DNA of 63,992 bases, counting the filler, from Candidatus Woesearchaeota archaeon (GTDB taxonomy: Archaea > Nanobdellota > Nanobdellia > Woesearchaeales > B72-G16), in assembly GCA_003650545.1 (NCBI GenBank). It is 4 parts of 4 records of this genome, joined end to end, with 100 filler letters (N's around TTAATTAATTAA, not from the genome) between each part and the next. Parts side by side here need not be neighbours in the genome. Positions count along the whole stretch, not along the records: positions 40,764 to 60,580 come from QMQO01000025.1; 3 more parts are not named here. One strand, given 5' to 3'. Numbering within the stretch: position 1 is the first letter of the stretch; the number at the start of each line of letters is the position of its first letter. Positions 1 through 63,992 of this stretch are shown piece by piece. The notes under the pieces were generated by a model. That model made no database searches. It saw nothing but the letters and a program-made list of their open reading frames with translations, and was not told the DNA's origin. The position numbers and the translations under genes are program-made.

Positions 1-123
1 CTATAACGAGCGGTGGAAGCGAGAAGTTATTAGTCAAGAACACATAGCGCTTGCCCGCATCGACATCGAAGTAGACGACGCGCCGAAGCGGTTCAGGATA
101 GGCTGTCGCAGTCTTGACACCTG
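1..123 (-). pseudogene. IS4-family transposase fragment
   Basis: Minus frame reads GVKTATAYPEPLRRVVYFDVDAGKRYVFLTNNFSLPPLVI, the IS4 segment just before the YxxRWxIE motif. There is no room for the N-terminus because wzi ends at 358, and it runs off the contig edge. Confidence 0.75.
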
Positions 124-357
124 ATCTTAGTTTATCTCCAAGTAATGCAATGCATTACAACGCAATTCCCTGACTCTAAAGAAGCTTAAAATCGAACGTA
201 GTCTCAACGAAATCCTGCAGATTTTGAGTATTTCCTTATTCGAGTAAGTTACGTTTTCTCAAGTATTTACAGATCAGCATAGTGAAATCTTCATCCAAGC
301 TGATCCTAACCAATTGTTATTATTTAACTTTTAACGAGACAGTAGTGTTAATTTGTT

Positions 358-1917
358 TCAAATTCCAATCAGCAAAAACGGCAACTGATAACGGACGTTG
401 AATATCCATACCTCAAGGGAACTATTCTCACCAGAGTGATGGAGATCAATATGTCCCTCTATATTCACAGATAACCTTTTCAATGGCTGGCTGTTAAACC
501 TAACGGAAAGGTAGTGGTTTGTTCTGACTTTTCCACTCGGAAAAGGAACCTTTCGAAATTCTTCGAACGAACGATAAGGATCATATCGTAGAGAATTATC
601 ACCCCAACGAATTCGATCATACTCAAGTTCTAATAAACCTGGTAAGTATGCTGTTGTTATTCTCATTCCAGCAGCAATCTGGTCGGCATCATTACCTAAA
701 GGGTGTCCAAGCAACTGGTTACGAGTCACGAAATTCAAATAATCACGGCTGTGCTGCATTGTGTATGTATCAATTCTCAAGAAATAAGAGTAGAATGTAA
801 CGCCGATATTATCAGTTACAGGCGTCCAAGCAACGCGTCCCAACCAACCCAAAGCGTCTGGTCGTCCTTCTTTGCGATCTTGTTGATCGAGCTGAAATTC
901 ATCCATAATGACTGATCCACTCAACCTTAGTGACTGAAAGACTAAACAATCGAAGTGCAAAAACCAGATGGCATTCTCATAATTGCCCTTAAGGTTGGTC
1001 CGTTTATTCTGCTCGACCTCGAGATGGAATGTTAGAGGATTAATATATGAAAAATCAATCGGTCTGTTCGGACCAGCCAGGATGGATACTTCACCCAAAC
1101 CGAGAACAAGGTTCTTTCGATTGCGATATTCTAACGCACGACCCACCATATAACGCTGAATATTTTCAGAGCCCTGCACCATTTCCAGGAAACCGTAAAA
1201 CCAACGGTAAGCAACACAGTGATAATTCAATTGAATCATAAGCTGTTCCCACGATGGCGCATTTCCAGAGAGGATAAGGTTTTCTTCTACCATCGGTCCC
1301 CAGATCTCGCGGTTACGACCATATTCTACCCTCACCCAACGATTTCGATAGCCTATCACAGACTGGTCAATCTCTCCGGTATTCATGCCGGCACGGGAAA
1401 TACTACGAGGAATCCCGGAGTAGTGGGATAGACTTGCGGAATCGTTGGTTGCACGGACATATACCCGTGCATACCAGTTATGTCTGAAACGGGCTTCACT
1501 CCAAACAAATGGCTGTAAGGCAAGTTTATCATAGCGGCGCGCTACGCCTCCCTGTGCGCTTGCACCCATCCCAGGCATGAACAAAACGTTTATTTTGTTT
1601 GATGAATTTTCCTCCAAACGAAAACCCAAATCAGAGTAATCACCTAAATACTCACGCACCCAACGGAACCCATCTTGACGAACTAAATGGATCGAGTTGC
1701 TGTCCTGTATCGAAATATCAAAGGGATGAAATATCGAGTTTAAATTCCACAACTCCCCTTTATCAAGCAAAACTTCCATACGGTTGGAGTAGTCAAAATC
1801 TTGAGGTAAAGTCCAAGCCAAAGTTGGACAGGACAGCCATAAACCAGAGAATATGTACGCCGCACCAAAGAACGTAACGATAGGCAGTTGAATTGATGAT
1901 CCTCTAATGAGAGACAT
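358..1917 (-). CDS. wzi: Capsule assembly Wzi-family outer-membrane protein
   Basis: Signal-peptide-like N-terminus; GRNREIWGP, LILSGNA, YINPL and LGHPLGND motifs; last gene of a polysaccharide cluster. Confidence 0.7.
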   Translation of the reverse strand: MSLIRGSSIQLPIVTFFGAAYIFSGLWLSCPTLAWTLPQDFDYSNRMEVLLDKGELWNLNSIFHPFDISIQDSNSIHLVRQDGFRWVREYLGDYSDLGFRLEENSSNKINVLFMPGMGASAQGGVARRYDKLALQPFVWSEARFRHNWYARVYVRATNDSASLSHYSGIPRSISRAGMNTGEIDQSVIGYRNRWVRVEYGRNREIWGPMVEENLILSGNAPSWEQLMIQLNYHCVAYRWFYGFLEMVQGSENIQRYMVGRALEYRNRKNLVLGLGEVSILAGPNRPIDFSYINPLTFHLEVEQNKRTNLKGNYENAIWFLHFDCLVFQSLRLSGSVIMDEFQLDQQDRKEGRPDALGWLGRVAWTPVTDNIGVTFYSYFLRIDTYTMQHSRDYLNFVTRNQLLGHPLGNDADQIAAGMRITTAYLPGLLELEYDRIRWGDNSLRYDPYRSFEEFRKVPFPSGKVRTNHYLSVRFNSQPLKRLSVNIEGHIDLHHSGENSSLEVWIFNVRYQLPFLLIGI

Positions 1918-1932
1918 TATCCCTTCTTGACA

Positions 1933-3147
1933 CTACTTTGAAAAGCGTTCTGTCACATCCTGAACAACTTCGATGACATAATCAATCTCATCCTCCGTCA
2001 TCGAGGGATATATCGGGAGCGAGACCAACCGGCGCCATTCACGTTCGGCAATAGGGAACATGCCTTCACCCAGCCCAAAGGTCTGCCGGTAATATGGGTG
2101 CAAATGCAACGGCATCCAATGCACGGAGCATGAAACACCCCGTTCTTTCAGTTTCTCAATGAACACGGCACGATCGATAGTAAGCTGGTCAAGATTGAGG
2201 CGCAAGGCATACAGGTGCCATGAGTGAATTCTTGTTTGAGGATCATTCGGTGGAGGTTCTAACGCTGAAAGTTGTTTAAACCTTTCGGTATATCGTTCAG
2301 CAATTTTCTGACGACTTATCCTGAATTCTTCAGCTTGTTTGATCTGGTGAAGTCCAATTGCTGCTGCAATATCCGTCATATTATACTTGAAGCCCGGAGC
2401 GACAATCTCATAATACCACGAACCTTGAGCAGTAAATCTCTTCCAGGCATCGTTGTTCATCCCATGGAGCGACATAATCCGAATTCGTTCAGCGATTTGT
2501 TCATCATCCGTAACCGCCATTCCCCCTTCGCCGGTAGTGATGCACTTGTTAGCATAGAAAGAAAAACATCCGATACGGCTTGATGTTCCGGCGTGAACCC
2601 AATCATTCGTTATGTTGGACCGGAAATAAGCTGGAAAGGCATGAGCAGCGTCTTCGATAATATCCACACCGTGATTCGCAGCTATCTGATTGATTGCATG
2701 CATATCACAACAATAACCGCCATAGTGCATTGGAATAATGGCTTTGAGCCTTCCGTATGGCGGTTTCAAACCGGCAACAGGTTTACTATTCCGGACATTC
2801 AGGATAGTTGTTTCAAGGTAGTCAGGGTCCATATTAAAGTCATAACTGCAATCAACAAAGACCGAAGTGGCATCGAAATAGCGAACTACTTCCGCTGTAG
2901 CCGCAAATGTCATAGTCGGAACGACAACAAGGTCATTTTGCTTCAAGCCTACCGCTTCGAGCGCCAAGTGCAGCGCGGCCGTGCAGGAGTTGACAGCAAT
3001 GGCGTGCCTAACGCCGACTGTCTCGGCAAATAGTGATTCAAAACGCTTAACCTTCGGACCAGTTGTTAGCCAACCGGAACGGAGGGTATCGGTTACCTCT
3101 GCGATCTCGGCGTCAGACAGAGCCGCTCTGAAGTAAGGGATTTTCAT
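1933..3147 (-). CDS. DegT/DnrJ/EryC1/StrS sugar aminotransferase
   Basis: SGWLTTGP, NSCTAALHLAL, IIEDAAHA and FSFYANKCITTGEGG (PLP lysine). Confidence 0.95.
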   Translation of the reverse strand: MKIPYFRAALSDAEIAEVTDTLRSGWLTTGPKVKRFESLFAETVGVRHAIAVNSCTAALHLALEAVGLKQNDLVVVPTMTFAATAEVVRYFDATSVFVDCSYDFNMDPDYLETTILNVRNSKPVAGLKPPYGRLKAIIPMHYGGYCCDMHAINQIAANHGVDIIEDAAHAFPAYFRSNITNDWVHAGTSSRIGCFSFYANKCITTGEGGMAVTDDEQIAERIRIMSLHGMNNDAWKRFTAQGSWYYEIVAPGFKYNMTDIAAAIGLHQIKQAEEFRISRQKIAERYTERFKQLSALEPPPNDPQTRIHSWHLYALRLNLDQLTIDRAVFIEKLKERGVSCSVHWMPLHLHPYYRQTFGLGEGMFPIAEREWRRLVSLPIYPSMTEDEIDYVIEVVQDVTERFSK

Positions 3148-3171
3148 ATCAGGAACTAACCATTTTTGACA

Positions 3172-3840
3172 TCATCTGGAGTTTAAAGATCGGATTTGTT
3201 CAATAGCGTCTTTGGCCAATATATCTTCGGGCCTACCAACAAGACGCCCGAATGTTATTCCCCAAAGCGTAAGGAGGATGATTTTCAGATCCAACATGAA
3301 AGAACGACGATTTATGTATTCAAGCGCCAGACGCATCTTTATCGGAACGACCACCTGCAGATATATCTGTTCCCGGTCATGGGCATGTTTAAGAACCAGC
3401 TCTTCATCGCGGAATTGGAGGGTGGCGAGGTCGGTTATCCCGGGTCGGACATCAAAAACCCGTTCCCACTCAGGTGAATAGTGTTCCACATATCGGGGTA
3501 CCTCCGGTCTTGGCCCCACTATGCTCATATCACCGACCAATACATTCCATAATTCGGGCAATTCGTCCAGTTTGGTGCGCCTCAGGAACCTGCCAATAGG
3601 AGTGATGCGGCAGTCGTCCTTTGATGTCACTAACGGTTCGGAATCCTCGGCGTCCGTAACCATGGATCGGAATTTGACAATCTTGAAAAGCCCCCTGCCT
3701 CTTCCCACCCTCGTCTGGCGATAGAACACCGGTCCGGGGCTGGTGAGCCTGACGGCGCCCCCTACCATGCACAATATCGGAGACAGAACAACCAACGCCA
3801 ACCCTGCTGCGACGATATCAAAGAGGCGTTTAAGCATCAT
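3172..3840 (-). CDS. Initiating polyprenyl-phosphate sugar transferase (Bac_transf)
   Basis: KRLFDI, KFRSM, LDELPEL, GDMSIVGPRPE and RPGIT motifs. Confidence 0.95.
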   Translation of the reverse strand: MMLKRLFDIVAAGLALVVLSPILCMVGGAVRLTSPGPVFYRQTRVGRGRGLFKIVKFRSMVTDAEDSEPLVTSKDDCRITPIGRFLRRTKLDELPELWNVLVGDMSIVGPRPEVPRYVEHYSPEWERVFDVRPGITDLATLQFRDEELVLKHAHDREQIYLQVVVPIKMRLALEYINRRSFMLDLKIILLTLWGITFGRLVGRPEDILAKDAIEQIRSLNSR

Positions 3841-3868
3841 CTAAATCCTTCCCCGGCAATATCCTTCC

Positions 3869-4531
3869 TCAATCGTCGGTTCCTTCCAGGTCGGCTTCAA
3901 CATAGATCAGTTTTCGCGTGACTGAATTGGGCAATATATGAAAGCCGGCCTTCTCAAACGCCTTTATTGAAGAAAGATTATTTTCATAGACTCCAGCCAA
4001 CATTTTCGCACCTCCTCTCTTATGACTCTCATTTTTTGCCTGCTTCAATAACTGAACACCCAAGCCTTTGCCTCGCATAGAATTGTCAACCGCAATAAAA
4101 GCGAGCTGAGAGACTAATGGTTCCTTGTTCCTCACGGTTTTTTCTGCTCTTTTTCTTTTAAGAAAAAAGGTATAAAGGCGTTCTAGAATCTCGGCATCCA
4201 AAATCAGCCATGGGTGAAGCAAGATTCCTGCCATGGCTTGAGATAGTGTATTGCCCAACATTGGTTTGTTATAAAATCGGTCACATACAGTTGTTAGACC
4301 AACAATTTTATTCTCGTGTTCGGCGACCAACGTGAAAGTTTCCTGCGATGTTATGAACCAGTGGTAGACGGAACGGATATACCCCGTGCCCAGCTTCACC
4401 GCAAGGTGATCTTTCGGGCTGAAGCTGCGCAGGTGCAGATCAACCAGCGCATCCAGATCCGCAATGGTCGCAGGACGAATGGTAATTTTACTCGACAGCA
4501 TCTTGATCTCCTGAAGATCACTGTTCAACAA
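3869..4531 (-). CDS. GNAT-family N-acetyltransferase
   Basis: IRPATIADL start and IAVDNSMRGKGLG acetyl-CoA motif A. Confidence 0.85.
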   Translation of the reverse strand: MLNSDLQEIKMLSSKITIRPATIADLDALVDLHLRSFSPKDHLAVKLGTGYIRSVYHWFITSQETFTLVAEHENKIVGLTTVCDRFYNKPMLGNTLSQAMAGILLHPWLILDAEILERLYTFFLKRKRAEKTVRNKEPLVSQLAFIAVDNSMRGKGLGVQLLKQAKNESHKRGGAKMLAGVYENNLSSIKAFEKAGFHILPNSVTRKLIYVEADLEGTDD

Positions 4532-5456
4532 AGCCCTCCTTCAATAGAGTTGGATATATTGCTGTAAACTGGAAATCACTCAGTAGATTTAGAAGGCGAC
4601 TGCGACATCTTTTGATCGATACATACCGCCTGAAGTGGGCAGCAAGCTTAAGGCTATCCAATCTCGGCGGGCATTCGTCAACCTCCCAGGGATGAATGAA
4701 GAATAAAAAAATGCCCTGATTACGTAATATACGCTTTGCCCCACACTTAAAAACCGGATAGGGATAAAGCCTGAACCAACCACCGCCGCTCCAGGGAAGG
4801 TAAGCTTTGAACAATCTAAGGCTGGATAACTTGACTTCAAGTAATCCGTTTGGTAATCTTTCTATAGGCTTACGGTCGTCCGTTCCGGTTAATCGTCCAT
4901 AATTGTCATGATGAATTGCCGGATATAGGCTTGAGTCATATGTTATACCTTCTTCCAGAAGTATATCCGCCCCCCAATCTGTAATTGAAGCGGAAGAGGC
5001 TCTGTAACCATGAACTTTCTCTCCAGTCTGGTTCTGTAACAAACCCATCGAACGCCTCGTGTCTTCGCGGAATTGCTCTGGAGTCTGAGTGCGGATCAGT
5101 TTGTGCCAATAACCGTGACACCCGATTTCATGACCACGTTGTCGAATTTCCTGCACCAACCCAGTATGTCGTTCTGCAACCCAGCCTAGGACGAAGAATG
5201 TTGCTTTCAAATTAAACTTATCGAGCGTATCAAGAATCCACTCGGTGTTTCTTACGACCCGCCTTTCGTAGTTTTGCCAGTCGCTTGCAGTCGGAATTGG
5301 CTGGCGGAACCAGTGATTAACACCTGTCCCAATCACATGAAACCAGTCCTCAACATCCACAGTCAGAAGACAAACAGGCTTTTCACGCAACGTCAGTATC
5401 TCCAAGATTAATATACCACTGTGAATTGAGACGTCGTAAGAACCTGTCTTTATCAA
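4518..5456 (-). CDS. Polysaccharide deacetylase (DUF3473-type); true start probably downstream
   Basis: TVDVEDWF, ATFFVLGWVAE, HEIGCHG, YDSS, GGGWFR and HPWE motifs. Confidence 0.9.
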   Translation of the reverse strand: MIKTGSYDVSIHSGILILEILTLREKPVCLLTVDVEDWFHVIGTGVNHWFRQPIPTASDWQNYERRVVRNTEWILDTLDKFNLKATFFVLGWVAERHTGLVQEIRQRGHEIGCHGYWHKLIRTQTPEQFREDTRRSMGLLQNQTGEKVHGYRASSASITDWGADILLEEGITYDSSLYPAIHHDNYGRLTGTDDRKPIERLPNGLLEVKLSSLRLFKAYLPWSGGGWFRLYPYPVFKCGAKRILRNQGIFLFFIHPWEVDECPPRLDSLKLAAHFRRYVSIKRCRSRLLNLLSDFQFTAIYPTLLKEGFVEQ

Positions 5457-6489
5457 TGGAGTTCAGGTCTGAATTCACATATAAACAGAAAGCCCTATGT
5501 AAAAAGGCTCTGGAAAAGGCTCTGGGAATCTTAATAAACCATTGTTTTAAGAGAACACTCTTAAAAGGATTAGCCATACCCACCATGAAAGCGATTAGTT
5601 CCATACCGCTGCCCTGCGCGTCTCTTATCGCTAGTTTTAGTAATTCTAAAGCAATCCACTTTTCATTAGCGATTATATCAATTACCATGCTAAATTTAAA
5701 TCCGAAGAGATTTCTTTTATGAACAATCAGATAACCCACTATACTTCCTGACTGTTGAGCGGTGAAAATTGCGTAATTATATGAAGGATTATTGGAGTAG
5801 CGCCAATTTAAGTATTGTTGGCTACGCTCGATATGGATATAATTATTTATCATTCCATTCCTGTGCAGATCAACCGCTGCATGGAAAGAATCATTTTTTA
5901 TAAAGTTCACCCCCGCCTTGATAATGCAAGGATAATTCTCAGGTTTTCTCAGCGTGTGATTGTATATAATCTGTTTACTGTAACTTCTTCTCCTGATAAT
6001 ATGAATCAACATCGAAATCAGGGAAGTCGGTCTAATGAAAATGGAAAACTCCTCCTGCTTCTGCCATCCTTCAAAACGATTAAATGCTTTCATTGAAAGC
6101 TCGTTCGGAAAAGTATAAAGCAGGTATCCGGGTGAACAATTTAAGTCATAAATAATATAATCTATAAGTTTCTTGAATACTTTTTTCCGTCGGTGGTCAG
6201 GATGAACAACGGCGCCGGTTAGCAAATAAAACCTAGGTAGAGAATCACAGTTCGCTATTCTCACCTTAGAAACCGGCTGGATTCCCACGATGCTGCCATT
6301 GTTGTCGCGGGCTATATAGATTTTGGCTTCAAACACAGGATTGTCCCAATAACGCCATCTTAAATATTCTTCTGAGGCATTGGGATGTTCCGCATACTCT
6401 AAAAGGACAAGTTTCTTAATGAAAGCAAAGTCCTCTTTCTTTGCTATATCAAAACTATACTCGCCTTTATTGCTTATTTTAGCTTCCAT
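5383..6489 (-). CDS. GNAT-fold acyltransferase (two-domain)
   Basis: VVHPDHRRKKVF, YTFPN and RSQQYLNWRY motifs, typical of polysaccharide-cluster GNAT proteins. Confidence 0.7.
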   Translation of the reverse strand: MEAKISNKGEYSFDIAKKEDFAFIKKLVLLEYAEHPNASEEYLRWRYWDNPVFEAKIYIARDNNGSIVGIQPVSKVRIANCDSLPRFYLLTGAVVHPDHRRKKVFKKLIDYIIYDLNCSPGYLLYTFPNELSMKAFNRFEGWQKQEEFSIFIRPTSLISMLIHIIRRRSYSKQIIYNHTLRKPENYPCIIKAGVNFIKNDSFHAAVDLHRNGMINNYIHIERSQQYLNWRYSNNPSYNYAIFTAQQSGSIVGYLIVHKRNLFGFKFSMVIDIIANEKWIALELLKLAIRDAQGSGMELIAFMVGMANPFKSVLLKQWFIKIPRAFSRAFLHRAFCLYVNSDLNSIDKDRFLRRLNSQWYINLGDTDVA

Positions 6490-7538
6490 CGGTGTAGAAT
6501 TCCATTATCCTTCCTCACCCCGATCGGTGTTACGAAAAGATATTCGTTACTATATAAGCCATCGGGCATGATGATCCTTGGTATTTGAAACAGTGCAGCC
6601 TTCCAGCTCGCTCTATATGAAACTCGATCCGCCGTCCAGCGCGCCACAACTTCCCAATGCATCCCATCTCTTGAACCATAGAGCGTTGGTCTTGGGTCCA
6701 AATTGACCCGACTTGGTTCGGCTGCAGATGCGAAAAATAGAATTTCGCTTGCACTGCACGCGCCCAGCCCGCTCCCGGCGATAGGCACCAACCGCTCAAG
6801 ATCGCCATTGCGCTTGAGTATCTGAATGTAATTCTGCTCAAGCTCGGTGTCCGTCGAAAGATAGAAACCTTCCGGCTTCGGTATTACATTATAGGCTCTA
6901 GCTTGCTGAACCCCTTCCATAAGGCGATCAGTTTCTTGAAAATCGGCAGAGGCAAGCAGAATTTTGCACTCGGATCCATAGTCTCCGGTCAAGATTATCA
7001 ATTTTCCTGTAAAGGGATCATATCTGACAGAGTGAACGTGACGAATTTCTCCTGGGGCGAATTCATAACAAACCGACCAGTCTTTTCCACCGTTTTTCGA
7101 CGTGAAAACTTGAACAGATGTGCGATCTCTGTTGTTGAAATACTCGCCGGTATAAATGGTGCCATTGGGTAATAGTTCAAATCTAAAAGTGCGTCCGGGT
7201 CTTCTCAGTACCGGCCTTAGGTTGATCTCATCGGGCTCGGCATGCAAAATCAAGCTGCGCACCGAGGCCACCAACGATCCATCGGGCAAAGGTATCATGT
7301 TTAAGAAACCACCTCGTATCAAGCGCCATGATAAGCGATTGGTTTTAGCAGCCTCACGCCACCACTCAGCTCGATAGGCAGCGCGGAACTTAAAAGATAG
7401 TCCATGATCATCGCTGTAGAACAACCGGTAGCCGCGACTTGCCCAAACGCGCCCCGTGCGTTCAACATACAACACCCTATAATGCCCCAAGCGTTCATGA
7501 TTTTCAACGAGACCGCTTTTGTTGGCCGTAATACTCAT
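6474..7538 (-). CDS. BNR/Asp-box beta-propeller protein
   Basis: SDDHGLSF, SKNGGKDW and SRDGMHW Asp-boxes; RHVH motif. Confidence 0.65.
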   Translation of the reverse strand: MSITANKSGLVENHERLGHYRVLYVERTGRVWASRGYRLFYSDDHGLSFKFRAAYRAEWWREAAKTNRLSWRLIRGGFLNMIPLPDGSLVASVRSLILHAEPDEINLRPVLRRPGRTFRFELLPNGTIYTGEYFNNRDRTSVQVFTSKNGGKDWSVCYEFAPGEIRHVHSVRYDPFTGKLIILTGDYGSECKILLASADFQETDRLMEGVQQARAYNVIPKPEGFYLSTDTELEQNYIQILKRNGDLERLVPIAGSGLGACSASEILFFASAAEPSRVNLDPRPTLYGSRDGMHWEVVARWTADRVSYRASWKAALFQIPRIIMPDGLYSNEYLFVTPIGVRKDNGILHRWKLK

Positions 7539-8758
7539 ACCAGCAAGCTTAGTTCGCGCTCAATTTGGCTGCACTGTTTGTTCTTTTCAAAGTTCTCTTC
7601 GGCAAAGTACCGCCCATTGGCGCCCAACATTCTAATCTCTTCGCGAGGCATATTTAGGGCGGACCTCACCCTCTCGGCAATTGCCTTTGGGTTTGCAGGC
7701 ACCACCGCCCAACCGCATGAAGCCATCTCCACCAACTTGGCAGTTGCGCCTTCAGCGGCAGCTAAAACGGCTTTACCTGCTGCCATGTAACCCTGTAGCT
7801 TTGATGGCACCGCCGCCCAGCGGTGAGGTAGAGGATCCAAGTGCAATATTAAAACATCCGCCATAGAGTAATATTTGGGAACTTCGTCTGTCTGTACGGA
7901 ATTCAAAAAGAGAACGTTATCTAACCGGCGCTGCCGCGCCTCGTTCATTATGTGGCCCTTTTCAACGCCATCACCTAGGAAAACAAAACGGACTCGTGGT
8001 TCATCTTTCAGCAATTCCGCAGCAGCGATGAAAGTAATAAGCCCCTGCGCTACGCCTATATTGCCGCTGAAAAGAAGAACAAACTCACCTGATAGGCCTA
8101 ACTTCTTACGCAGTAGCTCATTTGTGCCGTTAACTCTGAGATTCAAATCGGCCCAATTGAATACATGTTTTATTTTGTTTTCCGGAATACCCCTACTCGC
8201 GACCTTGCCTTTCATTTCATCAGACAGGACTATGATTAACGAACAGCGATTATACAAGAATCTCTCTAACCACAGTAGGAATCTGATTAAAAACCGATTC
8301 TTCACTAACCCGAGCGCTATCGGCGCCTCAGGCCAGAAATCTTGAATATCCATCACCAGATGCGCTCCAGTTATAAGCTTTATCAAACAGCCAGAAAGAG
8401 CCACAAAATATGGGTGTGAAAGCACATATACCACGTCAGGACGCGGGGCTGCCATTGCACCATAGATTGACGTGATGGTAAAACTCAAGTAATGCAGCAT
8501 CCTACGTACGAAACTGTCCCTCTTTGGAGACGTATACAGCCAGACTCGGTGCAGACCAAAAAGATCCTTCCAGCGAGAAATAGCCAGCCATCGTTTGTGG
8601 AATCCGTCGGCGACAACTCCAGCAGGATAAGAAGGGAAACCAGTGACGACAGTCACTATGTGACCCGACTTCGTCAAGTGTAGTGCCAGATCCTCCACTC
8701 GCTGGGCACCACCACCCCTTTCAGGAGGGAAAAGCAACGATATGATAGTGATCTTCAT
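7535..8758 (-). CDS. wbuB: GT4 glycosyltransferase, WbuB-like
   Basis: FPPERGG, TGFPSYP, DIQDFWPE, GNIGVAQGL and PSKLQGYMAAGK; directly follows fnlC. Confidence 0.75.
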   Translation of the reverse strand: MKITIISLLFPPERGGGAQRVEDLALHLTKSGHIVTVVTGFPSYPAGVVADGFHKRWLAISRWKDLFGLHRVWLYTSPKRDSFVRRMLHYLSFTITSIYGAMAAPRPDVVYVLSHPYFVALSGCLIKLITGAHLVMDIQDFWPEAPIALGLVKNRFLIRFLLWLERFLYNRCSLIIVLSDEMKGKVASRGIPENKIKHVFNWADLNLRVNGTNELLRKKLGLSGEFVLLFSGNIGVAQGLITFIAAAELLKDEPRVRFVFLGDGVEKGHIMNEARQRRLDNVLFLNSVQTDEVPKYYSMADVLILHLDPLPHRWAAVPSKLQGYMAAGKAVLAAAEGATAKLVEMASCGWAVVPANPKAIAERVRSALNMPREEIRMLGANGRYFAEENFEKNKQCSQIERELSLLV

Positions 8759-8840
8759 GTAGCTTAAGGGATCAACTCAGCTGCTTCCGACCCACGCACC
8801 TCGCACTGCAACGGACGTCCTCCGCGGGCGATTCAAGCGT

Positions 8841-9968
8841 TCAGCACCAAGCCTTGCGCCAAACGAATCTGTTGACGTAATCCGTGTAGCTGATGATGAT
8901 GCGTACCACCTTTTCCGACACATTGGGCACATCATAATCATCAACGAGCTTCAACAGCCGCTCCTGGCCGCGGGGCTGGTGTTCAAGTATCTTCAGCGCA
9001 TCCTCAATACGCCGCAGATCAAACCCGGTCATCATCACCGCCCCCTCCTCCATCCCCTCGGGCCGTTCATGAGCGTCCCGAATGTTCAGCGCCGGGAAGT
9101 TCAGTATTGATGACTCCTCCGTGATCGTGCCACTGTCCGACAGCACTACCCTGGCGTGAATCTGCAGCTTGACATAGTCGCAATAGCCGAGCGGCTTCAA
9201 CAGATGGACCAGGGGATTGAAAGTGACCTTTTCATCCTCAATCCGTTTGCGCGTCCGGGGGTGAGTGGAGACGATAACAGGCTTGTCATATTTGACAGCC
9301 AGCCAATTCAGAACCTCAACCAACCCCGCGAACTGGCGCTGGTCATCGATGTTCTCCTCGCGATGCGAACTAACCAAAAAGTAGCCACCCTCTTCAATGT
9401 CCAGCCGCTTCAGGATGTCGGAGGCGGTGATCTTGGGCATATAGTAATGCAACACCTCAAACAACGGGCTCCCGGTCTTTATAACCCGCTCCGGCGCAAT
9501 CCCCTCCCGAAGCAGATAATCTCTGGAAATGGATGAATAAGGCAGGTTGATGTCGCTGATATGGTCAACTATCTTTCGGTTTATCTCTTCCGGGACGCGC
9601 TCGTCAAAACAGCGGTTGCCCGCTTCCATATGAAAGACGGGAATCCTGAGCCGCTTGGCGGAATAGGCTGCCAGACAACTGTTCGTATCCCCAAGGATCA
9701 AGGCCGCATCCGGGTTTTCCTTGCGGAGGACCTCATCCGACCGCGCGATGACGAGTCCTATCGTCTCTGCGGCTGATGCCCCGGCAGCGTTGAGAAAATA
9801 ATCCGGCCTACGAATCTCCAAGTCCTGAAATAACAGCCCATTAAGTTCATAATCGTAATTCTGTCCGGTATGCACTATGATGTGTGTGACATATTTGTCA
9901 AGCGCCGCGATGACCCGCGACAGGCGGATGATCTCGGGACGCGTCCCAATTATCGTCATCACCTTCAT
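8841..9968 (-). CDS. fnlC: UDP-sugar 2-epimerase (FnlC/WbjD/Cap5G)
   Basis: [27 protein letters not shown] and SDSGTITEE. Confidence 0.9.
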
Positions 9969-11086
9969 ATCAGCACCGGAAGCGATTCCGTATCTGCATG
10001 CCCGGGGTCATATGTCTCGCTTGCCCAAAACAGCACCACCAGTTCCCCCTCACCGACGTTCTCTATCGAGTGGGTGTAGCCCGGCGGAATGTCCACCACC
10101 TTGAACTCCCGCCCGTCAACCGGATAGCTGAGAACCGCATTGCTGTTTATATTCCGAAGACGAATGATCCCTTTCCCCTCCAGAATGAGGAATTTTTCTA
10201 CTTTCGTGTGATGATAATGGTCACCGCGGGTGACGCCCGGTTTGGTTCGGGAAACGAACATCTGTCCGAGGCCAGGATGCTTAATGAATTCCGCCAAGGT
10301 TCCCCGCTGGTCCTCCCTTGTCTGCAACCGGTGTGGGAACTCATCCGGCGGCAGAAAAGAGAGGTAGGTCGCATACAGACGCGATGTGAGACCGTCTCCG
10401 ACATCCGGCAACATCAAAGTGTCCCGCGATTTACGAAAAGATTCTATCATTTTAGCAAGTCGCCCAAGCGTAATTGAAGAAACCGGTGTCACTTGGGCGA
10501 AGCAATAGCCGTTCTGGTTTCCCTCAAGCTGGAGCTCCCCCAGGAAAGCGCGGACAACATCGTCTATGTAGACGAGCTGCAACTCCTGGCTCTCATCCGA
10601 GATTTGGATCGGCAAGTCCCGGGCAATGTTGTGGCAGAACGTGGCGACAACGGTGTTGTAATTCGGACGACTCCATTTCCCAAACACGTTTGGCAGTCGG
10701 TAAATGACAACATCCGCTCCCGTATCTTCGTGGTATGCCTTCAGAATATCTTCAGCAGCTTTTTTACTCACAGCGTAAGGATTATTGAGGTCAGCTTGAA
10801 TTGAGGAGGATAGCACAATCCGGGGGGAGCGTCCCAACTTTCGAAGTGTTTCGCAAATGGACTGAGTGAGGCCCGCATTGACCCGAGCAAATTCGGATTC
10901 ATCCGCAGGGCGGTTAACTCCGGCGAGGTGAAATATCAGATCACATTCCCGCAGAGCTTCCTGAAGTTCATCCTCGGTACTGTTCACATCATACTGGAAG
11001 AGATCGACATTGTCCATCCTTCGCAGGACGCTTACCAGATTCAATCCGATGAAACCGGCTGCCCCAGTAACCAATACTTCTATCAT
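9965..11086 (-). CDS. fnlB: NAD-dependent reductase with C-terminal cupin (FnlB/WbjC/CapF)
   Basis: [29 protein letters not shown] and [10 protein letters not shown]. Confidence 0.9.
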
Positions 11087-12108
11087 TCTTCCACTCCAGC
11101 AACCAAATCCTGAACTTCCTTGACCGAGAGCAGAAGTTGAGTTAGTTGATCCAGCGACAGCCTCTCTGTGTTATGGGAATTGTAGTCCAGACTGTAGGTG
11201 ATCTGTTCCTTCCCTTCCGAGAAGTAGGAGTCGTAGTTCAGGTCGCGATTATCCGGAGGGATTTGATAGCATTTACCCAAATCAACCGCGCGCATCATCT
11301 CTTCCCGGGTCAAAAGGGTCTCATATTGCTTCTCCCCATGGCGCGTCCCGATGATTCGGATCGGGTTGTCCGCCTTCAGGATCGCCTTGACAGCCTCTGC
11401 CAGCACCTCTATTGTCGCGGCGGGCGCCTTCTGAACAAAGATATCGCCCGGCTGAGCGTTCTGGAAAGCATACAACACCAGATCCACGGCATCGTCAAGC
11501 GACATCATGAAGCGGGTCATCGAGGGATCGGTGACGGTTAAAGGCTGCCCATCGCGAACCTGTCTCACGAACAGCGGGATGACCGAGCCGCGCGAGGCGA
11601 TCACGTTACCATACCTGGTCGCGCAGGCCACAATCCCCTTATGTGCCGCCACCCGCGCCTTGGCAATCATTATCTTTTCCATCATCGCCTTTGATATGCC
11701 CATTGCATTTATAGGGTAGACCGCCTTGTCGGTGCTGAGCACTACAATCTTCTTTACCTCATTTTTGATAGCCGCGTTGAGAACGTTCTCCGCGCCGATG
11801 CAATTTGTCATCAACGCTTCCATCGGATAGAATTCGCAACTCGGCACCTGCTTCAGGGCTGCGGCGTGAAAAACGAAATTCACCCCCGCCAGTGCATCCC
11901 GCAAGGCGCGATAATTCCGGACATCACCGATATAGAACTTCAACCGTTTGTCGACGTAATGCCGCCGCATGTCGTCCTGCTTCTTCTCGTCGCGGCTGAA
12001 GATGCGGATTTCCGGGATATCCGTCTTCAGCAGCCGCCGGCACATCGCATTCCCAAACGACCCCGTCCCGCCGGTGATTAGGATCACCGCTTTTCTGAAA
12101 TTCATCAT
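11083..12108 (-). CDS. fnlA: UDP-GlcNAc 4,6-dehydratase/epimerase (FnlA/WbjB/CapE)
   Basis: TGGTGSFG, FSRDEKKQ, AALKQVPSCEF and STDKAVYPINAMG. Start placed at the ATG overlapping the upstream stop. Confidence 0.92.
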   Translation of the reverse strand: MMNFRKAVILITGGTGSFGNAMCRRLLKTDIPEIRIFSRDEKKQDDMRRHYVDKRLKFYIGDVRNYRALRDALAGVNFVFHAAALKQVPSCEFYPMEALMTNCIGAENVLNAAIKNEVKKIVVLSTDKAVYPINAMGISKAMMEKIMIAKARVAAHKGIVACATRYGNVIASRGSVIPLFVRQVRDGQPLTVTDPSMTRFMMSLDDAVDLVLYAFQNAQPGDIFVQKAPAATIEVLAEAVKAILKADNPIRIIGTRHGEKQYETLLTREEMMRAVDLGKCYQIPPDNRDLNYDSYFSEGKEQITYSLDYNSHNTERLSLDQLTQLLLSVKEVQDLVAGVEE

Positions 12109-13274
12109 CGCTTTATCTTGGCTGTCTCTTCCAGTAGATTGAGGCATTTCTGAAATCGCTCTTTACTTGACCCAAAATCATTAAGTCTCCGCTCGCCTGC
12201 AGCGACCAATCTTTCAGCAAGTTCCAAATCAGAACTCACCGCAACAATCGCCTCAGCCGCTGACCGGGCATTGTCGGGAATGAAAAACATAGCCGCATCT
12301 TGGCAAATATCGCGCGCAAAATCAAGGTCAGTGGTAATTATCGGCCGTTTCATAGCCATCGCCTCAGGGTAGGTCGCAGTGAAAGTCTCCAGCAGCGTGG
12401 GCATAAATAGTGCATCGCATGAGCGATATAATGTCGGCCCCAAATGAACCGGCTGAGTTCCGATGTTGACTATGTCATCTTCAACGCCCAGCTTAACGGC
12501 CTGGGCTTGAATCGACCGCCATCCACTTGATTCTGATTCCAGGGTCAGGACGAAACAGTACTTCCGCTTCCCGTCAATTGCCTTCAACGCCGCCGCAACC
12601 TCAGGTATGGATTCCAGGTTTTTGTGCGAGTAATACGCGGTGAAGACCAGCAGACGGTATTCATCAGCAGGCCGGCCTCTTAAACCCGGATGGGTGTCAA
12701 GCTCTTTCTTCTGCGCCTCGAAGTAAATGTAAGAACAGCTATTCGGGATCACGAAAACATACTCCCTCGGCTTCCGAAGTCTCTTGGCCAGGCCCGCGGC
12801 GGCGACATCGGTTTCCGTTACCCAACGGTCCGCAAATCCCGCCCAGAATTGATTATAACGACACCACAACCAGAACCGCACTTTATTTCTTACGCCTCTG
12901 ATCTTGGACCAGGCCATCTTCGTCGGCAGCATCACCCAAAGGACATAATATCCCATTAGATGCGGCGCCAGAAATCTGATATATGCAGGACCACCAACTG
13001 TGAATACCACATCCGGCGCAAACTTATGCTCCAGCATCTTAATGGTCTTCCTCGATTCATGACCCGCAAACCACCAGGCTGGAGTGATTGGAATAATGGC
13101 CTTTCTAACGTTCGGGCACTTAGTCTTGAAAGAGATATTCGTTTCAACCTGAGGTGAAGTCAAAAACAACCACTGATGATCGCCCCCCCATTCAACCACG
13201 CCGTTTATAAACTCCACCGCCTTTTGCACCCCCCCGCCGGTGCGAAGGTTGGACGCATTGACAAGGATTCTCAC
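12105..13274 (-). CDS. GT4 glycosyltransferase
   Basis: HKNL and PTLLETFTATYPEAMAM (EX7E) motifs. Confidence 0.88.
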   Translation of the reverse strand: MRILVNASNLRTGGGVQKAVEFINGVVEWGGDHQWLFLTSPQVETNISFKTKCPNVRKAIIPITPAWWFAGHESRKTIKMLEHKFAPDVVFTVGGPAYIRFLAPHLMGYYVLWVMLPTKMAWSKIRGVRNKVRFWLWCRYNQFWAGFADRWVTETDVAAAGLAKRLRKPREYVFVIPNSCSYIYFEAQKKELDTHPGLRGRPADEYRLLVFTAYYSHKNLESIPEVAAALKAIDGKRKYCFVLTLESESSGWRSIQAQAVKLGVEDDIVNIGTQPVHLGPTLYRSCDALFMPTLLETFTATYPEAMAMKRPIITTDLDFARDICQDAAMFFIPDNARSAAEAIVAVSSDLELAERLVAAGERRLNDFGSSKERFQKCLNLLEETAKIKR

Positions 13275-14467
13275 TCCTTTAGCCTTTCTAATAAAGAACC
13301 ATACAAGGTCTTGCTTTCAAGCCAAGAGTTCATCTTGGCACGTTCAGGTCGGCTGATATTTCTATAACATTTTACCGCCTCTTCAATACATCTTTCAAGA
13401 CTACCTGGCTCACGAAGATTAAAATACATTCCTTGGTCTTTTTCGTTTATAATGTAATTACGACCTACGTTATCGCTCAATAAAATATATGCTCCGCTTC
13501 CCATAGCCTGCTGAATACTATTTGAAACAGTACTAAATATTACGATATCTGCTGCATTGTAAAGCGCATTCAAATAATCTTGATCCGCGATAGGAAGAGT
13601 AACTAAGCCTTTCCTGCCAAACAACAATTCTACTTCAACCTTGAATTTACTTGATACTGCCTCGTCCGTAAAACCCACGAGGACAAATCTCAAATAATCC
13701 CTGCCTTTTATAAATCTTGCCACTCCCTCTACCATTGGCCTCAGATAATATCTTAACTTATCCGCTCTTATCCTGGTTGAGGCAAGAAGCAGGACATCTT
13801 TATCCCTTATTCCGAATGTGGCTCTGGTCTGTTCCCTCAATGAATCATTATAGAACATTTTACTGCCGTCGTAGGAAAGGGGACAGTATAGCAACTTACC
13901 ATTGTTGCTTTCTGTCCCCCTATCAGAAAAAACTGTTTTTATTATCGCCTCCGTGTCAGGCGTCGCACAAATCACAGAGTCCGCTCTCCCAACAGCAGCC
14001 TTTATCACCGGTCCCCTCAGAAATCTCCATCCTATGGATTTAATTAAGTCCTTTATTCTTAAATTCCTATGGACTCGCCAATATCTATGCATATCCGCAC
14101 ACTCGCCATTGAAAACAACCAGCTTTGTTCGATCATTCATCTTTCTCTTATACCTAAACGCGTCCAATCCAAAATATTGCGTATATCCTATCAATAAAAT
14201 TAGTTCCGGCGCGAACTCGTCAAGCAGAGAATAAATCAAACCGCGCTTTATTCTGACAATATTGAACGGTAGCCTGACCGCCTTTAACCTCACCAATCCC
14301 TCACCATACATATCTTTATCTGATATTTCATTCTGCAAATCTTTGTGCTTTAAATCCGTTGTGACAATCAGCAACTCGTGTCCCAGCGCCAAAGATACAT
14401 CCGCCCAGTGGTTCTCCTGATACCCCCTTCCAGTTATGAAATTAGCTGTTAACAAACATATTTTCAT
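13271..14467 (-). CDS. GT4-like glycosyltransferase
   Basis: GYQEN N-terminal motif, LYNAADI and QAMGSG. Start placed at MKICLL, overlapping the upstream stop. Confidence 0.7.
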   Translation of the reverse strand: MKICLLTANFITGRGYQENHWADVSLALGHELLIVTTDLKHKDLQNEISDKDMYGEGLVRLKAVRLPFNIVRIKRGLIYSLLDEFAPELILLIGYTQYFGLDAFRYKRKMNDRTKLVVFNGECADMHRYWRVHRNLRIKDLIKSIGWRFLRGPVIKAAVGRADSVICATPDTEAIIKTVFSDRGTESNNGKLLYCPLSYDGSKMFYNDSLREQTRATFGIRDKDVLLLASTRIRADKLRYYLRPMVEGVARFIKGRDYLRFVLVGFTDEAVSSKFKVEVELLFGRKGLVTLPIADQDYLNALYNAADIVIFSTVSNSIQQAMGSGAYILLSDNVGRNYIINEKDQGMYFNLREPGSLERCIEEAVKCYRNISRPERAKMNSWLESKTLYGSLLERLKE

Positions 14468-15759
14468 ACTCTTTTCCTGCTCACTTGAACATATTTGACC
14501 GTATTCTCGGGCATCGCACACAACGCCGCCAACGCAACCCAAAATGAAATGCCCGTGAAAATCGCCGTGAACATTGATCCATATTCCACAAGCATATTCA
14601 CAGAAAAGGCAACGAATATTCCAACACTAACAATAATCAAGTCACCAGATGCGCCTCCACCAATGGACTCCAACCTTCTAATTGTCAGCGCAACAACCTT
14701 TCCTATAAATATAAATAGAGCTATAATGCTGAAAATGCCGGTATAAACTATATTATCTATCATAAAATTGTGAAAGTATCTTGTATGTTCAAATGACAGT
14801 CCGGGAATATCTTCCTGCACAAATCCTATTCCTGTAAGAGGATATCGGGATACAATTTCCACCGCTTCCACCCAACGCTCCCATCTGCCGCTTGAAACAT
14901 TAGTTAAACCATCATAGGAGCTATCCCACCCGTAATAATCTATCCCCCGTAAATCGTAAAAGAAATACTTTATCAAATTCTCGCGATAGAAGACGATCGC
15001 CACAATAGTCAATAACAATAGTGCATAGCGGTATAACTTGTTTTTTCTTCTAACTATGAGATATATAACTACAATTGAAGAAGCCAACGCTGCAATGAAA
15101 CCGCCGCGGTTCTCAAGTATGCTTCCGCTGTAAATCATAGCAATAAAAGCCGACAGCCACGCGAATTTTTCCCTTGTATTCTTACTTTTAATTGCATAGT
15201 AACAGGCAATCGGAACGACGAAACCGATGGCCCATGACTGGCCGCCTCTTCGCCCAAAAAGCCCCCTCACATATCCTCTGTCTCCGGTTTCAAAGGACTG
15301 ATACTCACCCCAAATCTTGATATGCATAATGTCAAGATGAGCCACAAGAACTAAAACACAAGAAATAAATACCGGAACAACCATAAGTTTAAATGCCCTT
15401 TCAGCCCTATTCGGATTTGTTCTGAATATCATATACATATTTAGAAAAAGGGGAATCGTAATCAAATAGCGAATATATGCTTTCAAAGCCGTCCAATGTT
15501 CCTGCGCCAGGATAAATCCCGTTGCCGACAATAAGACGAATATAGCAAGCCATATGAATAAACCGCGAAACTCCTTGCCCGAATCAAGCCGAAATCCTCT
15601 TGACGCCAGCAAGACAATCGGCTGCAGCAAAAACAATAACAATATGCCGCTCTTAAATACTTTGAACTGATATGCAGTTATCCCCGGCAGCCAGACAATC
15701 GGAGAAAGTAAGAGCAAGGCTGTCAGGAGAAACGGCAAAGATTTAATTTTTCTTTCCAT
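14464..15759 (-). CDS. wzy: O-antigen polymerase/ligase-family membrane protein
   Basis: About 11 hydrophobic segments; NRGGF, SSGRWERW, PLTGIG and HN motifs. Confidence 0.75.
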   Translation of the reverse strand: MERKIKSLPFLLTALLLLSPIVWLPGITAYQFKVFKSGILLLFLLQPIVLLASRGFRLDSGKEFRGLFIWLAIFVLLSATGFILAQEHWTALKAYIRYLITIPLFLNMYMIFRTNPNRAERAFKLMVVPVFISCVLVLVAHLDIMHIKIWGEYQSFETGDRGYVRGLFGRRGGQSWAIGFVVPIACYYAIKSKNTREKFAWLSAFIAMIYSGSILENRGGFIAALASSIVVIYLIVRRKNKLYRYALLLLTIVAIVFYRENLIKYFFYDLRGIDYYGWDSSYDGLTNVSSGRWERWVEAVEIVSRYPLTGIGFVQEDIPGLSFEHTRYFHNFMIDNIVYTGIFSIIALFIFIGKVVALTIRRLESIGGGASGDLIIVSVGIFVAFSVNMLVEYGSMFTAIFTGISFWVALAALCAMPENTVKYVQVSRKRV

Positions 15760-15851
15760 CTAGCTCCCACAGACATATACAAGAATCAAACGATGATTTC
15801 ACAGACCAAGTTGCGCAACGAACACCCGAGCCATCGTTTTACAGTCAATCT

Positions 15852-16802
15852 CTATTTCTCCTTTATTTTGATTAACATATCTATCAGCGGTTTAGGCAAG
15901 TAAGTAATTAACAATGCAATGAACCACCTAAGAAAATATCTTCCGGGAGGGAAAGCCTTTCTCAAATAAGTTCTTGCTTCAGATATATGTTTATATTTCA
16001 AACTACGGAGAATCAGATTGGTATACCACATTGCACGAAATCCCAGCAAATCGCTTTTCCTTACTGAGTCTCGAAAGTCTCGCGATGCAAGCGCATAATC
16101 AATCGCTGCGATAACTTTACTATAATCATATATTGATTCACGTAAACGGCTTTTATTTTCTGCATCACCGTATATAACTGCCCCTGCACGTGTGCTGTAA
16201 GCAATTGCATATTTCAGCGCAATCCGGCAGGCTATATCAGCATCTTCACCTCTATCAAGGCCCGAATAGAAATCCCCAACTCTCTTAAATACACACTTTG
16301 GCACCGCAACTGATGAAAGACAAAATCTGCGATTACGAAATGATCGGAAATAATTCTCAAGAACTCCCTCCCAAATCGGTTCTTTTACCCCTATTCTTAT
16401 CCGCAGGTTCCTATTTGCAGCAATATAGGCAGTGCCAAATGCTCCACATCCAGGGTATTTAGCAAATAACCCCTGAACTGTCTTCAGAAAATCTGGCAAG
16501 TATTCATCGTCCGCGTCCAAAAAAGCAATTAACTCATTATCAGCTTCCTTAATCCCCCGGTTCCGGGCAGCACCAGGACCTGAATTCTCTTGGTTGATAA
16601 GCCTGATGCGCGGGTCGGTGTATTCCTGGACGACCTTCTCAGAACCGTCGGTTGACCCGTCATTGACGACGATGACCTCAAAGTCCTGATAGGTCTGAGA
16701 CAGCACCGAGTCCAGCGCCCGCTTGATGTGCCGCACCTTGTTGTAAAGGGGGATGACGACGGATATTTTAGGAACTTCAAATTGCGAAATAGACATCTTC
16801 AA
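15852..16802 (-). CDS. GT2 glycosyltransferase
   Basis: ISVVIPLYNK, VNDGSTD, ARNRG, FLDADD and GED. Confidence 0.93.
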   Translation of the reverse strand: MKMSISQFEVPKISVVIPLYNKVRHIKRALDSVLSQTYQDFEVIVVNDGSTDGSEKVVQEYTDPRIRLINQENSGPGAARNRGIKEADNELIAFLDADDEYLPDFLKTVQGLFAKYPGCGAFGTAYIAANRNLRIRIGVKEPIWEGVLENYFRSFRNRRFCLSSVAVPKCVFKRVGDFYSGLDRGEDADIACRIALKYAIAYSTRAGAVIYGDAENKSRLRESIYDYSKVIAAIDYALASRDFRDSVRKSDLLGFRAMWYTNLILRSLKYKHISEARTYLRKAFPPGRYFLRWFIALLITYLPKPLIDMLIKIKEK

Positions 16803-18028
16803 TTAGCATTGATTGCCTCTATTATATATTGTCTGGAAGCGTCGATAAGATTATCAAGTTCAATATATGATGTTTCATAATCAATCTCGTTGTGAACAAG
16901 GTCTTTTATTTTTTCTTCAATTGTTTTAATTGATAAATCACTGATAAACCGATCTGCAAGTTTGATCCTAAATAATAGGTCCTTTATCCTATGAACACGT
17001 GCGGAGTTAATCGGTAGTGTAACAAAACGCTTTTTATTCTTTATAGCAAAGCACGTTCCGTGGAAGCTATCTGTGCAAACAAAATCTGCATGTTTTATTA
17101 AGCTCAGCCATTGTAGGGGACCCGAATTAATAAGTCTCGCTCCTTTTATCGGATGAAGAACTGTTATAAACCGATGATATGGAAATACATCCCTCAAAAT
17201 ACTGATGACTAATTTGTAGCGATTTGGATTTTGCAGAAAGTACATAAACACATATGGTTGACCAATTACTCTAGGCGGTGTTATGTAGTCGTAATCTGCT
17301 ATTAAAGACGGATCTAATACTATCATTGGTTTGAAGTTGATCATGCTTGAAATTGTATCCTGACTTTTTTCGTCTCTCACAGATATTTTTGAAAATCCTT
17401 TGAGCAAAGATTCCACACTTTCCCTAAGTTGACCAAAATCGAATGTATCACCAACACTAGCTGCATAACTCACTCGTTTTGTGATTGCTCGATTACTCAA
17501 GAAATTTAGAAAATAAGATAAGTCATTTCTGTTGATATTAACATTCCACACTTGATCGCTCCCAACGAAAATACAATCAAATTCATTTTGCAGGCTTGAA
17601 AGTTGTTCTGAACGCAAGTATTTCTTCTCTGTCAGAGGAAGATATTCTTTTCGAAAGAGCTGGAATTTCTTGCGAAAATTAGTCAGTCGTTTGATTCTTA
17701 TTAAGGGCATAAAATATCTTAATATTTTAATCGTACTTAGGCCTATTCCTTCTTCACTGATAGCTATGCTGTCTTGTCGCCTATGAGTATTCTTGGTTGA
17801 AATAATGTCTTTATGAACAACTGAAAGAACTTTCTGCCAAGGCCGAATGAATAACCTCAATAATATTCTTGAGGGGTAGTATTGATTTCTCATCCATACT
17901 GGTATATAGTCAATAATACGAACGTCTAATCCCAAGTCTTTCATGACCTGACAAAGACCATAGGCCTGCAAGACAGCACCGTAATTATTCACTCCATGAT
18001 AGGTGAGTATACCTATTCTCTTATTCAT
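16799..18028 (-). CDS. Polysaccharide pyruvyl transferase family
   Basis: NYGAVLQAY, GSDQVWN, SYAAS, SVRD and TDSFHG. Start placed at MNKRIGILT. Confidence 0.88.
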   Translation of the reverse strand: MNKRIGILTYHGVNNYGAVLQAYGLCQVMKDLGLDVRIIDYIPVWMRNQYYPSRILLRLFIRPWQKVLSVVHKDIISTKNTHRRQDSIAISEEGIGLSTIKILRYFMPLIRIKRLTNFRKKFQLFRKEYLPLTEKKYLRSEQLSSLQNEFDCIFVGSDQVWNVNINRNDLSYFLNFLSNRAITKRVSYAASVGDTFDFGQLRESVESLLKGFSKISVRDEKSQDTISSMINFKPMIVLDPSLIADYDYITPPRVIGQPYVFMYFLQNPNRYKLVISILRDVFPYHRFITVLHPIKGARLINSGPLQWLSLIKHADFVCTDSFHGTCFAIKNKKRFVTLPINSARVHRIKDLLFRIKLADRFISDLSIKTIEEKIKDLVHNEIDYETSYIELDNLIDASRQYIIEAINAN

Positions 18029-18053
18029 TGCTTCATATATTTTGTTTGATTCC

Positions 18054-19076
18054 CTAATGAATAGATAGAATGTCCGACAGAGGACGCCTACAAGATTCCG
18101 CAACCATAACTTTATCCGGAATATGCCCCACGGCCAGCATAAAGATAAAGGACTCCGCATCAGGGATTTCGGCTCTCATGCGTAATTTTTTATCTACACC
18201 GGAGGAGAGACAGAGGTTCAGACAGCACGATCCGAGGCCGAGATGGTGCAACGCATATACCAGGGACATACCGAACATACCGCCGTCAATAAACGGTTCG
18301 TTCCGCTCTTTTATCCCTCCAAAGTAGTTCAGATCGCTGGTTACAATCAAAATAGTGTTTATGGTATGCTCAAAGCCGCGATTGCCGTTCTGTAACTCCA
18401 GCAACGGCTTACACTTCTCCCTCCCCTGATAACAATGCACCCGCCACGACTGCCTGTTGCATACAGATGGCGTCTTAAGACTGATCTGAACGGCTTCTTT
18501 TATCAATTCAAGCGACACCGGCTCATCCGTGAAGTTCCTGATGCTGTAACGTTCGCGGACGAATTCACTGAATGGCAACCTGCTGACCCTGGCAACCCTC
18601 TCCCGTGAAAATGGAATGGCACCGCCTCTATTCGTTTCCAAACCGCTGTCGGACATCTTCGATCTAAGACCCTCTATCTCGTCTTTCAACTGTCCGTCAT
18701 CAATCCCATTTCTCAAGTTGAAATCGTAGTAGGTTGACAACACGTTTGTTGAAACGCAGGTTATCTGGTCTGTTCCAAACCTGTCCAAATATGCCTTGGT
18801 TCCATCAACCAAATTGCGAACAACCTCCTTCCCATATCCTGCCCTCGGTGATGGCAGGGATAATCCCTTCTCAATTATGTGTGACCACATCATCAGTGCT
18901 GCTTGAAATGTATTCTTCCTGGAAAGGGCTGACCTTATGCCTGAGTGACGCAAAAATCGTACGTAGTCATAGTTATAACACCTTATAGAATGCCCTATCA
19001 GCCAAGCTATCCTCAATATCCGCAATATCCGCAATATAGGTTGTGGCAACATTCGCTTTATAAATTCTTTTGTCAT
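18054..19076 (-). CDS. Nitroreductase family protein
   Basis: RYSIRNF, TPSVCNRQSW and HIIEKGLS. Confidence 0.85.
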   Translation of the reverse strand: MTKEFIKRMLPQPILRILRILRIAWLIGHSIRCYNYDYVRFLRHSGIRSALSRKNTFQAALMMWSHIIEKGLSLPSPRAGYGKEVVRNLVDGTKAYLDRFGTDQITCVSTNVLSTYYDFNLRNGIDDGQLKDEIEGLRSKMSDSGLETNRGGAIPFSRERVARVSRLPFSEFVRERYSIRNFTDEPVSLELIKEAVQISLKTPSVCNRQSWRVHCYQGREKCKPLLELQNGNRGFEHTINTILIVTSDLNYFGGIKERNEPFIDGGMFGMSLVYALHHLGLGSCCLNLCLSSGVDKKLRMRAEIPDAESFIFMLAVGHIPDKVMVAESCRRPLSDILSIH

Positions 19077-19241
19077 TTGAACCCCATTGTTCTAAAGTTA
19101 GATAGGCTTAGCAATTTCATTTATTATTGTATGCCTTCAAGTTAAATTAGTAATATGAGTGCACACCTTGGCTAATGTCGTTGACCCGCACCTTCCCGTG
19201 CCGAGGACAAACACGTTCATATTACCATTCTCTCCTGCTTT

Positions 19242-20506
19242 TTAAAGTGTTGCCGGGCTCATGCCCAGCGCCTGTCTTATGATGGCGCCTGCGTTGTCCC
19301 TGAACTCCCGCCGCATCAGGCTCATCCCGGCGAACATCCCGAAGAACCCCAGCGCGAATGCTATATGCGCTGCGCCGCCCTCCCAGCCCAAGACATACTT
19401 GGGAACTGCTATCGCCGCCCCGCAAGTCACACTGGTCATCGCCGCCGGCGCCACCGCCTTGAAGAATCCCTTCATCGTCAGCGGCGTCCCCTTGAAACAC
19501 CACGCCAGCGAAGGAATAAAGAATATATAACAGAAGATAGTATAAGCCGCAGCCACTCCAACAATACTCCAATTGAGCCCTATAGCGAAAGACGTTACGA
19601 CACCAACCGCCTGTATCACCCAAATGGTAAGGTATCTTGATCCCAACCCGAGACTCAATAACGCAAGCCCGCGCACGTTTGCCACAGCCATTACGATCGC
19701 GGAGATCGCCAGTATCCTAAATACTGGTATCGCCGCCAGCCACTTGGGACCGAGCAGCAGTTTAATGATGAAGTCCGCCTCTATGAGGCAGTAGATAGAT
19801 ATCGGTACCGCTACGGTCGCAATTATCTCAAACAGTCGATACATATACCTAGCATAGCGCTGCGGGTCGTTCTTGATGGCGCTCAATGCCGGAATAGCAA
19901 CTTGGATTAGGGGTCCCCGCACTTGAGCGATAGGTTGCTTATAGAGATTGTGTGCCTTGGAATACAACCCAAGTAGATCCGCTCCCAGTATCCTACCGAT
20001 GAGGATCATATCCATATTGTTCTCTAATAATTGCGCGAACTTCGCTCCCGTGATGTATCCTCCGAACTTGAGCATCTTCCTAACGCCACTCCTTCGCTGC
20101 ATTGGACCCGGGATCCAGTTGCAATAGAGCCACATCTGTAGGATGCTCACCACCGACGTCGCCAGCGTCCCCCACACCAGCGCCCAATAGCGATACCCCA
20201 GATATGCCAGGATGATGCTCACCACCACCCCCACCAGAATGGAGCAGATTTGAATGGTGCGCTGCGCCTTGAACATCATATGCCGCTGCAGCAGGGCGTT
20301 GTGCTGCAGCGTCAAGCCGCTTAGGACGAAGTTCACCGATAGGAACGCCGTCACCGGCACCAACTCGGGGCGCTGGTAGAACATCCCCACCAGCGGCGCG
20401 CCCGCCAGGATCACCAGCCCCAGCCCCACGCTGATGATCACGTTGATCCAGAACATGGTGCTGATCTGCTCGCGGGTGATGCGCTCCTGCTGGATGGTCG
20501 CCATAC
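19242..20506 (-). CDS. wzx: Wzx flippase (WzxC-like), 5'-truncated by the contig end
   Basis: Multi-pass membrane protein with ALLQRHMMF, DMILIGR and LGLYSKA. Confidence 0.88.
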
Positions 20507-20606
20507 NNNNNNNNNNNNNNNNNNNNNNNNNNNNNNNNNNNNNNNNNNNNTTAATTAATTAANNNNNNNNNNNNNNNNNNNNNNNNNNNNNNNNNNNNNN
20601 NNNNNN
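20507..20606. other. Artificial contig linker
   Basis: 44 N + TTAATTAATTAA (stops in all six frames) + 44 N. Confidence 0.99.
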
Positions 20607-20680
20607 CAATAAAATTTCATCTAAACTATCGAATGAACATTGATATAAAATATAAATACTAGTAAAATATTCAACACATC

Positions 20681-21127
20681 ATGCCAGATTGTGAACTTTG
20701 TGGAAAAAAGAATTCTAATACAAGGGCGATGATTGAAGGTGTTGAAATGACTGTATGCAATAGCTGCGCAAGTCTTGGCAAAGTTCTCAAGCCCCCCAAA
20801 AAATTTATTGTTAAAAAAAGACCAGGGTTTACTGCAGAAGAAGAATCCAAAGAAATAATAGTTACAAATTATCCGAGCATAATACGGGGCGTCAGACAAA
20901 AACTGGGTTTAAGACAAAAAGAATTTGCCAAAATGTTGGCCGAACGCGAATCATTGATACAAGCTTTAGAATCAGGAAAAACAGAACCAAGCATAAAACT
21001 TGCAAGAAAGCTAGAAAAAAAGCTCAAAGTTAAATTAATAGAAGAATACAAAGAACAAAAAATGCCTAAAAGAAAAAAATCAAGTATGCTAATCATTGGA
21101 GACATTGTCAAAATAAGGAAACGATAG
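20681..21127 (+). CDS. mbf1: Archaeal multiprotein bridging factor aMBF1
   Basis: CELCG..CNSC zinc ribbon plus a Cro-like HTH. Confidence 0.9.
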   Translation: MPDCELCGKKNSNTRAMIEGVEMTVCNSCASLGKVLKPPKKFIVKKRPGFTAEEESKEIIVTNYPSIIRGVRQKLGLRQKEFAKMLAERESLIQALESGKTEPSIKLARKLEKKLKVKLIEEYKEQKMPKRKKSSMLIIGDIVKIRKR

Positions 21128-21179
21128 TATATATTAAACAACAAATATTCTTAAAAACTCCATTCATTTAGTTCGGTTG

Positions 21180-22028
21180 ATGAAAGATTTATTCAAGTTA
21201 CTAAGACCACAACAGTATTACAAAAATTTGTTGATTTTTGTGGCAATTATTTTTGCTGGGAAATTTCTTAATTTAAAACTGCTTCTAACAGCAATTTTGG
21301 GTTTTATCATTTTATGCTTGATCTCATCAGCGAATTATATCATAAACGATATAATTGATAGAAAAAGCGATAGCTTCCACCCTGAAAAAAGAAACAGACC
21401 AATTGCTGCAGGCAGAATTCCTTTTTCACTCGCCTTAATCTTTTCAATTTTTTTAATTTTGATATCGCTAATTGGTTCTTTTCTATTATCTCCTAATTTT
21501 TTCTTGATGGTCTTATCATTTTTCCTTTTAAATCTACTTTACTCTGTCGCCTTAAAAAAAGAACCTTTTTTGGACATAATTGCTATTGGAATTAGCTTCA
21601 TCCTTAGGGCAGTTGGGGGTGCGCTACTAGTAAATGTTATGATAACGCCCTGGTTAATAATTTGTGTATTTTTTCTTTCTCTTTTTTTAGCAACAGGCAA
21701 ACGTTATGTGGAAAAAATAAAGCTAGGAGAGCAGGCTGCAAAACATAAAGTTGTTTTAAAATATTATTCATTAGAAACTCTTAAATCATCTTTAATCGCG
21801 TTCTTATCTATCCTTATAGTGTCTTACACACTTTATTCATTTCTTGGGAGTCATAGATACATTATAATAACTCTGCCTGTTGTGATATATATATTAACAA
21901 CATACTTTCGATACATTTTACAGGCAAAGAGGATAGCTTCTAACATAGAATTAGTTTTCAAAAATCCAAGACTAGCAAGTGCAATTTTGGTTTGGCTGAT
22001 TTTAATCATAATCTTTATTTATCTCTGA
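21180..22028 (+). CDS. UbiA-family polyprenyl-phosphate phosphoribosyltransferase
   Basis: LRPQQYYKN, YIINDIID, HPEKRNRPIAAG and KRYVE. Confidence 0.85.
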   Translation: MKDLFKLLRPQQYYKNLLIFVAIIFAGKFLNLKLLLTAILGFIILCLISSANYIINDIIDRKSDSFHPEKRNRPIAAGRIPFSLALIFSIFLILISLIGSFLLSPNFFLMVLSFFLLNLLYSVALKKEPFLDIIAIGISFILRAVGGALLVNVMITPWLIICVFFLSLFLATGKRYVEKIKLGEQAAKHKVVLKYYSLETLKSSLIAFLSILIVSYTLYSFLGSHRYIIITLPVVIYILTTYFRYILQAKRIASNIELVFKNPRLASAILVWLILIIIFIYL

Positions 22029-23392
22029 TTCACAGCATAGATTCTAATTGTTCCATATTTTGATGTATTGTAATATATCCAGGGGTACTTCTCTATAATA
22101 AAATCTTCGAATTCGACATATCTGTGATAGTTATCAACAAAGAGAAAATCCGGTTTAAATTCTTCTATCTGTTTCACGAATTCCTCCTGTGTATATGTGA
22201 AATTATTCACTTCCATAGCTCCAAAAAATTCACAGTAAGGTTCTGAGTTGCATAACACCCTCTTACCGTCTAAACCCCTTAAAAATTTGCTTGCATGCAA
22301 TAACGTTTCGGTCGCATATGATTTCTCTTTAATCATAAAATAATTGTTAAATGTTATAGAAACCATAATGGTAACTAAAACCAAATGTAAAAAAAACCTA
22401 TATCGTTTCATTAGTTTAGATAATTTTAGATACCCCTTACTCGCAATAATAAAAAATATTGGTAGAGCAGGAATCAAAAACCTGGTCTGCTTTTCCCGTA
22501 TCACACTGATACCAAGAAAAAATAAAATCAAAAATAGGTATAATATGTATTCAGTTCTTTTAACATCTAAAAATCTTTTTTTTATTTTAAGAAGTCCAAT
22601 TAAGAACAGAAAGATCGTAATTCCTGTAACTTCATAAATGTTAATAACATAATACCAGTTAGATGTCTGTGCAGTTTTAAGAACATGCAAATTTTCAAAT
22701 AACATCCCAAATGGGTGATTATAATTTATAATACCTAAAATAAAAATTGGGGATACAGTTAATAAAAATATAAAGAAACCAATTGCGTATTTTTTATTTA
22801 GAATTCTAAACCTTTCTTTTAATAATATATAGATCAAAAAACTCACGGGTAGAATAATTAAAGTGTATCTAGTCAAAACACCTAATGCAGAGAACAACAT
22901 AGAAGAATATAAGAGCGAATTTTTGTCTTTTTCAATCCACAAGTAAAATAAATATATACTTATCAAAACAAAAAACAAAGCTAATATATCAGTCAATATT
23001 TTCAGATTCCAATATAATATAAGTCCAGAAGACAACAAGAGGTTTGCGGCAACAAACCCGGCAATCTTATTTTTGTACAACTTTTTTGCGAAGAGATATA
23101 TTATAACAGAAGCACCTATACCTATAAGAACTAAAATGAAATGTACTATAACTGTGTTTTGGAAAATTGAAATAAAAAATGGCAAGAGTGGTGGTCTAAA
23201 CGCTTCACCAATCCCCATCCCATAAATCCCTAGTAAGATGTTCTTTCCAAGTGCTAGGTAAACAACCTCGTCCCAGAAATAATTGTTTTTGTTGATATCG
23301 AAAACAATTAGACGGAAAACACATAAGAATAACCAAACTAACAAAAAAAGCATGAACTCAAATCTTTGTACATTCTGTGTAGTTTCCTTCAT
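22019..23392 (-). CDS. GT-C (PMT/ArnT-like) glycosyltransferase; start uncertain
   Basis: WDEVVY, RPPLLP and RFLIP motifs with many TM helices. Confidence 0.8.
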   Translation of the reverse strand: MKETTQNVQRFEFMLFLLVWLFLCVFRLIVFDINKNNYFWDEVVYLALGKNILLGIYGMGIGEAFRPPLLPFFISIFQNTVIVHFILVLIGIGASVIIYLFAKKLYKNKIAGFVAANLLLSSGLILYWNLKILTDILALFFVLISIYLFYLWIEKDKNSLLYSSMLFSALGVLTRYTLIILPVSFLIYILLKERFRILNKKYAIGFFIFLLTVSPIFILGIINYNHPFGMLFENLHVLKTAQTSNWYYVINIYEVTGITIFLFLIGLLKIKKRFLDVKRTEYILYLFLILFFLGISVIREKQTRFLIPALPIFFIIASKGYLKLSKLMKRYRFFLHLVLVTIMVSITFNNYFMIKEKSYATETLLHASKFLRGLDGKRVLCNSEPYCEFFGAMEVNNFTYTQEEFVKQIEEFKPDFLFVDNYHRYVEFEDFIIEKYPWIYYNTSKYGTIRIYAVNQR

Positions 23393-24053
23393 AGTAATCA
23401 CACAACTTAGCAATTAGCTCAGCCTTATCAATAAAACCTTCTACCTTATCCTCTTCAATAACAAGAGAAGGGAACACACTAATATCATATTGTTTCTTCA
23501 ACAATCTTATTATTGGCTCTTTTTTCTCAAATTTAGAATCTAAAGCAAATATAAGAAGCTTCTCGTTAAATTTCTTTTTTAAATAAGTTAATACAACAGC
23601 TTGATCACCACATTTTGGACATTCTTTATCATCAGAATAAAAATATAAAACCCTAACAGTATCAACATCACAGATATCTTTTGCTTTTTTTGCAAGCATC
23701 CAATATCTAATTAGAGAAAGTGTATATTCCTTTTTCAATAACTCAAAATCTTCTCCTCGGATGGATTTATCATTATTATAATTTTCGAGTTTAATTCTTG
23801 TCTTATCAGAAGCTTTAACATTCTCATCCAGCAAACCAAAAACAACAGGGCACATATCCTTATCCTTCAAAGTTTCTAAATATGCAAATTGCAATTGAGA
23901 GCTTTCTAAATCAATACTTTCTTTCCTGTACATCTCAGATATATAGCTAACACGCTCCCCTTCTATGATCAACCCCAAGAGCAATCCAAACATGAATATA
24001 AAAAAAGTCAACAACCCTGCAATTACATACCTTTTTTTGTTAATCTTTCTCAT
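23358..24053 (-). CDS. Membrane-anchored thioredoxin-fold protein
   Basis: N-terminal TM helix, YFYS..CPKC and a cis-Pro-like FPSL. Confidence 0.65.
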   Translation of the reverse strand: MRKINKKRYVIAGLLTFFIFMFGLLLGLIIEGERVSYISEMYRKESIDLESSQLQFAYLETLKDKDMCPVVFGLLDENVKASDKTRIKLENYNNDKSIRGEDFELLKKEYTLSLIRYWMLAKKAKDICDVDTVRVLYFYSDDKECPKCGDQAVVLTYLKKKFNEKLLIFALDSKFEKKEPIIRLLKKQYDISVFPSLVIEEDKVEGFIDKAELIAKLCDYYEGNYTECTKI

Positions 24054-24067
24054 TCTCTACTCATTCT

Positions 24068-25321
24068 CTATTTCCATTGCATATCCTTTCTCAGCAAAAG
24101 CTCTTTAGTTATGCCGAGCCATATAAAACCCAACAATATATAATAAAATAAAATGAACACTGCTAGAGATAATGTGCCTTGCTTTCTGATATTCTCTTTT
24201 GCAAATTTATGCGAACTAATTATCACAATAGCCGCAATCACAAGCATCACAAAAACAATTACTAATTTATAATAATCAAAGTCTAACAAATGCATATTAG
24301 AAAACATCCCCTTGAAGAAAGCTGGTAGATCAAACCCTGTTAAGAGCATAGCCTTAATAAACTTAACAGAAGGTTTAAATACGCTATAATAAATTATCAT
24401 GCTGACAAGTGTTAGTGCAATAAACCCTGCGCTAATAACAATAGGCATTTGGAAAATCCCGAAGTCCCCATATTCCTTATTAAATATTATTTTTCTATAA
24501 TCCCAGCTATTCAGAACGCTACCTTTATTCCATCTGACTCTCTGATGGTATAAACTTTTTAGATTTTCAGGTGGAGTAGTGTATACAACAGTGTTAGTCA
24601 GTTGGACTATTTTATAGTGGTTTCTCTGTAGCCGAAGAGCCATCTCAAGATCTTCTGTTCTGTGAGCTTTCTTAAAGCCACCCAATTTTCTTATTATAGA
24701 TGTTCGATACATACTAAACGGTCCTGGTGCAACATGGATACAATTTAAGAAACCCATGATCCTTTTGTAGAACATGTTTATTATATATTCGTACCATTGA
24801 ATTTTCTGAAGTAAATTTTTTGGGTTTTTTATTTTCATCAACGGCAAAACAGCTCCAACCTTCTTATTTGCAAAATAAGGCAACATTTTTTTCAAGCCGG
24901 CTTTCTCAATAAAAGAATCAGCATCCAAACAAATAAAAAACTCTCCCCTAGCAATCTCCAAACCGCGGTTCAATGCAATATATTTTCCAGAATTTTTTTG
25001 ATTTATAAGCTTGATATCTCTATCCTTATTGTTTTCCATTATGCTTCGAACTATTTGTTTTGTTTTGTCTGTGCTGCCATCATTAACAACAATAATTTCC
25101 AGTTTGTCTTTAGGATACTCTAACTCTAACAGAGAATTTATTGTTTCCTTAATTGTTTTTTCTTCATTATAAGCAGGTACAACTACGCTAACGTTGGGTT
25201 TTTTCTTCAGTTTAGCCTTTTTATAATCCTTAACATCAAAAATAGTTATAAGCCAGAATATAGTATAAAATAAAGTAATTATATAAAGCAATGTTAGTAC
25301 ATAATCAACAAACCCAAGCAT
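24068..25321 (-). CDS. Processive-type GT2 membrane glycosyltransferase
   Basis: PAYNEE, NDGSTD, DADS, TED and QRVRW motifs. Confidence 0.9.
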   Translation of the reverse strand: MLGFVDYVLTLLYIITLFYTIFWLITIFDVKDYKKAKLKKKPNVSVVVPAYNEEKTIKETINSLLELEYPKDKLEIIVVNDGSTDKTKQIVRSIMENNKDRDIKLINQKNSGKYIALNRGLEIARGEFFICLDADSFIEKAGLKKMLPYFANKKVGAVLPLMKIKNPKNLLQKIQWYEYIINMFYKRIMGFLNCIHVAPGPFSMYRTSIIRKLGGFKKAHRTEDLEMALRLQRNHYKIVQLTNTVVYTTPPENLKSLYHQRVRWNKGSVLNSWDYRKIIFNKEYGDFGIFQMPIVISAGFIALTLVSMIIYYSVFKPSVKFIKAMLLTGFDLPAFFKGMFSNMHLLDFDYYKLVIVFVMLVIAAIVIISSHKFAKENIRKQGTLSLAVFILFYYILLGFIWLGITKELLLRKDMQWK

Positions 25322-25364
25322 TCTTTTCCTCCTTAGATAAGCCCTTTTCTGAAGTTTATAAAAC

Positions 25365-26765
25365 TTACCAAACTACCTCCCACACAGTCAAGTCTTCAGA
25401 CACAAACAAAAGGTTAAAAGCTCCACTTTTTAACACTTCTATAAAGCCTGTCTCTTTTGCTTTTATTTTCATTTCAGAGTCTAACAAAATATACTTTATA
25501 TTATATTTTTCCAGTTCAACCAGTGCTTTTTCAGTTGTAGAACTACTTAACACATTATCAATAAAAATAATTCTTTTTTCAACTTCGCTATAATCAAATC
25601 TTGAGTCCATAATAGCTATATTTCCCGTATACTCTATATAACTTCCATATTTATAACTGCTGAACACAACACCCTTATCTCTTTTCTGCAAAAAGTCCAT
25701 AACACCAACAATACCTCTACTAGGGATATTAGAGATTCTGTGACTGTAAGATATAGAAGAAAATAAAAGTCCACATACGATTATGATTAGAGTAAGTTTT
25801 TTTAAAAAATCAAGGCTCCATTTACTTTTAATAATGACTATTATTGCATGAGCAACTAGATAGGCAATTAAAAAGTTCAGATAAAACATAAATTCGTGTG
25901 TGAAAAATAAGGATATACACAGAAGAAGCACTAAGAAAAGAGAATAATAAAAGTTTTTATTGTTTGACCATATTTGGATAAAACCAACAACAGCAAGGAT
26001 AGCTGCGAAGATGCCAAATCCGATAATTCCTCCCAGATCAGTAAACATTCTTTGTAAAATCCCAATTTGAGCAAACTCCGGTGTCTTATTAAAGAAGATT
26101 TTGCCAAACGGCACCAAATACCCAAAGACAAACACAACAACTAAGATCAAATATGTCAGAAATGGCTTAAACAGCTTTTTATCATAAATAACAAGTCCTA
26201 ACAACATTGCAACAGAAATCGCTATACTACTTAAACCAAAAAAACAAATGCCCAGAAATATCAACAAACCAACAACATGCAACATTCTTCTATTTTTCAA
26301 AAATAAAAGCAAAAGTGCAAGATTTAAGACCACAAGTAATGCGAATTTACTAGAAACAAGAAAATTATACATAAATATCGGTGAAAATACTAAGATGCCT
26401 GCAGTCAGTAAACTTTTAGTTATGTCTAATTTCTTGCGTATTAAAAAATAAAAAAGAAGTAAAGAGACCAAACCAAGAATAAAAGGAAGAAATTTACTCA
26501 GAGAGTGCATGTCGAACAATAGCGATCCTCCATAAAGAAGCAAATTATACGGATTCAGAATAACATTTCTACCACCGTAAATAAGGTTATCAATGGTTAC
26601 CAGATCTTTACTTATTCTAGAATTAAAATAAGATTCTTCCCCAATCGGGTATCCTTTATGCTTTACCTCTCTACTTAATAATGGTATACTCAAAACAGCT
26701 GTAGCTACAACTATCAGAACAATGACTGCTTGAATATCAGTAAATACTATTCTTTTCTTTTTCAA
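25365..26765 (-). CDS. Polytopic membrane protein, GT-C-like
   Basis: Many TM helices and an STT3-like soluble C-terminus (YGSYI, LEKYNIKYI). Confidence 0.5.
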   Translation of the reverse strand: MKKKRIVFTDIQAVIVLIVVATAVLSIPLLSREVKHKGYPIGEESYFNSRISKDLVTIDNLIYGGRNVILNPYNLLLYGGSLLFDMHSLSKFLPFILGLVSLLLFYFLIRKKLDITKSLLTAGILVFSPIFMYNFLVSSKFALLVVLNLALLLLFLKNRRMLHVVGLLIFLGICFFGLSSIAISVAMLLGLVIYDKKLFKPFLTYLILVVVFVFGYLVPFGKIFFNKTPEFAQIGILQRMFTDLGGIIGFGIFAAILAVVGFIQIWSNNKNFYYSLFLVLLLCISLFFTHEFMFYLNFLIAYLVAHAIIVIIKSKWSLDFLKKLTLIIIVCGLLFSSISYSHRISNIPSRGIVGVMDFLQKRDKGVVFSSYKYGSYIEYTGNIAIMDSRFDYSEVEKRIIFIDNVLSSSTTEKALVELEKYNIKYILLDSEMKIKAKETGFIEVLKSGAFNLLFVSEDLTVWEVVW

Positions 26766-28297
26766 GAGATCACCATTTTTCTTTTACACTTTTCAACATC
26801 ATATATCTGAACATTTCCTGAGTATAGTAACTCAACACAAGGTTCATCCGCATATTTGAGTTCTTTTATTCCATAGTTTTTTTTAGCTTGCTCAGAAAAG
26901 TAGATATACTGCACACCGTATTTTTCAGTTAACTCAATCGCTCTATTTATAAATGGTGTTGTGTAAATAGTCGCTATGTCTTCATAGACGGTGTCAACAT
27001 CTTTAACCAATAAAAAATTGGTGTCTAGTATGCTTTTGTCGTTAGCGAAGTAACTTATTAAATGACTTTCTTCTATGGTAGACAGCGTTACACTTGGTTC
27101 TTCCGACAACTTTTTTAACACTTTTAAGGCTTCAACATCTGAATTAGTTATCACCTTTTTATTTTCAACAATTGCTAATCCAACAGACGGAAAAACAGAC
27201 GTTAGAATAACAAGCAACAACATTCCCGATATTAACAGCCATTTAATTTTAGAAACTTTACTTTTATCTAAGGAAACCATTAGATCTTTCGTATATTGAC
27301 TAAACAGAATTACCATAACAACCCCAAGGATCATCATTCCAAGATTTAGCTCAATCCATCGTAACCATAATAACAGGAAGATCGCAATACCCATCCCAAT
27401 AAAGATATAAAGAGCTCTCTTCTTTTCTTTAAACGTATATCTATACATGACATACAAACCCAAAATAAAAGGTATAAATCCAACAAAAACAATCAAGGTT
27501 AAAATGTTGACTTGTGCAAAATAATTTTGCAATAATAACTTCGGAATGTTTTTATATATAATCCTACTACCATGAACTAACAAAGCGTTCTTAAAAACAA
27601 GCTCATAAAACCAAATTACCAACAAAATCGAAAATATGAACACTTCCAATTCGCTATCTGCCTGTGCTAATCTTTCTTGTTTAATAAACATTAAATAAAA
27701 TAACAAACCAATTATTAAATAGAATATAGAGGGGTGAACAACCATCAAAACAATCATAGTTATAATAGTATGGATAGAATACTTTTTATCTTTATTAATC
27801 AACATAAGAAAATACAGGGAAAGAAACATTAAGGGTAGAGCGAGTGTATAAACCGAGATGCTATTGATAGTTTTTGAGAATAACACAGGAATAAAGCCAA
27901 CAACAAAGGCAGCTATAAGGCCAACTTTTCTATTTTTTGTTAGTTCCACAACAATAAAAAATATTATAACAGATAGCAAGGTTGCAAACAAATTTGGCAT
28001 TATTTTACAGGCTATACTTACCGGCATAAACAAACTAAAAAAAGCTAAAATATAGTGAAACCCTGGCGTAAAAAAATAAGTTCTTTCATGATAGCTTAGA
28101 TCATCTTTATACAATGGCAAACCATTACTTCTTATATGTTCAATCTGTCTTAGATTAAAGTACGCTTCATTTGAGAAATACTCTGTTGAGAAGGCTAGAT
28201 ATAATCTAATACCGAATACGATAACACAAATCATAGCAAGCACTATTAGGTATTCTCTAGCACTAAACTTAATTTTCTTTACTTTCTTTTTTCTCAT
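26762..28297 (-). CDS. Polytopic membrane protein, GT-C-like
   Basis: EAYFNLRQI, PGFHY and a C-terminal KYGVQYI domain; resembles its neighbour. Confidence 0.55.
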   Translation of the reverse strand: MRKKKVKKIKFSAREYLIVLAMICVIVFGIRLYLAFSTEYFSNEAYFNLRQIEHIRSNGLPLYKDDLSYHERTYFFTPGFHYILAFFSLFMPVSIACKIMPNLFATLLSVIIFFIVVELTKNRKVGLIAAFVVGFIPVLFSKTINSISVYTLALPLMFLSLYFLMLINKDKKYSIHTIITMIVLMVVHPSIFYLIIGLLFYLMFIKQERLAQADSELEVFIFSILLVIWFYELVFKNALLVHGSRIIYKNIPKLLLQNYFAQVNILTLIVFVGFIPFILGLYVMYRYTFKEKKRALYIFIGMGIAIFLLLWLRWIELNLGMMILGVVMVILFSQYTKDLMVSLDKSKVSKIKWLLISGMLLLVILTSVFPSVGLAIVENKKVITNSDVEALKVLKKLSEEPSVTLSTIEESHLISYFANDKSILDTNFLLVKDVDTVYEDIATIYTTPFINRAIELTEKYGVQYIYFSEQAKKNYGIKELKYADEPCVELLYSGNVQIYDVEKCKRKMVIS

Positions 28298-28339
28298 CTG
28301 TCTATCAAGAATAGTTCTGCTATAAAATCTTTTTGTTTC

Positions 28340-30079
28340 TTACTCTTTCAACAATACTTTAACAATTCTAGCAAATGCGGGTCTTGTTATAAGAACTCCA
28401 AATGAAACCCCTACAATAGTAGTAAAAGCAAACCCTTTCAATAAGCCTGCACCAGCCCAGAACAAAGGAAATATCCCTGCTATTGTTGTCAAGTAAGCTC
28501 CAATGATAATAAAGAATGCTTTCTTAATACGAGTTTTCCAGCTTTCAAACCTTTTCTTACCTGTTAACACTTCATCTGCAATAACAATTTGATCATCAAC
28601 CCCAGTTCCCGTTGCAATAATAATACCAGCCAAAGCAACAAGATCAAGCTCCCAGCCAAAGAATGCGGCAAAGCCCAATATCAGGAATACTTCTATTAAC
28701 ATAGTAATCATAACAGGAATTGAAATAGCCAATTTCCTAAATCTGATAAAAATAATAGCTGCAACCCCTAGTATTGAAAGTAACCCAACCAATATTGTGT
28801 TATTCAATGCTTCTTTACCAAGAATTGGCGAGAACGCGTCACTCTGCACAATATTCATCTTTACAGGTATCGACCCCGTCAATAAGATAGCTTGTAGATT
28901 CTGAATTTCATCTCTACTATTTATTCTTGCTTCATCTTCGTCTTTGCCAATAGCACTTCCAGTAATCCTAACGGTGGTTTCAGGCTTACCCTTTAGGTCT
29001 GCCGAAATACTCAACGATTGTTCATATTGATCGTCTAAGAAAAAGTCAATCTTTTCCGATAATACCGGATTAGTTGGATCTTCTGAAGGAATGACTTCGA
29101 GCTTCTCAGTAATCTCTGCAAAACGTTGTGCAGATTCTGGACTTATAGTAACTTGGAAAAAATAATTGCAGAAAATCTGGTTGCCACTCCTTGAGCAAGA
29201 CTCTATTCTAGAACATTGTGAAGAAGTACAAACATTTTTAATATCTTTACCACCAACAAAAACTGTCTGATTAGCAATCTTGGCTTCAAACTTTCCTTGC
29301 TGAGATAGCAAATTAACAACCTGTTTTTCATTAAAGCCAGTTACTTCAACAGATATAAACTGATCACCTTTAATATTTGTAACCTTTCTTATATTGATGT
29401 TCGCCAAGCCAAGATGGTTAAGTCTATTTTCCATTATCTTTATGATCAGGCTCATATTCTTGTCGTCTAGTTCAACTTCTGGTTGCAACAATACGCGTAC
29501 ACCACCTGCAAGATCGATCCCTTTGCGTAGATTAGAGCCCGGTGCCTTAACAACTCTAATACCCAGATTTTGTATACCGAGAACTGTTTTAATAGTTTCA
29601 GCTTCTCTTACTTCTTCAGTTATATTCTCAAGAGCAACAACTTTGCTACCATTAATTATTTGAGTTACATTTTTTTCTGTAGTTATATTTTTAATTACAT
29701 ACTCTCCTGTTCTCTTCTCATCAACAACTGATTCCAGTAGAACAGTATATAACTTCTTGTTTGTAGTAATTACAACCACTTTTTCTGAAAGTTGATTTTC
29801 AACAACACTTTTATTTATTGCTTTTATCGCTGCAAAGTAGTCTGCCTCATCTGCAATAAAATAGTTATCTATCCTTTTTATGACCTCTAAACTTCTAGGA
29901 TTCGCACCACCAGGTGGTTTCTGTATACCTGCGATATCCGCTGCACTACCTTTTTCTACGAACGTTATTGCAACACCTTCTGTCTTAATAGTTGGAGAAA
30001 TCGCCAATAAAGCTAGAGCTATAAATATCAACATTAAAATCACACGCCCATTAGTAAAAATTTTCTTAGCTCTGCCCAT
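28340..30079 (-). CDS. secD: Protein translocase subunit SecD
   Basis: GIDLAGG, GTGVDDQIVI and LKGFAFTT. Confidence 0.93.
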   Translation of the reverse strand: MGRAKKIFTNGRVILMLIFIALALLAISPTIKTEGVAITFVEKGSAADIAGIQKPPGGANPRSLEVIKRIDNYFIADEADYFAAIKAINKSVVENQLSEKVVVITTNKKLYTVLLESVVDEKRTGEYVIKNITTEKNVTQIINGSKVVALENITEEVREAETIKTVLGIQNLGIRVVKAPGSNLRKGIDLAGGVRVLLQPEVELDDKNMSLIIKIMENRLNHLGLANINIRKVTNIKGDQFISVEVTGFNEKQVVNLLSQQGKFEAKIANQTVFVGGKDIKNVCTSSQCSRIESCSRSGNQIFCNYFFQVTISPESAQRFAEITEKLEVIPSEDPTNPVLSEKIDFFLDDQYEQSLSISADLKGKPETTVRITGSAIGKDEDEARINSRDEIQNLQAILLTGSIPVKMNIVQSDAFSPILGKEALNNTILVGLLSILGVAAIIFIRFRKLAISIPVMITMLIEVFLILGFAAFFGWELDLVALAGIIIATGTGVDDQIVIADEVLTGKKRFESWKTRIKKAFFIIIGAYLTTIAGIFPLFWAGAGLLKGFAFTTIVGVSFGVLITRPAFARIVKVLLKE

Positions 30080-31205
30080 GTTTAAACTTCCTCTCAGCAA
30101 ACCATCTTAGTATACCTGCGTTCTGTATCCAGGTATTCATCAAATCAACAATAAGGCCGATCAGCAAGATTGTCATTATCTGTTTGATTGGCGGTGCTGT
30201 TGACACAAAAAAAGCAATAGATACAGCTGCAAGCGTAGTGAATGTCATCGTAAGTCCAGTTTTCATCGCACTCTTAATCCTACTTTTCACATTGCTTTCT
30301 TTAGTCTTTAACACACGAGTGCTTAACAAAATATCTGTATCTATAGAATAACCTATTAGCATAAGAAATGCAGCAATTCCCGCTATCGAGATTCTAATAC
30401 CGAGGATGTTTACGATGGCTAAGGTTATAACAATATCTGAGAAAGCCGCAAGTATAACTGCAATGCTTGGAACAAAATTCCGAAAATAACCAAACACTAC
30501 AACACCCATCAATACAAAAGCGATAACCATTGCTATTACAACTTCCTTGAAAAATCCTTCACCAAGCGTAGAACCCATACTCCTTATATCGTAATCATCT
30601 TGGGTCAGCTCTACTGGCGATACCTCGAGTAAGCCAGCTTCAAAACTATCTCTATCCTCTCTTTTATTTATGTCAATGTCCACATCTATTATAACCCCTG
30701 CTTGCTTGCCTGCTTTGTTTAGTTTTTTAACAACTATTGATTTGTCTGGAAATTTAGCTTGCAATGATTCTTGTAGCTGACCAGGCTCAATAACCTTGTA
30801 CACAGTTATTGTCGAGCCACCTTTCAGACTCGCATCTCTGTATATAAAGTCGCCAGTGGTTGCAGACTGAACACAAATCTGAACAATTGCAAGAATTAGT
30901 ATAATAAAAGGAATTAACAGGAGCCATTGATATAGTTTCTTAGGTTTCTTTTCTTTAATTGGTTTTTCTCTTTTTACTTTTTCTTTTTCCTCCCGTTTTT
31001 TAAAGAAAAACTTTTTCTTTTTTTTCTTCTCTTTGATAATTTCTACTTTTGGTTCTTTTTTCTCAAATAATTCTTCATTTTCAGCAACATTTTCTTTCTT
31101 AGGCGTCTCTTTTCGTTCCTCTTCCTCAGTTTTAGAACTATCAACATTTTCTATATTTTCTAGTTTTTCTTGATGTTTCATCCCTCTCTCAGGAATCAGA
31201 TTCAA
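30066..31205 (-). CDS. secF: Protein translocase subunit SecF (charged N-terminal extension)
   Basis: LKGGS, LIGYSIDTDILL and NTWIQNAGIL. Confidence 0.93.
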   Translation of the reverse strand: MNLIPERGMKHQEKLENIENVDSSKTEEEERKETPKKENVAENEELFEKKEPKVEIIKEKKKKKKFFFKKREEKEKVKREKPIKEKKPKKLYQWLLLIPFIILILAIVQICVQSATTGDFIYRDASLKGGSTITVYKVIEPGQLQESLQAKFPDKSIVVKKLNKAGKQAGVIIDVDIDINKREDRDSFEAGLLEVSPVELTQDDYDIRSMGSTLGEGFFKEVVIAMVIAFVLMGVVVFGYFRNFVPSIAVILAAFSDIVITLAIVNILGIRISIAGIAAFLMLIGYSIDTDILLSTRVLKTKESNVKSRIKSAMKTGLTMTFTTLAAVSIAFFVSTAPPIKQIMTILLIGLIVDLMNTWIQNAGILRWFAERKFKHGQS

Positions 31206-31234
31206 TTTATAAAGGTTTGGTTACTTTGGTTTGG

Positions 31235-32947
31235 TTACTTTTTTTTCTGATCTAAAGCAGCTTTGACCAGTCCAAGAAATAAAGGCTGTGGTCTTAATGG
31301 TCTTGATGTAAAGCATGGATGCGCCTGTGTTGCTATAAAGTATCGGTGTTTTTTAATCTCTAATATCTGCATGATTGGCTGATTTGGTGCTTTCCCACTA
31401 AAAATCATGCCAGATCTTTCTAACAATTCAATATATTCTGGATTTACCTCGAACCGATGCCTAAACCTCATTCTAACTTTTGTGCTTTTAAATAATTCAT
31501 AAGCAAGCGTACCTTTTTTAACTTCTATATTATGCCCACCAAGCTTCATATTTCCGCCTAACCCTTCGATCTCTTTTTGTTCTGGAAGAATATCTATTAC
31601 AGGATGCTTTGTGTTATCATCAATCTCTGTTGAGTTTGCGTTTTTTAGGCCGCAAACATTTCTAGCAAACTCAATTACAGCCATCTGAAATCCATAACAA
31701 ATACCCAAGAAAGGTATGTTATTATCTCGTATAAATTTAATACACGAAATCTTACCTTCTGCACCTCTTTTACCAAATCCTCCGGGCACAATTACACCGT
31801 CAACATCTGCAAGAGCATCTATTATATTCAATTTTCCATCTTCAATTTCAGTAGTTTCGATCCATTTTATGTTAACCTTAGTTTTGTAGTAAGTTCCTGC
31901 ATGCTCTAGAGCTTTGATGATGCTAGCATAAGAGTCCCTTAAACCAGTATATTTTCCTGTTATGCCTATAGTTATGGTGTTGTCTTTATTTTTCATACGT
32001 TGCACATAATTTTTCCATTGTTTTATCGCTTTTGTATTCTTTTTAATCTTTTTTTCTAAGCCAAGGATTTTTATAATCTCTTTATCAATTCCTGCCTTTT
32101 GCACTAAGCCAGGAATGTTATAGATACTATCAACATCATGCACACTGACAACACGTTCGAAGGGGATGTTTGCGTAAATACTTATTTTCTCCCTCACCTT
32201 TTTTGTTACAGGATTATTTGAGCGGCAAGCTATTATATCGGGTTGAATACCAAGTGACATTAGAGATCTTATTCCTAACTGAGCAGCTTTGCTCTTTTGT
32301 TCCCCAAGAAATCCTGGCTCTAATACGTACGTCAGCGTGACAAAGCTAACATTTTCCTTACCTTCTTCATAGGCTAGCTGTCTCATCGCCTCAATAAAAT
32401 AGGCGTTTTCTATATCCCCAACCGTACCACCGACTTCGATGAAAATAACATCCGCTTTAGAATCTATCGCAAGTTCCCTTAGGAATAATTTAATCTCACC
32501 AGTTACATGCGGGATAAATTGTACATCTCTACCAAGATATTTTCCTCCACGTTCTCTATAAAGAATTCTCTTAAAGATCTTTCCACCAGTTAGATAATTT
32601 TTCTCACACAGATTTTTATCCAGAAAGCGCTCATAGGTTCCTAAATCCATGTCGCACTCGAGGCCGTCATCTAGAACAAAAACTTCTCCATGTCTATATG
32701 GGTTAAGGGTTCCAGCATCAACATTAAGATAACCATCAAACTTTATTGGAGTACAATTAAGTCCATAATCCTGCAATACTTTTGCTAATGACGAAGAAAA
32801 AATACCTTTGCCAAGACCAGACATCACAGTTCCAGTAATAACAACATATTTAGTTCTACCAATCTTATAGCCTTGCGGGAAAGGTGTATAGAATTCGTGT
32901 TCTTCTGTCTTACTTCCAACCGACTTAATTAACTTTTCACCTTTCAC
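31235..32947 (-). CDS. pyrG: CTP synthase
   Basis: SGLGKG, YLNVDAGT, GGTVGDIE, PGGFG, GICYG and RHR. Confidence 0.98.
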   Translation of the reverse strand: MKGEKLIKSVGSKTEEHEFYTPFPQGYKIGRTKYVVITGTVMSGLGKGIFSSSLAKVLQDYGLNCTPIKFDGYLNVDAGTLNPYRHGEVFVLDDGLECDMDLGTYERFLDKNLCEKNYLTGGKIFKRILYRERGGKYLGRDVQFIPHVTGEIKLFLRELAIDSKADVIFIEVGGTVGDIENAYFIEAMRQLAYEEGKENVSFVTLTYVLEPGFLGEQKSKAAQLGIRSLMSLGIQPDIIACRSNNPVTKKVREKISIYANIPFERVVSVHDVDSIYNIPGLVQKAGIDKEIIKILGLEKKIKKNTKAIKQWKNYVQRMKNKDNTITIGITGKYTGLRDSYASIIKALEHAGTYYKTKVNIKWIETTEIEDGKLNIIDALADVDGVIVPGGFGKRGAEGKISCIKFIRDNNIPFLGICYGFQMAVIEFARNVCGLKNANSTEIDDNTKHPVIDILPEQKEIEGLGGNMKLGGHNIEVKKGTLAYELFKSTKVRMRFRHRFEVNPEYIELLERSGMIFSGKAPNQPIMQILEIKKHRYFIATQAHPCFTSRPLRPQPLFLGLVKAALDQKKK

Positions 32948-33140
32948 GGCAATCCCCTTTTATTTTTAAATTCTTTAAAGTATATTTAAAAATTATCGTT
33001 CTTTAATATATGCAATACATCAACTTAAAAAAAAATTTAACTAAAAATTTAACCATACTTCATAGAATGTTATATTTTTCTGACTTCGCTCACAAAAAAT
33101 AATTAATGAATTCTCTGAATAACTCATCTATTAATATACT

Positions 33141-33791
33141 CTAAAAAATCAGTCTAAACAGCGTAAAAAAGAAATATCCCCCATCAAAACCGGGTATAGG
33201 TAGCATATTTAATACAAACAAAAATAAATTAACATACTTTATCAGATGCAATATAGGCAAAACATTGTTGTATTTTGTTTTAAAAATCATCTTGCCAAAT
33301 TTTACATTCTTAATTAAAACAAGACAGCCAATAAAGAAAAAAAGATGCACTAATGGTCCGGCAACAGGAACTAGTAATGAAGGTGCAATAGCTTCTATTG
33401 GGGTGTAAGCAACATATCCTGGCACAAAAAAAAGAAACGGGAACCTAAAATAACGTAAAAGTATAGCCAACAATAAAAAACCATACGCAGCATAAAATGT
33501 TGCACTAATACCAAAACCAATTGCAACAAATTTATGGGCTAGTTCGTGCAAAATAATAGCAGGTGCTATAACCACTATTGCAATCTTAAAACCATACCAG
33601 TCAAAGCCAACATTTGTTAGAGGATCATAGTCTTTTCTTGGCACATTGAAGAACATCATAAACACATATCCAAGCACAAGCGCCATGATAATTATATCGA
33701 GAACCTCACCAATAAAAGTAGGTATTCTTAAACCTAAAAAAGATAACAAAACATCCCTATTTAGTCCTAATAATAGTCCAATTAGTCCCAT
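33141..33791 (-). CDS. M50 site-2 intramembrane metalloprotease
   Basis: HELAH, AGP and NMLPIPGFDGG. Confidence 0.88.
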   Translation of the reverse strand: MGLIGLLLGLNRDVLLSFLGLRIPTFIGEVLDIIIMALVLGYVFMMFFNVPRKDYDPLTNVGFDWYGFKIAIVVIAPAIILHELAHKFVAIGFGISATFYAAYGFLLLAILLRYFRFPFLFFVPGYVAYTPIEAIAPSLLVPVAGPLVHLFFFIGCLVLIKNVKFGKMIFKTKYNNVLPILHLIKYVNLFLFVLNMLPIPGFDGGYFFFTLFRLIF

Positions 33792-33943
33792 ATAATCTTT
33801 AAAAATAAAGCGGTTTAAATGTTTTACCTAAAATTTACTATTTAAAGTCTTACCCAAACCCTTAAATAACATTTACTTTTCTGTAGTATACACTAAAAAT
33901 ATAAATTAAAAAATTTTATTAAAAATTTCAAGGAGTAGGTAAA

Positions 33944-34372
33944 ATGACAGACACAGTTAAAGAAGGAAGCACAGTAAAGGTGCATTATACAGGAACCTTT
34001 GATGATGGCAAAATTTTTGATACAAGCCAAGGAAGAGCTCCAATAGAATTTACAGTTGGTAAAGGCCAGGTTATAAAAGGTTTTGAAGATGCAGTACTGG
34101 AAATGAGAAAAGGAGAAGAAAAAAACATTAGCTTACAACCTGATCAAGCTTATGGTCCTAGAAACGAGAAGCTTGTCTTGGAAGTTCCAAAGGAAGTACT
34201 CAAAATTCCTGAACCGAAAATAGGAATGGTCCTGTCAATGAAAGCAGAAGATGGACGTGAGTTCCGCGCTATTATTACAAAAGTAATTGACAATAAAGTA
34301 ACTATAGACTTAAATCATCCATTAGCAGGAAAAAAATTAAATTTTAAACTTAAAATAGAAGACATAAGATAA
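33944..34372 (+). CDS. slyD: FKBP-type PPIase, SlyD-like
   Basis: VKVHYTG, FDTS and DLNHPLAGKKLNF. Confidence 0.95.
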   Translation: MTDTVKEGSTVKVHYTGTFDDGKIFDTSQGRAPIEFTVGKGQVIKGFEDAVLEMRKGEEKNISLQPDQAYGPRNEKLVLEVPKEVLKIPEPKIGMVLSMKAEDGREFRAIITKVIDNKVTIDLNHPLAGKKLNFKLKIEDIR

Positions 34373-34485
34373 TAAGATAACTAATAGTAATAGTAATAGT
34401 AATAGGTGATATCATTCTAAAATAGTAACATTTATATATTGGCTTATATTCTATAACTATCAAAGGTTGGTGGGGGTACTTAAAA

Positions 34486-35196
34486 ATGAACAAGACTGCT
34501 CTTATGATATTATTGATTATTTTGATAGTAGCTGTTATAATTGGTGGTATTTTTGCAGTACGTGCAGTCGTCAAATCAGCAACAAATACCACACAAAATT
34601 TAACACAGCAACAGCAAGTAGATCTTGCTGAAAAATCAGAACTTGTTGAGCTGAAAAATCAGCTCAGTGCTTTAGAAACAAGCATCAACAATGTTAAGTT
34701 AGATTTAAAAGAAACAACAAATAATCTACAAAGCCAGATTAATACATTAAAGGAACAGCAAGCAACACAACAACAAAGCTTTGCATCAACAGACAACTTT
34801 GTTTACGGAAGCTTTGACATAAACGTTCTAAACGCACAAAATTGTAGACAGTACTTAGATATGGCAGAAGATGCTGTAAGAGACGCAGAAGATATTTTAG
34901 ACGATGCTAAATCAGACGAAGATGATGAAAAAGAAGAATATGACGATGCGGTGGCTGAATATGAGAGACTAAAAGCATTAAAAGACAACACAACATACTG
35001 GAACTCTTTGACAGAATCACAACAAGAAGATCTTGAAGATGACATAGACGAGGCAAAAAAAGACAAGAAGGATGAGAAACGTGATTGGGAAGATGCGAAA
35101 GACGAAGTAGATGATGCAGAAAACGCATTAGACGATGCTGAGAAGCTTGAGCGTATGATCAAGACAAGATGTCGTTCATTTGGCATAACAAGCTAA
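34486..35196 (+). CDS. Membrane-anchored acidic coiled-coil protein
   Basis: N-terminal TM helix, heptad-rich D/E segments and a Cys pair. Confidence 0.6.
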   Translation: MNKTALMILLIILIVAVIIGGIFAVRAVVKSATNTTQNLTQQQQVDLAEKSELVELKNQLSALETSINNVKLDLKETTNNLQSQINTLKEQQATQQQSFASTDNFVYGSFDINVLNAQNCRQYLDMAEDAVRDAEDILDDAKSDEDDEKEEYDDAVAEYERLKALKDNTTYWNSLTESQQEDLEDDIDEAKKDKKDEKRDWEDAKDEVDDAENALDDAEKLERMIKTRCRSFGITS

Positions 35197-35304
35197 TTTT
35201 TTTAATTTTATTTCTATAATTTTATTTCTAACTTCTTTTGCCAATCTTCTTCTCAGGTTCTTAACGAATAATTTAAATAAGTCCTTTTTATTCTTATTAC
35301 TACT

Positions 35305-35661
35305 ATGACGGCTTTAGTAGCATGCTTAACAACAGGAAAAGGGACGTGGGGGCATGTATCAAGAATTATAGAGGAAATGGAGTTAGACCAGATATTCTTA
35401 ATAACAAATGAATTTGGTCAAAAAAATTTTAATCACAAAAAACCAGTCCAATTTATAATAATAGATAATACTAAACAAATCAAGGAATTAGTGCAGGACA
35501 TCAAAGATGCAATTGAGGATAAAATTTGTGGTACAGAAGTGGCCTTGAATTTAATATCGGGAACAGGCAAAGAACACATGGCTATTATCGCAGCAATTAT
35601 ACAATCCGGCCTTGGTTTTAGGCTTGTTGTACTGACGAAAGATGGCGTGATTGAAATTTAG
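35305..35661 (+). CDS. Small Rossmann/CARF-like hypothetical protein
   Basis: LVACLTTGKG first strand and ALNLISGTGKEHMA, resembling the CARF (D/N)x(T/S)GGxK motif. Confidence 0.45.
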   Translation: MTALVACLTTGKGTWGHVSRIIEEMELDQIFLITNEFGQKNFNHKKPVQFIIIDNTKQIKELVQDIKDAIEDKICGTEVALNLISGTGKEHMAIIAAIIQSGLGFRLVVLTKDGVIEI

Positions 35662-35674
35662 ATAAAGATTTAAA

Positions 35675-36502
35675 ATGTTCAAGTGGTATGGTATACTAGG
35701 CATTTTCATGATTCTTTTTATAGAGTTAAATTTTGCTCTAAAAATCCAACCATTTGCAGAATACTATTTTGTTATTGCTTGGTTAGGGTATATCTTAGTT
35801 ATAGATGCTGTTGTCTTTAGGTTAAAAAAGAAATCCTACATCTACAATAAAAAAAAGAAACTTATTTTCTTGTTTATCATATCGGCCGTTATTTGGTGGA
35901 TCTATGAGCTAATCAACATCAGATTAGGAAATTGGGGTTATAACAACGTCTATGGTTGGGCTGCATTAAAAGGTGGAGTTCTAAAATCAGTTTACTTCTC
36001 TACTGTAATTCCTGCTGTATTTGAGACAGCTGAATTAGTCAAGGCGATACATGTTTTTGACAGGCTAAAGCTAAAGCATCCGTATAAACTTACAAAGATA
36101 ACCTTGTATGTGTTAATTGCACTTGGTATTTTATGCCTTGTACTTCCATTGCTATGGCCAAAGTATTTCTTCCCACTTATCTGGCTAACATTTTTCCTTA
36201 TTTTAGACCCTGTAAATTATCTACACAACCAGCCAAGTTTGATGGTGCATTTTAAGGACAGAAAGATTAGTATTATACTGACACTAGCATTAGCTGGTTT
36301 GATTTGTGGGTTCTTCTGGGAATTCTGGAATTATTGGGCCATCACAAAGTGGACATACAACATACCTTATGTTGGTTTTATGAAAGTTTTTGAGATGCCA
36401 ATTCTTGGTTATCTTGGTTATATCCCGTTTGCTTGGAGTTTGTATGCTGTATATCATTATGTTAATTCTTTGTTTCATAAGAATGAAAAGGATATTATAT
36501 AA
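35675..36502 (+). CDS. Hypothetical polytopic membrane protein
   Basis: Internally duplicated WWIYELIN / FWEFWN motifs and FEMPILGYLGY. Confidence 0.7.
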   Translation: MFKWYGILGIFMILFIELNFALKIQPFAEYYFVIAWLGYILVIDAVVFRLKKKSYIYNKKKKLIFLFIISAVIWWIYELINIRLGNWGYNNVYGWAALKGGVLKSVYFSTVIPAVFETAELVKAIHVFDRLKLKHPYKLTKITLYVLIALGILCLVLPLLWPKYFFPLIWLTFFLILDPVNYLHNQPSLMVHFKDRKISIILTLALAGLICGFFWEFWNYWAITKWTYNIPYVGFMKVFEMPILGYLGYIPFAWSLYAVYHYVNSLFHKNEKDII

Positions 36503-36505
36503 TAA

Positions 36506-37114
36506 TCAATAGTTGCTTATTTTTTTCTTACTTATTAAAATTCTGTACCCACCACCGCGTGCAATCGTCTCAACATTCCCAAATACATTTTCCATGCATG
36601 TAGCTATTTGTTTGCCCCCCTTTTGACTTCTTACAACAACTTGTAACAGTCCATTGTTAACAATATGTTTCTTACTTTCTTCAATTAACTTAAAGCAGAT
36701 ATCCTTGCCAGCTGTTTGTGGTGGATTCAATAATATAACATCAAACTTACTCTTTATTTTTCTAAAACCATCTGATTGCAGAACAATAGTCTTAACATCA
36801 TTCAGTTTAGCGTTTTTCTTTGTTAGCATTATAGCACGTTCATTAATATCACTCTGCACAACATCATTCTCGGGAAAAGCTTTTTTAATAGCTATTCCTA
36901 CGACACCTGAACCGCAACCTAGATCAAGAACCTTCCATCCATTTCCCATAACACCTTTCTCAATCAAAAGTTTACTTCCCTTATCGACCCTTTTCTTTGA
37001 AAATACACCAGAAGAAGTCATTATTTTAATTTCATTTCCTCTAAGATTGTCAGTAATCAATTGTACCCTCATCTTAGAATTCTGTTTTTTATGGAAGTAA
37101 TGTGGCATTTTCAT
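36506..37114 (-). CDS. RsmC-like class I SAM methyltransferase (MTS)
   Basis: GVFS, LDLGCGSG and LNPP. Confidence 0.88.
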   Translation of the reverse strand: MKMPHYFHKKQNSKMRVQLITDNLRGNEIKIMTSSGVFSKKRVDKGSKLLIEKGVMGNGWKVLDLGCGSGVVGIAIKKAFPENDVVQSDINERAIMLTKKNAKLNDVKTIVLQSDGFRKIKSKFDVILLNPPQTAGKDICFKLIEESKKHIVNNGLLQVVVRSQKGGKQIATCMENVFGNVETIARGGGYRILISKKKISNY

Positions 37115-37896
37115 TCCATAATACCAAACATCTGGTATAGCAGTCTGTCAGCAGCCCTTATAATATCCCATTCGGTTTCACCTTCTATAAGTATACAGTT
37201 TCCTTCGTATCTTGCTCCAGTACTCTCTCCTATTTTAAAATACATTACAACCGTACTCTCATCAGCATCCTCACAAGTTATCACAGTCATATTATTGCCT
37301 TTTGTTTTTTTAGTTAAAGCTGCTTTTGTAGGTTTGTTATAGATGTTAAACTTATCTCCAATTGCACGCCCGATTTCGATCATAGCAACAACAGCCTTAG
37401 ATGAAAGATCAGGATCTGTTGTAAAGTAAACAAAATCTGCATTCAAAATACGCTCTTTAGTTCCAGGCTGAATACTTATCCCATTTAATTCGCGAGGACT
37501 AAACCTGATTGCAAAATCATATATATCTGTAGTTCGGTTTTCAATATTAATGTTTATTCTTGTGAGCCAGACATTATTAAAACGCGTAAACTTAAAACCA
37601 TTATACACATAAGTATAACCTTCTGGCACATCAACTATATTGCCCTCAAATATTACAGAGCCGACAACATACGGTTGCTTTGGTTTAATAAACTGTGTTG
37701 TCCCGAATGCTATTAAAAATATAACAACCAAAGCACCAATTATGTACAATAATGATAGATAGCTTTTCTTCCTAGCTTTAACCTCTAGTTCTTCATTTAC
37801 TGGTTCTTCTCTTTTCTCAGTCTGCCCTTTCTTCTTGGAAATCTCCTCTTGGTTTTCTCGAATATCTTGACCAATGTCTAAAGCTCCTTCAGTCAT
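37111..37896 (-). CDS. Membrane-anchored hypothetical protein
   Basis: Single TM helix, YNGFKF motif and a C-terminal Cys pair. Confidence 0.65.
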   Translation of the reverse strand: MTEGALDIGQDIRENQEEISKKKGQTEKREEPVNEELEVKARKKSYLSLLYIIGALVVIFLIAFGTTQFIKPKQPYVVGSVIFEGNIVDVPEGYTYVYNGFKFTRFNNVWLTRININIENRTTDIYDFAIRFSPRELNGISIQPGTKERILNADFVYFTTDPDLSSKAVVAMIEIGRAIGDKFNIYNKPTKAALTKKTKGNNMTVITCEDADESTVVMYFKIGESTGARYEGNCILIEGETEWDIIRAADRLLYQMFGIME

Positions 37897-38032
37897 GCCT
37901 TTCTATTTAATTAATTTTGTATAAAAATCTTTCGTCTATAAAAAATACAAAACTTTATAAATAAAGGAACACCCCATTAAAAAATTGTGCGTTGGGCACA
38001 AGATTAATTTAAATAAATAGGTGTAAATAAGA

Positions 38033-38431
38033 ATGGGTAAATTTAGAAGGCAACCAATAACACCGCCAGTTAAAGTAGGCGATGAATTAGATGTGAAAAT
38101 AGAAGCCGTCGGCGAGAAAGGCGATGGCATTGCAAAGAAAGAAGGCTTTGTTTTATTTGTGCCTAATACAAAAGAAGGCGATTTAGTCAGGGTTAAAGTA
38201 ACCCGCGTTCTTAGGAATGTAGGTTTTGCAGAAGTTATTGGAGAGGCTCAAGGCGAGCCAGAATCTGAAGAAACCCCTGCAGAGGGAGAAGCTGTTGAAG
38301 AACCACCATCTAAAGAACAGCCAGAAGACACAGAAGATTTTGGAGAAGAGTTAGAACAACCAGAAGAAACCCCTGCAGAGGAAAAAACTCAGGCAGAAGA
38401 AACTCCTGCAGAGGAAAAAAAGGAAGAATAA
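38033..38431 (+). CDS. TRAM-domain RNA-binding protein with acidic tail
   Basis: PVKVGDE..IEAVGEKGDGIAK..GFVLFVP; EETPAE repeated three times. Confidence 0.9.
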   Translation: MGKFRRQPITPPVKVGDELDVKIEAVGEKGDGIAKKEGFVLFVPNTKEGDLVRVKVTRVLRNVGFAEVIGEAQGEPESEETPAEGEAVEEPPSKEQPEDTEDFGEELEQPEETPAEEKTQAEETPAEEKKEE

Positions 38432-38470
38432 AATCAATATTTTATTTTTTTTTAATATTTTTTAATCAAA

Positions 38471-39004
38471 ATGAGACTATTTGTTGCAATAGAAGCAAAA
38501 GAGGTTTCTGACTACCTTAAATCAATCCAAGATAAGTTAAGGTTTAAAGGTGTTAAACAAGTTGAAAAATTTCATTTAACGTTAAAATTTCTTGGTGAAG
38601 TAGAAGAGAATAAAGTTGAGCAGATAAAAAAAGCTTTATCAAAAATTTCGTTCAAGCCGTTTGAATTAACATTAGACACAATTGGCGTCTTTCCTAATCC
38701 TAGTAGAATAAATGTTATCTGGGTTGACGTAAAAGAAAAGCAACATATAACAAATTTATACAATCAGATTGATGCCTGTCTAAAAGATTATGAGGATGAC
38801 CGAAAATTTCATCCTCACATAACTATTAGCAGAGTTAAATTTCTTATTAATAAAAAAGAGTTTAAGGACAAAATTGATAGTATAACGATACAACCAGAAA
38901 AAATTATTGTTAATGAATTTAAATTAATCAAATCAGATCTAACGCCAGAGGGCCCAATTTATACTGACTTAGCAATTTACAAGACTCAGAAACACAAAAA
39001 ATAG
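38471..39004 (+). CDS. thpR: RNA 2',3'-cyclic phosphodiesterase (2H family)
   Basis: MRLFVAI, HLTL, HITI and SDLTPEGPIY. Confidence 0.93.
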   Translation: MRLFVAIEAKEVSDYLKSIQDKLRFKGVKQVEKFHLTLKFLGEVEENKVEQIKKALSKISFKPFELTLDTIGVFPNPSRINVIWVDVKEKQHITNLYNQIDACLKDYEDDRKFHPHITISRVKFLINKKEFKDKIDSITIQPEKIIVNEFKLIKSDLTPEGPIYTDLAIYKTQKHKK

Positions 39005-39008
39005 TAAT

Positions 39009-39128
39009 CTTTATAAATAGGTCGTTATACCAAAACACTATTGCCTAGTATAGAGGATAGCTGTAAAGGACTCTATACACACTATCGGGCGATAAAAGAT
39101 AGTAACTGATGTTTCTATCATGTTACTA
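39009..39128 (+). promoter_or_regulatory. TATA promoter and structured 5' leader of rps2
   Basis: TTTATAAA at 39010; stems GTATAGAG/CTCTATAC and TAGTAAC/GTTACTA. Confidence 0.5.
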
Positions 39129-39146
39129 ATTAATTGAGTCGACAAA

Positions 39147-39749
39147 ATGGCTGAAGAAGAACAATTTTTGGTACCAAGCGATGTTTATCTTAAGTCAGGC
39201 ATACATATAGGAACAAAATTCAAGACAAAATATATGGAGCGTTTTATCTACAAAACAAGACCTGATGGTCTATCTGTATTAAATCTTCAAAAGATTAATG
39301 AAAGGATCATTATTGCAATTAGTTTCTTGGCACAATATGCGCCAGATGAAATACTGGTTGTCTCAAGAAGAGAGAATGGTTGGCGTCCTGTTAAACTGTT
39401 CGGAAAGTTAACAGGTGCAAAAGTTTTTGCTGGACGTTATCCGCCTGGTATTCTAACCAATCCTAGACTTGATAATTTCATTGAGGCCAAAGTACTGCTT
39501 GTTACAGATGCATGGCCAGATCGAAATGCAATTGAAGACGCAATGAAGATGGGCATCCCAATTATAGCTCTTTGTGATACTAATAATCAATCAAACAAAA
39601 TTGACTTAGTTGTACCTCTTAACAACAAAGGGAAAAAAAGCCTTGGCTTATTCTTCTGGCTATTGACAACAGGTTATATGAAGGCTCGTGGCATGATCAA
39701 AGATGAAAAAGAGATAAAGTATAAATTGGACGATTTTGCAGAAGAATAA
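39147..39749 (+). CDS. rps2: 30S ribosomal protein uS2 (archaeal)
   Basis: YLKSGIHIGTK, GRYPPG, ALCDT and NNKGKKSL. Confidence 0.97.
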   Translation: MAEEEQFLVPSDVYLKSGIHIGTKFKTKYMERFIYKTRPDGLSVLNLQKINERIIIAISFLAQYAPDEILVVSRRENGWRPVKLFGKLTGAKVFAGRYPPGILTNPRLDNFIEAKVLLVTDAWPDRNAIEDAMKMGIPIIALCDTNNQSNKIDLVVPLNNKGKKSLGLFFWLLTTGYMKARGMIKDEKEIKYKLDDFAEE

Positions 39750-39750
39750 T

Positions 39751-40431
39751 TCATTCAACTTTTTCAATTCCTTTATCTGTTATTGCAAACAGAATACTTT
39801 TTTCTTCAGGCAAAGCGCGATGCTTTCTTATGATTGCAACCCTTTTGTTCTTATGCAGTTTTTGTAGTTCAATCAAACATTTAGATTGATACTTTAACAA
39901 GTCGCCACCAACCATATTAACTTTGCTTTTATTCTCAAAATCGCTATACACTTGGTTTGTTATCAGCACAGGAATCTTCATTGTTCTAGCAATTTCTGTA
40001 AGATAGCTAAGTTGTTGTCCTAGAGCTCTGTTGACATCAACAACATCATCCGTTCTCCCGATCTCAACTCTATAAAGCATTGCGATGCTATCCACTATAA
40101 TCAAGCCAATCTTATCATTTATTAGCAATCTTAATTTTTCAAATGCTTTCTTTTGTTCTTCAAAGCTAATTGGTTTTAGAAATAGGATTTGTTCTAACAC
40201 ATTCATATAATCTTCCGTGATTTGTTTTAGCCTTTCGACAGAAAAGCTGCCCTCTGTGTCAACATATATAACCTTTTTACCATTCTTGACTGTTTCAAGA
40301 GCTGCTAGTATAGCTAAGTTTGTTTTTCCAGAGCCGAAAGGTCCATATATTGTTGTAATTGCATCGGCGTCATAGCCATTCTTAAGTAACTCGTCCATAA
40401 CAGATGTTCCAGTAGATATTTTTGCAACCAT
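39751..40431 (-). CDS. radB: DNA repair protein RadB
   Basis: GPFGSGKT, DTEG, DSI, TNQV and the RadB-specific KHR motif. Confidence 0.93.
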   Translation of the reverse strand: MVAKISTGTSVMDELLKNGYDADAITTIYGPFGSGKTNLAILAALETVKNGKKVIYVDTEGSFSVERLKQITEDYMNVLEQILFLKPISFEEQKKAFEKLRLLINDKIGLIIVDSIAMLYRVEIGRTDDVVDVNRALGQQLSYLTEIARTMKIPVLITNQVYSDFENKSKVNMVGGDLLKYQSKCLIELQKLHKNKRVAIIRKHRALPEEKSILFAITDKGIEKVE

Positions 40432-40571
40432 CATCTAGATAAAGTGGAATTAGTTTATATATTTTTATGAAAAACTTTATATAACTCAAAATATATTTCA
40501 AACACATGATTGCATGAAACCTCGCGGTTTTATATTCCCCACAGGAAATATAAAACTTTGAGGTGATACAC

Positions 40572-40663
40572 ATGCAATATGTAGGTTTAGACGTACATAA
40601 AAAGTTTACGCAAGGTTGCATCCTTGATAAGGATGGCAACATGATTCTTGAACAAAAGTTCAA
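40572..40663 (+). mobile_element. IS110-family transposase, N-terminus only (cut by contig end)
   Basis: Not in the ORF track. GAGGTGA RBS followed by MQYVGLDVHKKFTQGCILDKDG, the DEDD RuvC-like first strand. Confidence 0.85.
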
Positions 40664-40763
40664 NNNNNNNNNNNNNNNNNNNNNNNNNNNNNNNNNNNNN
40701 NNNNNNNTTAATTAATTAANNNNNNNNNNNNNNNNNNNNNNNNNNNNNNNNNNNNNNNNNNNN
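40664..40763. other. Artificial contig linker
   Basis: N-run + TTAATTAATTAA + N-run. Confidence 0.99.
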
Positions 40764-40861
40764 GTCAACTCATCATCAAGATCCTCATCAAAAAACCGTT
40801 CAAATCGATCTAAAACTCTCATCGCTTCACTTATGTCAACATGAAATTCAATGCTCGACAA
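40764..40861 (-). CDS. Tail gene start (tape measure or gp10-like), truncated
   Basis: GGTGA RBS, TTG start, MSSIEFHVDISEAMRVLDRFERFFDEDLDDEL; follows the chaperone. Confidence 0.55.
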
Positions 40862-40863
40862 AC

Positions 40864-41073
40864 CTAATCACCACTTTGACTTTTAAGATCCTCAGAAATA
40901 AGAAGAAGTAAAAGCTCAACTTCACGGCCGTCGAGTTTGTCGAATTCGCTTGGCTGCATGTGATAATATCGCATGAAAAGATGCTTTACAATGATATATT
41001 GCACTTCAAAGTCGTATAGATGTACGTCTCGTGTGCGATATGCTTCAAGAAGTGCTCTTACTGTTGAAAAGGG
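40864..41073 (-). CDS. -1 frameshift extension (gpT-like) of the tail assembly chaperone
   Basis: Slippery C CCT TTT at 41073-41067. The -1 frame is open for 67 codons (..YYHMQPSEFDKLDGREVELL..) up to TAG at 40864. Confidence 0.85.
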   Translation of the reverse strand, partial: PFSTVRALLEAYRTRDVHLYDFEVQYIIVKHLFMRYYHMQPSEFDKLDGREVELLLLLISEDLKSQSGD

Positions 41074-41339
41074 ATTGCATTAAAAATAATAATTTCATTG
41101 AAGAGCCGCTCGGCAACCGCCGCATCCATATTTTCAACATCTTCACGAGTTAATTGTGGCTCTTTAACGCCGAGCACTATTGCATTAATCATAAATTCGC
41201 CAATGTCAAGTTCTTTTATTCTGCCGGATCGATCCAGCTTTGCAGCACGCTTGTAAAGCTCGATTTTCTCTTTGAATTTCCAGCGCTTAATAATATACTC
41301 TTCATTACCTATGCGAATTAGTTTTTCAGTTTGCATCAA
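41058..41339 (-). CDS. Tail assembly chaperone (gpG-like)
   Basis: Lies after the tail tube gene and ends at the slippery site. Confidence 0.8.
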   Translation of the reverse strand: MMQTEKLIRIGNEEYIIKRWKFKEKIELYKRAAKLDRSGRIKELDIGEFMINAIVLGVKEPQLTREDVENMDAAVAERLFNEIIIFNAIPFQQ

Positions 41340-41348
41340 TTGTCACCT

Positions 41349-42185
41349 CTAAGCTAAAGTTATTGATTTAGCTGTAAACGGCAGTGTTAAGCCAATGAGA
41401 TCGGTAGGCCGGCTTGGAACTCTAAATTCATCCCACTTGCAACCGGTTAAATTGAAGCTGTTTATGCTGCTTATTTTAAGTGTGAGTGAGAATTCAGTGT
41501 CATTTATGATGTCAGTTAATTCTATGAAGTCTTCAAGAGTTACGGTGATTGATCCAGTTATTTCTCGATGCTTCTCAATAATTGCCTGTGGCTTAGTATC
41601 CCATCCTGGAACTCGCTCAAGATTATTACGTATTCTAAGCTCAAAAGCAATTGCCTTAACAAATGCTGAACCATCTTTTAGAACAGCGTCGCTTGGCGGC
41701 ACAAATGGATCAGTGCCGGGATCACTTGGCAACTCACTGTACTGCGGCGCAGTTTCACTATGATCCTTGCAGAGCCAATTCATTGTTACTGCAAGCGGCT
41801 CGCCGGGCCGGCCTCGAACAGTTAATTCATTTGCTTTACAGCCAGTTAAAACGAGATCCTTATTTATGTTTGTGAAATTAAACCACCATGTCACGCTCTT
41901 ACTAATATTGCCAATTGCATACTGCATGACGTTTATCGTTGTCGGCTGAAGAATTGTTCTTAAGTTCACGTCTTCACGAACTTTTACATGCCTTGCAACA
42001 TCGCGAGATCCACTTAAATAGCGAACTCTAATATATTGTGGTAGGATGGCTGGATCAATCTCTATAACGTCGCCCCAATTATAAGATAATGTAGCTGTAT
42101 CTGTGCCGGTTGGCGCTGTGCCGAAAGTTGTTTCCTCATAATAGCCGTGCCTAACGGCATATCCACGCTCAACAACTAAACTCAT
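41349..42185 (-). CDS. Tail tube protein
   Basis: EETTFGTAP start, FELRIRNNL and REITGSITV; beta-rich; position in the tail module. Confidence 0.8.
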   Translation of the reverse strand: MSLVVERGYAVRHGYYEETTFGTAPTGTDTATLSYNWGDVIEIDPAILPQYIRVRYLSGSRDVARHVKVREDVNLRTILQPTTINVMQYAIGNISKSVTWWFNFTNINKDLVLTGCKANELTVRGRPGEPLAVTMNWLCKDHSETAPQYSELPSDPGTDPFVPPSDAVLKDGSAFVKAIAFELRIRNNLERVPGWDTKPQAIIEKHREITGSITVTLEDFIELTDIINDTEFSLTLKISSINSFNLTGCKWDEFRVPSRPTDLIGLTLPFTAKSITLA

Positions 42186-42466
42186 GCTTTTTCACCCTCA
42201 CATGTTTCGGCTTTCCTGCCCGCAACCTGCTGCGAGTCAGGGCCATCAACAAGATCCAACATTGATTTAAGATTTTGTTCAAACTCCATATACGCATCAA
42301 CAAGCACATTCACAAACACATGAAGTTGCTCATCCTTAAGACGAGGAAAATTGTCATGTATGTATTCGAGGAAAGCGGTTAAATTGCGTGCGCGAAATAA
42401 TGCAAGTGCAAGCTCACTAAAAAACCGGTTTAGCTTATCAACATTCAAGGCGCAATCACCAAGCAC
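42182..42466 (-). CDS. Hypothetical viral protein
   Basis: Fills the operon and overlaps both neighbours. Confidence 0.55.
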   Translation of the reverse strand: MLGDCALNVDKLNRFFSELALALFRARNLTAFLEYIHDNFPRLKDEQLHVFVNVLVDAYMEFEQNLKSMLDLVDGPDSQQVAGRKAETCEGEKA

Positions 42467-42840
42467 ATAAAGTCGAGTGCTTTGCGGTAAAATGCGCCGC
42501 GACGCGCATACTCAACAAGATCACGTGAACTTACGAGGCGAATGCCGAGGCAGAAACTGCTCATATTTTCATATAATACTTTAATTATTTGATCTGCATA
42601 CGTGTCGCGCAAACTCGGTTTGCCGGCCCACACGTCAATTGTTATACCGACTTCAAGAATTCTGGATGTTCTGTTGAACCAAACTGTGTTTTCACGCGTT
42701 GCAAAAGTATAAAGAATTGCAGCCGGCAACTTGATTTTTTCACCGGGCCACTCATCATAAACATGCAAGTTTTGAATATTATCTGAAAGTAGTGTTTTGA
42801 TATCGCTTATGAGCTTCTGGTATGGCGTTGTGGCGCTCAT
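42445..42840 (-). CDS. Tail terminator / tail completion protein
   Basis: VYDEWP..LPA and TIDVWA motifs, size and position. Confidence 0.65.
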   Translation of the reverse strand: MSATTPYQKLISDIKTLLSDNIQNLHVYDEWPGEKIKLPAAILYTFATRENTVWFNRTSRILEVGITIDVWAGKPSLRDTYADQIIKVLYENMSSFCLGIRLVSSRDLVEYARRGAFYRKALDFMCLVIAP

Positions 42841-42841
42841 T

Positions 42842-43381
42842 TCATGCCACTCTCACATAAACCTGCGATTTAAGTCGTTCAATTGCTTTTAATGCCATTT
42901 CATAGAACATCATTGCTTTTTCTTTGCCCCGTGCAAGAGATCCATACGCTAATGATGCAGCAAGAAGCGTTGCAGCGTGACTTGCAATTTTAAATTCTGG
43001 CGTGTCGCTGGTGTAGCCGTAGGTGTATGTGATTTCAATGATTTTTTCGCCTGAATCAACAGTGTCGCTGAATTTAATCATTCCAACGTTATGATAAACG
43101 TAGTAGTCTTCGTTTTCAGTTTTCTGTTCACCATTGATTTTAAGGCTGGTTACATTGATGATCGGCTGATTATTCACGAAGATTTTATCGACGCCGCCAT
43201 CAAAATATTCGGTTGCGCTGGGCGGTGTTTCTCCATTTGCAGTGTCAACGAAAGTTTTGTTCGTCCAGTTCTTGATGAGGTGTTCGGCTTGATTAATAAT
43301 TGATTGTAGTGTAGTGTCGTCGATGACGTCGGCTTCTATGCCTGCGATTGCCCTTACATCACTAATTGTTGTTAACGTCAC
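42842..43381 (-). CDS. Head-tail adaptor
   Basis: TTISDVR start, EYFDG, PIINVTSL and ITYTYGY; directly after the MCP. Confidence 0.7.
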   Translation of the reverse strand: MTLTTISDVRAIAGIEADVIDDTTLQSIINQAEHLIKNWTNKTFVDTANGETPPSATEYFDGGVDKIFVNNQPIINVTSLKINGEQKTENEDYYVYHNVGMIKFSDTVDSGEKIIEITYTYGYTSDTPEFKIASHAATLLAASLAYGSLARGKEKAMMFYEMALKAIERLKSQVYVRVA

Positions 43382-43515
43382 TTCAAATCACCATTGAGCG
43401 TTTATAAAAATAGTGAAGGCTGGGCCGACGTGCTGCGGCCCATATAAATTCATCTACGCCGGGCGCCAATAAACCGGCGGATACTCACGTAAAACAGTGT
43501 TTGAGTTTCGCTTGC

Positions 43516-45837
43516 TTATGCAGTGATGATCTCAACGATTGCCTTGTCAAATAAAACGTCAACGCCAAACCTGTGAGTTGCAACGATCTTTAGCTGTCTC
43601 TTACCGATTTCTTTCTGTGTTTCTACTAGTAATTCGCGTTTTGGAGCTAGAACTACTGCGTCGCGCCTCATGAGAAAGGCGTGATAACAGGTGACTCCAC
43701 CAGCATTTTCAGTTGTTGGAACCTTGCTTGATAATACGATTGGTATGCCCATGATTGAGTCCATTACAACTTTTCCGCCAGCGACACCGGCCTTACTAGC
43801 ATCCTTAAACCATTGTAATGAATTATTTAAATCGTGCCATTGCTTTGGTGACAGTACGAGTACGAGGTCGCTTGGAGTTACATCATATCCATTATCGGCA
43901 ATAGTCTTAAGAGCTTTTAATACGAGGTCAGCGGTGAAAGTATCGGCAGAATCAATTGAGTCAACATCAGTTGCATCTCCACCATAAATTTCAGTTATAT
44001 TCGTATCAGCCTTGAGAGTTGACAGTATAACTTCGTCTTCCTTGAGCTTAGCGGCTTTAGCGAGGCCAGCATTTATTGCTCTTATAAGCTCTTCGCCGAG
44101 ATCCTCAATGTCTTGATAATCAATGGTGCCGACTAAACCGTATTCGTTCAATGTTACTTCAACTGCGCTTACAGTCCAAGTAGTATCGGATGGCTCAGTT
44201 CCCTTCGTGAGCTGAGCGAACTCTGGAACAGTTATTTTTCTTATTCTTACTCTATCGCCTTGAGTTACTTGAACTACTCTTACAGCGCTCCTTAAGTTTG
44301 CAATAAGTCCAATTGGCTCCGCTTCAATTTCAGTCTTCCACGTTACTTGAGTTACACCAGTGCCAATAGATACAGCTTCTCTAAGATCCTTGACTGTCTT
44401 TAGAATTGGATCCTTCTCTTCCATCACAACACCCTTTCCTGCCTTCTCTTCTACCTTCTCCATTTTCTCCTCACCCTCAACCTTTTCTACTTCTTTTTTG
44501 CCCCCCACAGATTCCACAGCCGACGTGGGGGCAACCGTCGGCTGCGGCTCCTCAAGTTGATGAGGAGCATGAACCTCGTCACTTACTTCAAGCATTTCCT
44601 TGAATTCTGGCGGCTCTTTGTCGAACTGCTCATAGTGTGCACGTAAATGCTCATAAACTGCCCTTCGATCCTTAGCTGGAATATTGACGCCGCCACGCGC
44701 ACCCATCAATGCAGCCATAGCCGCAGCAACGCCGCGCCAAACGACGACAAGTTTACCGTCGATCACGTCGTGATGCGGCAATTTGTATGAGCCGAAGTTT
44801 TCCGGATCATTCTCGTCATACCATGCAAATGCCATTCGATATTTTCGCCAATCAATCTTGTCTTTATCGCCGGATCCATCACTACTTGCCCATTTTCGTA
44901 TTCTTGTGATTGCAGCGGTTTTATCCCACTCTCGTTCTTCAGGTGCCTTCGGCGTTTTATGTTTTGGTGGAACGGCTTCAGCAACTTCTTTGTCATTATT
45001 GTAGTTTTCTAGGCTAATTGTAACGTTGACTTGGGCTTCTGGGCCGACATCAATGTTTGCTTGTGGCTCGGAGGCTGCTGGCTCAACCTCAATTTTCGGC
45101 TCTGGCTTTTCAGCAACTGTCGGTTTAGCTTCAATATTGGGTTCTTTCACTTCTTTCAGGGAAACTTCTTCCTTTTCTTTCCCTTTCTCCTCAACTTTCT
45201 CTTGTTTTTTCTCACTCATATTCTCACAACAAACAAGTTTTTCAATGACCATGATATTCGCATGTGGATCGCCGGGCACGGCGACAAGTGAAAGCTCACA
45301 AAAACGAAGATTACGCGGTACACGAATACCATCAAGATAATCTATAAGCTCATAATCAGCTGCAATACTTACATGCTTAATAACACCGGCCCGAATCTTA
45401 TCGGCAACCTCATCATCATAAATTTCAGCTTCAAAAACAATTGCCCGCTCATCTTCATCCCAATAAGCATTCACGACTTTGCCAACCGCATTATTCACGT
45501 CAACATGCTCCAAGTAAACCGGCACGCCAATGAGGCTTTGAGCCGCCTTTTTCAACTCAGTCTCTAAATATAAATTCCAGTTGCGAGTTGCACCGGCATG
45601 AATGGCATAGCCGCGAATCCTTAATGGCTTAACATCAAGACGAAACTTCTCAAATGATATTCGCCATTCTCTTCGAAATTTCTGGAGCTGCGGCTCAATT
45701 GGCTTTGTCTCGTCAAGCATATATTTGTTGAGCCACATGCGATAATATTCTTCACCTTTTTCTTCACCATATATTTCGATGAAGTTGCGATAAATTGTCT
45801 CAAAGTCGGGATGACGATTAGGCGGCATAAAACTCAC
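43516..45837 (-). CDS. Prohead protease / scaffold / HK97-fold major capsid fusion
   Basis: Protease motifs IRGYA, LEH, VSI and ELSLVAVPGDP; acidic linker; C-terminal MCP (LVLSPKQW, IMGIPIVLS, HRFGV). Confidence 0.85.
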   Translation of the reverse strand: MSFMPPNRHPDFETIYRNFIEIYGEEKGEEYYRMWLNKYMLDETKPIEPQLQKFRREWRISFEKFRLDVKPLRIRGYAIHAGATRNWNLYLETELKKAAQSLIGVPVYLEHVDVNNAVGKVVNAYWDEDERAIVFEAEIYDDEVADKIRAGVIKHVSIAADYELIDYLDGIRVPRNLRFCELSLVAVPGDPHANIMVIEKLVCCENMSEKKQEKVEEKGKEKEEVSLKEVKEPNIEAKPTVAEKPEPKIEVEPAASEPQANIDVGPEAQVNVTISLENYNNDKEVAEAVPPKHKTPKAPEEREWDKTAAITRIRKWASSDGSGDKDKIDWRKYRMAFAWYDENDPENFGSYKLPHHDVIDGKLVVVWRGVAAAMAALMGARGGVNIPAKDRRAVYEHLRAHYEQFDKEPPEFKEMLEVSDEVHAPHQLEEPQPTVAPTSAVESVGGKKEVEKVEGEEKMEKVEEKAGKGVVMEEKDPILKTVKDLREAVSIGTGVTQVTWKTEIEAEPIGLIANLRSAVRVVQVTQGDRVRIRKITVPEFAQLTKGTEPSDTTWTVSAVEVTLNEYGLVGTIDYQDIEDLGEELIRAINAGLAKAAKLKEDEVILSTLKADTNITEIYGGDATDVDSIDSADTFTADLVLKALKTIADNGYDVTPSDLVLVLSPKQWHDLNNSLQWFKDASKAGVAGGKVVMDSIMGIPIVLSSKVPTTENAGGVTCYHAFLMRRDAVVLAPKRELLVETQKEIGKRQLKIVATHRFGVDVLFDKAIVEIITA

Positions 45838-47240
45838 TCCTTAAACATAAACTCGAAAACAAGCGGAAACTGATCACTATACCACATTTTTGCCTTCGAA
45901 AGATCCCACTCGGCTTTAGACTTGTCAAATATGATTGCACAAACCCATCGTCGGCCGCCGGTGCCCGTGACTTTCGCAACCATAATTTTTATACCTTGAT
46001 TAGCGTCAATTGAATAGTATCTTATGCTTGACTTGTCAATCCGGTTAGGATCAACAAGAATAAGCATAACTTGTTTCGGTGTTTCAACCCACTTTGCACG
46101 ATAGCCGAGCGCCTCTTTAGTCTCAGCTTCAGTTTCTTCTTCAATTGGAAATCCCATTTTCTGAAGCCACTTGCGGGCCGTCGATGTGTTGATGATGCTT
46201 ATTTCTGGCTTGACGAGTTGTGCAATATCGTTAAGCGTTAATTCATCAAGTTTGGTGCGTGGGAAGCCCCAATTCAGACGCGGTACTTCAGTTAAATCAT
46301 AACCTTCAATGAGTGGCTTGAAAATTTCGCTTTCAACTTTACGCTTAATATATCGCTGTAAACCGGCAACATGGCGCTCAACGGCTTCAAGCATTGCTCG
46401 GGCCGACGCTTCAGTTGCATTACGCAAATAACTTAAGAGCGGCGCGCCTAAACCCTCAAAAATATTGCGTTCAAGATATTCAATAAAATCAGCAAATCTT
46501 AATCGCGGATCAATCTCAATAACCTCATGTTGAATGTCGCCGCTTACAATTGGATCTTCATCCGGATCTAAATTGTTAAGAACAATTTTGAGGCTTTCAA
46601 CACTTGCCTCATCGCCGCATTTCCAAATTACTTTAGGTGCAGCATAGCGGTGAATGATTTTTTCCATATCTTCATTAAATTGCTTCTTAATCTCCAAGAA
46701 TTTAAGAACGGGTTTAATCATTGAAATGCCGTAGGCTTTCGTGCCGATTTCAAGATATTTTAAATGCACGATTTCTTCAGGTTTGAATTGTATTTCGCGG
46801 CCCGCGACAAGCTGCACATATCCTTCAATAACACCGTGCTCGTCACGTTTTACGCGAATATTCGTTGACGGTAACAATTTAATGTTAAGGAGTTTTTTAC
46901 CGTCAAAAACTTTTTCGATATACGCGTTGCCATAAATGAGCATGTTGCGAGTTGCTCTAAGAAGTAAGCCGTCAAGATTTACTTTAGCTGCAAATTCATC
47001 GACAATCTGCTTTGCACGCTCATCTTCACATGAAGTGTAGTAGCCGACGCCGGCAACCATTTCAGCGATGAAGTCAACGGCGGCCCGCACAACCGGATCA
47101 TTCAAATAGTAATACTCGTAAGTGCTGGGATCATCTTCAGGTGGCTCACCATAGTATTTGAAGAGGCTTGCAGCTGAGTCAACAATGCCTTTTTGCTTTT
47201 TAATTCTGAAAAATTTCTTTACGCGCTCAATAAAACTCAA
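45834..47240 (-). CDS. Portal protein with extra C-terminal domain
   Basis: DPVVRAAVD, IYGNAY, FKPEEIVHLK and YGIS. Confidence 0.9.
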   Translation of the reverse strand: MSFIERVKKFFRIKKQKGIVDSAASLFKYYGEPPEDDPSTYEYYYLNDPVVRAAVDFIAEMVAGVGYYTSCEDERAKQIVDEFAAKVNLDGLLLRATRNMLIYGNAYIEKVFDGKKLLNIKLLPSTNIRVKRDEHGVIEGYVQLVAGREIQFKPEEIVHLKYLEIGTKAYGISMIKPVLKFLEIKKQFNEDMEKIIHRYAAPKVIWKCGDEASVESLKIVLNNLDPDEDPIVSGDIQHEVIEIDPRLRFADFIEYLERNIFEGLGAPLLSYLRNATEASARAMLEAVERHVAGLQRYIKRKVESEIFKPLIEGYDLTEVPRLNWGFPRTKLDELTLNDIAQLVKPEISIINTSTARKWLQKMGFPIEEETEAETKEALGYRAKWVETPKQVMLILVDPNRIDKSSIRYYSIDANQGIKIMVAKVTGTGGRRWVCAIIFDKSKAEWDLSKAKMWYSDQFPLVFEFMFKE

Positions 47241-47332
47241 CTTTTCTTCCTCACAAACGGATTTTTTGCTTTATCAATGACTGTTTTCTGTGACCTTAGA
47301 AACTTGAAGAAGCGCTTGAATTGCTTGTTCAT
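47237..47332 (-). CDS. 31-aa basic peptide between terL and portal
   Basis: MNKQFKRFFKFLRSQKTVIDKAKNPFVRKKS; its TGA overlaps the portal TTG. Confidence 0.45.
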   Translation of the reverse strand: MNKQFKRFFKFLRSQKTVIDKAKNPFVRKKS

Positions 47333-47365
47333 CTCATAAATTATAATTGTCATAAGACAAGTTTC
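47332..47365 (-). promoter_or_regulatory. 34-bp repeated motif, copy A (candidate late promoter/operator)
   Basis: 31/34 identical to 51908-51941; TTGTC-N4-GACAA palindrome followed by a TATA-like box. Confidence 0.6.
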
Positions 47366-48726
47366 TAGAAAATTTTCTTCGCCTTATCAACAAAAATTCG
47401 CGGCTTAGTAAATGCAGCATAAACAGCTAACGCGAAAGCCCAAAGCCGATCGTCATGCGTTCCAGCAGGATGATAAAATTTTATGCGGCCATCCTTAGTA
47501 AGCTCAAACTTCTCAACATTTAATTCAGCAATGAGATCCTTATCATACGGAATCTTAACTAAGCCTTCTTGCATCTTCGCTTTCAGTAAACTCATTATTT
47601 CCTCTTTACGCGGCAATGTTAAGGTAATGCCGGTGACGTTTGATAAGCCGGCCCGCTTCATATCCTCAGTAATATATTCGCCAACACCTGTAACATCAGT
47701 ATAGATTCGCCGCACAAATTTCCAGCGATCATAAAGCGTCTTTACATAACCGATGACTGAAGCATAAGGCGTTTCAAGTGGAAATCTATGTAAGTGAATA
47801 AGCTTAACAACATCATTCTCTTTTTCAACAACTGTAACAACTGAATAATCGACTTTCTTACCGAAGTCAATACCAATATAGAGATCTTTACTGGTTATAC
47901 GCGCATCAAACGAATAATAATCAAGCTCAGCATCAATACACTTAGCAATTAAGTCTTGCGTCAACCATGAATCTTCATCTTCAACAAATTCAGCTTCAAA
48001 CTCCATTTTGAAACGCTGTGCCGGCAACTGTCGTTTCATCTCCTCAATAAAATCAAGACTTACAAGGCCGCATTTTACAACTTCGCGCCAATCTAGGAAA
48101 TGTTTGCTAAAGTTTGGATCAATACACATTTTGTAGAAAACTGAGTCGGTGCCCCAAGGCGTTGAACTCACAATAAGCGTGCCATCCGTCGTGCTAAGCA
48201 TTGGATAAAGAACTGAATAAAAAATGTCTTCATCATCTTTGAAAAATGCGGCTTCATCTGTAATTACTTGATGAGCCGTATAACCTCGCAAAAGATGAAC
48301 CGAACATGGAAGCGCGACAATTTGAGATCCATTCTTAAACCTTATGACGGTTCGCAGCATTTTTAAAACAAGCTGTCGGCGAAGATCTTTAGGCAAGCTT
48401 AGTAAGAAGCCGTGAATCTTATCCATCATGATCATGCTTTGACGTTTTGATGGTGCAACAATAAGCGTTAAAGTTTTCGGGTGAGTAACTGCAAACCAAA
48501 TGGCGCGGGCTGCAATTGTCGTTGACTTACCGCTCTGACGCGGCCACTTCACAACAATACGCTTAGATTGATCCCGCAACAACTTTTCTTGATAAGGCAA
48601 CGGCTTAAAACCAAGAATCTTCACGCAAAACTCAACCGGATCACTCGGCAACTTAACACGCTTATATTGTTGTTTAAGCAATTTATCAATGATTTTTGTA
48701 AGTCGTTCAAGCTCGGTTCGACTCAT
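47365..48726 (-). CDS. terL: Terminase large subunit
   Basis: Walker A RQSGKS, Walker B ITDEAA, STP, and nuclease GIDFG and HDD. Confidence 0.95.
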   Translation of the reverse strand: MSRTELERLTKIIDKLLKQQYKRVKLPSDPVEFCVKILGFKPLPYQEKLLRDQSKRIVVKWPRQSGKSTTIAARAIWFAVTHPKTLTLIVAPSKRQSMIMMDKIHGFLLSLPKDLRRQLVLKMLRTVIRFKNGSQIVALPCSVHLLRGYTAHQVITDEAAFFKDDEDIFYSVLYPMLSTTDGTLIVSSTPWGTDSVFYKMCIDPNFSKHFLDWREVVKCGLVSLDFIEEMKRQLPAQRFKMEFEAEFVEDEDSWLTQDLIAKCIDAELDYYSFDARITSKDLYIGIDFGKKVDYSVVTVVEKENDVVKLIHLHRFPLETPYASVIGYVKTLYDRWKFVRRIYTDVTGVGEYITEDMKRAGLSNVTGITLTLPRKEEIMSLLKAKMQEGLVKIPYDKDLIAELNVEKFELTKDGRIKFYHPAGTHDDRLWAFALAVYAAFTKPRIFVDKAKKIF

Positions 48727-49334
48727 AAAAATCGCCTTAATTGTGATTGGTTTGTTAATTCGATAATTGCATTCTTAAAGTTTAGAAGATTTATTTTAAA
48801 CAATTCTTCGTTTGTTAATTTGTTTATTGGCCGAGTGTGCTTTTTCCATCCTTGCCATATCAAACCATTTTTGACGAAAAAAGACGGTATTGTCGTGTCA
48901 AATCCATCAAAATTTAAAATTATTTCCGGCTTCTTTCCCATCCAACCTAAAAACCAACGTTTTTTATCTTTTGTAAATTCTAAAAATTCATTTAATGAAT
49001 AATCACGTGTAACCAATCCTTTTAAACATGGTTTTCGTGGAAAAGCAACCCACTCAAAATTTTGAGCAAAATTAAGTTCACTTTTAAAATGAAGCGGAAA
49101 AATCCAATTTATATGTGAAAATTTTTTAAGAAGCCATAATAAATCATAACGAAAATCAGGATAAACTACAAATTTAACTTCATTACCATATTCAACTAAA
49201 ATTTTAAGTAGTTTCTTCACATTTGGTTTACCAAAACGAACAAATTCATTGTCAACAAACTCCGGAAAAGTAAGAAAACCAAGCTCTTTCACATATTTTA
49301 TTTGATAATAATAACATGGTATTGCAATAATCAT
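48723..49334 (-). CDS. TGT/DpdA-like TIM-barrel protein (AT-rich insert)
   Basis: Ordered motifs FVDN, VVYPD, IFPLH, WVAF, WFLG and GFDTT parallel the transglycosylase barrel strands. RBS GGTGTGA precedes the ATG at 49334. Confidence 0.5.
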   Translation of the reverse strand: MIIAIPCYYYQIKYVKELGFLTFPEFVDNEFVRFGKPNVKKLLKILVEYGNEVKFVVYPDFRYDLLWLLKKFSHINWIFPLHFKSELNFAQNFEWVAFPRKPCLKGLVTRDYSLNEFLEFTKDKKRWFLGWMGKKPEIILNFDGFDTTIPSFFVKNGLIWQGWKKHTRPINKLTNEELFKINLLNFKNAIIELTNQSQLRRFL

Positions 49335-49413
49335 AATCACACCTAGAGTATTTTGGTTGGAATATTCTTGTGAGACGCTCAAGTTCACTTCGACTCATAA
49401 AATCACCAGAAAT

Positions 49414-49522
49414 ATTGGGCCGGAGGGCCTGAATCTGTGATGAAAACCAGGCTAGATGATTGGTGATTTAAGGCTTAGCAACCGAGGCACCTGCAGCCAG
49501 CGGGATACCCTTCCGGCCCAAT
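49414..49522 (+). ncRNA. Candidate box C/D guide sRNA 2 inside an 11-bp outer stem
   Basis: GTGATGA-12 nt-ATGA-ttg-GTGATTT-12 nt-CCGA (49437-49485), enclosed by ATTGGGCCGGA/TCCGGCCCAAT. Confidence 0.6.
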
Positions 49523-49636
49523 TCAATATTTTCTTAGAACGTAGTATAAATTTATTCTGGTTGGAATATGCTGATGAGAATGTGAAGAGATCCCTCCCTT
49601 CATTGAGGCCCTACATGCCTCTCTGGTGAGGATCAT

Positions 49637-49918
49637 CTATTCCATCATCTCTTCGAGGAGCTTTAGTTTTTCTTTGAGTAATTCGAGTTGCTTCTTTATG
49701 TCTTGCTCGTCATAGCTGTTGAGTATTGAGTTTATTGTTTGAGCAATATATGCAGCAAGCCTTGCCCACTTTTCCCTTCGCTTCACATTGAGTCTTTTAT
49801 CTGTTGAGTAGCGATAACAAATGTCAAAAAGCTCCTTAAGTTTCTCAATTATTTTTTCACGTTCAAGCTGCGTGTCAATAGCCATTAAACTCTCAAATAC
49901 GCTTTTCATTTCACTCAC
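49637..49918 (-). CDS. Putative terminase small subunit
   Basis: Small helical protein with a coiled-coil end upstream of terL; positional call only. Confidence 0.5.
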   Translation of the reverse strand: MSEMKSVFESLMAIDTQLEREKIIEKLKELFDICYRYSTDKRLNVKRREKWARLAAYIAQTINSILNSYDEQDIKKQLELLKEKLKLLEEMME

Positions 49919-49919
49919 C

Positions 49920-50096
49920 TTAAATCACCTTCTTCACTTTTCGCTTTACTTCGCGGATTTGCTCGCGCACTGTTTCAATTTCGCTTTCATAGTCGAAGTC
50001 GAAGGCCTGCCAAATTTTTAGCTGCATTTCCGGCTTATCCATCGGGTTATAGAATTTTTCGAATAGTCTTAATGCGAGGGGTTTTCGAACTCCCAT
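49920..50096 (-). CDS. 58-aa hypothetical protein (below ORF-track cutoff)
   Basis: GGGGAG RBS; MGVRKPLALRLFEKFYNPMDKPEMQLKIWQAFDFDYESEIETVREQIREVKRKVKKVI; fills the gap exactly. Confidence 0.65.
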   Translation of the reverse strand: MGVRKPLALRLFEKFYNPMDKPEMQLKIWQAFDFDYESEIETVREQIREVKRKVKKVI

Positions 50097-50758
50097 TCAA
50101 CTACTCCCCGCGTCAACTTATCATATTTTTTAAGTTTCTTCACGTCTTCAAAATACTCTTGATCATCAAACCATGCAAAACCATCATAAATAATGCCGCG
50201 ATAACCGCGTTCTGCTGCTGCTTTATCGATGATCGGCAATGGATTAGGGCCGGCAGTAGTTTCTATAATACATATTTTATTCTTATATGTCGTTTCAACC
50301 CACGCATGAAAACCTAAGAACTGTTTTGTTTTTGCGTCGATGATCGCGCCTAACACAACTTTACACGGTATGTTTTTCGCTAAGAGTAGTGAAGCAAGAA
50401 GTAATGATGTGTCAATACATAAGCCGTATTTGACTCTGAGGGTTTGGGCCGGCTTCAACCAGCCATATTTTGAGCTTAATTCGAAATGATAGATTGGGCC
50501 GGCTGCTTTGAAGATTAAGACTTTCCGCTCAGTTGACGGCTTACCTTTCCACGTGAATGGATATTTGATTAGGCGGCATACGGTTCGTGTTGCTTCTTCG
50601 ATGATCCGGTCGGGATCTTTATGTCTTATGCGTTTTACAATGTCTAGTACGGCAGGATTATCTTTTTGAATGTAGTCAAAAATATAGTCGAGTTCGCTGA
50701 CAAGGCCGTAATTAACGGTGATTGGCTTTGAATTGCGAGTATAACGTTTAAGCGTCAT
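50069..50758 (-). CDS. Transglutaminase-like cysteine protease
   Basis: GLCIDTSLLLASLL, HAWVE and IIETT (Cys-His-Glu triad). Start placed at MTLKR. Confidence 0.8.
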   Translation of the reverse strand: MTLKRYTRNSKPITVNYGLVSELDYIFDYIQKDNPAVLDIVKRIRHKDPDRIIEEATRTVCRLIKYPFTWKGKPSTERKVLIFKAAGPIYHFELSSKYGWLKPAQTLRVKYGLCIDTSLLLASLLLAKNIPCKVVLGAIIDAKTKQFLGFHAWVETTYKNKICIIETTAGPNPLPIIDKAAAERGYRGIIYDGFAWFDDQEYFEDVKKLKKYDKLTRGVVEWEFENPSH

Positions 50759-50762
50759 GTTT

Positions 50763-50978
50763 TCACACTTCAAAAAGTTTTGCAAATAATACAATGAAAC
50801 TGAGAAGAATAACGAAAATCGTCAAAAGTAGATAAGCTGAAATTGTAATGTAAACTAAGAAGATGATCCAGCCGGGCAATGATCCAGGCCGAAAAACATC
50901 AATTAAAATAAGTGCAATCAGCAAAATAAAGAATGCAAGCGTGTTAAAGTCAAATTCAACTTTCCTATCACTTTCCAT
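50763..50978 (-). CDS. Small two-TM membrane protein
   Basis: Two hydrophobic helices. Confidence 0.65.
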   Translation of the reverse strand: MESDRKVEFDFNTLAFFILLIALILIDVFRPGSLPGWIIFLVYITISAYLLLTIFVILLSFIVLFAKLFEV

Positions 50979-51008
50979 GATGATCCCACCAAAATGGTGG
51001 TGGGGGGT

Positions 51009-51080
51009 TGGGCCGGCTCAGCTAGCGACCAAGTTCATCATCGATTATTCAGCTTTGGGAGGATCATCATCGCCGGCCCA
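51009..51080 (-). ncRNA. Box C/D guide sRNA 1
   Basis: TGGGCCGGC-G-ATGATGA-TCCTCCCAAAG-CTGA-ATAATCG-ATGATGA-ACTTGGTCGCTAG-CTGA-GCCGGCCCA: four consensus boxes, 11- and 13-nt guides, a 9-bp terminal stem and a 3-nt k-turn bulge; intergenic. Confidence 0.9.
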
Positions 51081-51090
51081 CAAGAACCTG

Positions 51091-51318
51091 CTATTTCTTT
51101 GCTTCTTCGGCTTTTGCGTCAAAGTATGCTTTCATAAACATGGCATCAAGTGGCAGTAATGGTGAAATGAGCATTGTAATGTCTTGAACATTAAAGCCTT
51201 TCAAAAGCCCGACAAACAATGCTGCAAATGTGCCGCCAGTCCAAGCTACTGCAAGCCAGAATCTGTAATCTCGCTCTTTCTTCGTCAATTTTACTTCTTC
51301 TTTTACTTCTTTACTCAT
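51091..51318 (-). CDS. Holin-like small membrane protein
   Basis: Two TM segments and a charged C-terminus; resemblance only. Confidence 0.5.
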   Translation of the reverse strand: MSKEVKEEVKLTKKERDYRFWLAVAWTGGTFAALFVGLLKGFNVQDITMLISPLLPLDAMFMKAYFDAKAEEAKK

Positions 51319-51929
51319 TTAAACCACCTTTCCAAAATCTTACGAGTGTAAATATATGCAAAGAATGTGAAAGTTAGGATCGTGCCGAAAGTCGAGATGA
51401 GTGGCAGCCAATCGTAAAGCCAATCCAAACCTGCAAACGCAAGCATCTCGCAGAATGCGTAAATGCCTTGTGCAAACGCGTTTGTCATTAATGCGAATTT
51501 ATCGTCAATGTCTTGGCCGGGCCGCAATGCAAGAATCATATAGAGAATGAAAACCGAACCGCCGCCCATAAATGCAACAGCGATGATTCGATTAAGCGAT
51601 TCAGGCCATGCAGTTGGGAAAACAGCGGCGCCATGCGGCATTAATTTAATGTAGCCGTCGCCGCCAAGCCAGCGTAAAACAACGAGATGACCAAACTCAT
51701 GTATCGGCAAAGTCATGAGCCAAAAAATAAGATATACAAATGTAAATGAAAGAATCTTGAAAAGCGTGGGCCGACGTGCACAAGCAAGATAAAGTTGCAC
51801 TCGCAAATCACGTCGCTGTAAATATAAAGTTAAAGCGATGCCACCGACAATTAATGAAGTAAGCAATTCGAAAACAATGGGATTCAAGGCGGATCCTCTC
51901 ACAAAATTCTCACAAAATATAGTTGTCAT
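51315..51929 (-). CDS. M50-like membrane zinc metalloprotease (start may be TTG near 51887)
   Basis: PIHEFGH within a TM helix and AFMGG. Confidence 0.7.
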   Translation of the reverse strand: MTTIFCENFVRGSALNPIVFELLTSLIVGGIALTLYLQRRDLRVQLYLACARRPTLFKILSFTFVYLIFWLMTLPIHEFGHLVVLRWLGGDGYIKLMPHGAAVFPTAWPESLNRIIAVAFMGGGSVFILYMILALRPGQDIDDKFALMTNAFAQGIYAFCEMLAFAGLDWLYDWLPLISTFGTILTFTFFAYIYTRKILERWFK

Positions 51930-51941
51930 AAGACAAGTTTC
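51908..51941 (-). promoter_or_regulatory. 34-bp repeated motif, copy B
   Basis: Heads the leftward late gene block; matches 47332-47365. Confidence 0.6.
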
Positions 51942-52117
51942 ACGTCACAGCAATATGCAGTGAATCATCATTTTACTCATCACGTGCAGCAGAAAATGAA
52001 GCTTAGAACCGAGATAGAAATGTCAAAAACACTTAAATAACGAAAATAATAAAATATTTTATGAACCCCAGCGGTTTAAAGAACCGCGGGGAAATTGAAA
52101 AACAAGGTGAAAATTAA

Positions 52118-52447
52118 ATGTCGATGGCGGCGGATGAGGCCGCAACAATTATTATGCGAGCAGCATCACTCTATCATAAAGCAATTGAAGATCAGCTTAA
52201 TTGCCTCGCAGAAAATGACGTTGATTTTACAGTTTCATATACTGCATTAAAAAATGATCGCGGCCACTGGAGCTTAAAACTTAATGATCCTTCAAATGTT
52301 AATGAAAAATTTGTTAAACAAATTCTCTATTTGATGCGGGATGCAGCATATAATTTTGCAGCAATAATTAGAAGCCTCGGCTTCAACACTGACGTAAAAA
52401 TAAGCAGCAAAAAAGGAATCTTAATTATTTGGAAAAAAGTTAAGTGA
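52118..52447 (+). CDS. Hypothetical viral protein
   Basis: GGTGA RBS, upstream TTAAATA box and a leader hairpin at 52066-52091. Confidence 0.7.
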   Translation: MSMAADEAATIIMRAASLYHKAIEDQLNCLAENDVDFTVSYTALKNDRGHWSLKLNDPSNVNEKFVKQILYLMRDAAYNFAAIIRSLGFNTDVKISSKKGILIIWKKVK

Positions 52448-53126
52448 ATTTTGTTTTAAGTTCTTCAAGCTGCTTTATTGCTTCTTCAATGTCACTTAAA
52501 CTTTTAATTGTGAATGTAAGTGTTATTGCTTTCTCTCCTGCTTCTTTAATCTTGAAGTTTGGTGTTTTAATTATCTTTTTGAAGTATAGTGTTGAGTCGC
52601 GGTAATCTGTTTCACGTCCACAGTCTTCTGCTGTTTTTGCATAGAAATTATCTTGTAAATCATGTTTGATTAAGCGAACTTTTATTCTTGCGAGTTGTCG
52701 GCCTGCCTCTGATCCACGTGGATATCTTCTTGATCCTCTGTAAGCCCAGCATACGCGAATTGCTTCAGCAGTATCTGAATCTTCAATACTATCAATGTCT
52801 AGAACGAGATAATTCTCAGTTTCTTTTATTACTTTGACTTTCACTGCAACCAGCTGATAAGTAACTTTATGAACTTCACTTGCTGCTCCAAGAACATCAA
52901 TGATGTCGGCCGGCAGAATTTCATTAACATTTAACTCAACTTCCTCAACGCTAGGCTCGCTAAAAACTATTAGTTTTGCTTTTTCCAGCTCTTCTTTTGA
53001 TCCGCGGAAAATAAAGCCTCCATAACGTCCTTCACTTGCATATCTTATTTCATCATTCTCCATCAAAAAAGTAAGACACTTCTTTTCTGAAGGAAGTCGA
53101 AACACGAGTTTTTTAAGAGGCTCCAT
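52440..53126 (-). CDS. Hypothetical viral protein
   Basis: 228-aa ORF with its own TATA box and GGTGG RBS. Confidence 0.75.
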   Translation of the reverse strand: MEPLKKLVFRLPSEKKCLTFLMENDEIRYASEGRYGGFIFRGSKEELEKAKLIVFSEPSVEEVELNVNEILPADIIDVLGAASEVHKVTYQLVAVKVKVIKETENYLVLDIDSIEDSDTAEAIRVCWAYRGSRRYPRGSEAGRQLARIKVRLIKHDLQDNFYAKTAEDCGRETDYRDSTLYFKKIIKTPNFKIKEAGEKAITLTFTIKSLSDIEEAIKQLEELKTKFT

Positions 53127-53255
53127 CTTTTTCCACCCAGTAGAAAATTTAGAACAAGAAGTATATAAACTTTTCTATTCAGGTTCCCTTTGAATAGAAC
53201 TGATTCCGAAAAATTTAAATACAACTACAACCACATTTTCTACCGGGTGGAAATC

Positions 53256-53459
53256 ATGAATGAAATGGTAAAAATTAAACTACCATATTTTCCATTCATA
53301 AAATATGTACCATATAAGCAGTTGCTCAATGAAGTTAGAGGTACATTTCTTGAACAAGCTTTAAAACAAATAAAGGAAACTGGGCGAAAATATGCAGAAG
53401 TAAAGTGTCCTTGTTGTGGCAGAATCATTAGAATTTCTATCGAAGAAGTTGAGAGGTGA
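53256..53459 (+). CDS. Small hypothetical protein with CPCC motif
   Basis: Start reassigned to the ATG after the GGTGG RBS. Confidence 0.65.
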   Translation: MNEMVKIKLPYFPFIKYVPYKQLLNEVRGTFLEQALKQIKETGRKYAEVKCPCCGRIIRISIEEVER

Positions 53460-53465
53460 TTTATA

Positions 53466-53684
53466 ATGCAAGTTCAAGTTTTTTCTTTGGAGCGGCTTCG
53501 TGAGTTTGTTGAGTCGCAGCGTTGCAGCTGGTGTGGCGGTCGGCTGAAAATGAAGTATTATGATCATCCAAATGGGGTTGAAACTGAGGTTGGCAAAGTC
53601 TGGGTTTATGGTGAATGTCAGAAATGCGGGTACCAGTGGGCGTTATGGAAACTCTTAAGGAGAAAAAGTAGAAGTGTTACGTGA
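53466..53684 (+). CDS. Zinc-finger protein
   Basis: CSWC..CQKC; GAGGTGA RBS. Confidence 0.75.
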   Translation: MQVQVFSLERLREFVESQRCSWCGGRLKMKYYDHPNGVETEVGKVWVYGECQKCGYQWALWKLLRRKSRSVT

Positions 53685-53916
53685 AGGTGGAAGAGTGATG
53701 AGTGAGCGTAAATTGAAGTCAATTAAAGTTGAGTTTAATGTGTGGCAGGAGCTTGTGCGGCTTCAAGGTGAATTGCAGAAAAAACAAGGTAAGCGAGTGT
53801 CTATGAGTGACACAATACAATATTTATTAGATAGATATTATATAACAAGCAGTAAAAAAGTTAGCGATAGTTATACAAAATCCGGCGGCGATGACAATTA
53901 CGTTGAAGTCACTTAA
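53674..53916 (+). CDS. RHH/antitoxin-like DNA-binding protein
   Basis: KSIKV..VWQEL..SMSDTIQYLL pattern. Confidence 0.65.
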   Translation: MLREGGRVMSERKLKSIKVEFNVWQELVRLQGELQKKQGKRVSMSDTIQYLLDRYYITSSKKVSDSYTKSGGDDNYVEVT

Positions 53917-54277
53917 TTTTCATTTTTCTTTTTTGTTTTTCTAAGTCTAGTGCTGCTTTTATTCTGAAGTTGCCTTGCTCATCTTTGACGATTGAAAGTG
54001 ATCTTACATGTTTTGAGTTTCTTCGTCTTGCTTGTGCAACCCGCCACAAATACCGCATCTTAATTCTATTCTTCTTCACATAATCTTGCAGCCACCGCCG
54101 CTTATATTCGCGGCGAAAACGCTTTTGACACTCATCACATCTAGTTGCCGGCCCACGTTTCCTAAAGATTCTAAAACATTCGCGGCAAAGCCGGCCCAAA
54201 ACAACAACCAAAATGTATCTAACCATCACACATTCAATATCACGGATTTTCTTATGAACTTCCTTTTCAGTTCTCAT
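53909..54277 (-). CDS. Basic zinc-finger protein
   Basis: CREC..CDEC followed by an Arg-rich helix. Confidence 0.65.
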   Translation of the reverse strand: MRTEKEVHKKIRDIECVMVRYILVVVLGRLCRECFRIFRKRGPATRCDECQKRFRREYKRRWLQDYVKKNRIKMRYLWRVAQARRRNSKHVRSLSIVKDEQGNFRIKAALDLEKQKRKMKIK

Positions 54278-54450
54278 TTATCCTCACGCTCCTTTACTTT
54301 TCTTTTGAATTGAAGAATTGCCCAGCCTTTTTTGCGAAAACAAATTGTTTTGATGTGTTTTTCTTCAATCCATGACAAACAAAACCATTTCCTACCTATA
54401 CCATCAAATTCATATAATTCAATATCTTTGTGTTTCATTATCAACCGCAT
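54274..54450 (-). CDS. 58-aa hypothetical protein (below cutoff)
   Basis: MRLIMKHKDIELYEFDGIGRKWF...; ATGA overlap with the next gene. Confidence 0.55.
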   Translation of the reverse strand: MRLIMKHKDIELYEFDGIGRKWFCLSWIEEKHIKTICFRKKGWAILQFKRKVKEREDK

Positions 54451-54731
54451 TTTCCTACACCCTTTTTTTCTTGTTGTTTGATGAGTTGCTCAATGATTTC
54501 GTTTTGAACGTCGCGGTAGAAGTCAGCGCCAAAGATTGCATGCACAAGGCCGCATTTTGGGCATACGAGTTCTTTTAAATGTATTGCGCCGATGTATTCA
54601 ACGACTTTAAGTTTTGCGCCGCATTCAATGCAGTGTGAAAGTCGAATGTCAAGCTGCGGCGGTAAATGTGAGTCTATAACGACTTTATACATCCAGCCGG
54701 TCGATGCTACGAGGATCATGCGCTTACCCAA
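54441..54731 (-). CDS. Zinc-ribbon protein
   Basis: CIEC..CPKC. Confidence 0.65.
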   Translation of the reverse strand: MGKRMILVASTGWMYKVVIDSHLPPQLDIRLSHCIECGAKLKVVEYIGAIHLKELVCPKCGLVHAIFGADFYRDVQNEIIEQLIKQQEKKGVGKCG

Positions 54732-55015
54732 ACCCTATACCTCCATTCATGTGATGATGATCTTGCATTACAAATTTCATAATACATGATCTTAGAATGC
54801 TGCTGCACACGCTGAAGCTTACCAATAATAACTTCAAGATCACGCAAAAGCTCCCGCCTCACATCATCAAGCTCACTCATAACATTCCCAAGCTCATCAA
54901 CCTGAAGATTTTCAACTGAACTTTTTAGATCATCAAGCAACTCAACATAAAACTGCGAAGACTTCCACACCCTAAACAATCTCTCAAGCAGTAAACCAAT
55001 ATTCTGAGATTTCAA
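54716..55015 (-). CDS. Coiled-coil hypothetical protein
   Basis: Overlaps both neighbours in the operon. Confidence 0.6.
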   Translation of the reverse strand: MKSQNIGLLLERLFRVWKSSQFYVELLDDLKSSVENLQVDELGNVMSELDDVRRELLRDLEVIIGKLQRVQQHSKIMYYEICNARSSSHEWRYRVWVSA

Positions 55016-55809
55016 AATGATACCCCCTCCCCCTTTTTCATATTATTTTTATTTTCACATCTATCACAATGTTCTCGAAATTCACAAGCAACATAGCATT
55101 GCCAACGCATAGACTCATTTTGCTTCGCTTCGGCCGGCGGCAACGTCTTCGTAATAATAAATTCATGAAGCTGCTTCACACGATCAATAAGCATATCAAG
55201 TCGATCACGATCAAACACGACTGGACAAACCTTAATCTGCAACGTAGGCTTCTCAACATAAACAATTGCGCCATAACGGCAGCGCATCGCATACAAGTAA
55301 ATCATAAGCTGATTCACATGCTCAGAATAAGGTAATTCAACATCAACATGCTCCTTACGCTCACGATCCCACTTTCTAAATGACTTTATGCTTTTCACTT
55401 CAATGACAATTGGCTCTTTAAATCCGCGAAGCAGAATCATATCGTCGTAGCGACCGCGGATCTGAATATCATCAATAATAATTGCGAATTCACCTTCATT
55501 GTGCAGCAACTCAATCTTCTCACTTTTCTCCAAAACTTCTTTAATGAAGCTGTGAATAATGTTGCCGGCGTGAAAGATCCTGAGCTTTTCACTTGAAACG
55601 GGTTTCGGCGGTGAAGTATAAAGATAAAAGAGCCGCCTTAAACAATACGAAATCATTGATGGATAGTAAACGCCAACAACTAATGGTCGTTCTTCACGCC
55701 TTAAATATTCATCGATTGCTTGATTAATCGTGCCTTCAAGATCAAGTGATAAGAAGCTATTTTCGGCGAGTTCGGGCCGGCTGTATGGAATTAATATGAC
55801 TTCACTCAC
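55012..55809 (-). CDS. Cas4-like PD-(D/E)XK nuclease (solo)
   Basis: PSMISYCLR, GRYD, IEVKS, QLMIY and C-terminal CxxxCxxxxxC Fe-S cysteines. Confidence 0.85.
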   Translation of the reverse strand: MSEVILIPYSRPELAENSFLSLDLEGTINQAIDEYLRREERPLVVGVYYPSMISYCLRRLFYLYTSPPKPVSSEKLRIFHAGNIIHSFIKEVLEKSEKIELLHNEGEFAIIIDDIQIRGRYDDMILLRGFKEPIVIEVKSIKSFRKWDRERKEHVDVELPYSEHVNQLMIYLYAMRCRYGAIVYVEKPTLQIKVCPVVFDRDRLDMLIDRVKQLHEFIITKTLPPAEAKQNESMRWQCYVACEFREHCDRCENKNNMKKGEGVSF

Positions 55810-55810
55810 G

Positions 55811-55919
55811 TTATCATCACTCCTTCTTGAATTATCATCACAGTGAGTGATGGTAATACGCGTGAAAAGTGATGATAATCTACGGAAAAGTGATGATGAG
55901 TGATGATAAGTGATGATAA
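55811..55919. repeat. Iteron cluster 1 (seven GTGATGATAA-like 10-mers)
   Basis: Reverse copies at 55811 and 55832; forward copies at 55847, 55869, 55890, 55900 and 55910. Confidence 0.85.
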
Positions 55920-55932
55920 TCTGTGAGAAACA

Positions 55933-56139
55933 CTAAGCATTTTCTTCACTCTCCTCAAAATATTCACATGAAGCACAATCACAATGCTTACAAACTTCGT
56001 CAGTTATCCACTGTCGATCACAGATGATCTCGTCCAATATTTTGCAGCGGGTTAGCAGTAATCCGCCTGAAGTTACGTGTTCAGCGTGTTTGCATTTAAA
56101 GCAAGGAGGTTCAAAATCCTCAAAATCTTCAGACTTCAT
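55933..56139 (-). CDS. Cys-rich small protein
   Basis: PCFKC plus five further cysteines. Confidence 0.65.
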   Translation of the reverse strand: MKSEDFEDFEPPCFKCKHAEHVTSGGLLLTRCKILDEIICDRQWITDEVCKHCDCASCEYFEESEENA

Positions 56140-57766
56140 TTTTATTCCACTCCATAAGTTTTAAGTAGAGATTACCGGCCCGACGCTCTAAGAATAGTTT
56201 ACCCTCATCGATGAGTTCTTCGATGATTGGATCGGGGTTTGCTAGTCCGTTGAGTGCACAGGTGTTCAGCAATTGTCGATATTCTATGCCTTCCGGCCGG
56301 TGTTTCTCTATGAGTGTGATGATCCAGCGCTTAAAACTTAATTTTTCTAGTGTTTTCTCTGTATTACCATCACTCATCATCACTTCCATTGTTTTATCAT
56401 CACTCGTTATCATCACTTTTTCCGGCGTTATCATCACAGGATGTGATGATAAAAACAGGTCTAGTGATGATGGAATGTAGCGGCGTGCAAGTCGAACTAT
56501 AAGTTTTTCATCGTATTTAATGGCGATTCGACTGTCGTCGTTACTCATTCGCATTTTCTTGAAGCCAAGCTTCTTCAAAATTTTGCCAAGCTGTGTAGGT
56601 CGCATTTGATCTTTTTCGTCTCGATTCATATTGATTTGATCAAGAATAGTTTGTAATGGTAATTTGTTTTTCTCGACGAGATCTTTACATTTGATGATTG
56701 CGTCGATGACTTCAGCTTCAATTGTTGTTCGTTCTTCTTCACGTATTATTGTTGCTAGGCTTTCACCATATTTAATCAAATTTTGTTTTACGTCGGCCGG
56801 CGTCACAGCGAGCGGTGCAATGAATAATTCAGTTAGGCGGCCGTTCTCACCTATCCGTACGATTTGATCCTCAGTTACGTTAAAGTCATCTTCAATTAGT
56901 TTTTGTATGCGGTATCGTAACAGTTTGCTGCGGAGATTGGCGGCCCAGTCAAAATCAAGCATAATCTTCACTTGTCGCACGGCGCGGCTCATATTAATTA
57001 TGAAGCATCTTGACTGAAATGTCGGTGCTAAAAGAGTTGTGCATGCAACTGCCTTGAAGCCAAACACGTCATAAAGGCCGAGTTCAAGTTTATTTTCACC
57101 AACTTTTTCAACTCGTATTGCACATTGTCCGCGTCGATATCCAGCGTTTAGGAGTGCCATGACTTCAAGCATGTCGCTGCGATTATAGATTTCAGCTTCA
57201 TCAAGAATGATTGTTGGGTGCCATGCTTCACATGCGCGGAATAATCCGGCTGGTCGAATGCTTGTTGACATTAAGCCGCGATAACTAAGTTGCCACAAAA
57301 CTTCTAGGCAGCGCGTTTTACCCGAGTTGAGTGGGCCGATGAAAAACAGGTAAGGTACTACATTGAATTTTTCGGGGATCCACGTCGCCATGATCCAGCT
57401 CGCCATAAGCGCGTAATGCTCCTTCTCGCTAAAATCAATATGCTGATAAACATAATCATAGATTTCTTGCCACAACTCATCTTCATTAACGCGATCAACC
57501 GGCGGCTTCGGAATAGGCGGCCAAGGCAGCTTCTTCAAAGCAACCTCATTAATCTCATAGCCATTTTCATCAACACCGAGATAACGTACTGCAGGCCGCT
57601 GCACATGCAAAACAAACTTATCACGCTCTCCACGCACAAAATAAGCTTCACAATAAGCGTATTGACCATCATCACACATTACTTGCTCAAACAGAAACAT
57701 ATTCCGCTGATCAAAATAACCTGGCGAATACTTTACAATAACCTTCTCACGACTATTACGCCTCAT
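56129..57766 (-). CDS. P-loop AAA+/helicase-like replication protein with C-terminal wHTH
   Basis: GPLNSGKT, ILDEAE, LLNAGY and the QSRC arginine finger. Confidence 0.75.
   Translation of the reverse strand: MRRNSREKVIVKYSPGYFDQRNMFLFEQVMCDDGQYAYCEAYFVRGERDKFVLHVQRPAVRYLGVDENGYEINEVALKKLPWPPIPKPPVDRVNEDELWQEIYDYVYQHIDFSEKEHYALMASWIMATWIPEKFNVVPYLFFIGPLNSGKTRCLEVLWQLSYRGLMSTSIRPAGLFRACEAWHPTIILDEAEIYNRSDMLEVMALLNAGYRRGQCAIRVEKVGENKLELGLYDVFGFKAVACTTLLAPTFQSRCFIINMSRAVRQVKIMLDFDWAANLRSKLLRYRIQKLIEDDFNVTEDQIVRIGENGRLTELFIAPLAVTPADVKQNLIKYGESLATIIREEERTTIEAEVIDAIIKCKDLVEKNKLPLQTILDQINMNRDEKDQMRPTQLGKILKKLGFKKMRMSNDDSRIAIKYDEKLIVRLARRYIPSSLDLFLSSHPVMITPEKVMITSDDKTMEVMMSDGNTEKTLEKLSFKRWIITLIEKHRPEGIEYRQLLNTCALNGLANPDPIIEELIDEGKLFLERRAGNLYLKLMEWNKNEV
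56364..56473. repeat. Iteron cluster 2 inside the replication gene
   Basis: Reverse copies at 56364, 56374, 56394, 56407 and 56428; forward copies at 56443 and 56464. Confidence 0.85.
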
Positions 57767-58071
57767 TTCAGTCCCTCACAAAGAAATTCAACTATACCAG
57801 CGAGAATGAAGACAAAACTGAGATGAGCTGTAATTAAGAGAATTGTCGCGAAAATGATGTACATAATTATTTTGAAGAAATCAATTGTGTATTGTGAGTT
57901 GAGATCTGGACCGCCGATTATGCGATAAATTTCATCGGTTAAATACCATGCGCCTGTAATTGTGCAAATATATATAATTATTGTTAAAATAATTGTAAGT
58001 GCTAAAAGCAACCCACTTTTAATTGCGAAATCAGCCTTTTCGAGTAAAGAGGAAAAAATAAGGAATTTCAT
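57763..58071 (-). CDS. Two-TM membrane protein
   Basis: Hydrophobic helices; ATGA overlap with the next gene. Confidence 0.6.
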   Translation of the reverse strand: MKFLIFSSLLEKADFAIKSGLLLALTIILTIIIYICTITGAWYLTDEIYRIIGGPDLNSQYTIDFFKIIMYIIFATILLITAHLSFVFILAGIVEFLCEGLK

Positions 58072-58077
58072 GGCATT

Positions 58078-58884
58078 TCACTCCATAATGTGCATATCTG
58101 GCTGCTTGTTGCGGCCCGGCTCTGGGCAAATCCAAATTGAAATGATGCCGATCTTGTTTGGCGGGAGTAAGCGACGCTCAGCGTATGATGCGGTTTTCGT
58201 TATCTTCCAGCCTCGCAGAAATGTGCCGGTAATCGCAAAGATCCTTTTGCGCTCAACGATTTTGCAGGATCTTGTGACGCGAAGCTGAATATTACGGAAA
58301 CCGGCAACTTCATGTACATGACCAACAAGATATATGTCGGCGTCAAAGTATCTTGCAAGATCCTCAACGCGATTTATTTTGCCGCCGATCCGCCGGCCCG
58401 AGTAATAGCCATGAGTCGCAAATATGTCGATGGTGACGGTGTGGCGGCCGCGTTTGAAAACAAGCTTTACAAATGCAGCAAAATCAAGATATGGCACACC
58501 AAGCTTATATGCAAGCTCATCAACCCAATTATGATAATGACGGCGTCTTAGTAAGTCATCATGGTTTCCAGTCAACAAACCTAGACAATTATGTTTGATT
58601 GGCTCAAAAAGCTCATAAATGAATTGATACTGTTTTTCTGGCGTGTAAAGCTCGGGATCAATTACATCTAAATCAAGTCGTTTCTCATTTGGATGAGGAA
58701 AAATTGCGTTGGCATAGTCACCCATTCCGATCCAGAGCGCATCTTGATGTAAGATGAAGTCGCGGATCTCAATTAGTTTATCTTTATCGCAATTTCGGTG
58801 ACCAACATGAAGATCGCCGAATGGAATGAGCAGAAATGTGTCGCCGGGCTTTTCATATTCGATGATGTGTTTTACAACGCGCAT
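58078..58884 (-). CDS. Calcineurin-like metallophosphoesterase
   Basis: GDLH, GD, GNHD, THG and GHVH. Confidence 0.9.
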   Translation of the reverse strand: MRVVKHIIEYEKPGDTFLLIPFGDLHVGHRNCDKDKLIEIRDFILHQDALWIGMGDYANAIFPHPNEKRLDLDVIDPELYTPEKQYQFIYELFEPIKHNCLGLLTGNHDDLLRRRHYHNWVDELAYKLGVPYLDFAAFVKLVFKRGRHTVTIDIFATHGYYSGRRIGGKINRVEDLARYFDADIYLVGHVHEVAGFRNIQLRVTRSCKIVERKRIFAITGTFLRGWKITKTASYAERRLLPPNKIGIISIWICPEPGRNKQPDMHIME

Positions 58885-58891
58885 AGAAACG

Positions 58892-59206
58892 TCACCACTC
58901 TAAACCATGCTCATACTTAATATGCCGGGAAAACTCAACCCAATCAGTGAATCTTTCACCACAAAACATGCAGCGAACAGCTTTACCGCGTTTCAGCATT
59001 GCGCGGATTCGTGCGCGCTGCCTAACACGCGCATACTTAACTCTAACAAGCCGCCCACATTTTGGGCAGCGCTTCCTACCTGCCTTATCCGTCTTAAGCT
59101 CTTCCTTAGGAATCCATTTCCCACAGTGTTTGCAATAAGCATACTTATCATATTTTCTGAAGACAGGTCTTTGGATCGGCCACGCATTCAAAATAACAGA
59201 ACTCAC
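58892..59206 (-). CDS. Double zinc-finger protein
   Basis: CKHC..CPKC and a C2H2 finger CMFC..HIKYEH. Confidence 0.75.
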   Translation of the reverse strand: MSSVILNAWPIQRPVFRKYDKYAYCKHCGKWIPKEELKTDKAGRKRCPKCGRLVRVKYARVRQRARIRAMLKRGKAVRCMFCGERFTDWVEFSRHIKYEHGLEW

Positions 59207-59544
59207 TTCTTATCACCCGCCTTGGAAATTGGGTAACGTTGAATGAAGCGATCATTGTCACCGCTTAATCGATAACGATAACCGTCAATTTCGACGAAGT
59301 TATTGCCGCGGGCCTTCTTTTTCTGAAGAATGCGCTTTAATTCGGGGAAATCATTACTGAAGGCCCACTCGCCAGTTCCGGTTTTGAATTTATGCCACTT
59401 CTCTTCTTCCTCATTTTTCGCTAGCTTTTCATTGATTTCCTTAAGAACCTGATAGATTTGTTCTAGATTTTTGTTAATTTTGTCAATTCCTTCATTAATT
59501 AAGTTGAATGCTTCCTCAAGAAACGCAGCAAGATCTTTATTCAA
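59203..59544 (-). CDS. Hypothetical protein (coiled coil plus small beta domain)
   Basis: Overlaps neighbours in the operon. Confidence 0.7.
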   Translation of the reverse strand: MNKDLAAFLEEAFNLINEGIDKINKNLEQIYQVLKEINEKLAKNEEEEKWHKFKTGTGEWAFSNDFPELKRILQKKKARGNNFVEIDGYRYRLSGDNDRFIQRYPISKAGDKK

Positions 59545-59699
59545 GCCTTTTCACTCTCCTCTGCTTCGAAGAAGCGGCCGCATTTGCGGCAGAAAAAGAA
59601 TTTAGCGATGATTTCATTGTCGGTTGCAATAGTTAGTGAAGTAATGTTTTTGCTTTGACAATATGGGCATGAAATCTTGAGTGTTTGCTGGTTAAGCAT
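59541..59699 (-). CDS. 52-aa zinc-ribbon protein (below cutoff)
   Basis: MLNQQTLKISCPYCQSKN..FCRKCGRFF; stop overlaps the next start. Confidence 0.7.
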   Translation of the reverse strand: MLNQQTLKISCPYCQSKNITSLTIATDNEIIAKFFFCRKCGRFFEAEESEKA

Positions 59700-59715
59700 T
59701 CTTTTTCACGTCCTC

Positions 59716-59907
59716 TCAACTTTCAATTTTATAGTTAAGATAACGCTCAATAAGTTCGGAAACATCTTCAGGATTTATGTGAGAATCTAAGATGAATTGA
59801 AGCGCTTTGCAAATAGCTCCTTTCTTATCGCATGGTTCTTTTAATTCACATTCACCGCATAATAGATCAGTAAAGAATTCAGCAATCACATCTTCTTTTA
59901 TTGTCAT
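59716..59907 (-). CDS. Small Cys-containing protein
   Basis: CGEC..PC..IC. Confidence 0.6.
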   Translation of the reverse strand: MTIKEDVIAEFFTDLLCGECELKEPCDKKGAICKALQFILDSHINPEDVSELIERYLNYKIES

Positions 59908-60092
59908 GTTTCAACCCCCAGTGAAATTAGAAGTTTGTGAATTGCTACTCGAACTGCTTCGCCAATGTCCTTGAAGACGCCGCGCTCGACAAGCTGCATA
60001 AGTTTTTCATGAAGTTCTTCGGGTACGTCGATGATTACTGTGTCTTTAATTTCATGTGTCTCGAGGTTTGCCACGGTTTCACGCTCGTTCAT
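59904..60092 (-). CDS. Ribbon-helix-helix regulator
   Basis: IDVPEELHEKLMQLVERGVFKDIGEAVRVAI. Confidence 0.85.
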   Translation of the reverse strand: MNERETVANLETHEIKDTVIIDVPEELHEKLMQLVERGVFKDIGEAVRVAIHKLLISLGVET

Positions 60093-60227
60093 AAAGTTTG
60101 GAACAGGTTCTATATATTTTTTTCTCTTTTTGTTTTTTCCAAAACAAGATCTATCCCGTATTTTATAAATACATAAATTATTTAAAACCTACACCACATA
60201 TGTTGAACCGGTGGGAGGTGAAATAGA

Positions 60228-60446
60228 ATGGTTAGAAAAGGTTGGGTAGGAGTAGCAATTCCAAAGGAACTTGCAGATAGAATAGATAAACTTGTAGGGC
60301 ATTACGGCTATCGTTCAAGAAATGACGTTGTGGCTGATGCAATTAGACAATTGCTTCGCGCATACGGCCTATTACCAGAAATTAAAATCGAAAAACGCAA
60401 GGCAGGAATTGAAGAAGAGGAAAGTGATGAATCTGAAAATCGATAA
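60228..60446 (+). CDS. Ribbon-helix-helix (CopG/NikR-like) regulator
   Basis: VAIPKELADRIDKLV..YRSRNDVVADAIR; GGAGGTGA RBS. Confidence 0.88.
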   Translation: MVRKGWVGVAIPKELADRIDKLVGHYGYRSRNDVVADAIRQLLRAYGLLPEIKIEKRKAGIEEEESDESENR

Positions 60447-60580
60447 ACTAATATATTTTCCAGCTGAAAATTGCAATGAAGTCGGATTTCATGATTGTCT
60501 CATAATCGTTTTCATTAAGTTTCTCCGGCCCGAAGTTGCTAGCCGGACCGGGGTAGCTAATCATTATATTCACATTTTTA

Positions 60581-60680
60581 NNNNNNNNNNNNNNNNNNNN
60601 NNNNNNNNNNNNNNNNNNNNNNNNTTAATTAATTAANNNNNNNNNNNNNNNNNNNNNNNNNNNNNNNNNNNNNNNNNNNN
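60581..60680. other. Artificial contig linker
   Basis: N-run + TTAATTAATTAA + N-run. Confidence 0.99.
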
Positions 60681-60899
60681 CGCCTTTCTTTTCTCCATAC
60701 CAAATTCTGTTGCACGATGCGTTACAAACATATCTATCTCAACAAAGGTATTTGGATCCAAGAGAAGCTCTATTCGTTCACGGGCTGTAAGTTTTCCTCT
60801 TTTATGCTGCTTCTCTATTGCTTCTGGCCCACCACCTAGCCTGGCTTTCTCTCTCATTTCACGTAGCTTCTGTACTTCGGGTCTAACACTCAAGGCCAT
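60681..60899 (-). CDS. mmdA: Acyl-CoA carboxyltransferase (MmdA/PccB-like), N-terminus only
   Basis: [27 protein letters not shown]. Confidence 0.85.
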
Positions 60900-60985
60900 A
60901 CGTCACCCTTAAGTCTGAGATAGGAGTAGGGTTACGTGGTGGCTTAGGAAACGGTTTAATATAAACGATACGGTGGGAGTCTATT

Positions 60986-61309
60986 ATGGTATACACAAGT
61001 AGACTTGGATACTTGTTAGTATTATGGGCTTTACTACTAGTAGTAGTTTCTATTGTAAATATACCTGAAACTCTCAGAGTTATCCTATTAGTATTTCTAC
61101 TAGGTATTGGTTCATGGACTTTAGGGTTTATAGCTAACCTTAAGCGATTAATGCAACTATTATTTCTCATATACGTTATAATTATACCAGTAGTACTATA
61201 CATTTACATAAAGCCTACTAGTATGCATGATATAAACGTGATATTAGCATATGTACCAATACTACTATATGCTTTGTACTCTTGGCTTAAACGTCCTAAA
61301 ATGAGTTGA
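60986..61309 (+). CDS. Small four-TM membrane protein
   Basis: Hydrophobic ORF with an upstream TATA box. Confidence 0.6.
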   Translation: MVYTSRLGYLLVLWALLLVVVSIVNIPETLRVILLVFLLGIGSWTLGFIANLKRLMQLLFLIYVIIIPVVLYIYIKPTSMHDINVILAYVPILLYALYSWLKRPKMS

Positions 61310-61448
61310 CTCCATGTAGGTTCTGCTACCCTTAACTTAATATACCTCTCCCAGGTTCATTCACTTCTGTAGCCTAGCATAACAACTATCTTACCGGCCA
61401 TGTTTATAGATATCAAGAGGTGTACAAAGACTGCTGGAACCAATCAAC

Positions 61449-61901
61449 ATGCTATATGAAATTGCTAAAACCAATATCACACGTACACAAGAACTTGAAG
61501 CAGGTGTAGTACTTGCAATTCTAGGCTTTACTATGACATTCGCTATACTAGTAATACTAACCCTTTCAATAAAGATTATGTCCGTAGTAGTTACAAGGTA
61601 TGTACGTTCAAGAGAGAAAAGAAAACCAAAACCAGTTGAAGCTGAAAAACCAAAACCAGAGGTTGGAGTTAAACCAGTTGTATCTGAGGCAAAACCTGCA
61701 TTACCAGTACCTCCCGAGATCATAGCTGCCGCCATCACTGGTGTTAGAATGTACTTAGAGGAGAAGATGAGGCTTCGCAAACCTGTCACAAGAGCTCCTA
61801 GGATTAATTACTGGGTATTTGCTTGGAGAATAGATTCCTCGTTTAACCTAAATGATTTAGATTATACTCGTTGGGATAAATCCCGTAGGATTAGGTGGTA
61901 A
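61449..61901 (+). CDS. Decarboxylase gamma/delta subunit (OadG-like)
   Basis: TM helix, Pro-rich linker, EIIAAAI and W..AWR. Confidence 0.8.
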   Translation: MLYEIAKTNITRTQELEAGVVLAILGFTMTFAILVILTLSIKIMSVVVTRYVRSREKRKPKPVEAEKPKPEVGVKPVVSEAKPALPVPPEIIAAAITGVRMYLEEKMRLRKPVTRAPRINYWVFAWRIDSSFNLNDLDYTRWDKSRRIRW

Positions 61902-61904
61902 TAT

Positions 61905-62423
61905 ATGAGTAGAGAATACATAGTTAGAGTTGAAGGAAAGGAATATACGGTTAAGGTAACTGAGATAACATCTGGAAAATTTAAGGTAATAGTAGATGGC
62001 TACGAACTAGAAGTTGAAGCACCATTTGCTACGGGAGCGGTATCAACAGCTCTTCCAGCAGCTCCTAAACCAGTGCCACCAGCAGAACGAGTTGAGAAGC
62101 CAAAACCAGTTGAAGCTGAAAAATCAAAACCGGTTAGAGAGGAAGCTAAGCCTGCTCCTCCACCTATGCCAGAAGCTAAGCCCGAAGTACCTAAGGCTCC
62201 TCCAACTACCGGAACAGTAGTTGAGGCTTCTGTACCTGGTAAAGTACTCAAGGTCTTAGTGAAACCTGGACAACGGGTTTCAAAAACTACTGTTCTCTTA
62301 ACACTTGAATCCATGAAGATGGAGTTAGAAGTATATCCTCCTAAAGAAGGTGTTGTTAAAGAGATACGTGTTAAACCCGGAGACTTCGTTAATGCAGGTG
62401 ATGTACTAGCCGTACTGGAGTAA
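61905..62423 (+). CDS. mmdC: Biotin carboxyl carrier subunit
   Basis: LESMKME biotinylation motif after an Ala/Pro linker. Confidence 0.9.
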   Translation: MSREYIVRVEGKEYTVKVTEITSGKFKVIVDGYELEVEAPFATGAVSTALPAAPKPVPPAERVEKPKPVEAEKSKPVREEAKPAPPPMPEAKPEVPKAPPTTGTVVEASVPGKVLKVLVKPGQRVSKTTVLLTLESMKMELEVYPPKEGVVKEIRVKPGDFVNAGDVLAVLE

Positions 62424-62445
62424 TATAGGGTGAGGTGAAGATATT

Positions 62446-63693
62446 ATGGAGAACATGCTTGTAGAATCCATCATTAAGTTCTTCCTTCATACAGGGATAT
62501 TTAATTTCAATCCTTTCCAGCTATTATTCTTAGCTATAGGTCTATTGTTCATATACTTGGCTGTTGCCAAGAAAATTGAGCCCCTACTATTAACGGGCAT
62601 AGGTACTGGTATGGTATTAGCTAATATACCCTTAGCCCATCTAGCAGCTCCTCCTGAAACCTTAGCACCCGGTGCATCATTAACTATAACAGATCTCGTA
62701 CAAGGTGGCGCAGGACCATTATTCATACTATATTACATATTCGTACAGACAGAGCTAATACCACTATTCATATTCCTAGGATTAGGTGCTTTAACAGACT
62801 TTAGACCATTAATAGCACAACCATATACATTCATACTAGGTGCTGCCGCGCAACTAGGAGTATTCGTGGCAATGCTTGGTACATTGTTTATGGGATTTCA
62901 TTTAAATGAAGCTGCAAGCATAGGTATTATTGGTGGAGCTGATGGACCTACAACGATTTACACCACAATTAAGCTTGCACCATACCTATTAGGGCCCACA
63001 GCCTTAGCAGCATATACTTATATGTCACTTGTACCTATAATTCAACCACCAATTATAAGGCTCCTGCCAAGAAAGCATCGTGCAGTAAAAATGAAGCCGC
63101 CCAGACAAGTACATCAACTAGAAGCATTAATGTTTCCAATAATACTTATGGTTGTTGCAACCATATTCGTTCCTAAAGCAACACCACTAATAGGAATGCT
63201 TGCTTTAGGTAACTTGTTCCGTGAAAGCGGTATAACAGAGGTCGTAGAAAGGCTTAGTAAGACTGCTGCAAACGAGTTCATGAATATATTGACCATACTA
63301 TTGACTATAACTGTTGGTTCAACAATGAGTATGGATATGGTGCAATATTATTCCCGGCAAATGGGTATAACAGTTGAGGAATTCCTAACGAAGTTCGTGT
63401 TAATATTCGTTTGGGGTCTACTAGCTTTCGCTATATCTACTGCTGGAGGAGTACTATTCGGAGAAATATTGTACTTTGTAACCAAAGGTAAGGTAAACCC
63501 GATTATAGGTGCTGCAGGTGTATCAGCAGTACCAATGTCTGCTAGAGTATGTCAGAGAGAAGCACAAAGGATAGATCCTACAAACTTCATAATAATGAAT
63601 GCCATGGGGCCCAACGTTGCAGGAGTAATCGGTACTGCAACCGCAGCTGGAATATACATAGACTTTGTTCAAAGATTCTATGGTTGGACTTAA
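62446..63693 (+). CDS. mmdB: Na+-translocating decarboxylase beta subunit
   Basis: EPLLL, GALTDF, IGIIGGADGPT, GVSAVPMSARV and MGPNVAGVIG. Confidence 0.95.
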   Translation: MENMLVESIIKFFLHTGIFNFNPFQLLFLAIGLLFIYLAVAKKIEPLLLTGIGTGMVLANIPLAHLAAPPETLAPGASLTITDLVQGGAGPLFILYYIFVQTELIPLFIFLGLGALTDFRPLIAQPYTFILGAAAQLGVFVAMLGTLFMGFHLNEAASIGIIGGADGPTTIYTTIKLAPYLLGPTALAAYTYMSLVPIIQPPIIRLLPRKHRAVKMKPPRQVHQLEALMFPIILMVVATIFVPKATPLIGMLALGNLFRESGITEVVERLSKTAANEFMNILTILLTITVGSTMSMDMVQYYSRQMGITVEEFLTKFVLIFVWGLLAFAISTAGGVLFGEILYFVTKGKVNPIIGAAGVSAVPMSARVCQREAQRIDPTNFIIMNAMGPNVAGVIGTATAAGIYIDFVQRFYGWT

Positions 63694-63811
63694 AACTATA
63701 ACTTTTTGAACTCATCTACCTACATTCTTAATTGAATAACACAGTATCATAGTATATAGTGTTGTATTCTTATAACTACACCATAGCCTATAGTGTAGGG
63801 TGTCATACTAG

Positions 63812-63992
63812 TTGGTAAAAGTAGTATATGCTATCCGAGTACATCGTAGCGGCATAAATATGTTAAGGGAGAAAGGTTATAACGTAGTAGTGTTTGAGGG
63901 AAGGGAACCCCCAAGGGAATGGCTTATAAGAGAACTTGTGGATGCTGATGTACTTGTTATAGCACCTATTCATGTTATTAACGAAGACATAC
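63812..63992 (+). CDS. D-2-hydroxyacid dehydrogenase-like N-terminus, truncated
   Basis: TTG start, MVKVVYAIRVHRSGINMLREKGYNVVVFEGREPPREWLIRELVDADVLVI. Confidence 0.6.
   Translation, partial: MVKVVYAIRVHRSGINMLREKGYNVVVFEGREPPREWLIRELVDADVLVIAPIHVINEDI

Follow-up and report, generated by a model that had tools for sequence, protein, structure and literature searches.

Two box C/D-type loci, named sRNA1 and sRNA2, lie on a head-tail virus contig within the window, that is, the whole stretch of 63,992 nucleotides that was analysed, which is made up of four contigs of a mixed bin with N linkers between them. Pfam and PHROGs searches of this contig found genes for a tail tube protein, a connector, a protease-capsid fusion, a portal and TerL, together with a Cas4-like nuclease, a primase-helicase-like protein and an Mre11-like phosphoesterase. 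The first-pass annotation had claimed that viral DNA here carries box C/D guide RNA genes; boxes, Rfam score and viral genes all agree with it. The span it gave, 49437..51070, is bounded by the C boxes of sRNA2 and sRNA1 and also takes in about 1.5 kb of unrelated ORFs.

40764..60580, strand., viral contig with both sRNA genes, 19,816 bp, GC 0.405
51010..51079, strand -, sRNA1, predicted canonical double-guide box C/D sRNA (Rfam, box layout, fold)
51072..51079, strand -, sRNA1 terminal stem 5' arm, GGGCCGGC (sequence, fold)
51064..51070, strand -, sRNA1 C box, ATGATGA (sequence, Rfam match)
51053..51063, strand -, sRNA1 D' guide, TCCTCCCAAAG, 11 nt; a target would read CTTTGGGAGGA, with N+5 at its first G
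51049..51052, strand -, sRNA1 D' box, CTGA (sequence)
51035..51041, strand -, sRNA1 C' box, ATGATGA (sequence)
51022..51034, strand -, sRNA1 D guide, ACTTGGTCGCTAG, 13 nt; complement on the + strand CTAGCGACCAAGT
51018..51021, strand -, sRNA1 D box, CTGA (sequence)
51010..51017, strand -, sRNA1 terminal stem 3' arm, GCCGGCCC, then AA (sequence, fold)
49414..49522, strand +, sRNA2, predicted box C/D sRNA with degenerate internal and D boxes (inverted repeat, fold, boxes)
49437..49443, strand +, sRNA2 C box, GTGATGA (sequence)
49444..49455, strand +, sRNA2 D' guide, AAACCAGGCTAG, 12 nt; complement CTAGCCTGGTTT
49456..49459, strand +, sRNA2 D' box, ATGA (sequence)
49464..49469, strand +, sRNA2 C' box, TGATTT (sequence)
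49470..49481, strand +, sRNA2 D guide, AAGGCTTAGCAA, 12 nt; complement TTGCTAAGCCTT
49482..49485, strand +, sRNA2 D box variant, CCGA (sequence)
49349..49375, strand +, left copy of an imperfect 27-nt direct repeat (85%) bracketing sRNA2 (family D16)
49553..49579, strand +, right copy of the 27-nt direct repeat bracketing sRNA2 (family D16)

sRNA1 occupies a 112-nt gap between two ORFs of its own strand (51091-51318 and 50763-50978) and begins 11 nt past the stop codon of the upstream one. Its elements run ATGATGA, 11 nt, CTGA, 7 nt, ATGATGA, 13 nt, CTGA, and the terminal stem of 8-9 bp is retained in the predicted fold. The Rfam model snoPyro_CD was matched end to end, with 42.1 bits (cut-off 45) and an E value of 6.3e-7.

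sRNA2 sits in a 248-nt gap, antisense to the ORFs on either side, and reads GTGATGA, 12 nt, ATGA, 4 nt, TGATTT, 12 nt, CCGA. The arms of its 13-14 bp terminal stem (49414-49427 and 49509-49522, inverted repeat I16, 93% complementary) stand 9 nt from the boxes on the 5' side and 23 nt on the 3' side, which is unusual. From the sequence, a pair can form between the A at position 1 of its D' box and the U at position 6 of its C' box, the place of a C paired with a G in canonical boxes. An A/T-rich element, ATAAAAT (49393-49399), lies about 20 nt upstream, and a T-run (49532-49535) lies downstream inside TATTTTCTT at 49529-49537. Rfam gave only weak matches here, such as sR20 with 16.6 bits (cut-off 44) and E 2.7. 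We also considered whether sRNA2 might be an antisense tRNA remnant and rejected it, since the minus strand has its anticodon-like segment before its D-loop-like one, opposite to tRNA order.

Judged from these features, both loci are box C/D sRNA genes. The four guide complements written out in the first-pass annotation are present as given (CTAGCGACCAAGT, CTTTGGGAGGA, CTAGCCTGGTTT and TTGCTAAGCCTT, at 51022-51034, 51053-51063, 49444-49455 and 49470-49481, respectively), and each of the guide strings lies between box motifs in the correct order. Boxes C and D are canonical in sRNA1 and only in part so in sRNA2, whose D box is CCGA; internal D'/C' boxes separated by a short loop are found in both (7 and 4 nt), as are spacers of the expected length of about 12 nt (sRNA1, 11 and 13 nt; sRNA2, 12 nt each) and a terminal helix that closes the C/D kink-turn. 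Both genes are intergenic, and they share one GC-rich closing stem, GGGCCGG/CCGGCCC. These inverted-repeat flanks are common to the two sRNA copies, and the GGGCCGG-type 7-mer occurs in 13 further solo half-sites, inside ORFs and without an sRNA core. That the resemblance arose by chance, with neither locus yielding a functional RNA, we regard as extremely improbable. Both scores do fall below the Rfam gathering level, and a gathering-threshold scan of the window returned nothing (42.1 against 45 for sRNA1, 16.6 against 44 for sRNA2); since each archaeal C/D family in Rfam is confined to one genus, a member of a new lineage would be expected to fall just short. Against chance stand the E value of sRNA1, the terminal stems common to both loci, a box-layout regular expression that matched 3 places in the window (mean 0.08 and maximum 2 in 100 dinucleotide shuffles), and the double target of sRNA2 described below.

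To find targets of sRNA2, the whole collection (596 Gb) was scanned for CTAGCCTGGT followed, after a gap of 5-14, by GGCTTGCTAAGCC. The scan returned 27 loci, where about 0.17 were calculated by chance. All 27 belong to Thermoproteati archaea and share an identical 8-nt gap; 26 fall inside tRNA-Ser(GCU) genes called by ARAGORN, and the remaining one (L025) has the same D-arm and anticodon-arm sequence as the tRNA-Ser(GCU) set. The D' guide forms 10 bp with the D-loop of this tRNA (C12-U20), placing N+5 at C16, and the D guide pairs with U32-C41/U42 over 10 bp in 18 of the 27 loci and 11 bp in the other 9, placing N+5 at U36, the third anticodon base. Both duplexes start beside box D' or D and have a Watson-Crick pair at N+5. 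In reading this pairing in 27 of 27 loci, 20 of the matched bases are given by the construction of the pattern. No genome in the collection carries a full 12+12 match, and the last two bases of the D' spacer are unpaired in all 27 tRNA-Ser(GCU) genes.

These results show sRNA2 to be a dual guide for tRNA-Ser(GCU), which by the N+5 rule would be aimed at C16 and U36. The earlier proposal that its two guides are complementary to the D-arm and anticodon arm of tRNA-Ser(GCU) is thus borne out on real genes, and so is the predicted +5 register, C16 (in a D-loop with one extra base, 17a) and U36. The D' guide is not specific for tRNA-Ser: it pairs just as well in the D-loop of tRNA-Val and, given one G-U, in that of tRNA-Pro, and fits other tRNAs with a CUAGCCUGGU D-loop.

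The targets of sRNA1 are less certain. Its D guide matched best the D-arm of tRNA-Gln(CUG) of the virus HGTV-1, with 10 contiguous pairs including one G-U and N+5 at C16 (best of 34 HGTV-1 tRNAs), so that the tRNA-Gln D-arm with one G-U proposed for this guide is found on a real archaeal-type gene, although one of a halovirus and not of the host lineage. For the D' guide, a fit to tRNA-Gln(UUG), in its loop, or alternatively to tRNA-Pro(UGG) had been proposed, and here only the anticodon-loop letters fit: 6-7 loop nucleotides pair on HGTV-1 Gln(UUG) and Pro(UGG). The tRNA-Pro(UGG) alternative fails in all 16 Thermoproteati genomes checked, with 5 bp in each. Among all sequences examined, no target of at least 8 bp was found for the D' guide, and on the 55 tRNAs of the 27 Thermoproteati loci sRNA1 paired over at most 7 bp everywhere. 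Of the statement that all four guides share a matching tRNA register, the part on the two sRNA2 guides holds, that on the sRNA1 D guide has moderate support, and that on the sRNA1 D' guide is not confirmed. By analogy, and from a partial fit, we suggest with less certainty that sRNA1 may be aimed at C16 of a tRNA-Gln-type D-loop and at an anticodon loop, either G36 of Gln(UUG) or G35 of Pro(UGG). Within the window, perfect complements of any guide are confined to the genes' own opposite strand, and one-mismatch matches are at chance level; in literature full text, the guide strings met unrelated primers only, among the matches listed.

The host of this virus is most likely a Thermoproteati (TACK) archaeon of Bathyarchaeia type, to judge from sequence affinities. 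The named TerL relatives, at 55-68% identity, come from MAGs of Bathyarchaeia, Bathyarchaeota, Nitrososphaerota or Thermoprotei, some of them on contigs of 190 kb to 1.7 Mb. By these matches the affinity of TerL is Bathyarchaeia-type, unlike that of the neighbour contig which looks Woesearchaeota-like (named PyrG matches at 64-71% identity); another neighbour contig in the window carries a polysaccharide cluster and looks bacterial. No Bathyarchaeia name appears among the 27 matched genomes, so the lineages of the tRNA match and of TerL meet only at the kingdom level. In the phage collection the best TerL match was HGTV-1, 29.6% identical, and all 1103 matching records lie below 60%. A tblastn search with 11 viral proteins found no related provirus in the 27 tRNA-Ser(GCU) loci. 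An integrated provirus was considered and rejected for the contig itself: the N linkers flanking it (40664-40763 and 60581-60680) each consist of 44 N, TTAATTAATTAA and 44 N, so both flanks are contig joins, and the "101-nt repeat" at the ends is the linker itself. Identifying the host through provirus flanks, as had been recommended, is consequently not feasible here, the neighbour contigs looking like another organism. The viral contig lacks both a terminal repeat and an integrase, which indicates an incomplete genome.

Several explanations other than tRNA methylation were weighed for these genes. Most archaeal C/D guides target rRNA, which counts towards the view that sRNA1 guides methylation of host rRNA instead of tRNA. 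The Epstein-Barr virus v-snoRNA1, which directs 2'-O-methylation of host rRNA according to PMC13597479, offers a viral precedent, and no tRNA target of sRNA1 has been verified in a genome of the host lineage. The best match of the sRNA1 D guide in E. coli rRNA has 10 pairs including one G-U, at 23S nucleotides 4-16, but this is about the chance level for 5.8 kb, and six Pyrobaculum species differ at the 23S 5' end. None of six core strings taken from the two sRNA1 target sequences is found in alignments of 16S and 23S rRNA that cover six Pyrobaculum species and E. coli (PMC6009581), in which gaps could hide some. The sRNA1 D guide also pairs with a tRNA-Gln D-arm, in the register seen for sRNA2. 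Four conserved motifs found no rRNA genes in the 27 Thermoproteati loci. On balance, rRNA guidance by sRNA1 appears unlikely. A still smaller chance is given to sRNA1 acting mainly as a cis-regulatory leader, in which its kink-turns would bind L7Ae, and the C box and the D' spacer, the latter with an anti-Shine-Dalgarno-like CCUCC, would pair with the RBS and start codon of a regulated ORF 60 nt downstream. A 17-nt inverted repeat (51054-51070 with 50977-50993, I9, 88% complementary) does join the C box and D' guide to GGUGGGAUCAUCAU(G) of ORF 50763-50978, sRNA1 lies on the same strand within an operon-like run of ORFs, and L7Ae-dependent translational control has been proposed in archaea (PMC5539422). 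Such inverted repeats are common, however, with 79 pairs in the contig; the guide-proper pairing has only 6 contiguous bp from N+1; and the 141-nt minimum free energy fold retains the sRNA stem and holds the RBS in a separate local hairpin. This makes a leader function very unlikely.

More weight, though still well short of an even chance, is given to the view that the two genes are selfish or hitch-hiking, either MITE-like mobile C/D modules or recently captured host sRNA genes in variable regions, with no benefit to the virus and with tRNA guides that merely reflect a cellular origin. The inverted repeat GGGCCGG...CCGGCCC ends both elements, and the internal boxes of sRNA2 are degenerate. 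The 27-nt direct repeats (85%) bracket sRNA2, and sRNA2 itself adjoins a duplicated start of the TerL gene (families D16 and D7), which indicates that the region has been rearranged. Pyrobaculum calidifontis offers a close parallel (PMC6009581), with 15 MITE-like C/D copies that have conserved inverted-repeat flanks and degenerate D'/C' boxes and whose targets are orphan or non-conserved tRNA, sR131 being predicted for C16. The elements here resemble them in their core with inverted-repeat flanks, the degenerate boxes (in sRNA2), the tRNA or orphan guides and the rearranged regions, and differ in having two copies rather than 15, canonical internal boxes in sRNA1, and flanks whose 7-8 bp GC clamp has the very sequence of a tRNA acceptor stem. 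Against a mobile or captured origin, only two full copies occur in 19.8 kb, without a common guide sequence, and the boxes of sRNA1 are fully canonical. No cellular donor was seen in a small sample, the roughly 480 kb of the 27 Thermoproteati loci, where a strict C/D regular expression gave 0 candidates. Finally, both sRNA2 spacers match one tRNA without a break over 10-11 bp, and this points to either current selection or very recent capture.

The reading that we favour, and consider probable from the sequence, is a head-tail virus whose two box C/D guide genes encode RNAs that direct methylation of host tRNA. The transcribed RNAs would fold so that the C/D and C'/D' boxes form kink-turns, which would be bound by the host proteins L7Ae, Nop5 and fibrillarin. 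No C/D protein gene and no Nop domain was found on the viral contig (31 ORFs searched with Pfam, 38 with PHROGs), and no tRNA gene was found within the window. The spacers would then anneal to host tRNA that is nascent or unfolded, and the nucleotide opposite guide base 5, counted upstream from box D or D', would be 2'-O-methylated by fibrillarin.

The sites concerned are familiar in cells. Positions G18, U34, C16, A35 and C36 of tRNAs are predicted or demonstrated targets in Pyrobaculum, Sulfolobus or Pyrococcus: the C/D machinery of Sulfolobus acidocaldarius methylates tRNA-Gln(UUG) at G18 and U34, C16 methylation is predicted for tRNA-Gln of Pyrococcus furiosus (both PMC7668247), and C16, A35 and C36 are sites of predicted guides in Pyrobaculum (PMC6009581, supplementary Fig. 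S8). The tRNA sites are less exotic than was at first implied, since cellular archaeal sRNAs already target such positions; there is nothing unusual in the chemistry, and the novelty lies in finding the genes on a virus. The cellular tRNA guides of Sulfolobus, Pyrococcus and Pyrobaculum (sR46, sR61, sR122, sR126 and sR131) have the same boxes, spacers of about 12 nt and a terminal stem, and include double guides for the D-loop and anticodon loop of one tRNA, as here. In contrast to them, the present genes lie on a virus contig rather than a chromosome, have unusually long, GC-rich stems and, in sRNA2, a CCGA D box. Relative to the Sulfolobus sites, the predicted positions are two nucleotides off, 16 instead of 18 and 36 instead of 34.

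In archaeal and eukaryotic cells, box C/D guide RNAs count as housekeeping genes. Literature full text, with subscription journals outside its scope, described no archaeal-virus C/D sRNA in the portions retrieved, and the Epstein-Barr virus snoRNA was the only viral example found there. That v-snoRNA1 is likewise a viral box C/D guide which uses the host fibrillarin RNP to methylate a host RNA of translation (PMC2718842 and PMC13597479); it differs in belonging to a eukaryotic herpesvirus and being an intron-encoded snoRNA with rRNA targets, whereas here an archaeal tailed virus is concerned and the predicted target is tRNA. TIGR-Tas systems, known from phages and archaeal viruses (PMC12045711), are similar in their virus-borne dual-spacer guides with an evolutionary link to the box C/D RNP through a Nop domain, but consist of arrays of 5-15 tandem units with spacers of about 9 nt, an adjacent Nop-domain Tas gene and a DNA target. 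We rejected this assignment for the present loci: only two units occur, each on its own and separated by 1.5 kb, their C/D boxes are canonical, their spacers measure 11-13 nt, and no Nop-domain protein accompanies them. Phages that carry tRNAs or genes for tRNA repair or modification act on the host tRNA pool as well, and HGTV-1 has 36 tRNA features at 42266-53420 of its own record; such genes supply or repair tRNA through protein enzymes or extra tRNAs, whereas the virus described here would steer a host enzyme with a guide RNA of about 60-100 nt.

If this is true, viruses can redirect a host RNA-modifying enzyme with an RNA of about 60-100 nt, and RNA-guided tRNA modification joins the known virus-host tRNA conflicts. 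The guide spacers name the tRNA of the host lineage, much as CRISPR spacers name a virus, which suggests a new route of host assignment for uncultured archaeal viruses.

As to purpose, we infer that the two loci may be auxiliary genes that impose or reinforce ribose methylation on chosen host tRNAs during infection, and that the methylation would stabilise or shield tRNAs needed by the virus instead of inactivating them. The roles first suggested for the system, namely blocking of anticodon nucleases, retuning of decoding or sequestration of tRNAs, are speculative. A more specific proposal, which we put forward only tentatively and hold to be rather doubtful, is that the virus reprogrammes host tRNAs, with a ribose methyl group at position 36 and another at C16, beside the archaeosine site, of tRNA-Ser(GCU) and probably tRNA-Gln(UUG), giving resistance to host defence nucleases that cleave tRNA or decoding in favour of viral genes. 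If so, it would be an RNA-guided counter-defence or translation takeover, so far unknown in prokaryotic viruses. Across 22 viral ORFs, 108 of the 235 Ser codons (46%) are AGU or AGC, which implies that the virus needs tRNA-Ser(GCU).

The window contains three linkers, each made up of 44 N, TTAATTAATTAA and a further 44 N, at positions 20507-20606, 40664-40763 and 60581-60680, which join four contigs of a mixed bin:

1-20506 (contig 1), GC 0.465: bacterial-looking polysaccharide cluster with a Wzi-like capsule assembly protein and sugar transferases
20607-40663 (contig 2), GC 0.328: archaeal housekeeping genes
40764-60580 (contig 3), GC 0.405: viral
60681-63992 (contig 4): decarboxylase subunits

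Because the contigs are joined by these linkers, the flanks of the viral part are contig joins, and the provirus flanks by which the first-pass annotation had proposed to identify the host are not usable. The supposed 101-nt "repeat" that brackets the viral part (family D1) is the linker itself. Named relatives of the CTP synthase on contig 2 were Woesearchaeota, Nanoarchaeota or DPANN (64-71% identity), and this contig looks Woesearchaeota-like. At its end (40573-40663), the opening 30 codons of a gene look like those of an IS110-family transposase, judged by its N-terminal motif.

On its minus strand, contig 3 encodes a tail tube, tail terminator, head-tail adaptor, 773-aa protease-capsid fusion, portal and large terminase (TerL), followed by small ORFs, a Cas4-like PD-(D/E)XK nuclease, a 545-aa primase-helicase-like protein and an Mre11-like phosphoesterase. 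The fusion is a single ORF (43516-45837), in which the major capsid protein is joined to an N-terminal prohead-protease-like region. Since a terminal repeat, an integrase and a tail-fibre module are all absent from contig 3, the viral genome is incomplete; L7Ae, Nop5, fibrillarin or any other Nop-domain protein is likewise not encoded on it. The closest TerL in the phage collection was that of the halovirus HGTV-1, at only 29.6% identity. TerL relatives at 55-68% identity were abundant in a large protein collection; those with a name belong to MAGs of Bathyarchaeia, Bathyarchaeota, Nitrososphaerota or Thermoprotei, and several of their contigs measure 190 kb to 1.7 Mb. An identical TerL is encoded on a 23.6-kb contig. 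The virus therefore falls into a widespread group linked to Bathyarchaeia-type archaea, and a binning accident probably explains why it sits in a Woesearchaeota-like bin.

Two box C/D sRNA genes lie on this contig, each with a D' spacer between boxes C and D' and a D spacer between boxes C' and D:

51010-51079, minus strand, sRNA1: stem GGGCCGGC, 1 base, box C ATGATGA, 11-nt spacer, box D' CTGA, 7-nt loop, box C' ATGATGA, 13-nt spacer, box D CTGA, stem GCCGGCCC
49414-49522, plus strand, sRNA2: box C GTGATGA, 12 nt, box D' ATGA, 4 nt, box C' TGATTT, 12 nt, box D CCGA

A regular expression for the full box layout gave 3 matches in the window; the average over 100 shuffles was 0.08. The third match, in a repeat inside the primase gene, is spurious and was caused by repeats of the GTGATGATAA type. 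Clusters of such direct and inverted repeats, just beyond (55801-55929) and within (56375-56472) the 3' end of the gene for the 545-aa primase-helicase-like protein, are probably replication-origin iterons.

sRNA1 aligned end to end with the Rfam Pyrococcus C/D model, scoring 42.1 bits (cut-off 45; E 6.3e-7), and the remaining Rfam matches were mostly other C/D families on this stretch. The gene occupies the gap between two same-strand ORFs and starts 11 nt past the upstream stop codon, which suggests co-transcription and subsequent processing. Its C box and D' spacer (51054-51070) are complementary at 15 of 17 positions to 50977-50993, the RBS and start codon of ORF 50763-50978, 60 nt downstream; an anti-Shine-Dalgarno-like CCUCC lies within the D' spacer, and the pairing with the RBS is absent from the minimum-energy fold. 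The boxes of sRNA2 are weaker than those of sRNA1, and its Rfam score was only 16.6 bits. All four GA dinucleotides required for two kink-turns are present, and A at position 1 of the odd D' box can pair with U at position 6 of the C' box, where canonical boxes have C-G. Both of its spacers are exactly 12 nt, and the gene is enclosed by a 13-14 bp stem with the same outer part, GGGCCGG/CCGGCCC, as in sRNA1. Since sRNA2 is antisense to the neighbouring ORFs, and the sequence shows an A/T-rich element some 20 nt before the gene and a T-run after it, sRNA2 may be its own transcription unit.

A genome collection of 596 Gb was scanned for the first ten target bases of each sRNA2 spacer, D' before D, separated by a gap of 5-14; the D part was preceded by the three bases that a tRNA anticodon stem would need. 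About 0.17 chance matches were calculated for this pattern. The scan returned 27 loci, all archaeal and every one with an 8-nt gap, from Methanomethylicus, Methanosuratincola, other Methanomethylicia, unnamed Thermoproteota and "Nitrososphaerota" MAGs, two single-cell "Crenarchaeota", one Marsarchaeota MAG and one "Thaumarchaeota" MAG. ARAGORN placed 26 of the 27 matches within tRNA-Ser(GCU) genes; the remaining locus (L025) has an identical D-arm and anticodon arm, but received no ARAGORN call. The D' spacer forms 10 bp with C12-U20, its final two bases being unpaired in 27/27, and the D spacer forms 10 bp with U32-C41 (18/27) or 11 bp with U32-U42 (9/27); no genome in the collection gave a full 12+12 match. 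Both duplexes start at the base adjoining the box and their fifth pair is Watson-Crick, so that under the N+5 rule, by which methylation falls on the target base paired to the fifth guide base upstream of box D or D', the predicted sites are C16 and U36. The first-pass annotation, which had assigned the sRNA2 guides to the D-arm and anticodon arm of tRNA-Ser(GCU) in this register, was thus right for sRNA2, as C16 and U36 (with an extra D-loop base, 17a) are borne out on the genes of the 27 loci.

Among the tRNAs of these loci, the D spacer of sRNA2 pairs specifically with tRNA-Ser(GCU). The D' spacer has a wider range: it also forms 10 bp with tRNA-Val (3/3), with one intron-containing tRNA and, including one G-U pair, with tRNA-Pro(UGG) (16/16), and does not pair with the 7 Lys-type tRNAs or the single tRNA-Arg. 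Given that none of the 27 genomes carries the name Bathyarchaeia, the tRNA and TerL evidence on the host agrees down to the kingdom Thermoproteati and no further. A tRNA-Pro(UGG) gene was located 0.1-7.4 kb from tRNA-Ser(GCU), mostly on the same strand, at 16 loci (e.g. L019, 9990-10430), and an intron-containing Lys-type tRNA about 8 kb away at 7; this tRNA gene synteny is conserved in Methanomethylicia.

For sRNA1, the 55 tRNAs at the 27 loci offered neither spacer a duplex of at least 8 bp, and no target was found inside the window. The earlier suggestion of tRNA-Pro(UGG) as an alternative target of the D' spacer fails in 16 Thermoproteati genomes, because their CUUGGGC loop gives only 5 bp. 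For tRNA-Gln, 34 intron-free annotated tRNAs of HGTV-1 served as a stand-in, from a halovirus rather than the host lineage. The best of these 34 for the D spacer was tRNA-Gln(CUG), whose D-arm gave 10 uninterrupted pairs, one of them G-U, with N+5 at C16; the second best had 8 pairs, three of them G-U. The proposed fit to a tRNA-Gln D-arm with one G-U pair was thus recovered, while the anticodon half came down to loop letters: the D' spacer formed 6 bp with CUUUGG of HGTV-1 Gln(UUG) (N+5 = G36) and 7 bp with UUUGGGA of its Pro(UGG), where N+5 would be G35. No support for an rRNA target was found in E. coli rRNA or in 16S and 23S alignments of six Pyrobaculum species and E. coli. Since the D spacer fits a tRNA-Gln D-arm while the D' spacer gives loop letters only, the tRNA reading of sRNA1 is plausible for one half, and sRNA1 is a canonical guide RNA with the tRNA-Gln D-loop as a plausible target.

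The steps from these genes to a methylated tRNA would follow the known mechanism of the C/D family. In Pyrobaculum, tRNAs are the predicted targets of one third of the C/D sRNA families; the 23 positions include C15, G16/C16, G18, G19, C32, C34/U34, A35, C36 and C39, and dual guides to one tRNA are rare (PMC6009581). Both G18 and U34 methylation of tRNA-Gln(UUG) by the C/D machinery are reported as observed in Sulfolobus acidocaldarius, and C16 of tRNA-Gln and U35 of tRNA-Asp in Pyrococcus furiosus as predicted, yet undetected (PMC7668247). With these cellular precedents, the chemistry and the pairing of D-loop and anticodon-loop targets are standard archaeal biology; the non-standard part is the location of the genes. 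An Epstein-Barr virus snoRNA was described in 2009, and a 2026 paper reports host rRNA methylated by it (PMC2718842, PMC13597479); TIGR-Tas arrays are reported from archaeal viruses (PMC12045711). Full-text searches of the literature gave no archaeal virus-encoded C/D sRNA, and sRNAs and C/D boxes go unmentioned in the main text of a survey of Bathyarchaeia viruses (PMC10848311).

What virus-borne tRNA guides are for is a matter of speculation. From the chemistry, a ribose methyl at 36 would block nucleases needing that 2'-OH for a cut between 36 and 37. AGU and AGC make up 46% of the viral serine codons (108/235), so a modification disabling tRNA-Ser(GCU) would hurt the virus itself; this speaks for stabilisation or protection rather than sabotage.

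The main rival explanation is that sRNA1 and sRNA2 are mobile, MITE-like sRNA modules. Both have inverted-repeat ends in common, as do the comparable MITE-like C/D elements known in P. calidifontis (PMC6009581), and sRNA2 sits between 27-nt direct repeats (85%; 49349-49375 and 49553-49579) beside a duplicated TerL start. The duplicated part is the opening 39 nt of the TerL gene region (82%; 48692-48730 and 49364-49402), repeated just upstream of ORF 48723-49388; the stretch between the packaging module and the small ORFs is a rearranged region.

No 7-mer of the viral contig is more strongly enriched than the terminal motif GGGCCGG, with 17 copies between 41805 and 60531 (about 31 times the composition expectation) and none in the remaining 44 kb of the window. 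The terminal stems of the two sRNAs account for four copies; the other 13 are solo, 12 of them within ORFs, in all three codon phases and often as TTGGGCCGGCT. Together with the A that comes right after its complement in each sRNA, GGGCCGG equals the acceptor stem and discriminator base of tRNA-Val at three of the 27 loci (L016, L018 and L022).

Elsewhere on the contig, copies of a 34-nt repeat stand in front of the portal gene (copy at 47332-47365) and of ORF 51315-51929 (copy at 51908-51941); they are 91% identical, A/T-rich at the core, and may be a shared viral promoter. The longest inverted repeat of the viral contig (46-nt arms, 76%; 53130-53175 and 53208-53253) lies between the divergent ORFs 52440-53126 (minus strand) and 53190-53459 (plus strand) and is a candidate regulatory region.

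Follow-up and report, generated by a model that had tools for sequence, protein, structure and literature searches.

Does the 109-base hairpin at positions 49414-49522 encode a box C/D guide RNA, and if so, what would such an RNA do for the virus that carries it? We addressed this question within the whole stretch of DNA analysed here (63,992 nt; hereafter the window), starting from an earlier note that had described the hairpin as a variant C/D sRNA. Our leading reading, which we hold tentatively and somewhat short of an even chance, is that the element is a divergent plus-strand box C/D-type guide RNA gene located in an insertion of a Bathyarchaeia tailed (pro)virus.

Genomic setting of the hairpin

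The window consists of four contigs joined by N44-TTAATTAATTAA-N44 linkers at 20507-20606, 40664-40763 and 60581-60680, and genes flanking a linker are thus not physically linked. The hairpin sits in the third contig (40764-60580), a viral contig whose genes for a tail tube protein, a head-tail connector, a capsid fusion protein, a portal and the large terminase (TerL) all lie on the minus strand. The genes flanking the hairpin are likewise all on the minus strand, and a plus-strand element would be antisense to them, as claimed.

Searches with TerL identified 1637 relatives at E<=1e-20, and those that carry names are Bathyarchaeia or Thermoproteota MAGs; the closest cultured virus by this protein is Halogranum tailed virus 1, at 29.6% identity. 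As a comparison set we used 80 loci pulled by a TerL profile, which total 889 kb, or 1.78 Mb counting both strands. All except one are labelled Bathyarchaeia, Bathyarchaeota or Bathyarchaeales (79/80), the remaining locus (L030) being labelled Candidatus Acidoferrum. Many of these loci are embedded in contigs of hundreds of kilobases to more than 2 Mb and are therefore proviruses. Several have tRNA genes downstream of TerL: tRNA-Gly(UCC) at 7573-7651 of L017, about 300 nt away, and tRNA-Ile(GAU) within a few kb in L073, L079, L061 and L066, paired with tRNA-Arg(UCG) in the first two. These could be provirus borders or virus-borne tRNAs.

Other features of the viral contig were recorded alongside. 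The HK97-type capsid domain of a 773-aa ORF (43516-45837, minus strand) is confined to residues about 499-768, and its N-terminal 500 residues may represent a fused protease or scaffold. Two copies of a 34-nt direct repeat, with 91% identity, occur before the portal gene (47332-47365) and where a 204-aa membrane-protein gene starts (51908-51941); the repeat contains TATA-like words on the minus strand and may be a shared promoter or operator. Clusters of an (A)GTGATGAT(AA) iteron in both orientations (55813-55917 and 56364-56471) surround the start of a 545-aa ORF and hold 12 of the 18 GTGATGAT sites in the window; they are probably a replication origin or operator region. Lastly, no word is more over-represented in the contig than GGGCCGG(C), which has 17 sites between 41805 and 60531 (14-fold for the 7-mer and 26-fold for the 8-mer). 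The other three contigs lack this word and the 80 related loci are nearly devoid of it; the acceptor stem of Bathyarchaeia tRNA-Ile(GAU) has the same sequence.

Architecture of the element

The boxes, spacers and coordinates proposed for the plus strand proved exact against the sequence (Table 1). From 5' to 3', the core comprises a C box, 12 nt, a D' box, a 3-nt UUG linker, a C' box, 12 nt and a D box. The 11-bp enclosing stem described previously, ATTGGGCCGGA / TCCGGCCCAAT, is present and reaches 14 bp on the plus strand, with zero mismatches and a single G·U pair at 49425·49511. In the minimum-energy fold of the plus strand, the D' guide is partly paired with 49427-31. The additional CUGA that had been pointed out is there too; by inspection, it could make a D'/C'-type K-loop together with the C box, while a K-turn formed from it and the outer stem did not fit. 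Inspection likewise gave no fit to a bulge-helix-bulge splice motif around the core, and TRF found no tandem 26-27-nt repeat units, the units having mostly just their boxes in common. A 57-aa plus-strand frame runs from the ATG of the D' box through the hairpin (49456-49629) and was judged spurious.

Table 1. Features of the hairpin and of its neighbourhood, in positions of the window
Feature	Position	Strand	Description	Basis
TerL	47365..48726	-	Large terminase	Domain and homologue searches
orf203	48723..49334	-	Small TGT-fold protein, cargo of the 910-nt insertion	Structure model, homologues
Partial TerL 5' duplicate	49349..49398	-	GGTGAT Shine-Dalgarno, ATG 49398, MSRSELERLTRIFQPKY..., 48-aa frame	Repeats
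Outer stem, 5' arm	49414..49427	+	ATTGGGCCGGAGGG; contains the contig-wide over-represented GGGCCGG	Sequence, folding, word statistics
Extra CUGA	49429..49432	+	4 nt upstream of the C box	Sequence
C box	49437..49443	+	GUGAUGA, canonical RUGAUGA	Sequence, layout scan
D' guide	49444..49455	+	AAACCAGGCUAG, 12 nt	Complementary to tRNA D-arm/loop nt 12-20b
D' box	49456..49459	+	Variant AUGA	Sequence
C' box	49463..49469	+	Variant GUGAUUU	Position-5 U able to pair with A in AUGA
D guide	49470..49481	+	AAGGCUUAGCAA, 12 nt	Sequence
D box	49482..49485	+	Variant CCGA; GA kept, U replaced by C	Sequence
Hairpin in 3' spacer	49490..49504	+	5 bp, CCUGC-AGCCA-GCGGG; one U·G on the plus strand	Folding
Outer stem, 3' arm	49509..49522	+	CCCTTCCGGCCCAAT	Sequence, folding
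Second partial TerL 5' duplicate	49553..49604	-	ATG 49604, ...ISIFQPE	Repeats
orf93	49637..49918	-	Conserved small gene abutting TerL in relatives	Homologues, projected ends
sRNA 1	51008..51081	-	Canonical C/D sRNA; 8-bp GGGCCGGC stem abutting the boxes	Pattern and Rfam

The earlier note's identification of this element as a C/D sRNA stands in part. In its favour are the rarity of the layout, the spacers, the presence 1.5 kb away of a canonical C/D sRNA closed by the same GGGCCGG word, the complementarity of the D' guide described below, and the GA dinucleotides needed for kink-turns, which are intact in D', C' and D. The C box GUGAUGA, the two 12-nt guides and the 3-nt linker are likewise those of archaeal C/D sRNAs. 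Against it are the D box, the stem next to the boxes and the scores against family models. The D box is CCGA, and no CUGA lies between it and the stem; adjacent to the boxes only C49435-G49486 and U49434·G49487 can pair, and the long stem stands apart from them, 9 nt off on the 5' side and 23 nt off on the 3' side. The description of the boxes as degenerate was accurate, as they hold four mismatches including this CCGA.

The deviations in the internal boxes had been called compensatory, and we agree: AUGA with UGAUU exchanges a C-G pair for A-U, and this combination would be compensatory under K-loop geometry. The same variants occur in the alignment consensus of sR20 (RF01140, a curated Pyrococcus family), where D' is AUGA and C' is GAUGAUU. 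At gathering thresholds, Rfam gave no match for the element. The best family was sR20, with 16.6 bits where its threshold is 44 (E=1.4), sR3 scored 12.3 bits against a threshold of 41, and the generic archaeal C/D model RF00095 gave no match at E<=10. As noted before, no plus-strand promoter was apparent, and no terminator was found either, in scans built on bacterial-type consensus sequences only; the bacterial-type scan for a hairpin followed by a U-tract returned no site in 49200-49800. Membership in the C/D family is not established.

The box layout is unlikely to be chance

How often such a layout arises was assessed with a scan that required a perfect C box, GA intact in D', C' and D, at most four box mismatches, and spacings of 11-13, 3-9 and 11-13 nt. 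Two matches were returned in the 64-kb window, the element (4 mismatches) and sRNA 1 (0 mismatches), a canonical C/D sRNA on the same contig. Both strands of the 889 kb of related loci returned one match, and a flanking stem was found neither around it nor around three looser matches. A strict double-guide pattern was matched by sRNA 1 alone in the window and had zero matches in the 889 kb of related loci.

The viral contig contains 35 C-box words, and GTGATGA-type words are enriched there by the iterons; the rate at which the downstream layout fits was therefore measured at every position. This rate was 0.0037 per position, which for 35 C-box words gives 0.13 chance layouts expected per contig and, by arithmetic from the same rates, about 2e-4 in the 81-nt interior of the hairpin. 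Furthermore, inverted GGGCCGG pairs no more than 250 nt apart occur only twice in the window, and both pairs enclose a C/D layout. Given this rarity and the GGGCCGG-closed pairs, the box layout is unlikely to be due to chance. We conclude that the element probably descends, at the very least, from a C/D sRNA.

The hairpin is part of a lineage-specific insertion

No homologue of the element was found in the 80 related loci, where the best blastn match had E=2.1, or in 50,697 phage records, three of which matched no more than 20% of the query. A search for inverted repeats with perfect arms of 9 bp or more, separated by 35-130 nt, gave 416 in the loci and window combined; of those in the loci, seven surround a C-box word, and none of these seven has a C/D-like layout.

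The gene order of the relatives accounts for this absence. A homologue of orf93 (93 aa) was detectable in 16 of the 80 loci, and in all 16 its projected end falls -29 to +4 nt from the projected TerL start. As orf93 abuts TerL in the relatives and is separated from it by 910 nt in the window, the hairpin is part of a lineage-specific insertion, and the element is missing from the relatives because the whole 910-nt segment is missing. Besides the hairpin, the insertion contains two partial duplicates of the TerL 5' end and a 203-aa gene, orf203. By inspection, a TATA-like TTTATA follows the second TerL duplicate on the minus strand (49550-49545).

The surroundings had been taken for a terS-terL junction. 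The gene downstream of the hairpin is instead orf203, a gene of the insertion that encodes a protein with a tRNA-guanine transglycosylase (TGT) fold, and not terS. This protein has seven close homologues besides itself and 69 family representatives of about 200 aa. It had no sequence match in Pfam, NCBIfam or PDB sequences, and its link to TGT is by fold only: the model (pLDDT 87.9) matched tRNA-guanine transglycosylases in 50 of the 50 PDB matches listed (E about 2e-5, TMq about 0.5). Remote homologues are found in Sulfolobus monocaudavirus SMV3 and Acidianus rod-shaped virus 2 (ARV2), upstream of whose genes we found no element-like feature, and in one relative the protein is joined to an MT-A70 methyltransferase domain. 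The motif FDGFDTTIP appears to resemble DxFDxxxP, which we take to be the catalytic motif of TGT and DpdA enzymes, and we presume that orf203 may be a DpdA-like base-exchange enzyme. The tRNA-binding C-terminal domains that we take to be typical of archaeal TGT are presumably lacking in the 203-aa protein.

A canonical C/D sRNA lies 1.5 kb away

The neighbouring sRNA 1 shows what a standard guide of this contig looks like. It reads stem GGGCCGGC, a bulged G, C box AUGAUGA, an 11-nt guide, D' box CUGA, a 7-nt linker, C' box AUGAUGA, a 13-nt guide, D box CUGA and stem GCCGGCCC. On RF00095 it scores 42.1 bits (E=2.3e-7), just below the threshold of 45, and 31 of its 32 listed Rfam matches are C/D-box families. 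Both RNAs are intergenic on the same viral contig, 1.5 kb apart, and have in common the stem word TTGGGCCGG...CCGGCCCAA (GGGCCGG), the double-guide layout and one guide ending in GCUAG, the last of which had been remarked on for the D guide of sRNA 1. They differ in the boxes, which are perfect in sRNA 1, and in the stem, which in sRNA 1 is 8 bp long and abuts the boxes; sRNA 1 also lies on the same strand as the genes and has its 42.1 bits on RF00095.

The D' guide is complementary to a tRNA D-arm

Across both strands of the related loci (1.78 Mb), the D' guide had a single match at no more than one mismatch, and this match is the D-arm of the tRNA-Gly(UCC) in L017 (CUAGUCUGGUUU, tRNA positions 12-20b). 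Pairing comprises 11 Watson-Crick pairs and one G·U, with a tRNA that comes from a related genome. Of 3000 random 12-mers drawn from the contig and scored on the loci's 11 unique tRNAs, only 3 did as well as the D' guide. Local alignment of the whole element to tRNAs was not significant, as 13 of 200 shuffles reached its score. For the D guide, no target was found in the window or related loci; its complement, UUGCUAAGCCUU, would fit an anticodon loop and 3' stem (U33, GCU, A37, A38). Neither guide of sRNA 1 had a target in the window or related loci. The four guides together gave only antisense self-matches and chance-level single-mismatch matches in the window, and none matched the sarcin-ricin-loop word of rRNA, which is present in one locus only (L025).

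Guides directed at tRNAs have precedent among C/D RNAs in those of the tRNA-Trp intron. The N+5 nucleotide of the D' guide target is position 16. To our knowledge, neither Nm16 nor Nm36 is among the modifications of tRNA.

How the element might act

If the element is a guide RNA gene, its plus-strand transcript would fold so that the 14-bp GC-rich stem clamps both ends. Host L7Ae would bind the C/D kink-turn formed by GUGAUGA with CCGA, with both sheared G·A pairs preserved and U·C in the place of U·U, as well as the C'/D' K-loop AUGA-UUG-GUGAUUU, in which A-U replaces C-G. The two 12-nt guides could then be used by host Nop5-fibrillarin. The D' guide would pair with the D-arm and loop of tRNAs reading CUAGYCUGGUUU and, by the N+5 rule, direct a methyl group to nucleotide 16, next to G15, which we take to be the archaeosine site. 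The pairing partner of the D guide would be UUGCUAAGCCUU, which would suit the anticodon loop of a tRNA-Ser(GCU). The layout with its spacings and rarity, the stem, the canonical sRNA nearby and the D-arm complementarity are observed; plus-strand transcription, protein binding, methylation and both targets we infer.

A bolder proposal, which as a whole we regard as very improbable, is that the insertion carries a two-part viral module composed of a TGT-fold base-exchange enzyme and a C/D-type guide. The guide would cover the tRNA D-loop around G15 and place a 2'-O-methyl on nucleotide 16; with D-loops masked or methylated in this way, host preQ0 would no longer be spent on tRNA, or tRNA would be protected from the viral transglycosylase, and the 7-deazaguanine precursor would then enter viral nucleic acid.

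Other readings of the hairpin

The boxes define the plus strand, and two of its G·U pairs (49425·49511 and 49492·49502) would turn into C·A if the other strand were read. The minus strand nonetheless folds at least as well (-44.2 vs -42.4 kcal/mol, with 5 vs 4 G·U pairs). Folding favours neither strand, and the main rival reading is that the hairpin is a structured leader on the minus strand. Under this reading, which we consider unlikely, a promoter near 49545-49556 drives the inserted cassette, made up of the 48-aa frame and the TGT-fold gene, and the hairpin stabilises or regulates its mRNA; the plus-strand boxes are then coincidence. By inspection, TTTATA (49550-45, minus strand) precedes the stem end at 49522 by about 28 nt, although TATA-like words are frequent in this AT-rich spacer. 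A GGUGAU Shine-Dalgarno and an ATG come right after the hairpin, and the minus-strand fold (-44.2 kcal/mol) has z=-2.16 with a centroid that resembles the minimum-energy structure. Such a leader might even be a tRNA mimic, with a GGGCCGG/CCGGCCC-A acceptor-like helix and the sense D-loop word CUAGCCUGGUUU, G15 included. The stem is identical to the acceptor stem of tRNA-Ile(GAU), and the downstream gene has the TGT fold; the D-loop word, however, is not flanked by a D-stem, ARAGORN reported 0 tRNAs with no tRNA family at E<=10, and the 203-aa protein presumably lacks the tRNA-binding C-terminal domains of archaeal TGT. Coincidence is also costly here, a box layout inside the hairpin being expected by chance at about 2e-4. 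A tRNA gene proper, with or without an intron, was considered separately and rejected on the same searches (ARAGORN, 0 genes in the window; no tRNA family at E<=10), the only tRNA-like features of the element being the acceptor-like 7 bp and the one D-loop word.

Descent from a C/D sRNA is compatible with loss of function, and it is conceivable, if still on the unlikely side, that the element is a decaying relic of an sRNA 1-like ancestor. It would have arisen by copying or inversion in the recombination events behind the insertion, and would now be in the course of losing the D box, the C' box and the stem next to the boxes. Its surroundings, a scar of recombination that includes two partial duplicates of the TerL 5' end, suit such a history, as do the stem word common to the element and sRNA 1, the four box mismatches, the very low covariance-model scores and the extra 9-nt and 23-nt spacers between stem and boxes. 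What decay leaves unaccounted for is a 14-bp stem without a mismatch, guide spacers of exactly 12 nt on both sides, GA dinucleotides that are all kept, a D'/C' change that is compensatory, and a guide that still fits a tRNA D-arm at 12 of 12 positions including one G·U. Finally, the hairpin may act as DNA, as a palindrome of two inverted GGGCCGG(C) words: a site for protein binding or recombination, an insertion of the MITE type, or a signal for packaging. This we consider quite improbable. The word does have 17 sites, 14-fold over the order-2 Markov expectation, in all frames and both orientations; the inverted repeat continues into the flanks (AGAAATATT / AGAAAATATT), the hairpin lies just upstream of the terminase gene, and GTGAT-type words recur as iterons elsewhere in the contig. 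The segment is, however, missing from all relatives, which must still package their DNA, and a palindrome leaves the 12/3/12 box spacing unexplained. A MITE-like element in particular was rejected: inverted repeats are present, but the arms have no target-site duplication directly beside them (the 12-nt direct repeats stand off by 49 and 36 nt) and further copies are absent from the window and the 80 loci.

Implications and comparison with known systems

If an RNA is made from the element and assembled, a Bathyarchaeia virus would encode two box C/D guide RNAs, one of which would be atypical, clamped by a long stem and directed at a tRNA D-loop instead of rRNA. Archaeal viruses could then borrow the RNA-guided methylation machinery of the host, with a concrete guide-target pair in hand. 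Should the two-part module also hold, this virus would, with sRNA 1 counted in, be the first among archaeal viruses for which methylation guides reprogramming the tRNA modification of the host have been demonstrated. Even as a relic, the element would document that sRNA genes and a TGT-fold gene were shuffled into the terminase junction.

Among known RNAs, the element most invites comparison with archaeal box C/D sRNAs (RF00095 snoPyro_CD; RF01140 sR20), with which it shares the canonical C box, two 12-nt guides, a 3-nt linker, GA intact in all boxes and a D'/C' variant as in the sR20 consensus. It departs from them in its CCGA D box and in its offset 14-bp stem and extra hairpin in place of a box-adjacent stem, and also in being virus-borne, antisense to its operon, without a detected homologue and far below family thresholds. 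Read on the minus strand, it recalls the tRNA-like leaders that regulate the gene of their own enzyme, for example E. coli thrS. Like these, it places an acceptor-like helix and a D-loop word before a TGT-fold gene; unlike these, it has no D-stem, anticodon or T arm and was missed by tRNA finders.

Our search of the literature for virus-encoded methylation guides, a weak one as 'C/D' is not searchable as a string, returned only Epstein-Barr virus and, in phages and archaeal viruses, the related TIGR-Tas systems, and the excerpted text of PMC10848311 contains no mention of an sRNA. In the portions of the TIGR-Tas report available (PMC12045711), arrays of 5-15 units with 9-nt spacers and CCA/UG motifs lie beside a Tas gene with a Nop domain. 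These are virus-carried dual-guide units related to box C/D logic, sometimes with a stem-loop, and resemble the element in these respects (PMC12045711, same portions). The element and sRNA 1 are, by comparison, two dispersed units with 12-nt spacers and K-turn-type boxes; TRF found no tandem array of guide units in the window, and no Nop domain of a Tas-like gene was found in the 26 ORFs scanned from the viral contig, which is incomplete. The v-snoRNA1 of Epstein-Barr virus, according to the excerpted report, is a virus-encoded C/D snoRNA with canonical boxes and experimental support (PMC13597479). It belongs to a eukaryotic herpesvirus, has rRNA targets and keeps its boxes canonical, in all of which it is unlike the element, but it offers a parallel for what the element may be, namely a methylation guide carried by a virus and using the C/D machinery of its host (PMC13597479, same excerpts).

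Follow-up and report, generated by a model that had tools for sequence, protein, structure and literature searches.

A 72-nt element on the minus strand of a 19,817-bp metagenomic contig is probably a true guide sRNA gene of the box C/D class, residing in a head-tailed viral or proviral genome of a type known from Bathyarchaeia. Judged by its boxes, spacers, terminal stem and covariance-model match, the element has the complete set of sequence features expected of an archaeal box C/D sRNA. It lies in a window of 63,992 bases, the whole stretch of DNA that was analysed, which is divided by three linkers of the form N44-TTAATTAATTAA-N44 (20507-20606, 40664-40763 and 60581-60680). The window is thus four contigs joined end to end, designated A to D in Table 1, with nothing that connects one to another, and ORFs running across the linkers, such as 40382-40663 and 40712-40861, are artefacts of these artificial junctions. 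The contig to which the first-pass annotation assigned the sRNA is viral at that position, but its extent is only 40764-60580, with linkers standing 10 kb from the sRNA on either side. Two readings were rejected on the same grounds. A cellular genome harboring a provirus with a truncated tail module, a reading derived from Pfam matches on 66 ORFs, is not tenable because the linkers make the flanks other contigs, and the missing tail genes are explained by contig C ending before them. Likewise, the CTP synthase of contig B, whose best named relatives are from Woesearchaeota/DPANN, says nothing of the host, as contig B is unlinked to the viral contig C.

The minus strand from 51080 to 51009 reads exactly as first annotated, and the consensus boxes, the guides of 11 and 13 nt, the perfect 9-bp stem and the GAU bulge described there were all re-read in the sequence. 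The boxes follow each other in the order C-D′-C′-D, all four matching the consensus, RUGAUGA for box C and CUGA for box D, with spacers of 11 and 13 nt separated by a loop of 7 nt, and the stem arms form nine perfect pairs out of nine. The typical spacer of archaeal methylation guides is about 12 nt. A k-turn is laid out as a stem, a 3-nt bulge and tandem G-A pairs, and the element agrees with this layout in that G-A-U would form a 3-nt bulge between the terminal stem and the first GA, as far as geometry can be read from sequence. At 9 bp, the GC-rich stem is longer than is the norm for archaeal sRNAs. The second motif pair, C′/D′, has been described as essential in archaeal guides (PMC8413462).

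Table 1. Contigs of the window, predicted parts of the box C/D sRNA unit and surrounding features; positions are counted from the first base of the window.
Feature	Position	Strand	Remarks
Contig A	1-20506		Bacterial-type surface-polysaccharide cluster (Wzi, Wzy, flippase, glycosyltransferases), GC ~47%
Contig B	20607-40663		Archaeal housekeeping genes, GC 33%
Contig C	40764-60580		Carrier of the sRNA, 19,817 bp, GC 40.5%, artificial linkers at both ends
Contig D	60681-63992		Decarboxylase operon
Tail tube	41349-42185		Contig C
Tail terminator-like protein	42445-42840		Contig C
Head-tail adaptor	42842-43381		Contig C
Protease-capsid fusion	43516-45837	minus	773 aa
Portal	45834-47240		Contig C
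Large terminase subunit	47365-48726	minus	2.3 kb downstream of the sRNA, same strand
Downstream ORF	50763..50978	minus	71 aa, two hydrophobic segments; start codon at 50978
7-bp hairpin CCCACCA/UGGUGGG	50985..51004	minus	U-run in loop; between the sRNA and the start codon at 50978; from fold
Predicted box C/D sRNA unit	51009..51080	minus	72 nt including the 9-bp terminal stem; from sequence, pattern scan and snoPyro_CD
3′ stem arm GCCGGCCCA	51009..51017	minus	From sequence and fold
Box D CUGA	51018..51021	minus	Abuts the 3′ arm directly
D guide	51022..51034	minus	13 nt; from sequence and pattern scan
Box C′ AUGAUGA	51035..51041	minus	Consensus
D′-C′ loop (k-loop)	51042..51048	minus	7 nt; from sequence and pattern scan
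Box D′ CUGA	51049..51052	minus	Consensus
D′ guide	51053..51063	minus	11 nt; from sequence and pattern scan
Box C AUGAUGA	51064..51070	minus	Preceded by a single G at 51071
5′ stem arm UGGGCCGGC	51072..51080	minus	Contains the 8-mer GGGCCGGC; from sequence and fold
Upstream ORF	51091..51318	minus	75 aa, one hydrophobic segment; stop codon 10 nt before the sRNA
Cas4-like PD-(D/E)XK nuclease	55012-55809		Beyond the sRNA
Mre11-like phosphoesterase (nuclease)	58078-58884		Beyond the sRNA

A strict C-D′-C′-D regular expression, scored without a stem requirement, matches once in total over the two strands of the window and in none of 300 block shuffles, and a relaxed four-box pattern gives an identical result. 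The strict pattern has no match in 1,285,798 bases of related archaeal loci, while a pattern allowing up to two box substitutions has a single one in these 1.29 Mb, inside the coding region of a terminase; five shuffled controls for the latter gave 0, 1, 0, 0 and 0 matches. At Rfam gathering scores nothing matches anywhere in the window. When an E-value threshold is used instead, all 36 matches in the interval 50900-51200 are to C/D-box families, and the best of them is the general archaeal model snoPyro_CD (RF00095), with E-values of 1e-7 for the 301 bases and 6.6e-6 for the 19.8-kb contig. In the covariance-model check proposed with the first annotation, the model is matched end to end (positions 1-58 of 58), but the score of 42.1 bits is 2.9 bits below the gathering cut-off of 45 of this model, which was built on Pyrococcus sequences. 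The score appears to be a near miss and would not exclude the element from the archaeal C/D family. Over the whole contig, 10 of the 11 Rfam matches overlap the sRNA and the remaining one is a weak microRNA match (E 0.3), which leaves the sRNA as the only credible predicted RNA in the contig; tRNA genes were searched for in the window and none were found. The minimum-energy fold of −25.4 kcal/mol (z −2.48) retains the 9-bp stem, and 5 of 200 shuffled sequences fold equally well.

All genes of contig C that could be assigned by Pfam and further protein comparison are viral, belonging to a head-tail virus, and the rest are unassigned ORFs, so the viral context originally proposed for the sRNA is upheld. 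By its gene content, the contig is a partial genome of a head-tail virus or provirus. The structural genes, from terminase to tail tube, lie on one side of the sRNA, and the Cas4-like and Mre11-like nucleases on the other, where zinc-ribbon and RHH proteins are also encoded. Nearly all of the called genes share one strand and are tightly spaced. The 773-aa ORF has a fusion-like organization, with a part resembling a head maturation protease at approximately residues 100-240 and an HK97-type major capsid part at approximately residues 500-770. The sRNA itself occupies part of the 112 nt that separate the stop codon of the 75-aa ORF from the start codon of the 71-aa ORF, all on the minus strand. 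The two neighbors had been described as late membrane-protein genes; hydrophobic segments are found in both by Kyte-Doolittle analysis, while "late" is a label of the first-pass annotation only.

Several further features of the contig deserve mention. Two genes upstream of the sRNA, a 204-aa protein (51315-51929, minus strand) resembles unannotated viral polytopic membrane proteins and has a weak structural likeness to M50 site-2 proteases (TM ~0.5-0.6) in the ESM Atlas. The Atlas was consulted on whether this protein or a 228-aa upstream protein is a methyltransferase or L7Ae-like, and the 228-aa protein had no usable match there. The 204-aa, 75-aa and 71-aa membrane ORFs, together with a transglutaminase-like protein, may form an envelope or egress module. 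A 34-nt direct repeat with 91% identity and an AT-rich, TATA-like core occurs at 47332-47365, between the terminase and portal genes, and at 51908-51941, at the start of the 204-aa ORF, and may represent a repeated promoter. Finally, two inverted clusters of the repeat GTGATGAT(A/G)A, at 55809-55930 and 56364-56472 and approximately 500 nt apart, reach from the gap behind the gene for the Cas4-like nuclease into the 3′ portion of a 545-aa ORF. These repeats are iteron-like, as in a replication origin, and their core coincides with the box C consensus.

The host can be approached through the terminase, for which 1641 relatives at an E-value of 1e-10 or better were found among 7786 candidates. 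Among the 120 of these matches that were listed, with identities of 55-69%, all organism-named ones are archaeal, mostly from Bathyarchaeia/Bathyarchaeota, plus one from Nitrososphaerota and one from Thermoprotei. Scanning of one genome per species gave 131 confirmed terminase relatives, and 80 loci totalling 1.29 Mb were kept. The titles of 79 loci name Bathyarchaeia, Bathyarchaeota or Bathyarchaeales, and that of the remaining one (L030) a bacterial MAG. Many of the loci are integrated proviruses, as shown by the surrounding contigs of 0.1-2.4 Mb. In a complete Bathyarchaeota chromosome (L025, 983-4377), the terminase element lies approximately 5.6 kb downstream of a tRNA gene and a full archaeal 23S rRNA gene. 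The nearest cultured relative of the terminase in the phage collection is that of a haloarchaeal tailed virus, at 29.6% identity. When the region 50700-51400 is compared as DNA with 50,697 phage and archaeal-virus records, the matches span just 22-42 nt and do not exceed chance level. It is a reasonable inference from the terminase relatives (40-68% identity), the one line of evidence on the host of this single metagenomic contig, that the host is archaeal and probably a member of Bathyarchaeia.

A dispersed motif is common to the sRNA and its carrier. The 8-mer GGGCCGGC makes up the core of each stem arm, and contig C contains 12 copies of it, six per strand, against 0.1 copies expected from shuffles; the sites include 41805, 47647, 50446, 50496, 54147, 54190, 55774 and 58392. 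It is absent from contigs A, B and D and has 13 copies in the 1.29 Mb of related loci, corresponding to 0.01 per kb as against 0.61 per kb in contig C, or approximately 60-fold rarer. As the flanks of the copies are not conserved, the 8-mer is a short dispersed motif and no mobile element, and its presence on both sides of the sRNA argues that the two halves of contig C are one genome. Its use in the stem arms suggests that the sRNA is adapted to this genome, and the arms may also have a role at the DNA level or in RNA pairing.

No comparable C/D RNA was found in any of the 80 terminase-related loci by strict or relaxed pattern scans of the 1.29 Mb, and the two or three syntenic loci are likewise without one. 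In three of the loci (L002, L040 and L011), Rfam searches at E-values up to 1 returned no C/D family. Conservation of the boxes in relatives, a criterion set with the first annotation, was seen in 0 of 80 loci, the syntenic ones included. The available relatives are distant, as only 6 of the 30 query ORFs have relatives in these loci: besides the terminase, present in all 80, the portal is found in 33, a 93-aa protein in 25, the capsid in 6, and the tail tube and the transglutaminase-like neighbor in 2 each. The terminases of the loci examined are 40-64% identical to that of contig C, none above 64%. Given this distance, the absence in relatives weakens the guide claim without refuting it. The relaxed four-box pattern also has no matches in the crenarchaeal viruses SIRV2 and PSV, two genomes that are too few to weigh.

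The two loci that share the transglutaminase-like neighbor, L002 and L040, have a gap of 230-490 nt at the place equivalent to that of the sRNA. The gap contains a TATA-like box and, behind it, a stable hairpin rich in GC, and has no C or D boxes. This arrangement is located at 8398-8510 in L002 and 8268-8349 in L040; the hairpins have the common sequence CCGCCGCC...GGGUUGAGUGGCG and z-scores of −3.6 and −4.0, and the gap precedes a small ORF and the transglutaminase-like gene. Possibly it is a conserved leader of the structural operon. The replication-module genes of contig C have no relatives in the 80 loci, and the position of the sRNA corresponds to the junction of the part common to L002 and L040 with the replication module. 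In a further Bathyarchaeota locus (L011, 6283-6350, minus strand), a sub-threshold match to the cis-regulatory Rfam family GP20-b (31.4 bits against a cut-off of 36.2) lies beside a tRNA gene.

According to the N+5 rule invoked in the first-pass annotation, 2′-O-methylation occurs at the nucleotide paired five bases upstream of box D or D′. By this rule, the D′ guide would methylate the G in 5′-CUUUG*GGAGGA and the D guide the C in 5′-CUAGC*GACCAAGU (asterisks follow the nucleotide in question). In the window, the D guide matches only the antisense of the sRNA itself within two mismatches, and the D′ guide has a few matches with one or two mismatches, a chance level; in the 80 loci, the guide cores match about as often as chance predicts. 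Matches to E. coli 16S, 23S and 5S rRNA are weak only, the best being 9 Watson-Crick pairs and 1 G-U pair of 11 (16S:1449) and 9 plus 2 of 13 (23S:4). The best pairings in the Bathyarchaeia 23S rRNA of L025, 7 Watson-Crick and 4 G-U pairs of 13 for the D guide and 9 of 11 for the D′ guide, are unconvincing, as is the best among 12 tRNAs predicted in the loci (9 plus 3 G-U pairs of 13, in a tRNA-His). Because it includes CCUCC, the D′ guide weakly matches sequences resembling ribosome-binding sites; such matches, among them those at 57783-57773 and 47258-47248 with two mismatches each, were set aside as compositional. Among the RNAs searched, the guides thus appear to be orphans for now. The most likely candidates for targets are other positions in host rRNA or tRNA, chiefly in 16S rRNA, or RNA from the unassembled part of the virus.

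No L7Ae, Nop or fibrillarin domains were detected on contig C by Pfam at an E-value of 1e-3, or at 0.5 for 28 small or unassigned ORFs, in agreement with the earlier remark that none of the three proteins is recognisable there. A particle would therefore need the proteins of the host. From these observations we infer how transcription, processing, assembly and methylation might proceed and what the virus might gain. The sRNA would be co-transcribed with the neighboring viral genes on the same strand, as proposed from the 10 nt that separate it from the upstream stop codon, a distance too short for a promoter of its own; speculatively, TTTATGAA, approximately 50 nt upstream and within the 75-aa ORF, could serve as a weak TATA box, in a position comparable to that of the clearer boxes in L002 and L040. 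Host L7Ae would bind both the k-turn at the terminal stem and the k-loop inside, after which Nop5 and fibrillarin of the host would join and exonucleases would trim the ends to the protected 9-bp stem. The two guides of the particle would direct 2′-O-methylation five nucleotides from D′ and D. Co-transcription and trimming would fit what has been described for Nanoarchaeum equitans, where most C/D sRNAs have no promoter of their own and are processed out of longer transcripts (PMC3491384). As first suggested, the guides might then serve to reprogram the host methylation machinery. In its full form, the model has a Bathyarchaeia virus with its own guide borrow host L7Ae, Nop5 and fibrillarin so that, in the course of infection, one or two 2′-O-methyls are added to rRNA or tRNA of the host or to viral RNA and translation is tuned in favor of the virus; this can be put forward only tentatively and is less likely than not.

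Part of this evidence can also be read differently. The absence of a C/D RNA from all 80 related loci, the syntenic ones included, the lack of a guide target in the RNAs searched and the position at the boundary between the replication module and the part in common with L002 and L040 would all suit a real C/D sRNA gene that was recently taken from a host chromosome at a viral module boundary, brings no benefit and is soon lost, and C/D sRNA genes have been described as mobile in archaeal genomes (PMC3491384). Such an origin is nevertheless unlikely, given that no sign of decay is seen in the boxes or the 9-bp stem, all of them perfect, and that the arms use an 8-mer characteristic of this virus, with 0.61 copies per kb against 0.01 in the related loci, which points to adaptation to this genome. 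Archaeal mRNAs are regulated by L7Ae binding to k-turns, and the element might accordingly be imagined to act in cis, its k-turn and k-loop drawing L7Ae to a polycistronic viral transcript as a processing mark or for control of downstream translation, with the "guides" being mere spacers. The 112-nt gap between same-strand ORFs, with no space for an own promoter, would agree with this, as would the stable hairpins (z −3.6 and −4.0) in the equivalent gene-block leader of L002 and L040. For such a role, however, a single C/D-like motif would suffice and a full symmetric set of C, D′, C′ and D boxes with spacers of 11 and 13 nt would be superfluous, and the hairpins of the relatives have no boxes in common with the sRNA; a cis-acting element therefore seems improbable.

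It is also conceivable that the carrier is not what it seems, either because the contig was misassembled or misjudged and the sRNA is a host gene, or because the contig comes from a bacterial phage whose host has no such machinery. The window is artificially concatenated, the replication-module genes are unmatched in the 80 loci, and one of the 80 terminase loci, L030, is titled a bacterial MAG. Against this, the linkers are 10 kb off on each side, no assignable gene of contig C is a cellular housekeeping gene, the enrichment of GGGCCGGC on both sides of the sRNA ties the halves of the contig together, and 79 of the 80 terminase loci are from Bathyarchaeia, one of them beside an archaeal 23S rRNA gene, all of which makes a non-viral or non-archaeal origin very unlikely. 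Finally, two inverted copies of the 8-mer might bracket a C/D-like sequence by chance or for a purpose at the DNA level, with no RNA function; GGGCCGGC is indeed far in excess in the contig (12 copies against 0.1 expected), and TGATGA is over-represented in it, with 54 occurrences against 12.8 expected. Such a coincidence is scarcely credible in view of the four-box pattern, which even without the stem is found in none of the 300 window shuffles and has no strict and one relaxed match in 1.29 Mb of related DNA, and of the covariance-model E-value of 6.6e-6.

Taken as a guide sRNA gene of a virus, the element shares with the archaeal box C/D sRNAs (snoPyro_CD RF00095 and the sR families) the consensus C-D′-C′-D boxes, spacers of about 12 nt, the short loop, the stem and the k-turn layout; it differs from them in being carried by a viral contig and not a cellular chromosome, and in having no rRNA or tRNA target in the RNAs searched. 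The archaeal C/D machinery is related to the eukaryotic one, and the closest functional precedent is v-snoRNA1 of the Epstein-Barr virus (EBV). This, too, is a box C/D guide encoded by a virus and dependent on snoRNP proteins of the host (PMC2718842), and it has been reported to direct 2′-O-methylation of host rRNA at 18S-C621 and 28S-U1760 (PMC13597479). In contrast to this eukaryotic-type snoRNA of a herpesvirus, the element described here, predicted from its sequence, would be a symmetric archaeal double guide of a head-tail archaeal virus. Another comparison is offered by TIGR-Tas, RNA-guided systems of archaeal viruses and phages with dual spacers and a Nop-domain protein, which have been linked evolutionarily to box C/D RNPs; TIGR loci are described as tandem arrays, typically of 5-15 units with 9-nt spacers, that lie beside a tas gene and target DNA (PMC12045711). 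Identity with TIGR-Tas was rejected, as the element is a single unit with classical C/D boxes, contig C has no other four-box or C/D match, and no Nop domain is found on it by Pfam. Phages and archaeal viruses also carry tRNA genes, which offers an analogy for a small host-type RNA of the translation apparatus among viral genes, although a C/D sRNA is a different class of RNA.

No report of a box C/D sRNA in an archaeal virus was found among the titles and abstracts of the open-access papers retrieved, which agrees within that scope with the initial remark that no described C/D guide of a head-tail archaeal virus was known to its author, and the main text of a survey of Bathyarchaeia viruses contains no occurrences of "sRNA" or "non-coding" (PMC10848311). 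The novelty of the sRNA would thus lie in a new carrier for the known archaeal C/D family, as represented by one metagenomic contig. Even if it were a mere hitch-hiking host gene, it would still document virus-mediated movement of C/D sRNA genes. Three recombinant proteins and a transcript are enough to reconstitute the archaeal C/D particle, which makes the guide claim directly testable. If this claim is true, the sRNA would be an archaeal counterpart of EBV v-snoRNA1, extending to archaea the only viral precedent found, that of a human herpesvirus, and would be the first guide for RNA modification known among viruses of prokaryotes. If the sRNA is made and used, a gene of 72 nt, with no accompanying viral protein, would enable an archaeal virus to reprogram the RNA modification of its host.

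Follow-up and report, generated by a model that had tools for sequence, protein, structure and literature searches.

The question raised by this locus is whether a tailed virus of sediment archaea can carry a genuine gene for a box C/D guide RNA and, if so, what such a guide would do for it. The window (the whole stretch of 63,992 nucleotides that was analysed, filler included) consists of four concatenated contigs, and the sequence-only reading had placed a complete C/D guide RNA in what it took for a viral locus. Viral genes do lie on both sides of it, with the correction that the virus accounts for only positions 40764-60580 of the four contigs. Our analysis showed that a head-tail virus of archaea does carry such a gene, the one for this RNA (RNA 1 in what follows) being a real box C/D guide gene and one of two. 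Its parts are as follows.

51009..51080, minus strand: C/D guide RNA 1, with a 9-bp terminal stem, predicted k-turn geometry and four consensus boxes
51080-51072 / 51017-51009, minus strand: arms of the terminal stem
51064..51070, minus strand: box C
51053..51063, minus strand: D' guide, 11 nt
51049..51052, minus strand: box D'
51035..51041, minus strand: box C'
51022..51034, minus strand: D guide, 13 nt
51018..51021, minus strand: box D

The boxes, the guides of 11 and 13 nt, the perfect 9-bp stem and the G-A-U bulge described in the sequence-only reading were all confirmed when we read the sequence again. The stem is followed by a one-base bulge extension, box C, the 11-nt guide, box D', a 7-nt linker, box C', the 13-nt guide and box D; its 9 bp are perfect, with a predicted pair probability of 0.99 at 37-75 C, and the C/D end, with its 3-nt G-A-U bulge, reads as a k-turn. 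The covariance-model check that had been proposed was borne out in part: RNA 1 matches the Rfam family snoPyro_CD (RF00095) with an E value of 2.1e-5, but its score of 42.1 bits stays below the gathering cut-off of 45. The best host C/D score in 151 genomes of the Bathyarchaeia is 41.6 bits, lower than that of RNA 1, and none reaches 45. C/D families at the RNA 1 position make up 10 of the 12 Rfam matches with E<=5 in the window, and RNA 1 is the sole four-box match, strict or loose, in the 1.64-Mb assembly (G000). Both strands of 20 Mb of simulated order-3 Markov sequence gave no strict and nine loose four-box matches, and among the 61 IMG/VR loci that fit the box pattern the 9-bp stem occurs only in this contig, the others having at most 5 bp.

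RNA 1 sits in a late operon between a stop codon and a ribosome-binding site. The contig, C25, and the genes that surround the two RNAs are listed below; L709 is its closest relative.

40764..60580: contig C25, partial genome of a head-tail virus, 19.8 kb, IMG/VR record IMGVR_UViG_3300014911_000035
50979..51090, minus strand: 112-nt intergenic cassette around RNA 1
51091..51318, minus strand: 75-aa hydrophobic ORF upstream of RNA 1, its stop codon 10 nt ahead of the stem
50763..50978, minus strand: 71-aa hydrophobic ORF downstream of RNA 1, with a homolog in L709
50985..51004, minus strand: 7-bp hairpin over the Shine-Dalgarno-like site of the 71-aa ORF (predicted pair probability 0.8-1.0 at 37-75 C)
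51315..51929, minus strand: 204-aa membrane protein with an HExxH motif, 71% identity in L709
50069..50794, minus strand: transglutaminase-like protein, common to 22 of 239 terminase-relative loci
49637..49918, minus strand: 93-aa ORF, probable small terminase as judged by its position, with homologs in 52 of the 239 loci
48723..49388, minus strand: 221-aa ORF adjoining RNA 2, DUF6610-like by language-model features
47365..48726, minus strand: terminase large subunit, nearest relatives in Bathyarchaeia
43516..47240, minus strand: portal and protease-major capsid fusion genes

Its terminase, portal, HK97-type capsid and tail genes make C25 a member of the Caudoviricetes (head-tail viruses). Pfam and PHROG matches among its 30 ORFs cover the terminase, portal, HK97-type capsid, head-tail adaptor and tail tube, and further matches in the same set point to a metallophosphoesterase and a Cas4-like nuclease. 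Matches to the Nop, fibrillarin or L7Ae families are absent from all 30 ORFs, in line with the sequence-only reading, which had recognised no such protein in the contig. The 221-aa ORF (48723-49388) resembles DUF6610 clusters with a score of 0.94, its structure prediction having a pLDDT of 38, and it contains some motifs that we take to be reminiscent of guanine-transglycosylase-like proteins. Elsewhere in the contig, a 46-nt imperfect inverted repeat lies between divergent genes (53130-53253), and short repeats of the TGATGATAA type, direct as well as inverted, cluster beside and within a 545-aa gene (55801-55929 and 56360-56472); the latter are origin-like and cause spurious C/D-like and miRNA-model matches.

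The host of this virus is probably a Bathyarchaeon, as judged from the fact that its terminase relatives belong to that class and that C25 is a composition outlier in the assembly. Among the matches listed, Bathyarchaeia account for 78 of the 80 named genome loci with terminase relatives and for 6 of the 8 taxon-named related proteins, Hecatellales being presumably part of the class. C25 has 40.5% GC and a tetranucleotide distance of 0.029, vs a median of 0.008, while the bin core lies at 33-35% GC. Contigs C23 (window 1-20506, 46.5% GC) and C105 (60681-63992, 39.5%) also differ from this core, so that the assembly probably holds other foreign contigs, and C25 is probably mis-binned. The bin itself looks DPANN-like from its 16S and its order of small genomes; its 16S gene (L067, G000:C2:12700-14291) is about 110 nt longer than the model, with apparent short insertions. 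We rejected this DPANN-like genome as the host on the grounds of terminase relatives and composition. The target pattern of the RNA 1 D guide has three matches in the assembly, one being RNA 1 itself, and none reads as a tRNA D-loop. A direct host link by DNA or spacer identity was limited to matches of 63-86% in 46 of 401 Bathyarchaeia genomes, nearly all of them in terminase, portal, capsid or replication genes.

The sequence-only reading had supposed that the guides reprogram the host methylation machinery; the guides of both RNAs are complementary to Bathyarchaeia tRNAs. The D guide of RNA 1 pairs over 11 bp with the tRNA-Gln D-loop in six of eight genes from other Bathyarchaeia, one or two of the pairs being G-U, and the remaining two D-loops have no fit; the nucleotide at N+5 forms a G:C pair on C16, and the duplex has a calculated energy of -18.9 kcal/mol. 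Equally good shuffled D guides make up 1.2-2.4% when compared with the 38 tRNAs of one host, and 3.4-6.8% when rRNA is added, which makes the match to tRNA-Gln suggestive, not decisive, and only marginally significant on its own. The D' guide is in register with positions 32-37 of tRNA-Gln(UUG), N+5 falling on G36, an arrangement found in 0.046% of shuffles. The pairing comprises 6 bp in mature tRNA-Gln and 7 bp in L737; in L736 it extends into the intron, where 10 of 11 positions pair and 9 bp are reached. We regard G36 as a weak candidate target with these 6-9 bp. An intron at 37/38 of tRNA-Gln was found in 3 of 161 Bathyarchaeia genomes by one pattern; a second pattern, run over 401 genomes, gave three matches, two of which are real tRNA-Gln genes with such an intron. 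No tRNA-Gln gene among those compared pairs over at least 9 bp with both guides: L736 fits the D' guide and not the D guide, while L737 fits the D guide and has only 7 bp for D'. tRNA-Pro(UGG) as a D' target gave fewer pairs than tRNA-Gln. Ten rRNA sequences offered at most 8 bp to the D' guide and 9-11 bp, including one to four G-U, to the D guide, and rRNA was set aside in favour of tRNA because these pairings lie within the range of shuffled guides.

A second, degenerate C/D RNA, RNA 2, lies 1.5 kb away on the opposite strand, antisense to the late genes. It was absent from the sequence-only reading, which also named no targets.

49414..49522, plus strand: C/D guide RNA 2 within a 14-bp outer stem (arms 49414-49427 and 49509-49522), antisense to late genes
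49437..49485, plus strand: core of RNA 2
49437-49443, plus strand: box C, perfect consensus
49444-49455, plus strand: D' guide, 12 nt, predicted for the tRNA D-loop, C16
49456-49459, plus strand: box D', AUGA
49463-49469, plus strand: box C', degenerate, two mismatches
49470-49481, plus strand: D guide, 12 nt, predicted for the tRNA-Ser(GCU) anticodon loop, U36
49482-49485, plus strand: box D, CCGA

Three of the boxes of RNA 2 are imperfect; Rfam gives no match, and our own covariance model (R1) scores it at 11.3 bits with an E value of 0.16. We accepted it as a C/D guide because the complementarity of its guides to tRNA, not its boxes, decides the case. Compared with 107 tRNA genes, the D' guide scores at least 10 in 6 (Gly, Ser, Pro and Val) and at least 9 in 14, with N+5 always at position 16, and the D guide forms 10 Watson-Crick bp with the anticodon arm of both tRNA-Ser(GCU) genes (2/2), N+5 being U36. 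In one of these, L536, both guides match the same gene with 10 + 10 Watson-Crick bp; in the other, L517, position 16 is a U and forms a G-U wobble at the N+5 of the D' guide. Our controls comprised 186 loose candidates, 139 from 8 Mb of simulated sequence, 15 from the rest of the assembly and 32 from the terminase relatives. None of the 186 had both guides at 10 Watson-Crick bp, by thresholds that were set after RNA 2 had been found, and four had one guide at 10 bp, two of which represent a known host family (the L117/L180 guide, thus recovered). We rejected a decayed tRNA gene on the minus strand, since the anticodon piece precedes the D-loop piece. No promoter was identified for RNA 2; sigma-70 promoter models are not applicable to archaea. 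As far as their predicted targets go, RNA 1 and RNA 2 are of one design, addressing positions 16 and 36 of one tRNA with the guides swapped, and by virtue of this common design the two support each other.

We consider it probable that these virus-borne dual guides load host L7Ae, Nop5 and fibrillarin and methylate host tRNAs, likely protecting them, as paired accessory cargo of a virus of Bathyarchaeia. The fit of the guides to host tRNAs suggests that the virus borrows the methylation enzyme of its host to alter these tRNAs; we infer the expression, RNP assembly, methylation and purpose of both RNAs. Fibrillarin and Nop5 are present in all five genomes tested (the assembly and four Bathyarchaeia), and C/D RNAs were detected in 39 of 151 Bathyarchaeia genomes. 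RNA 1 would be trimmed from the late polycistronic transcript, shielded by the host L7Ae, Nop5 and fibrillarin bound to its boxes. Such a route resembles a model proposed for the maturation of cellular sRNAs, in the available text of which insertion into a transcribed region suffices and bound proteins prevent further trimming (PMC7994747). RNA 2 would be made from its own antisense transcript. One guide of each RNA would open the D-arm (N+5 = 16) and the other the anticodon loop (N+5 = 36). RNA 2 would target tRNA-Ser(GCU), its D-loop guide suiting several other tRNAs as well; RNA 1 would target tRNA-Gln, with an anticodon-side pairing that attains sufficient length only where the pre-tRNA carries a suitable 37/38 intron. 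A 2'-O-methyl group would then be placed by host fibrillarin at C16 and at position 36, and the benefit to the virus that we think most likely is that these tRNAs stay intact or stable during infection, for example against tRNA-cutting defences.

Ribose methylation blocks nucleases that depend on the 2'-OH. It is possible, although this is a more tentative proposal, that the acquired guides constitute an RNA-programmed counter-defence, redirecting fibrillarin to positions 16 and 36 of tRNA-Gln and tRNA-Ser(GCU) and shielding them from tRNA-cleaving immunity. The use of RNA by viruses to counter tRNA-cleaving defences is described in the available text of recent reports (PMC11464382, PMC13191261). 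Guides of this kind would be the guide-RNA counterpart of phages with nuclease-resistant tRNAs, and L709 seems to carry a tRNA in the same slot: the position equivalent to RNA 2 holds a tRNA gene with anticodon CCC (45.7 bits). This tRNA gene, at 11500-11573 on the plus strand of L709, has an A at position 33 and a non-standard T-loop.

The same RNPs may instead inactivate host tRNAs, by unfolding them, blocking splicing at 37/38 or impairing decoding through methylation of the third anticodon base, and so throttle translation or defence, a purpose that we judge unlikely. To our knowledge, position 36 is not a usual site of ribose methylation, 34 being the usual one, and this counts against the reading we prefer; that both anticodon-side guides give N+5 = 36 would suit inactivation, as would the facts that the D' guide of RNA 1 covers the splice-site bulge in intron-bearing tRNA-Gln and that each RNA spans the D-arm and the anticodon arm. 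By standard decoding, however, CAA and AGY are read only by these tRNAs, and the virus does not avoid them: CAA makes up 96 of its 158 Gln codons and AGY 121 of its 262 Ser codons, and the late genes use them at 54/84 and 71/151, comparable to the value of 0.62 for GAA among Glu codons. Nor does C25, in which no tRNA gene was found, carry one that could replace the targets. We think protection of tRNAs likelier than shut-off because the virus uses CAA and AGY codons normally, the protective purpose being a hypothesis.

There is also a small chance that the two RNAs are passenger cargo, cellular tRNA-guide genes gained by recombination and useless to the virus. In its favour are the absence of the guides from L709 and the 239 related loci, the existence of cellular guides for C16, and host C/D genes that adjoin proviral elements (L180, L117) and offer a capture route. 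The sequence-only reading had proposed that the boxes be sought in related viral contigs, and here they proved not to be conserved: no counterpart of RNA 1 was found in L709, nor in the set of 239 terminase-relative loci (2.96 Mb, three collections contributing their best 80 each) by a motif scan and a covariance model built from 22 sequences. In L709, 17 of the 30 ORFs recur in unchanged order with 33-77% identity, a single edge match of 16 residues exceeding this range; the best covariance score in L709 is 9.7 bits, with no loose candidates and no C/D RNA. The genes flanking RNA 1 are separated by 3 nt in L709 vs 112 nt in C25, homology being supported at E 2e-4 for the downstream gene and weak, at E 0.019, for the upstream one. 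The RNA 1 cassette is thus lineage-specific cargo and not a trait of the family, and no homologous viral copy of RNA 1 or RNA 2 was found that could show covariation.

The two real C/D matches among the 239 loci, L117 and L180, represent one conserved host family, one guide of which fits C34 of tRNA-Leu(CAA). The L180 copy is chromosomal, 1.1 kb from tRNA-His beside a viral element; this conserved Bathyarchaeia RNA lies at L180:7158-7222 and L117:164-229, both on the minus strand, near terminase-bearing integrated elements. A cellular C16-type guide pattern matched in 34 of 251 Thermoproteota genomes vs 5 control matches, and 9 of the 20 loci inspected look like C/D RNAs. At about 1460-1530 in L721-L727 we also observed a cellular family of C/D RNAs in which the D guide fits position 16 of a tRNA and the second guide seems able to pair with the T-arm; Rfam gave no match for the two loci tested.

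Several observations are difficult to reconcile with useless passengers. The two cassettes occupy opposite strands at a distance of 1.5 kb and follow one target design, the boxes of RNA 1 are perfect and it outscores the best host RNA of the 151 genomes, and both stems are built on, and begin with, the heptamer GGGCCGG, of which C25 holds 17 copies vs 1.2 expected. This heptamer is without enrichment in four related loci, and GGWCC is depleted in C25 (2 vs 7 each). No host RNA bearing the D guide of RNA 1 appeared among the 50 matches inspected of about 130 obtained by pattern in 301 genomes, none of which has a C' box ahead of the guide, and neither a loose DNA search of 401 Bathyarchaeia genomes nor the pattern revealed a host copy.

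We give little weight to an action of RNA 1 in cis, through a k-turn RNP that would stabilise or process the late mRNA, or through a pairing that would time synthesis of the small membrane protein. Of the 18 positions in box C and the D' guide, 17 can pair with 50977-50994, a segment that includes the downstream ribosome-binding site and start codon, at -22.7 kcal/mol; none of 966 other windows of the contig and 1.1% of shuffles equal this, and control of archaeal mRNAs by L7Ae has been published (PMC5539422, available text). Against this, the terminal-stem fold is more favourable than the paired one by 5-6 kcal/mol, and the start site lies under the local hairpin in both states, so that no switch would result. 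Taken by itself, the guide does not reach significance (9.8% of shuffles do as well) and has a mismatch two bases from N+5, and a role in cis leaves the four perfect boxes, the tRNA-Gln match and the antisense RNA 2 unexplained.

RNA 1 might also be read as an attachment site (attP), or as what remains of an integration into a host C/D gene, and integration is frequent among related terminase elements. We hold this to be highly improbable: RNA 1 is a whole gene in the middle of a late operon and not a 3' tail, no integrase was matched among the 30 ORFs of this partial genome, and the loose search of 401 genomes gave no host copy. A chance pattern, a chimeric assembly or host DNA is largely refuted and scarcely credible, since the score below the gathering cut-off, the mixed bin and a related strain in run X2 with zero cover over the locus (uninformative) stand against the Rfam E value, the Markov control, the IMG/VR stem comparison, the viral flanks and a single continuous Logan contig, possibly the source data, which covers 50048-53655 with zero differences and the same depth as its neighbours.

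The modification of host tRNAs by paired viral guides, which we favour, has close parallels among cellular RNAs. In the available text on Pyrobaculum, sR126 is predicted to act on C36 and G16 of tRNA-Ala, a rare dual guide, and sR131 (C16) and sR39 (G16) are predicted guides for tRNA position 16 (Lui et al., 2018, PMC6009581). These RNAs share with the viral ones the box layout, the N+5 rule and position 16 of the tRNA D-loop, and sR126 also shares the rare feature that both guides address one tRNA, at positions 16 and 36. According to the same text, the second guide is an orphan in about 80% of tRNA-targeting RNAs, RNAs that direct both guides to one tRNA are rare, and the tables contain one predicted case for position 36 (PMC6009581). 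Unlike the Pyrobaculum sRNAs, the viral RNAs are two genes in the late region of a head-tail virus and point to tRNA-Gln and tRNA-Ser(GCU), the targets being predicted on both sides; the word 'virus' does not occur in the text of Lui et al. available to us.

Three viral systems invite comparison, each as described in the available text of the papers cited. The Epstein-Barr virus v-snoRNA1 is likewise a canonical C/D RNA encoded by a virus; it binds the fibrillarin and Nop proteins of the host, and the lytic cycle induces it (Hutzinger et al., 2009, PMC2718842); it differs in belonging to a eukaryotic virus and in its proposed role as a miRNA-like precursor acting on a viral mRNA rather than in tRNA methylation. 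The TIGR-Tas systems of phages and archaeal viruses resemble our RNAs in their virus-borne dual-spacer guides, box C/D-like anchors and Nop-domain fold, but consist of arrays beside their own Nop-domain gene, with CCA/UG motifs, no k-turns and DNA targets (PMC12045711). None of these hallmarks was seen in C25, where no ORF of the 30 matches Nop and RNA 1 and RNA 2 are single units outside any array. Phage tRNAs that rescue infection from tRNA-cleaving defences, such as the tRNA-Lys of T5 against PARIS (PMC11464382), are similar in that a non-coding RNA of the virus affects the tRNA pool, with the difference that such a tRNA replaces a tRNA instead of guiding the modification of a host tRNA, and that the link to defence is here only a hypothesis.

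The sequence-only reading knew of no C/D guides described in archaeal viruses, and we too found no paper on them. We take this as weak evidence of novelty, the literature covered being mostly outside subscription journals. The terms sRNA and snoRNA do not occur in the available main text of three surveys of archaeal viruses (PMC10541130, PMC13465236, PMC13573593), and a literature search for Cm16 or Um16 in tRNA gave unrelated work only. Five pattern scans of IMG/VR for other viral C/D RNAs, in one of which 80 of at least 119 loci were examined, returned, among the matches listed, tandem repeats, matches within ORFs, C25, the host-type RNA in L117/L631, and L069. The last of these (L069:3001-3050, minus strand, IMGVR_UViG_3300005573_000237) has four consensus boxes and 12-nt guides near a contig end; its guides fit conserved 16S and 23S sites over 10-12 bp including G-U pairs, but the motif lies within the 5' portion of a 390-aa frame, and its score is poor. 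In the related viruses L071 (about 8010-8060) and L072 (about 3950-4000) we noticed a common GC-rich non-coding hairpin motif upstream of late genes, which has no Rfam match.

Archaeal box C/D guides have so far been treated as cellular housekeeping genes, and a 2021 review states, in the text available, that their mobile features 'remain to be discovered' (PMC7994747). The degenerate state of RNA 2 implies that genes of this kind escape covariance models, and scanning the genomes of archaeal viruses in a target-aware manner should bring more of them to light. The predictions are precise, namely C16 and position 36 of two tRNAs. If they are true, the tRNA modifications of a host would be rewritten by about 60 bases and no protein, and guides would have a route by which to spread between genomes.
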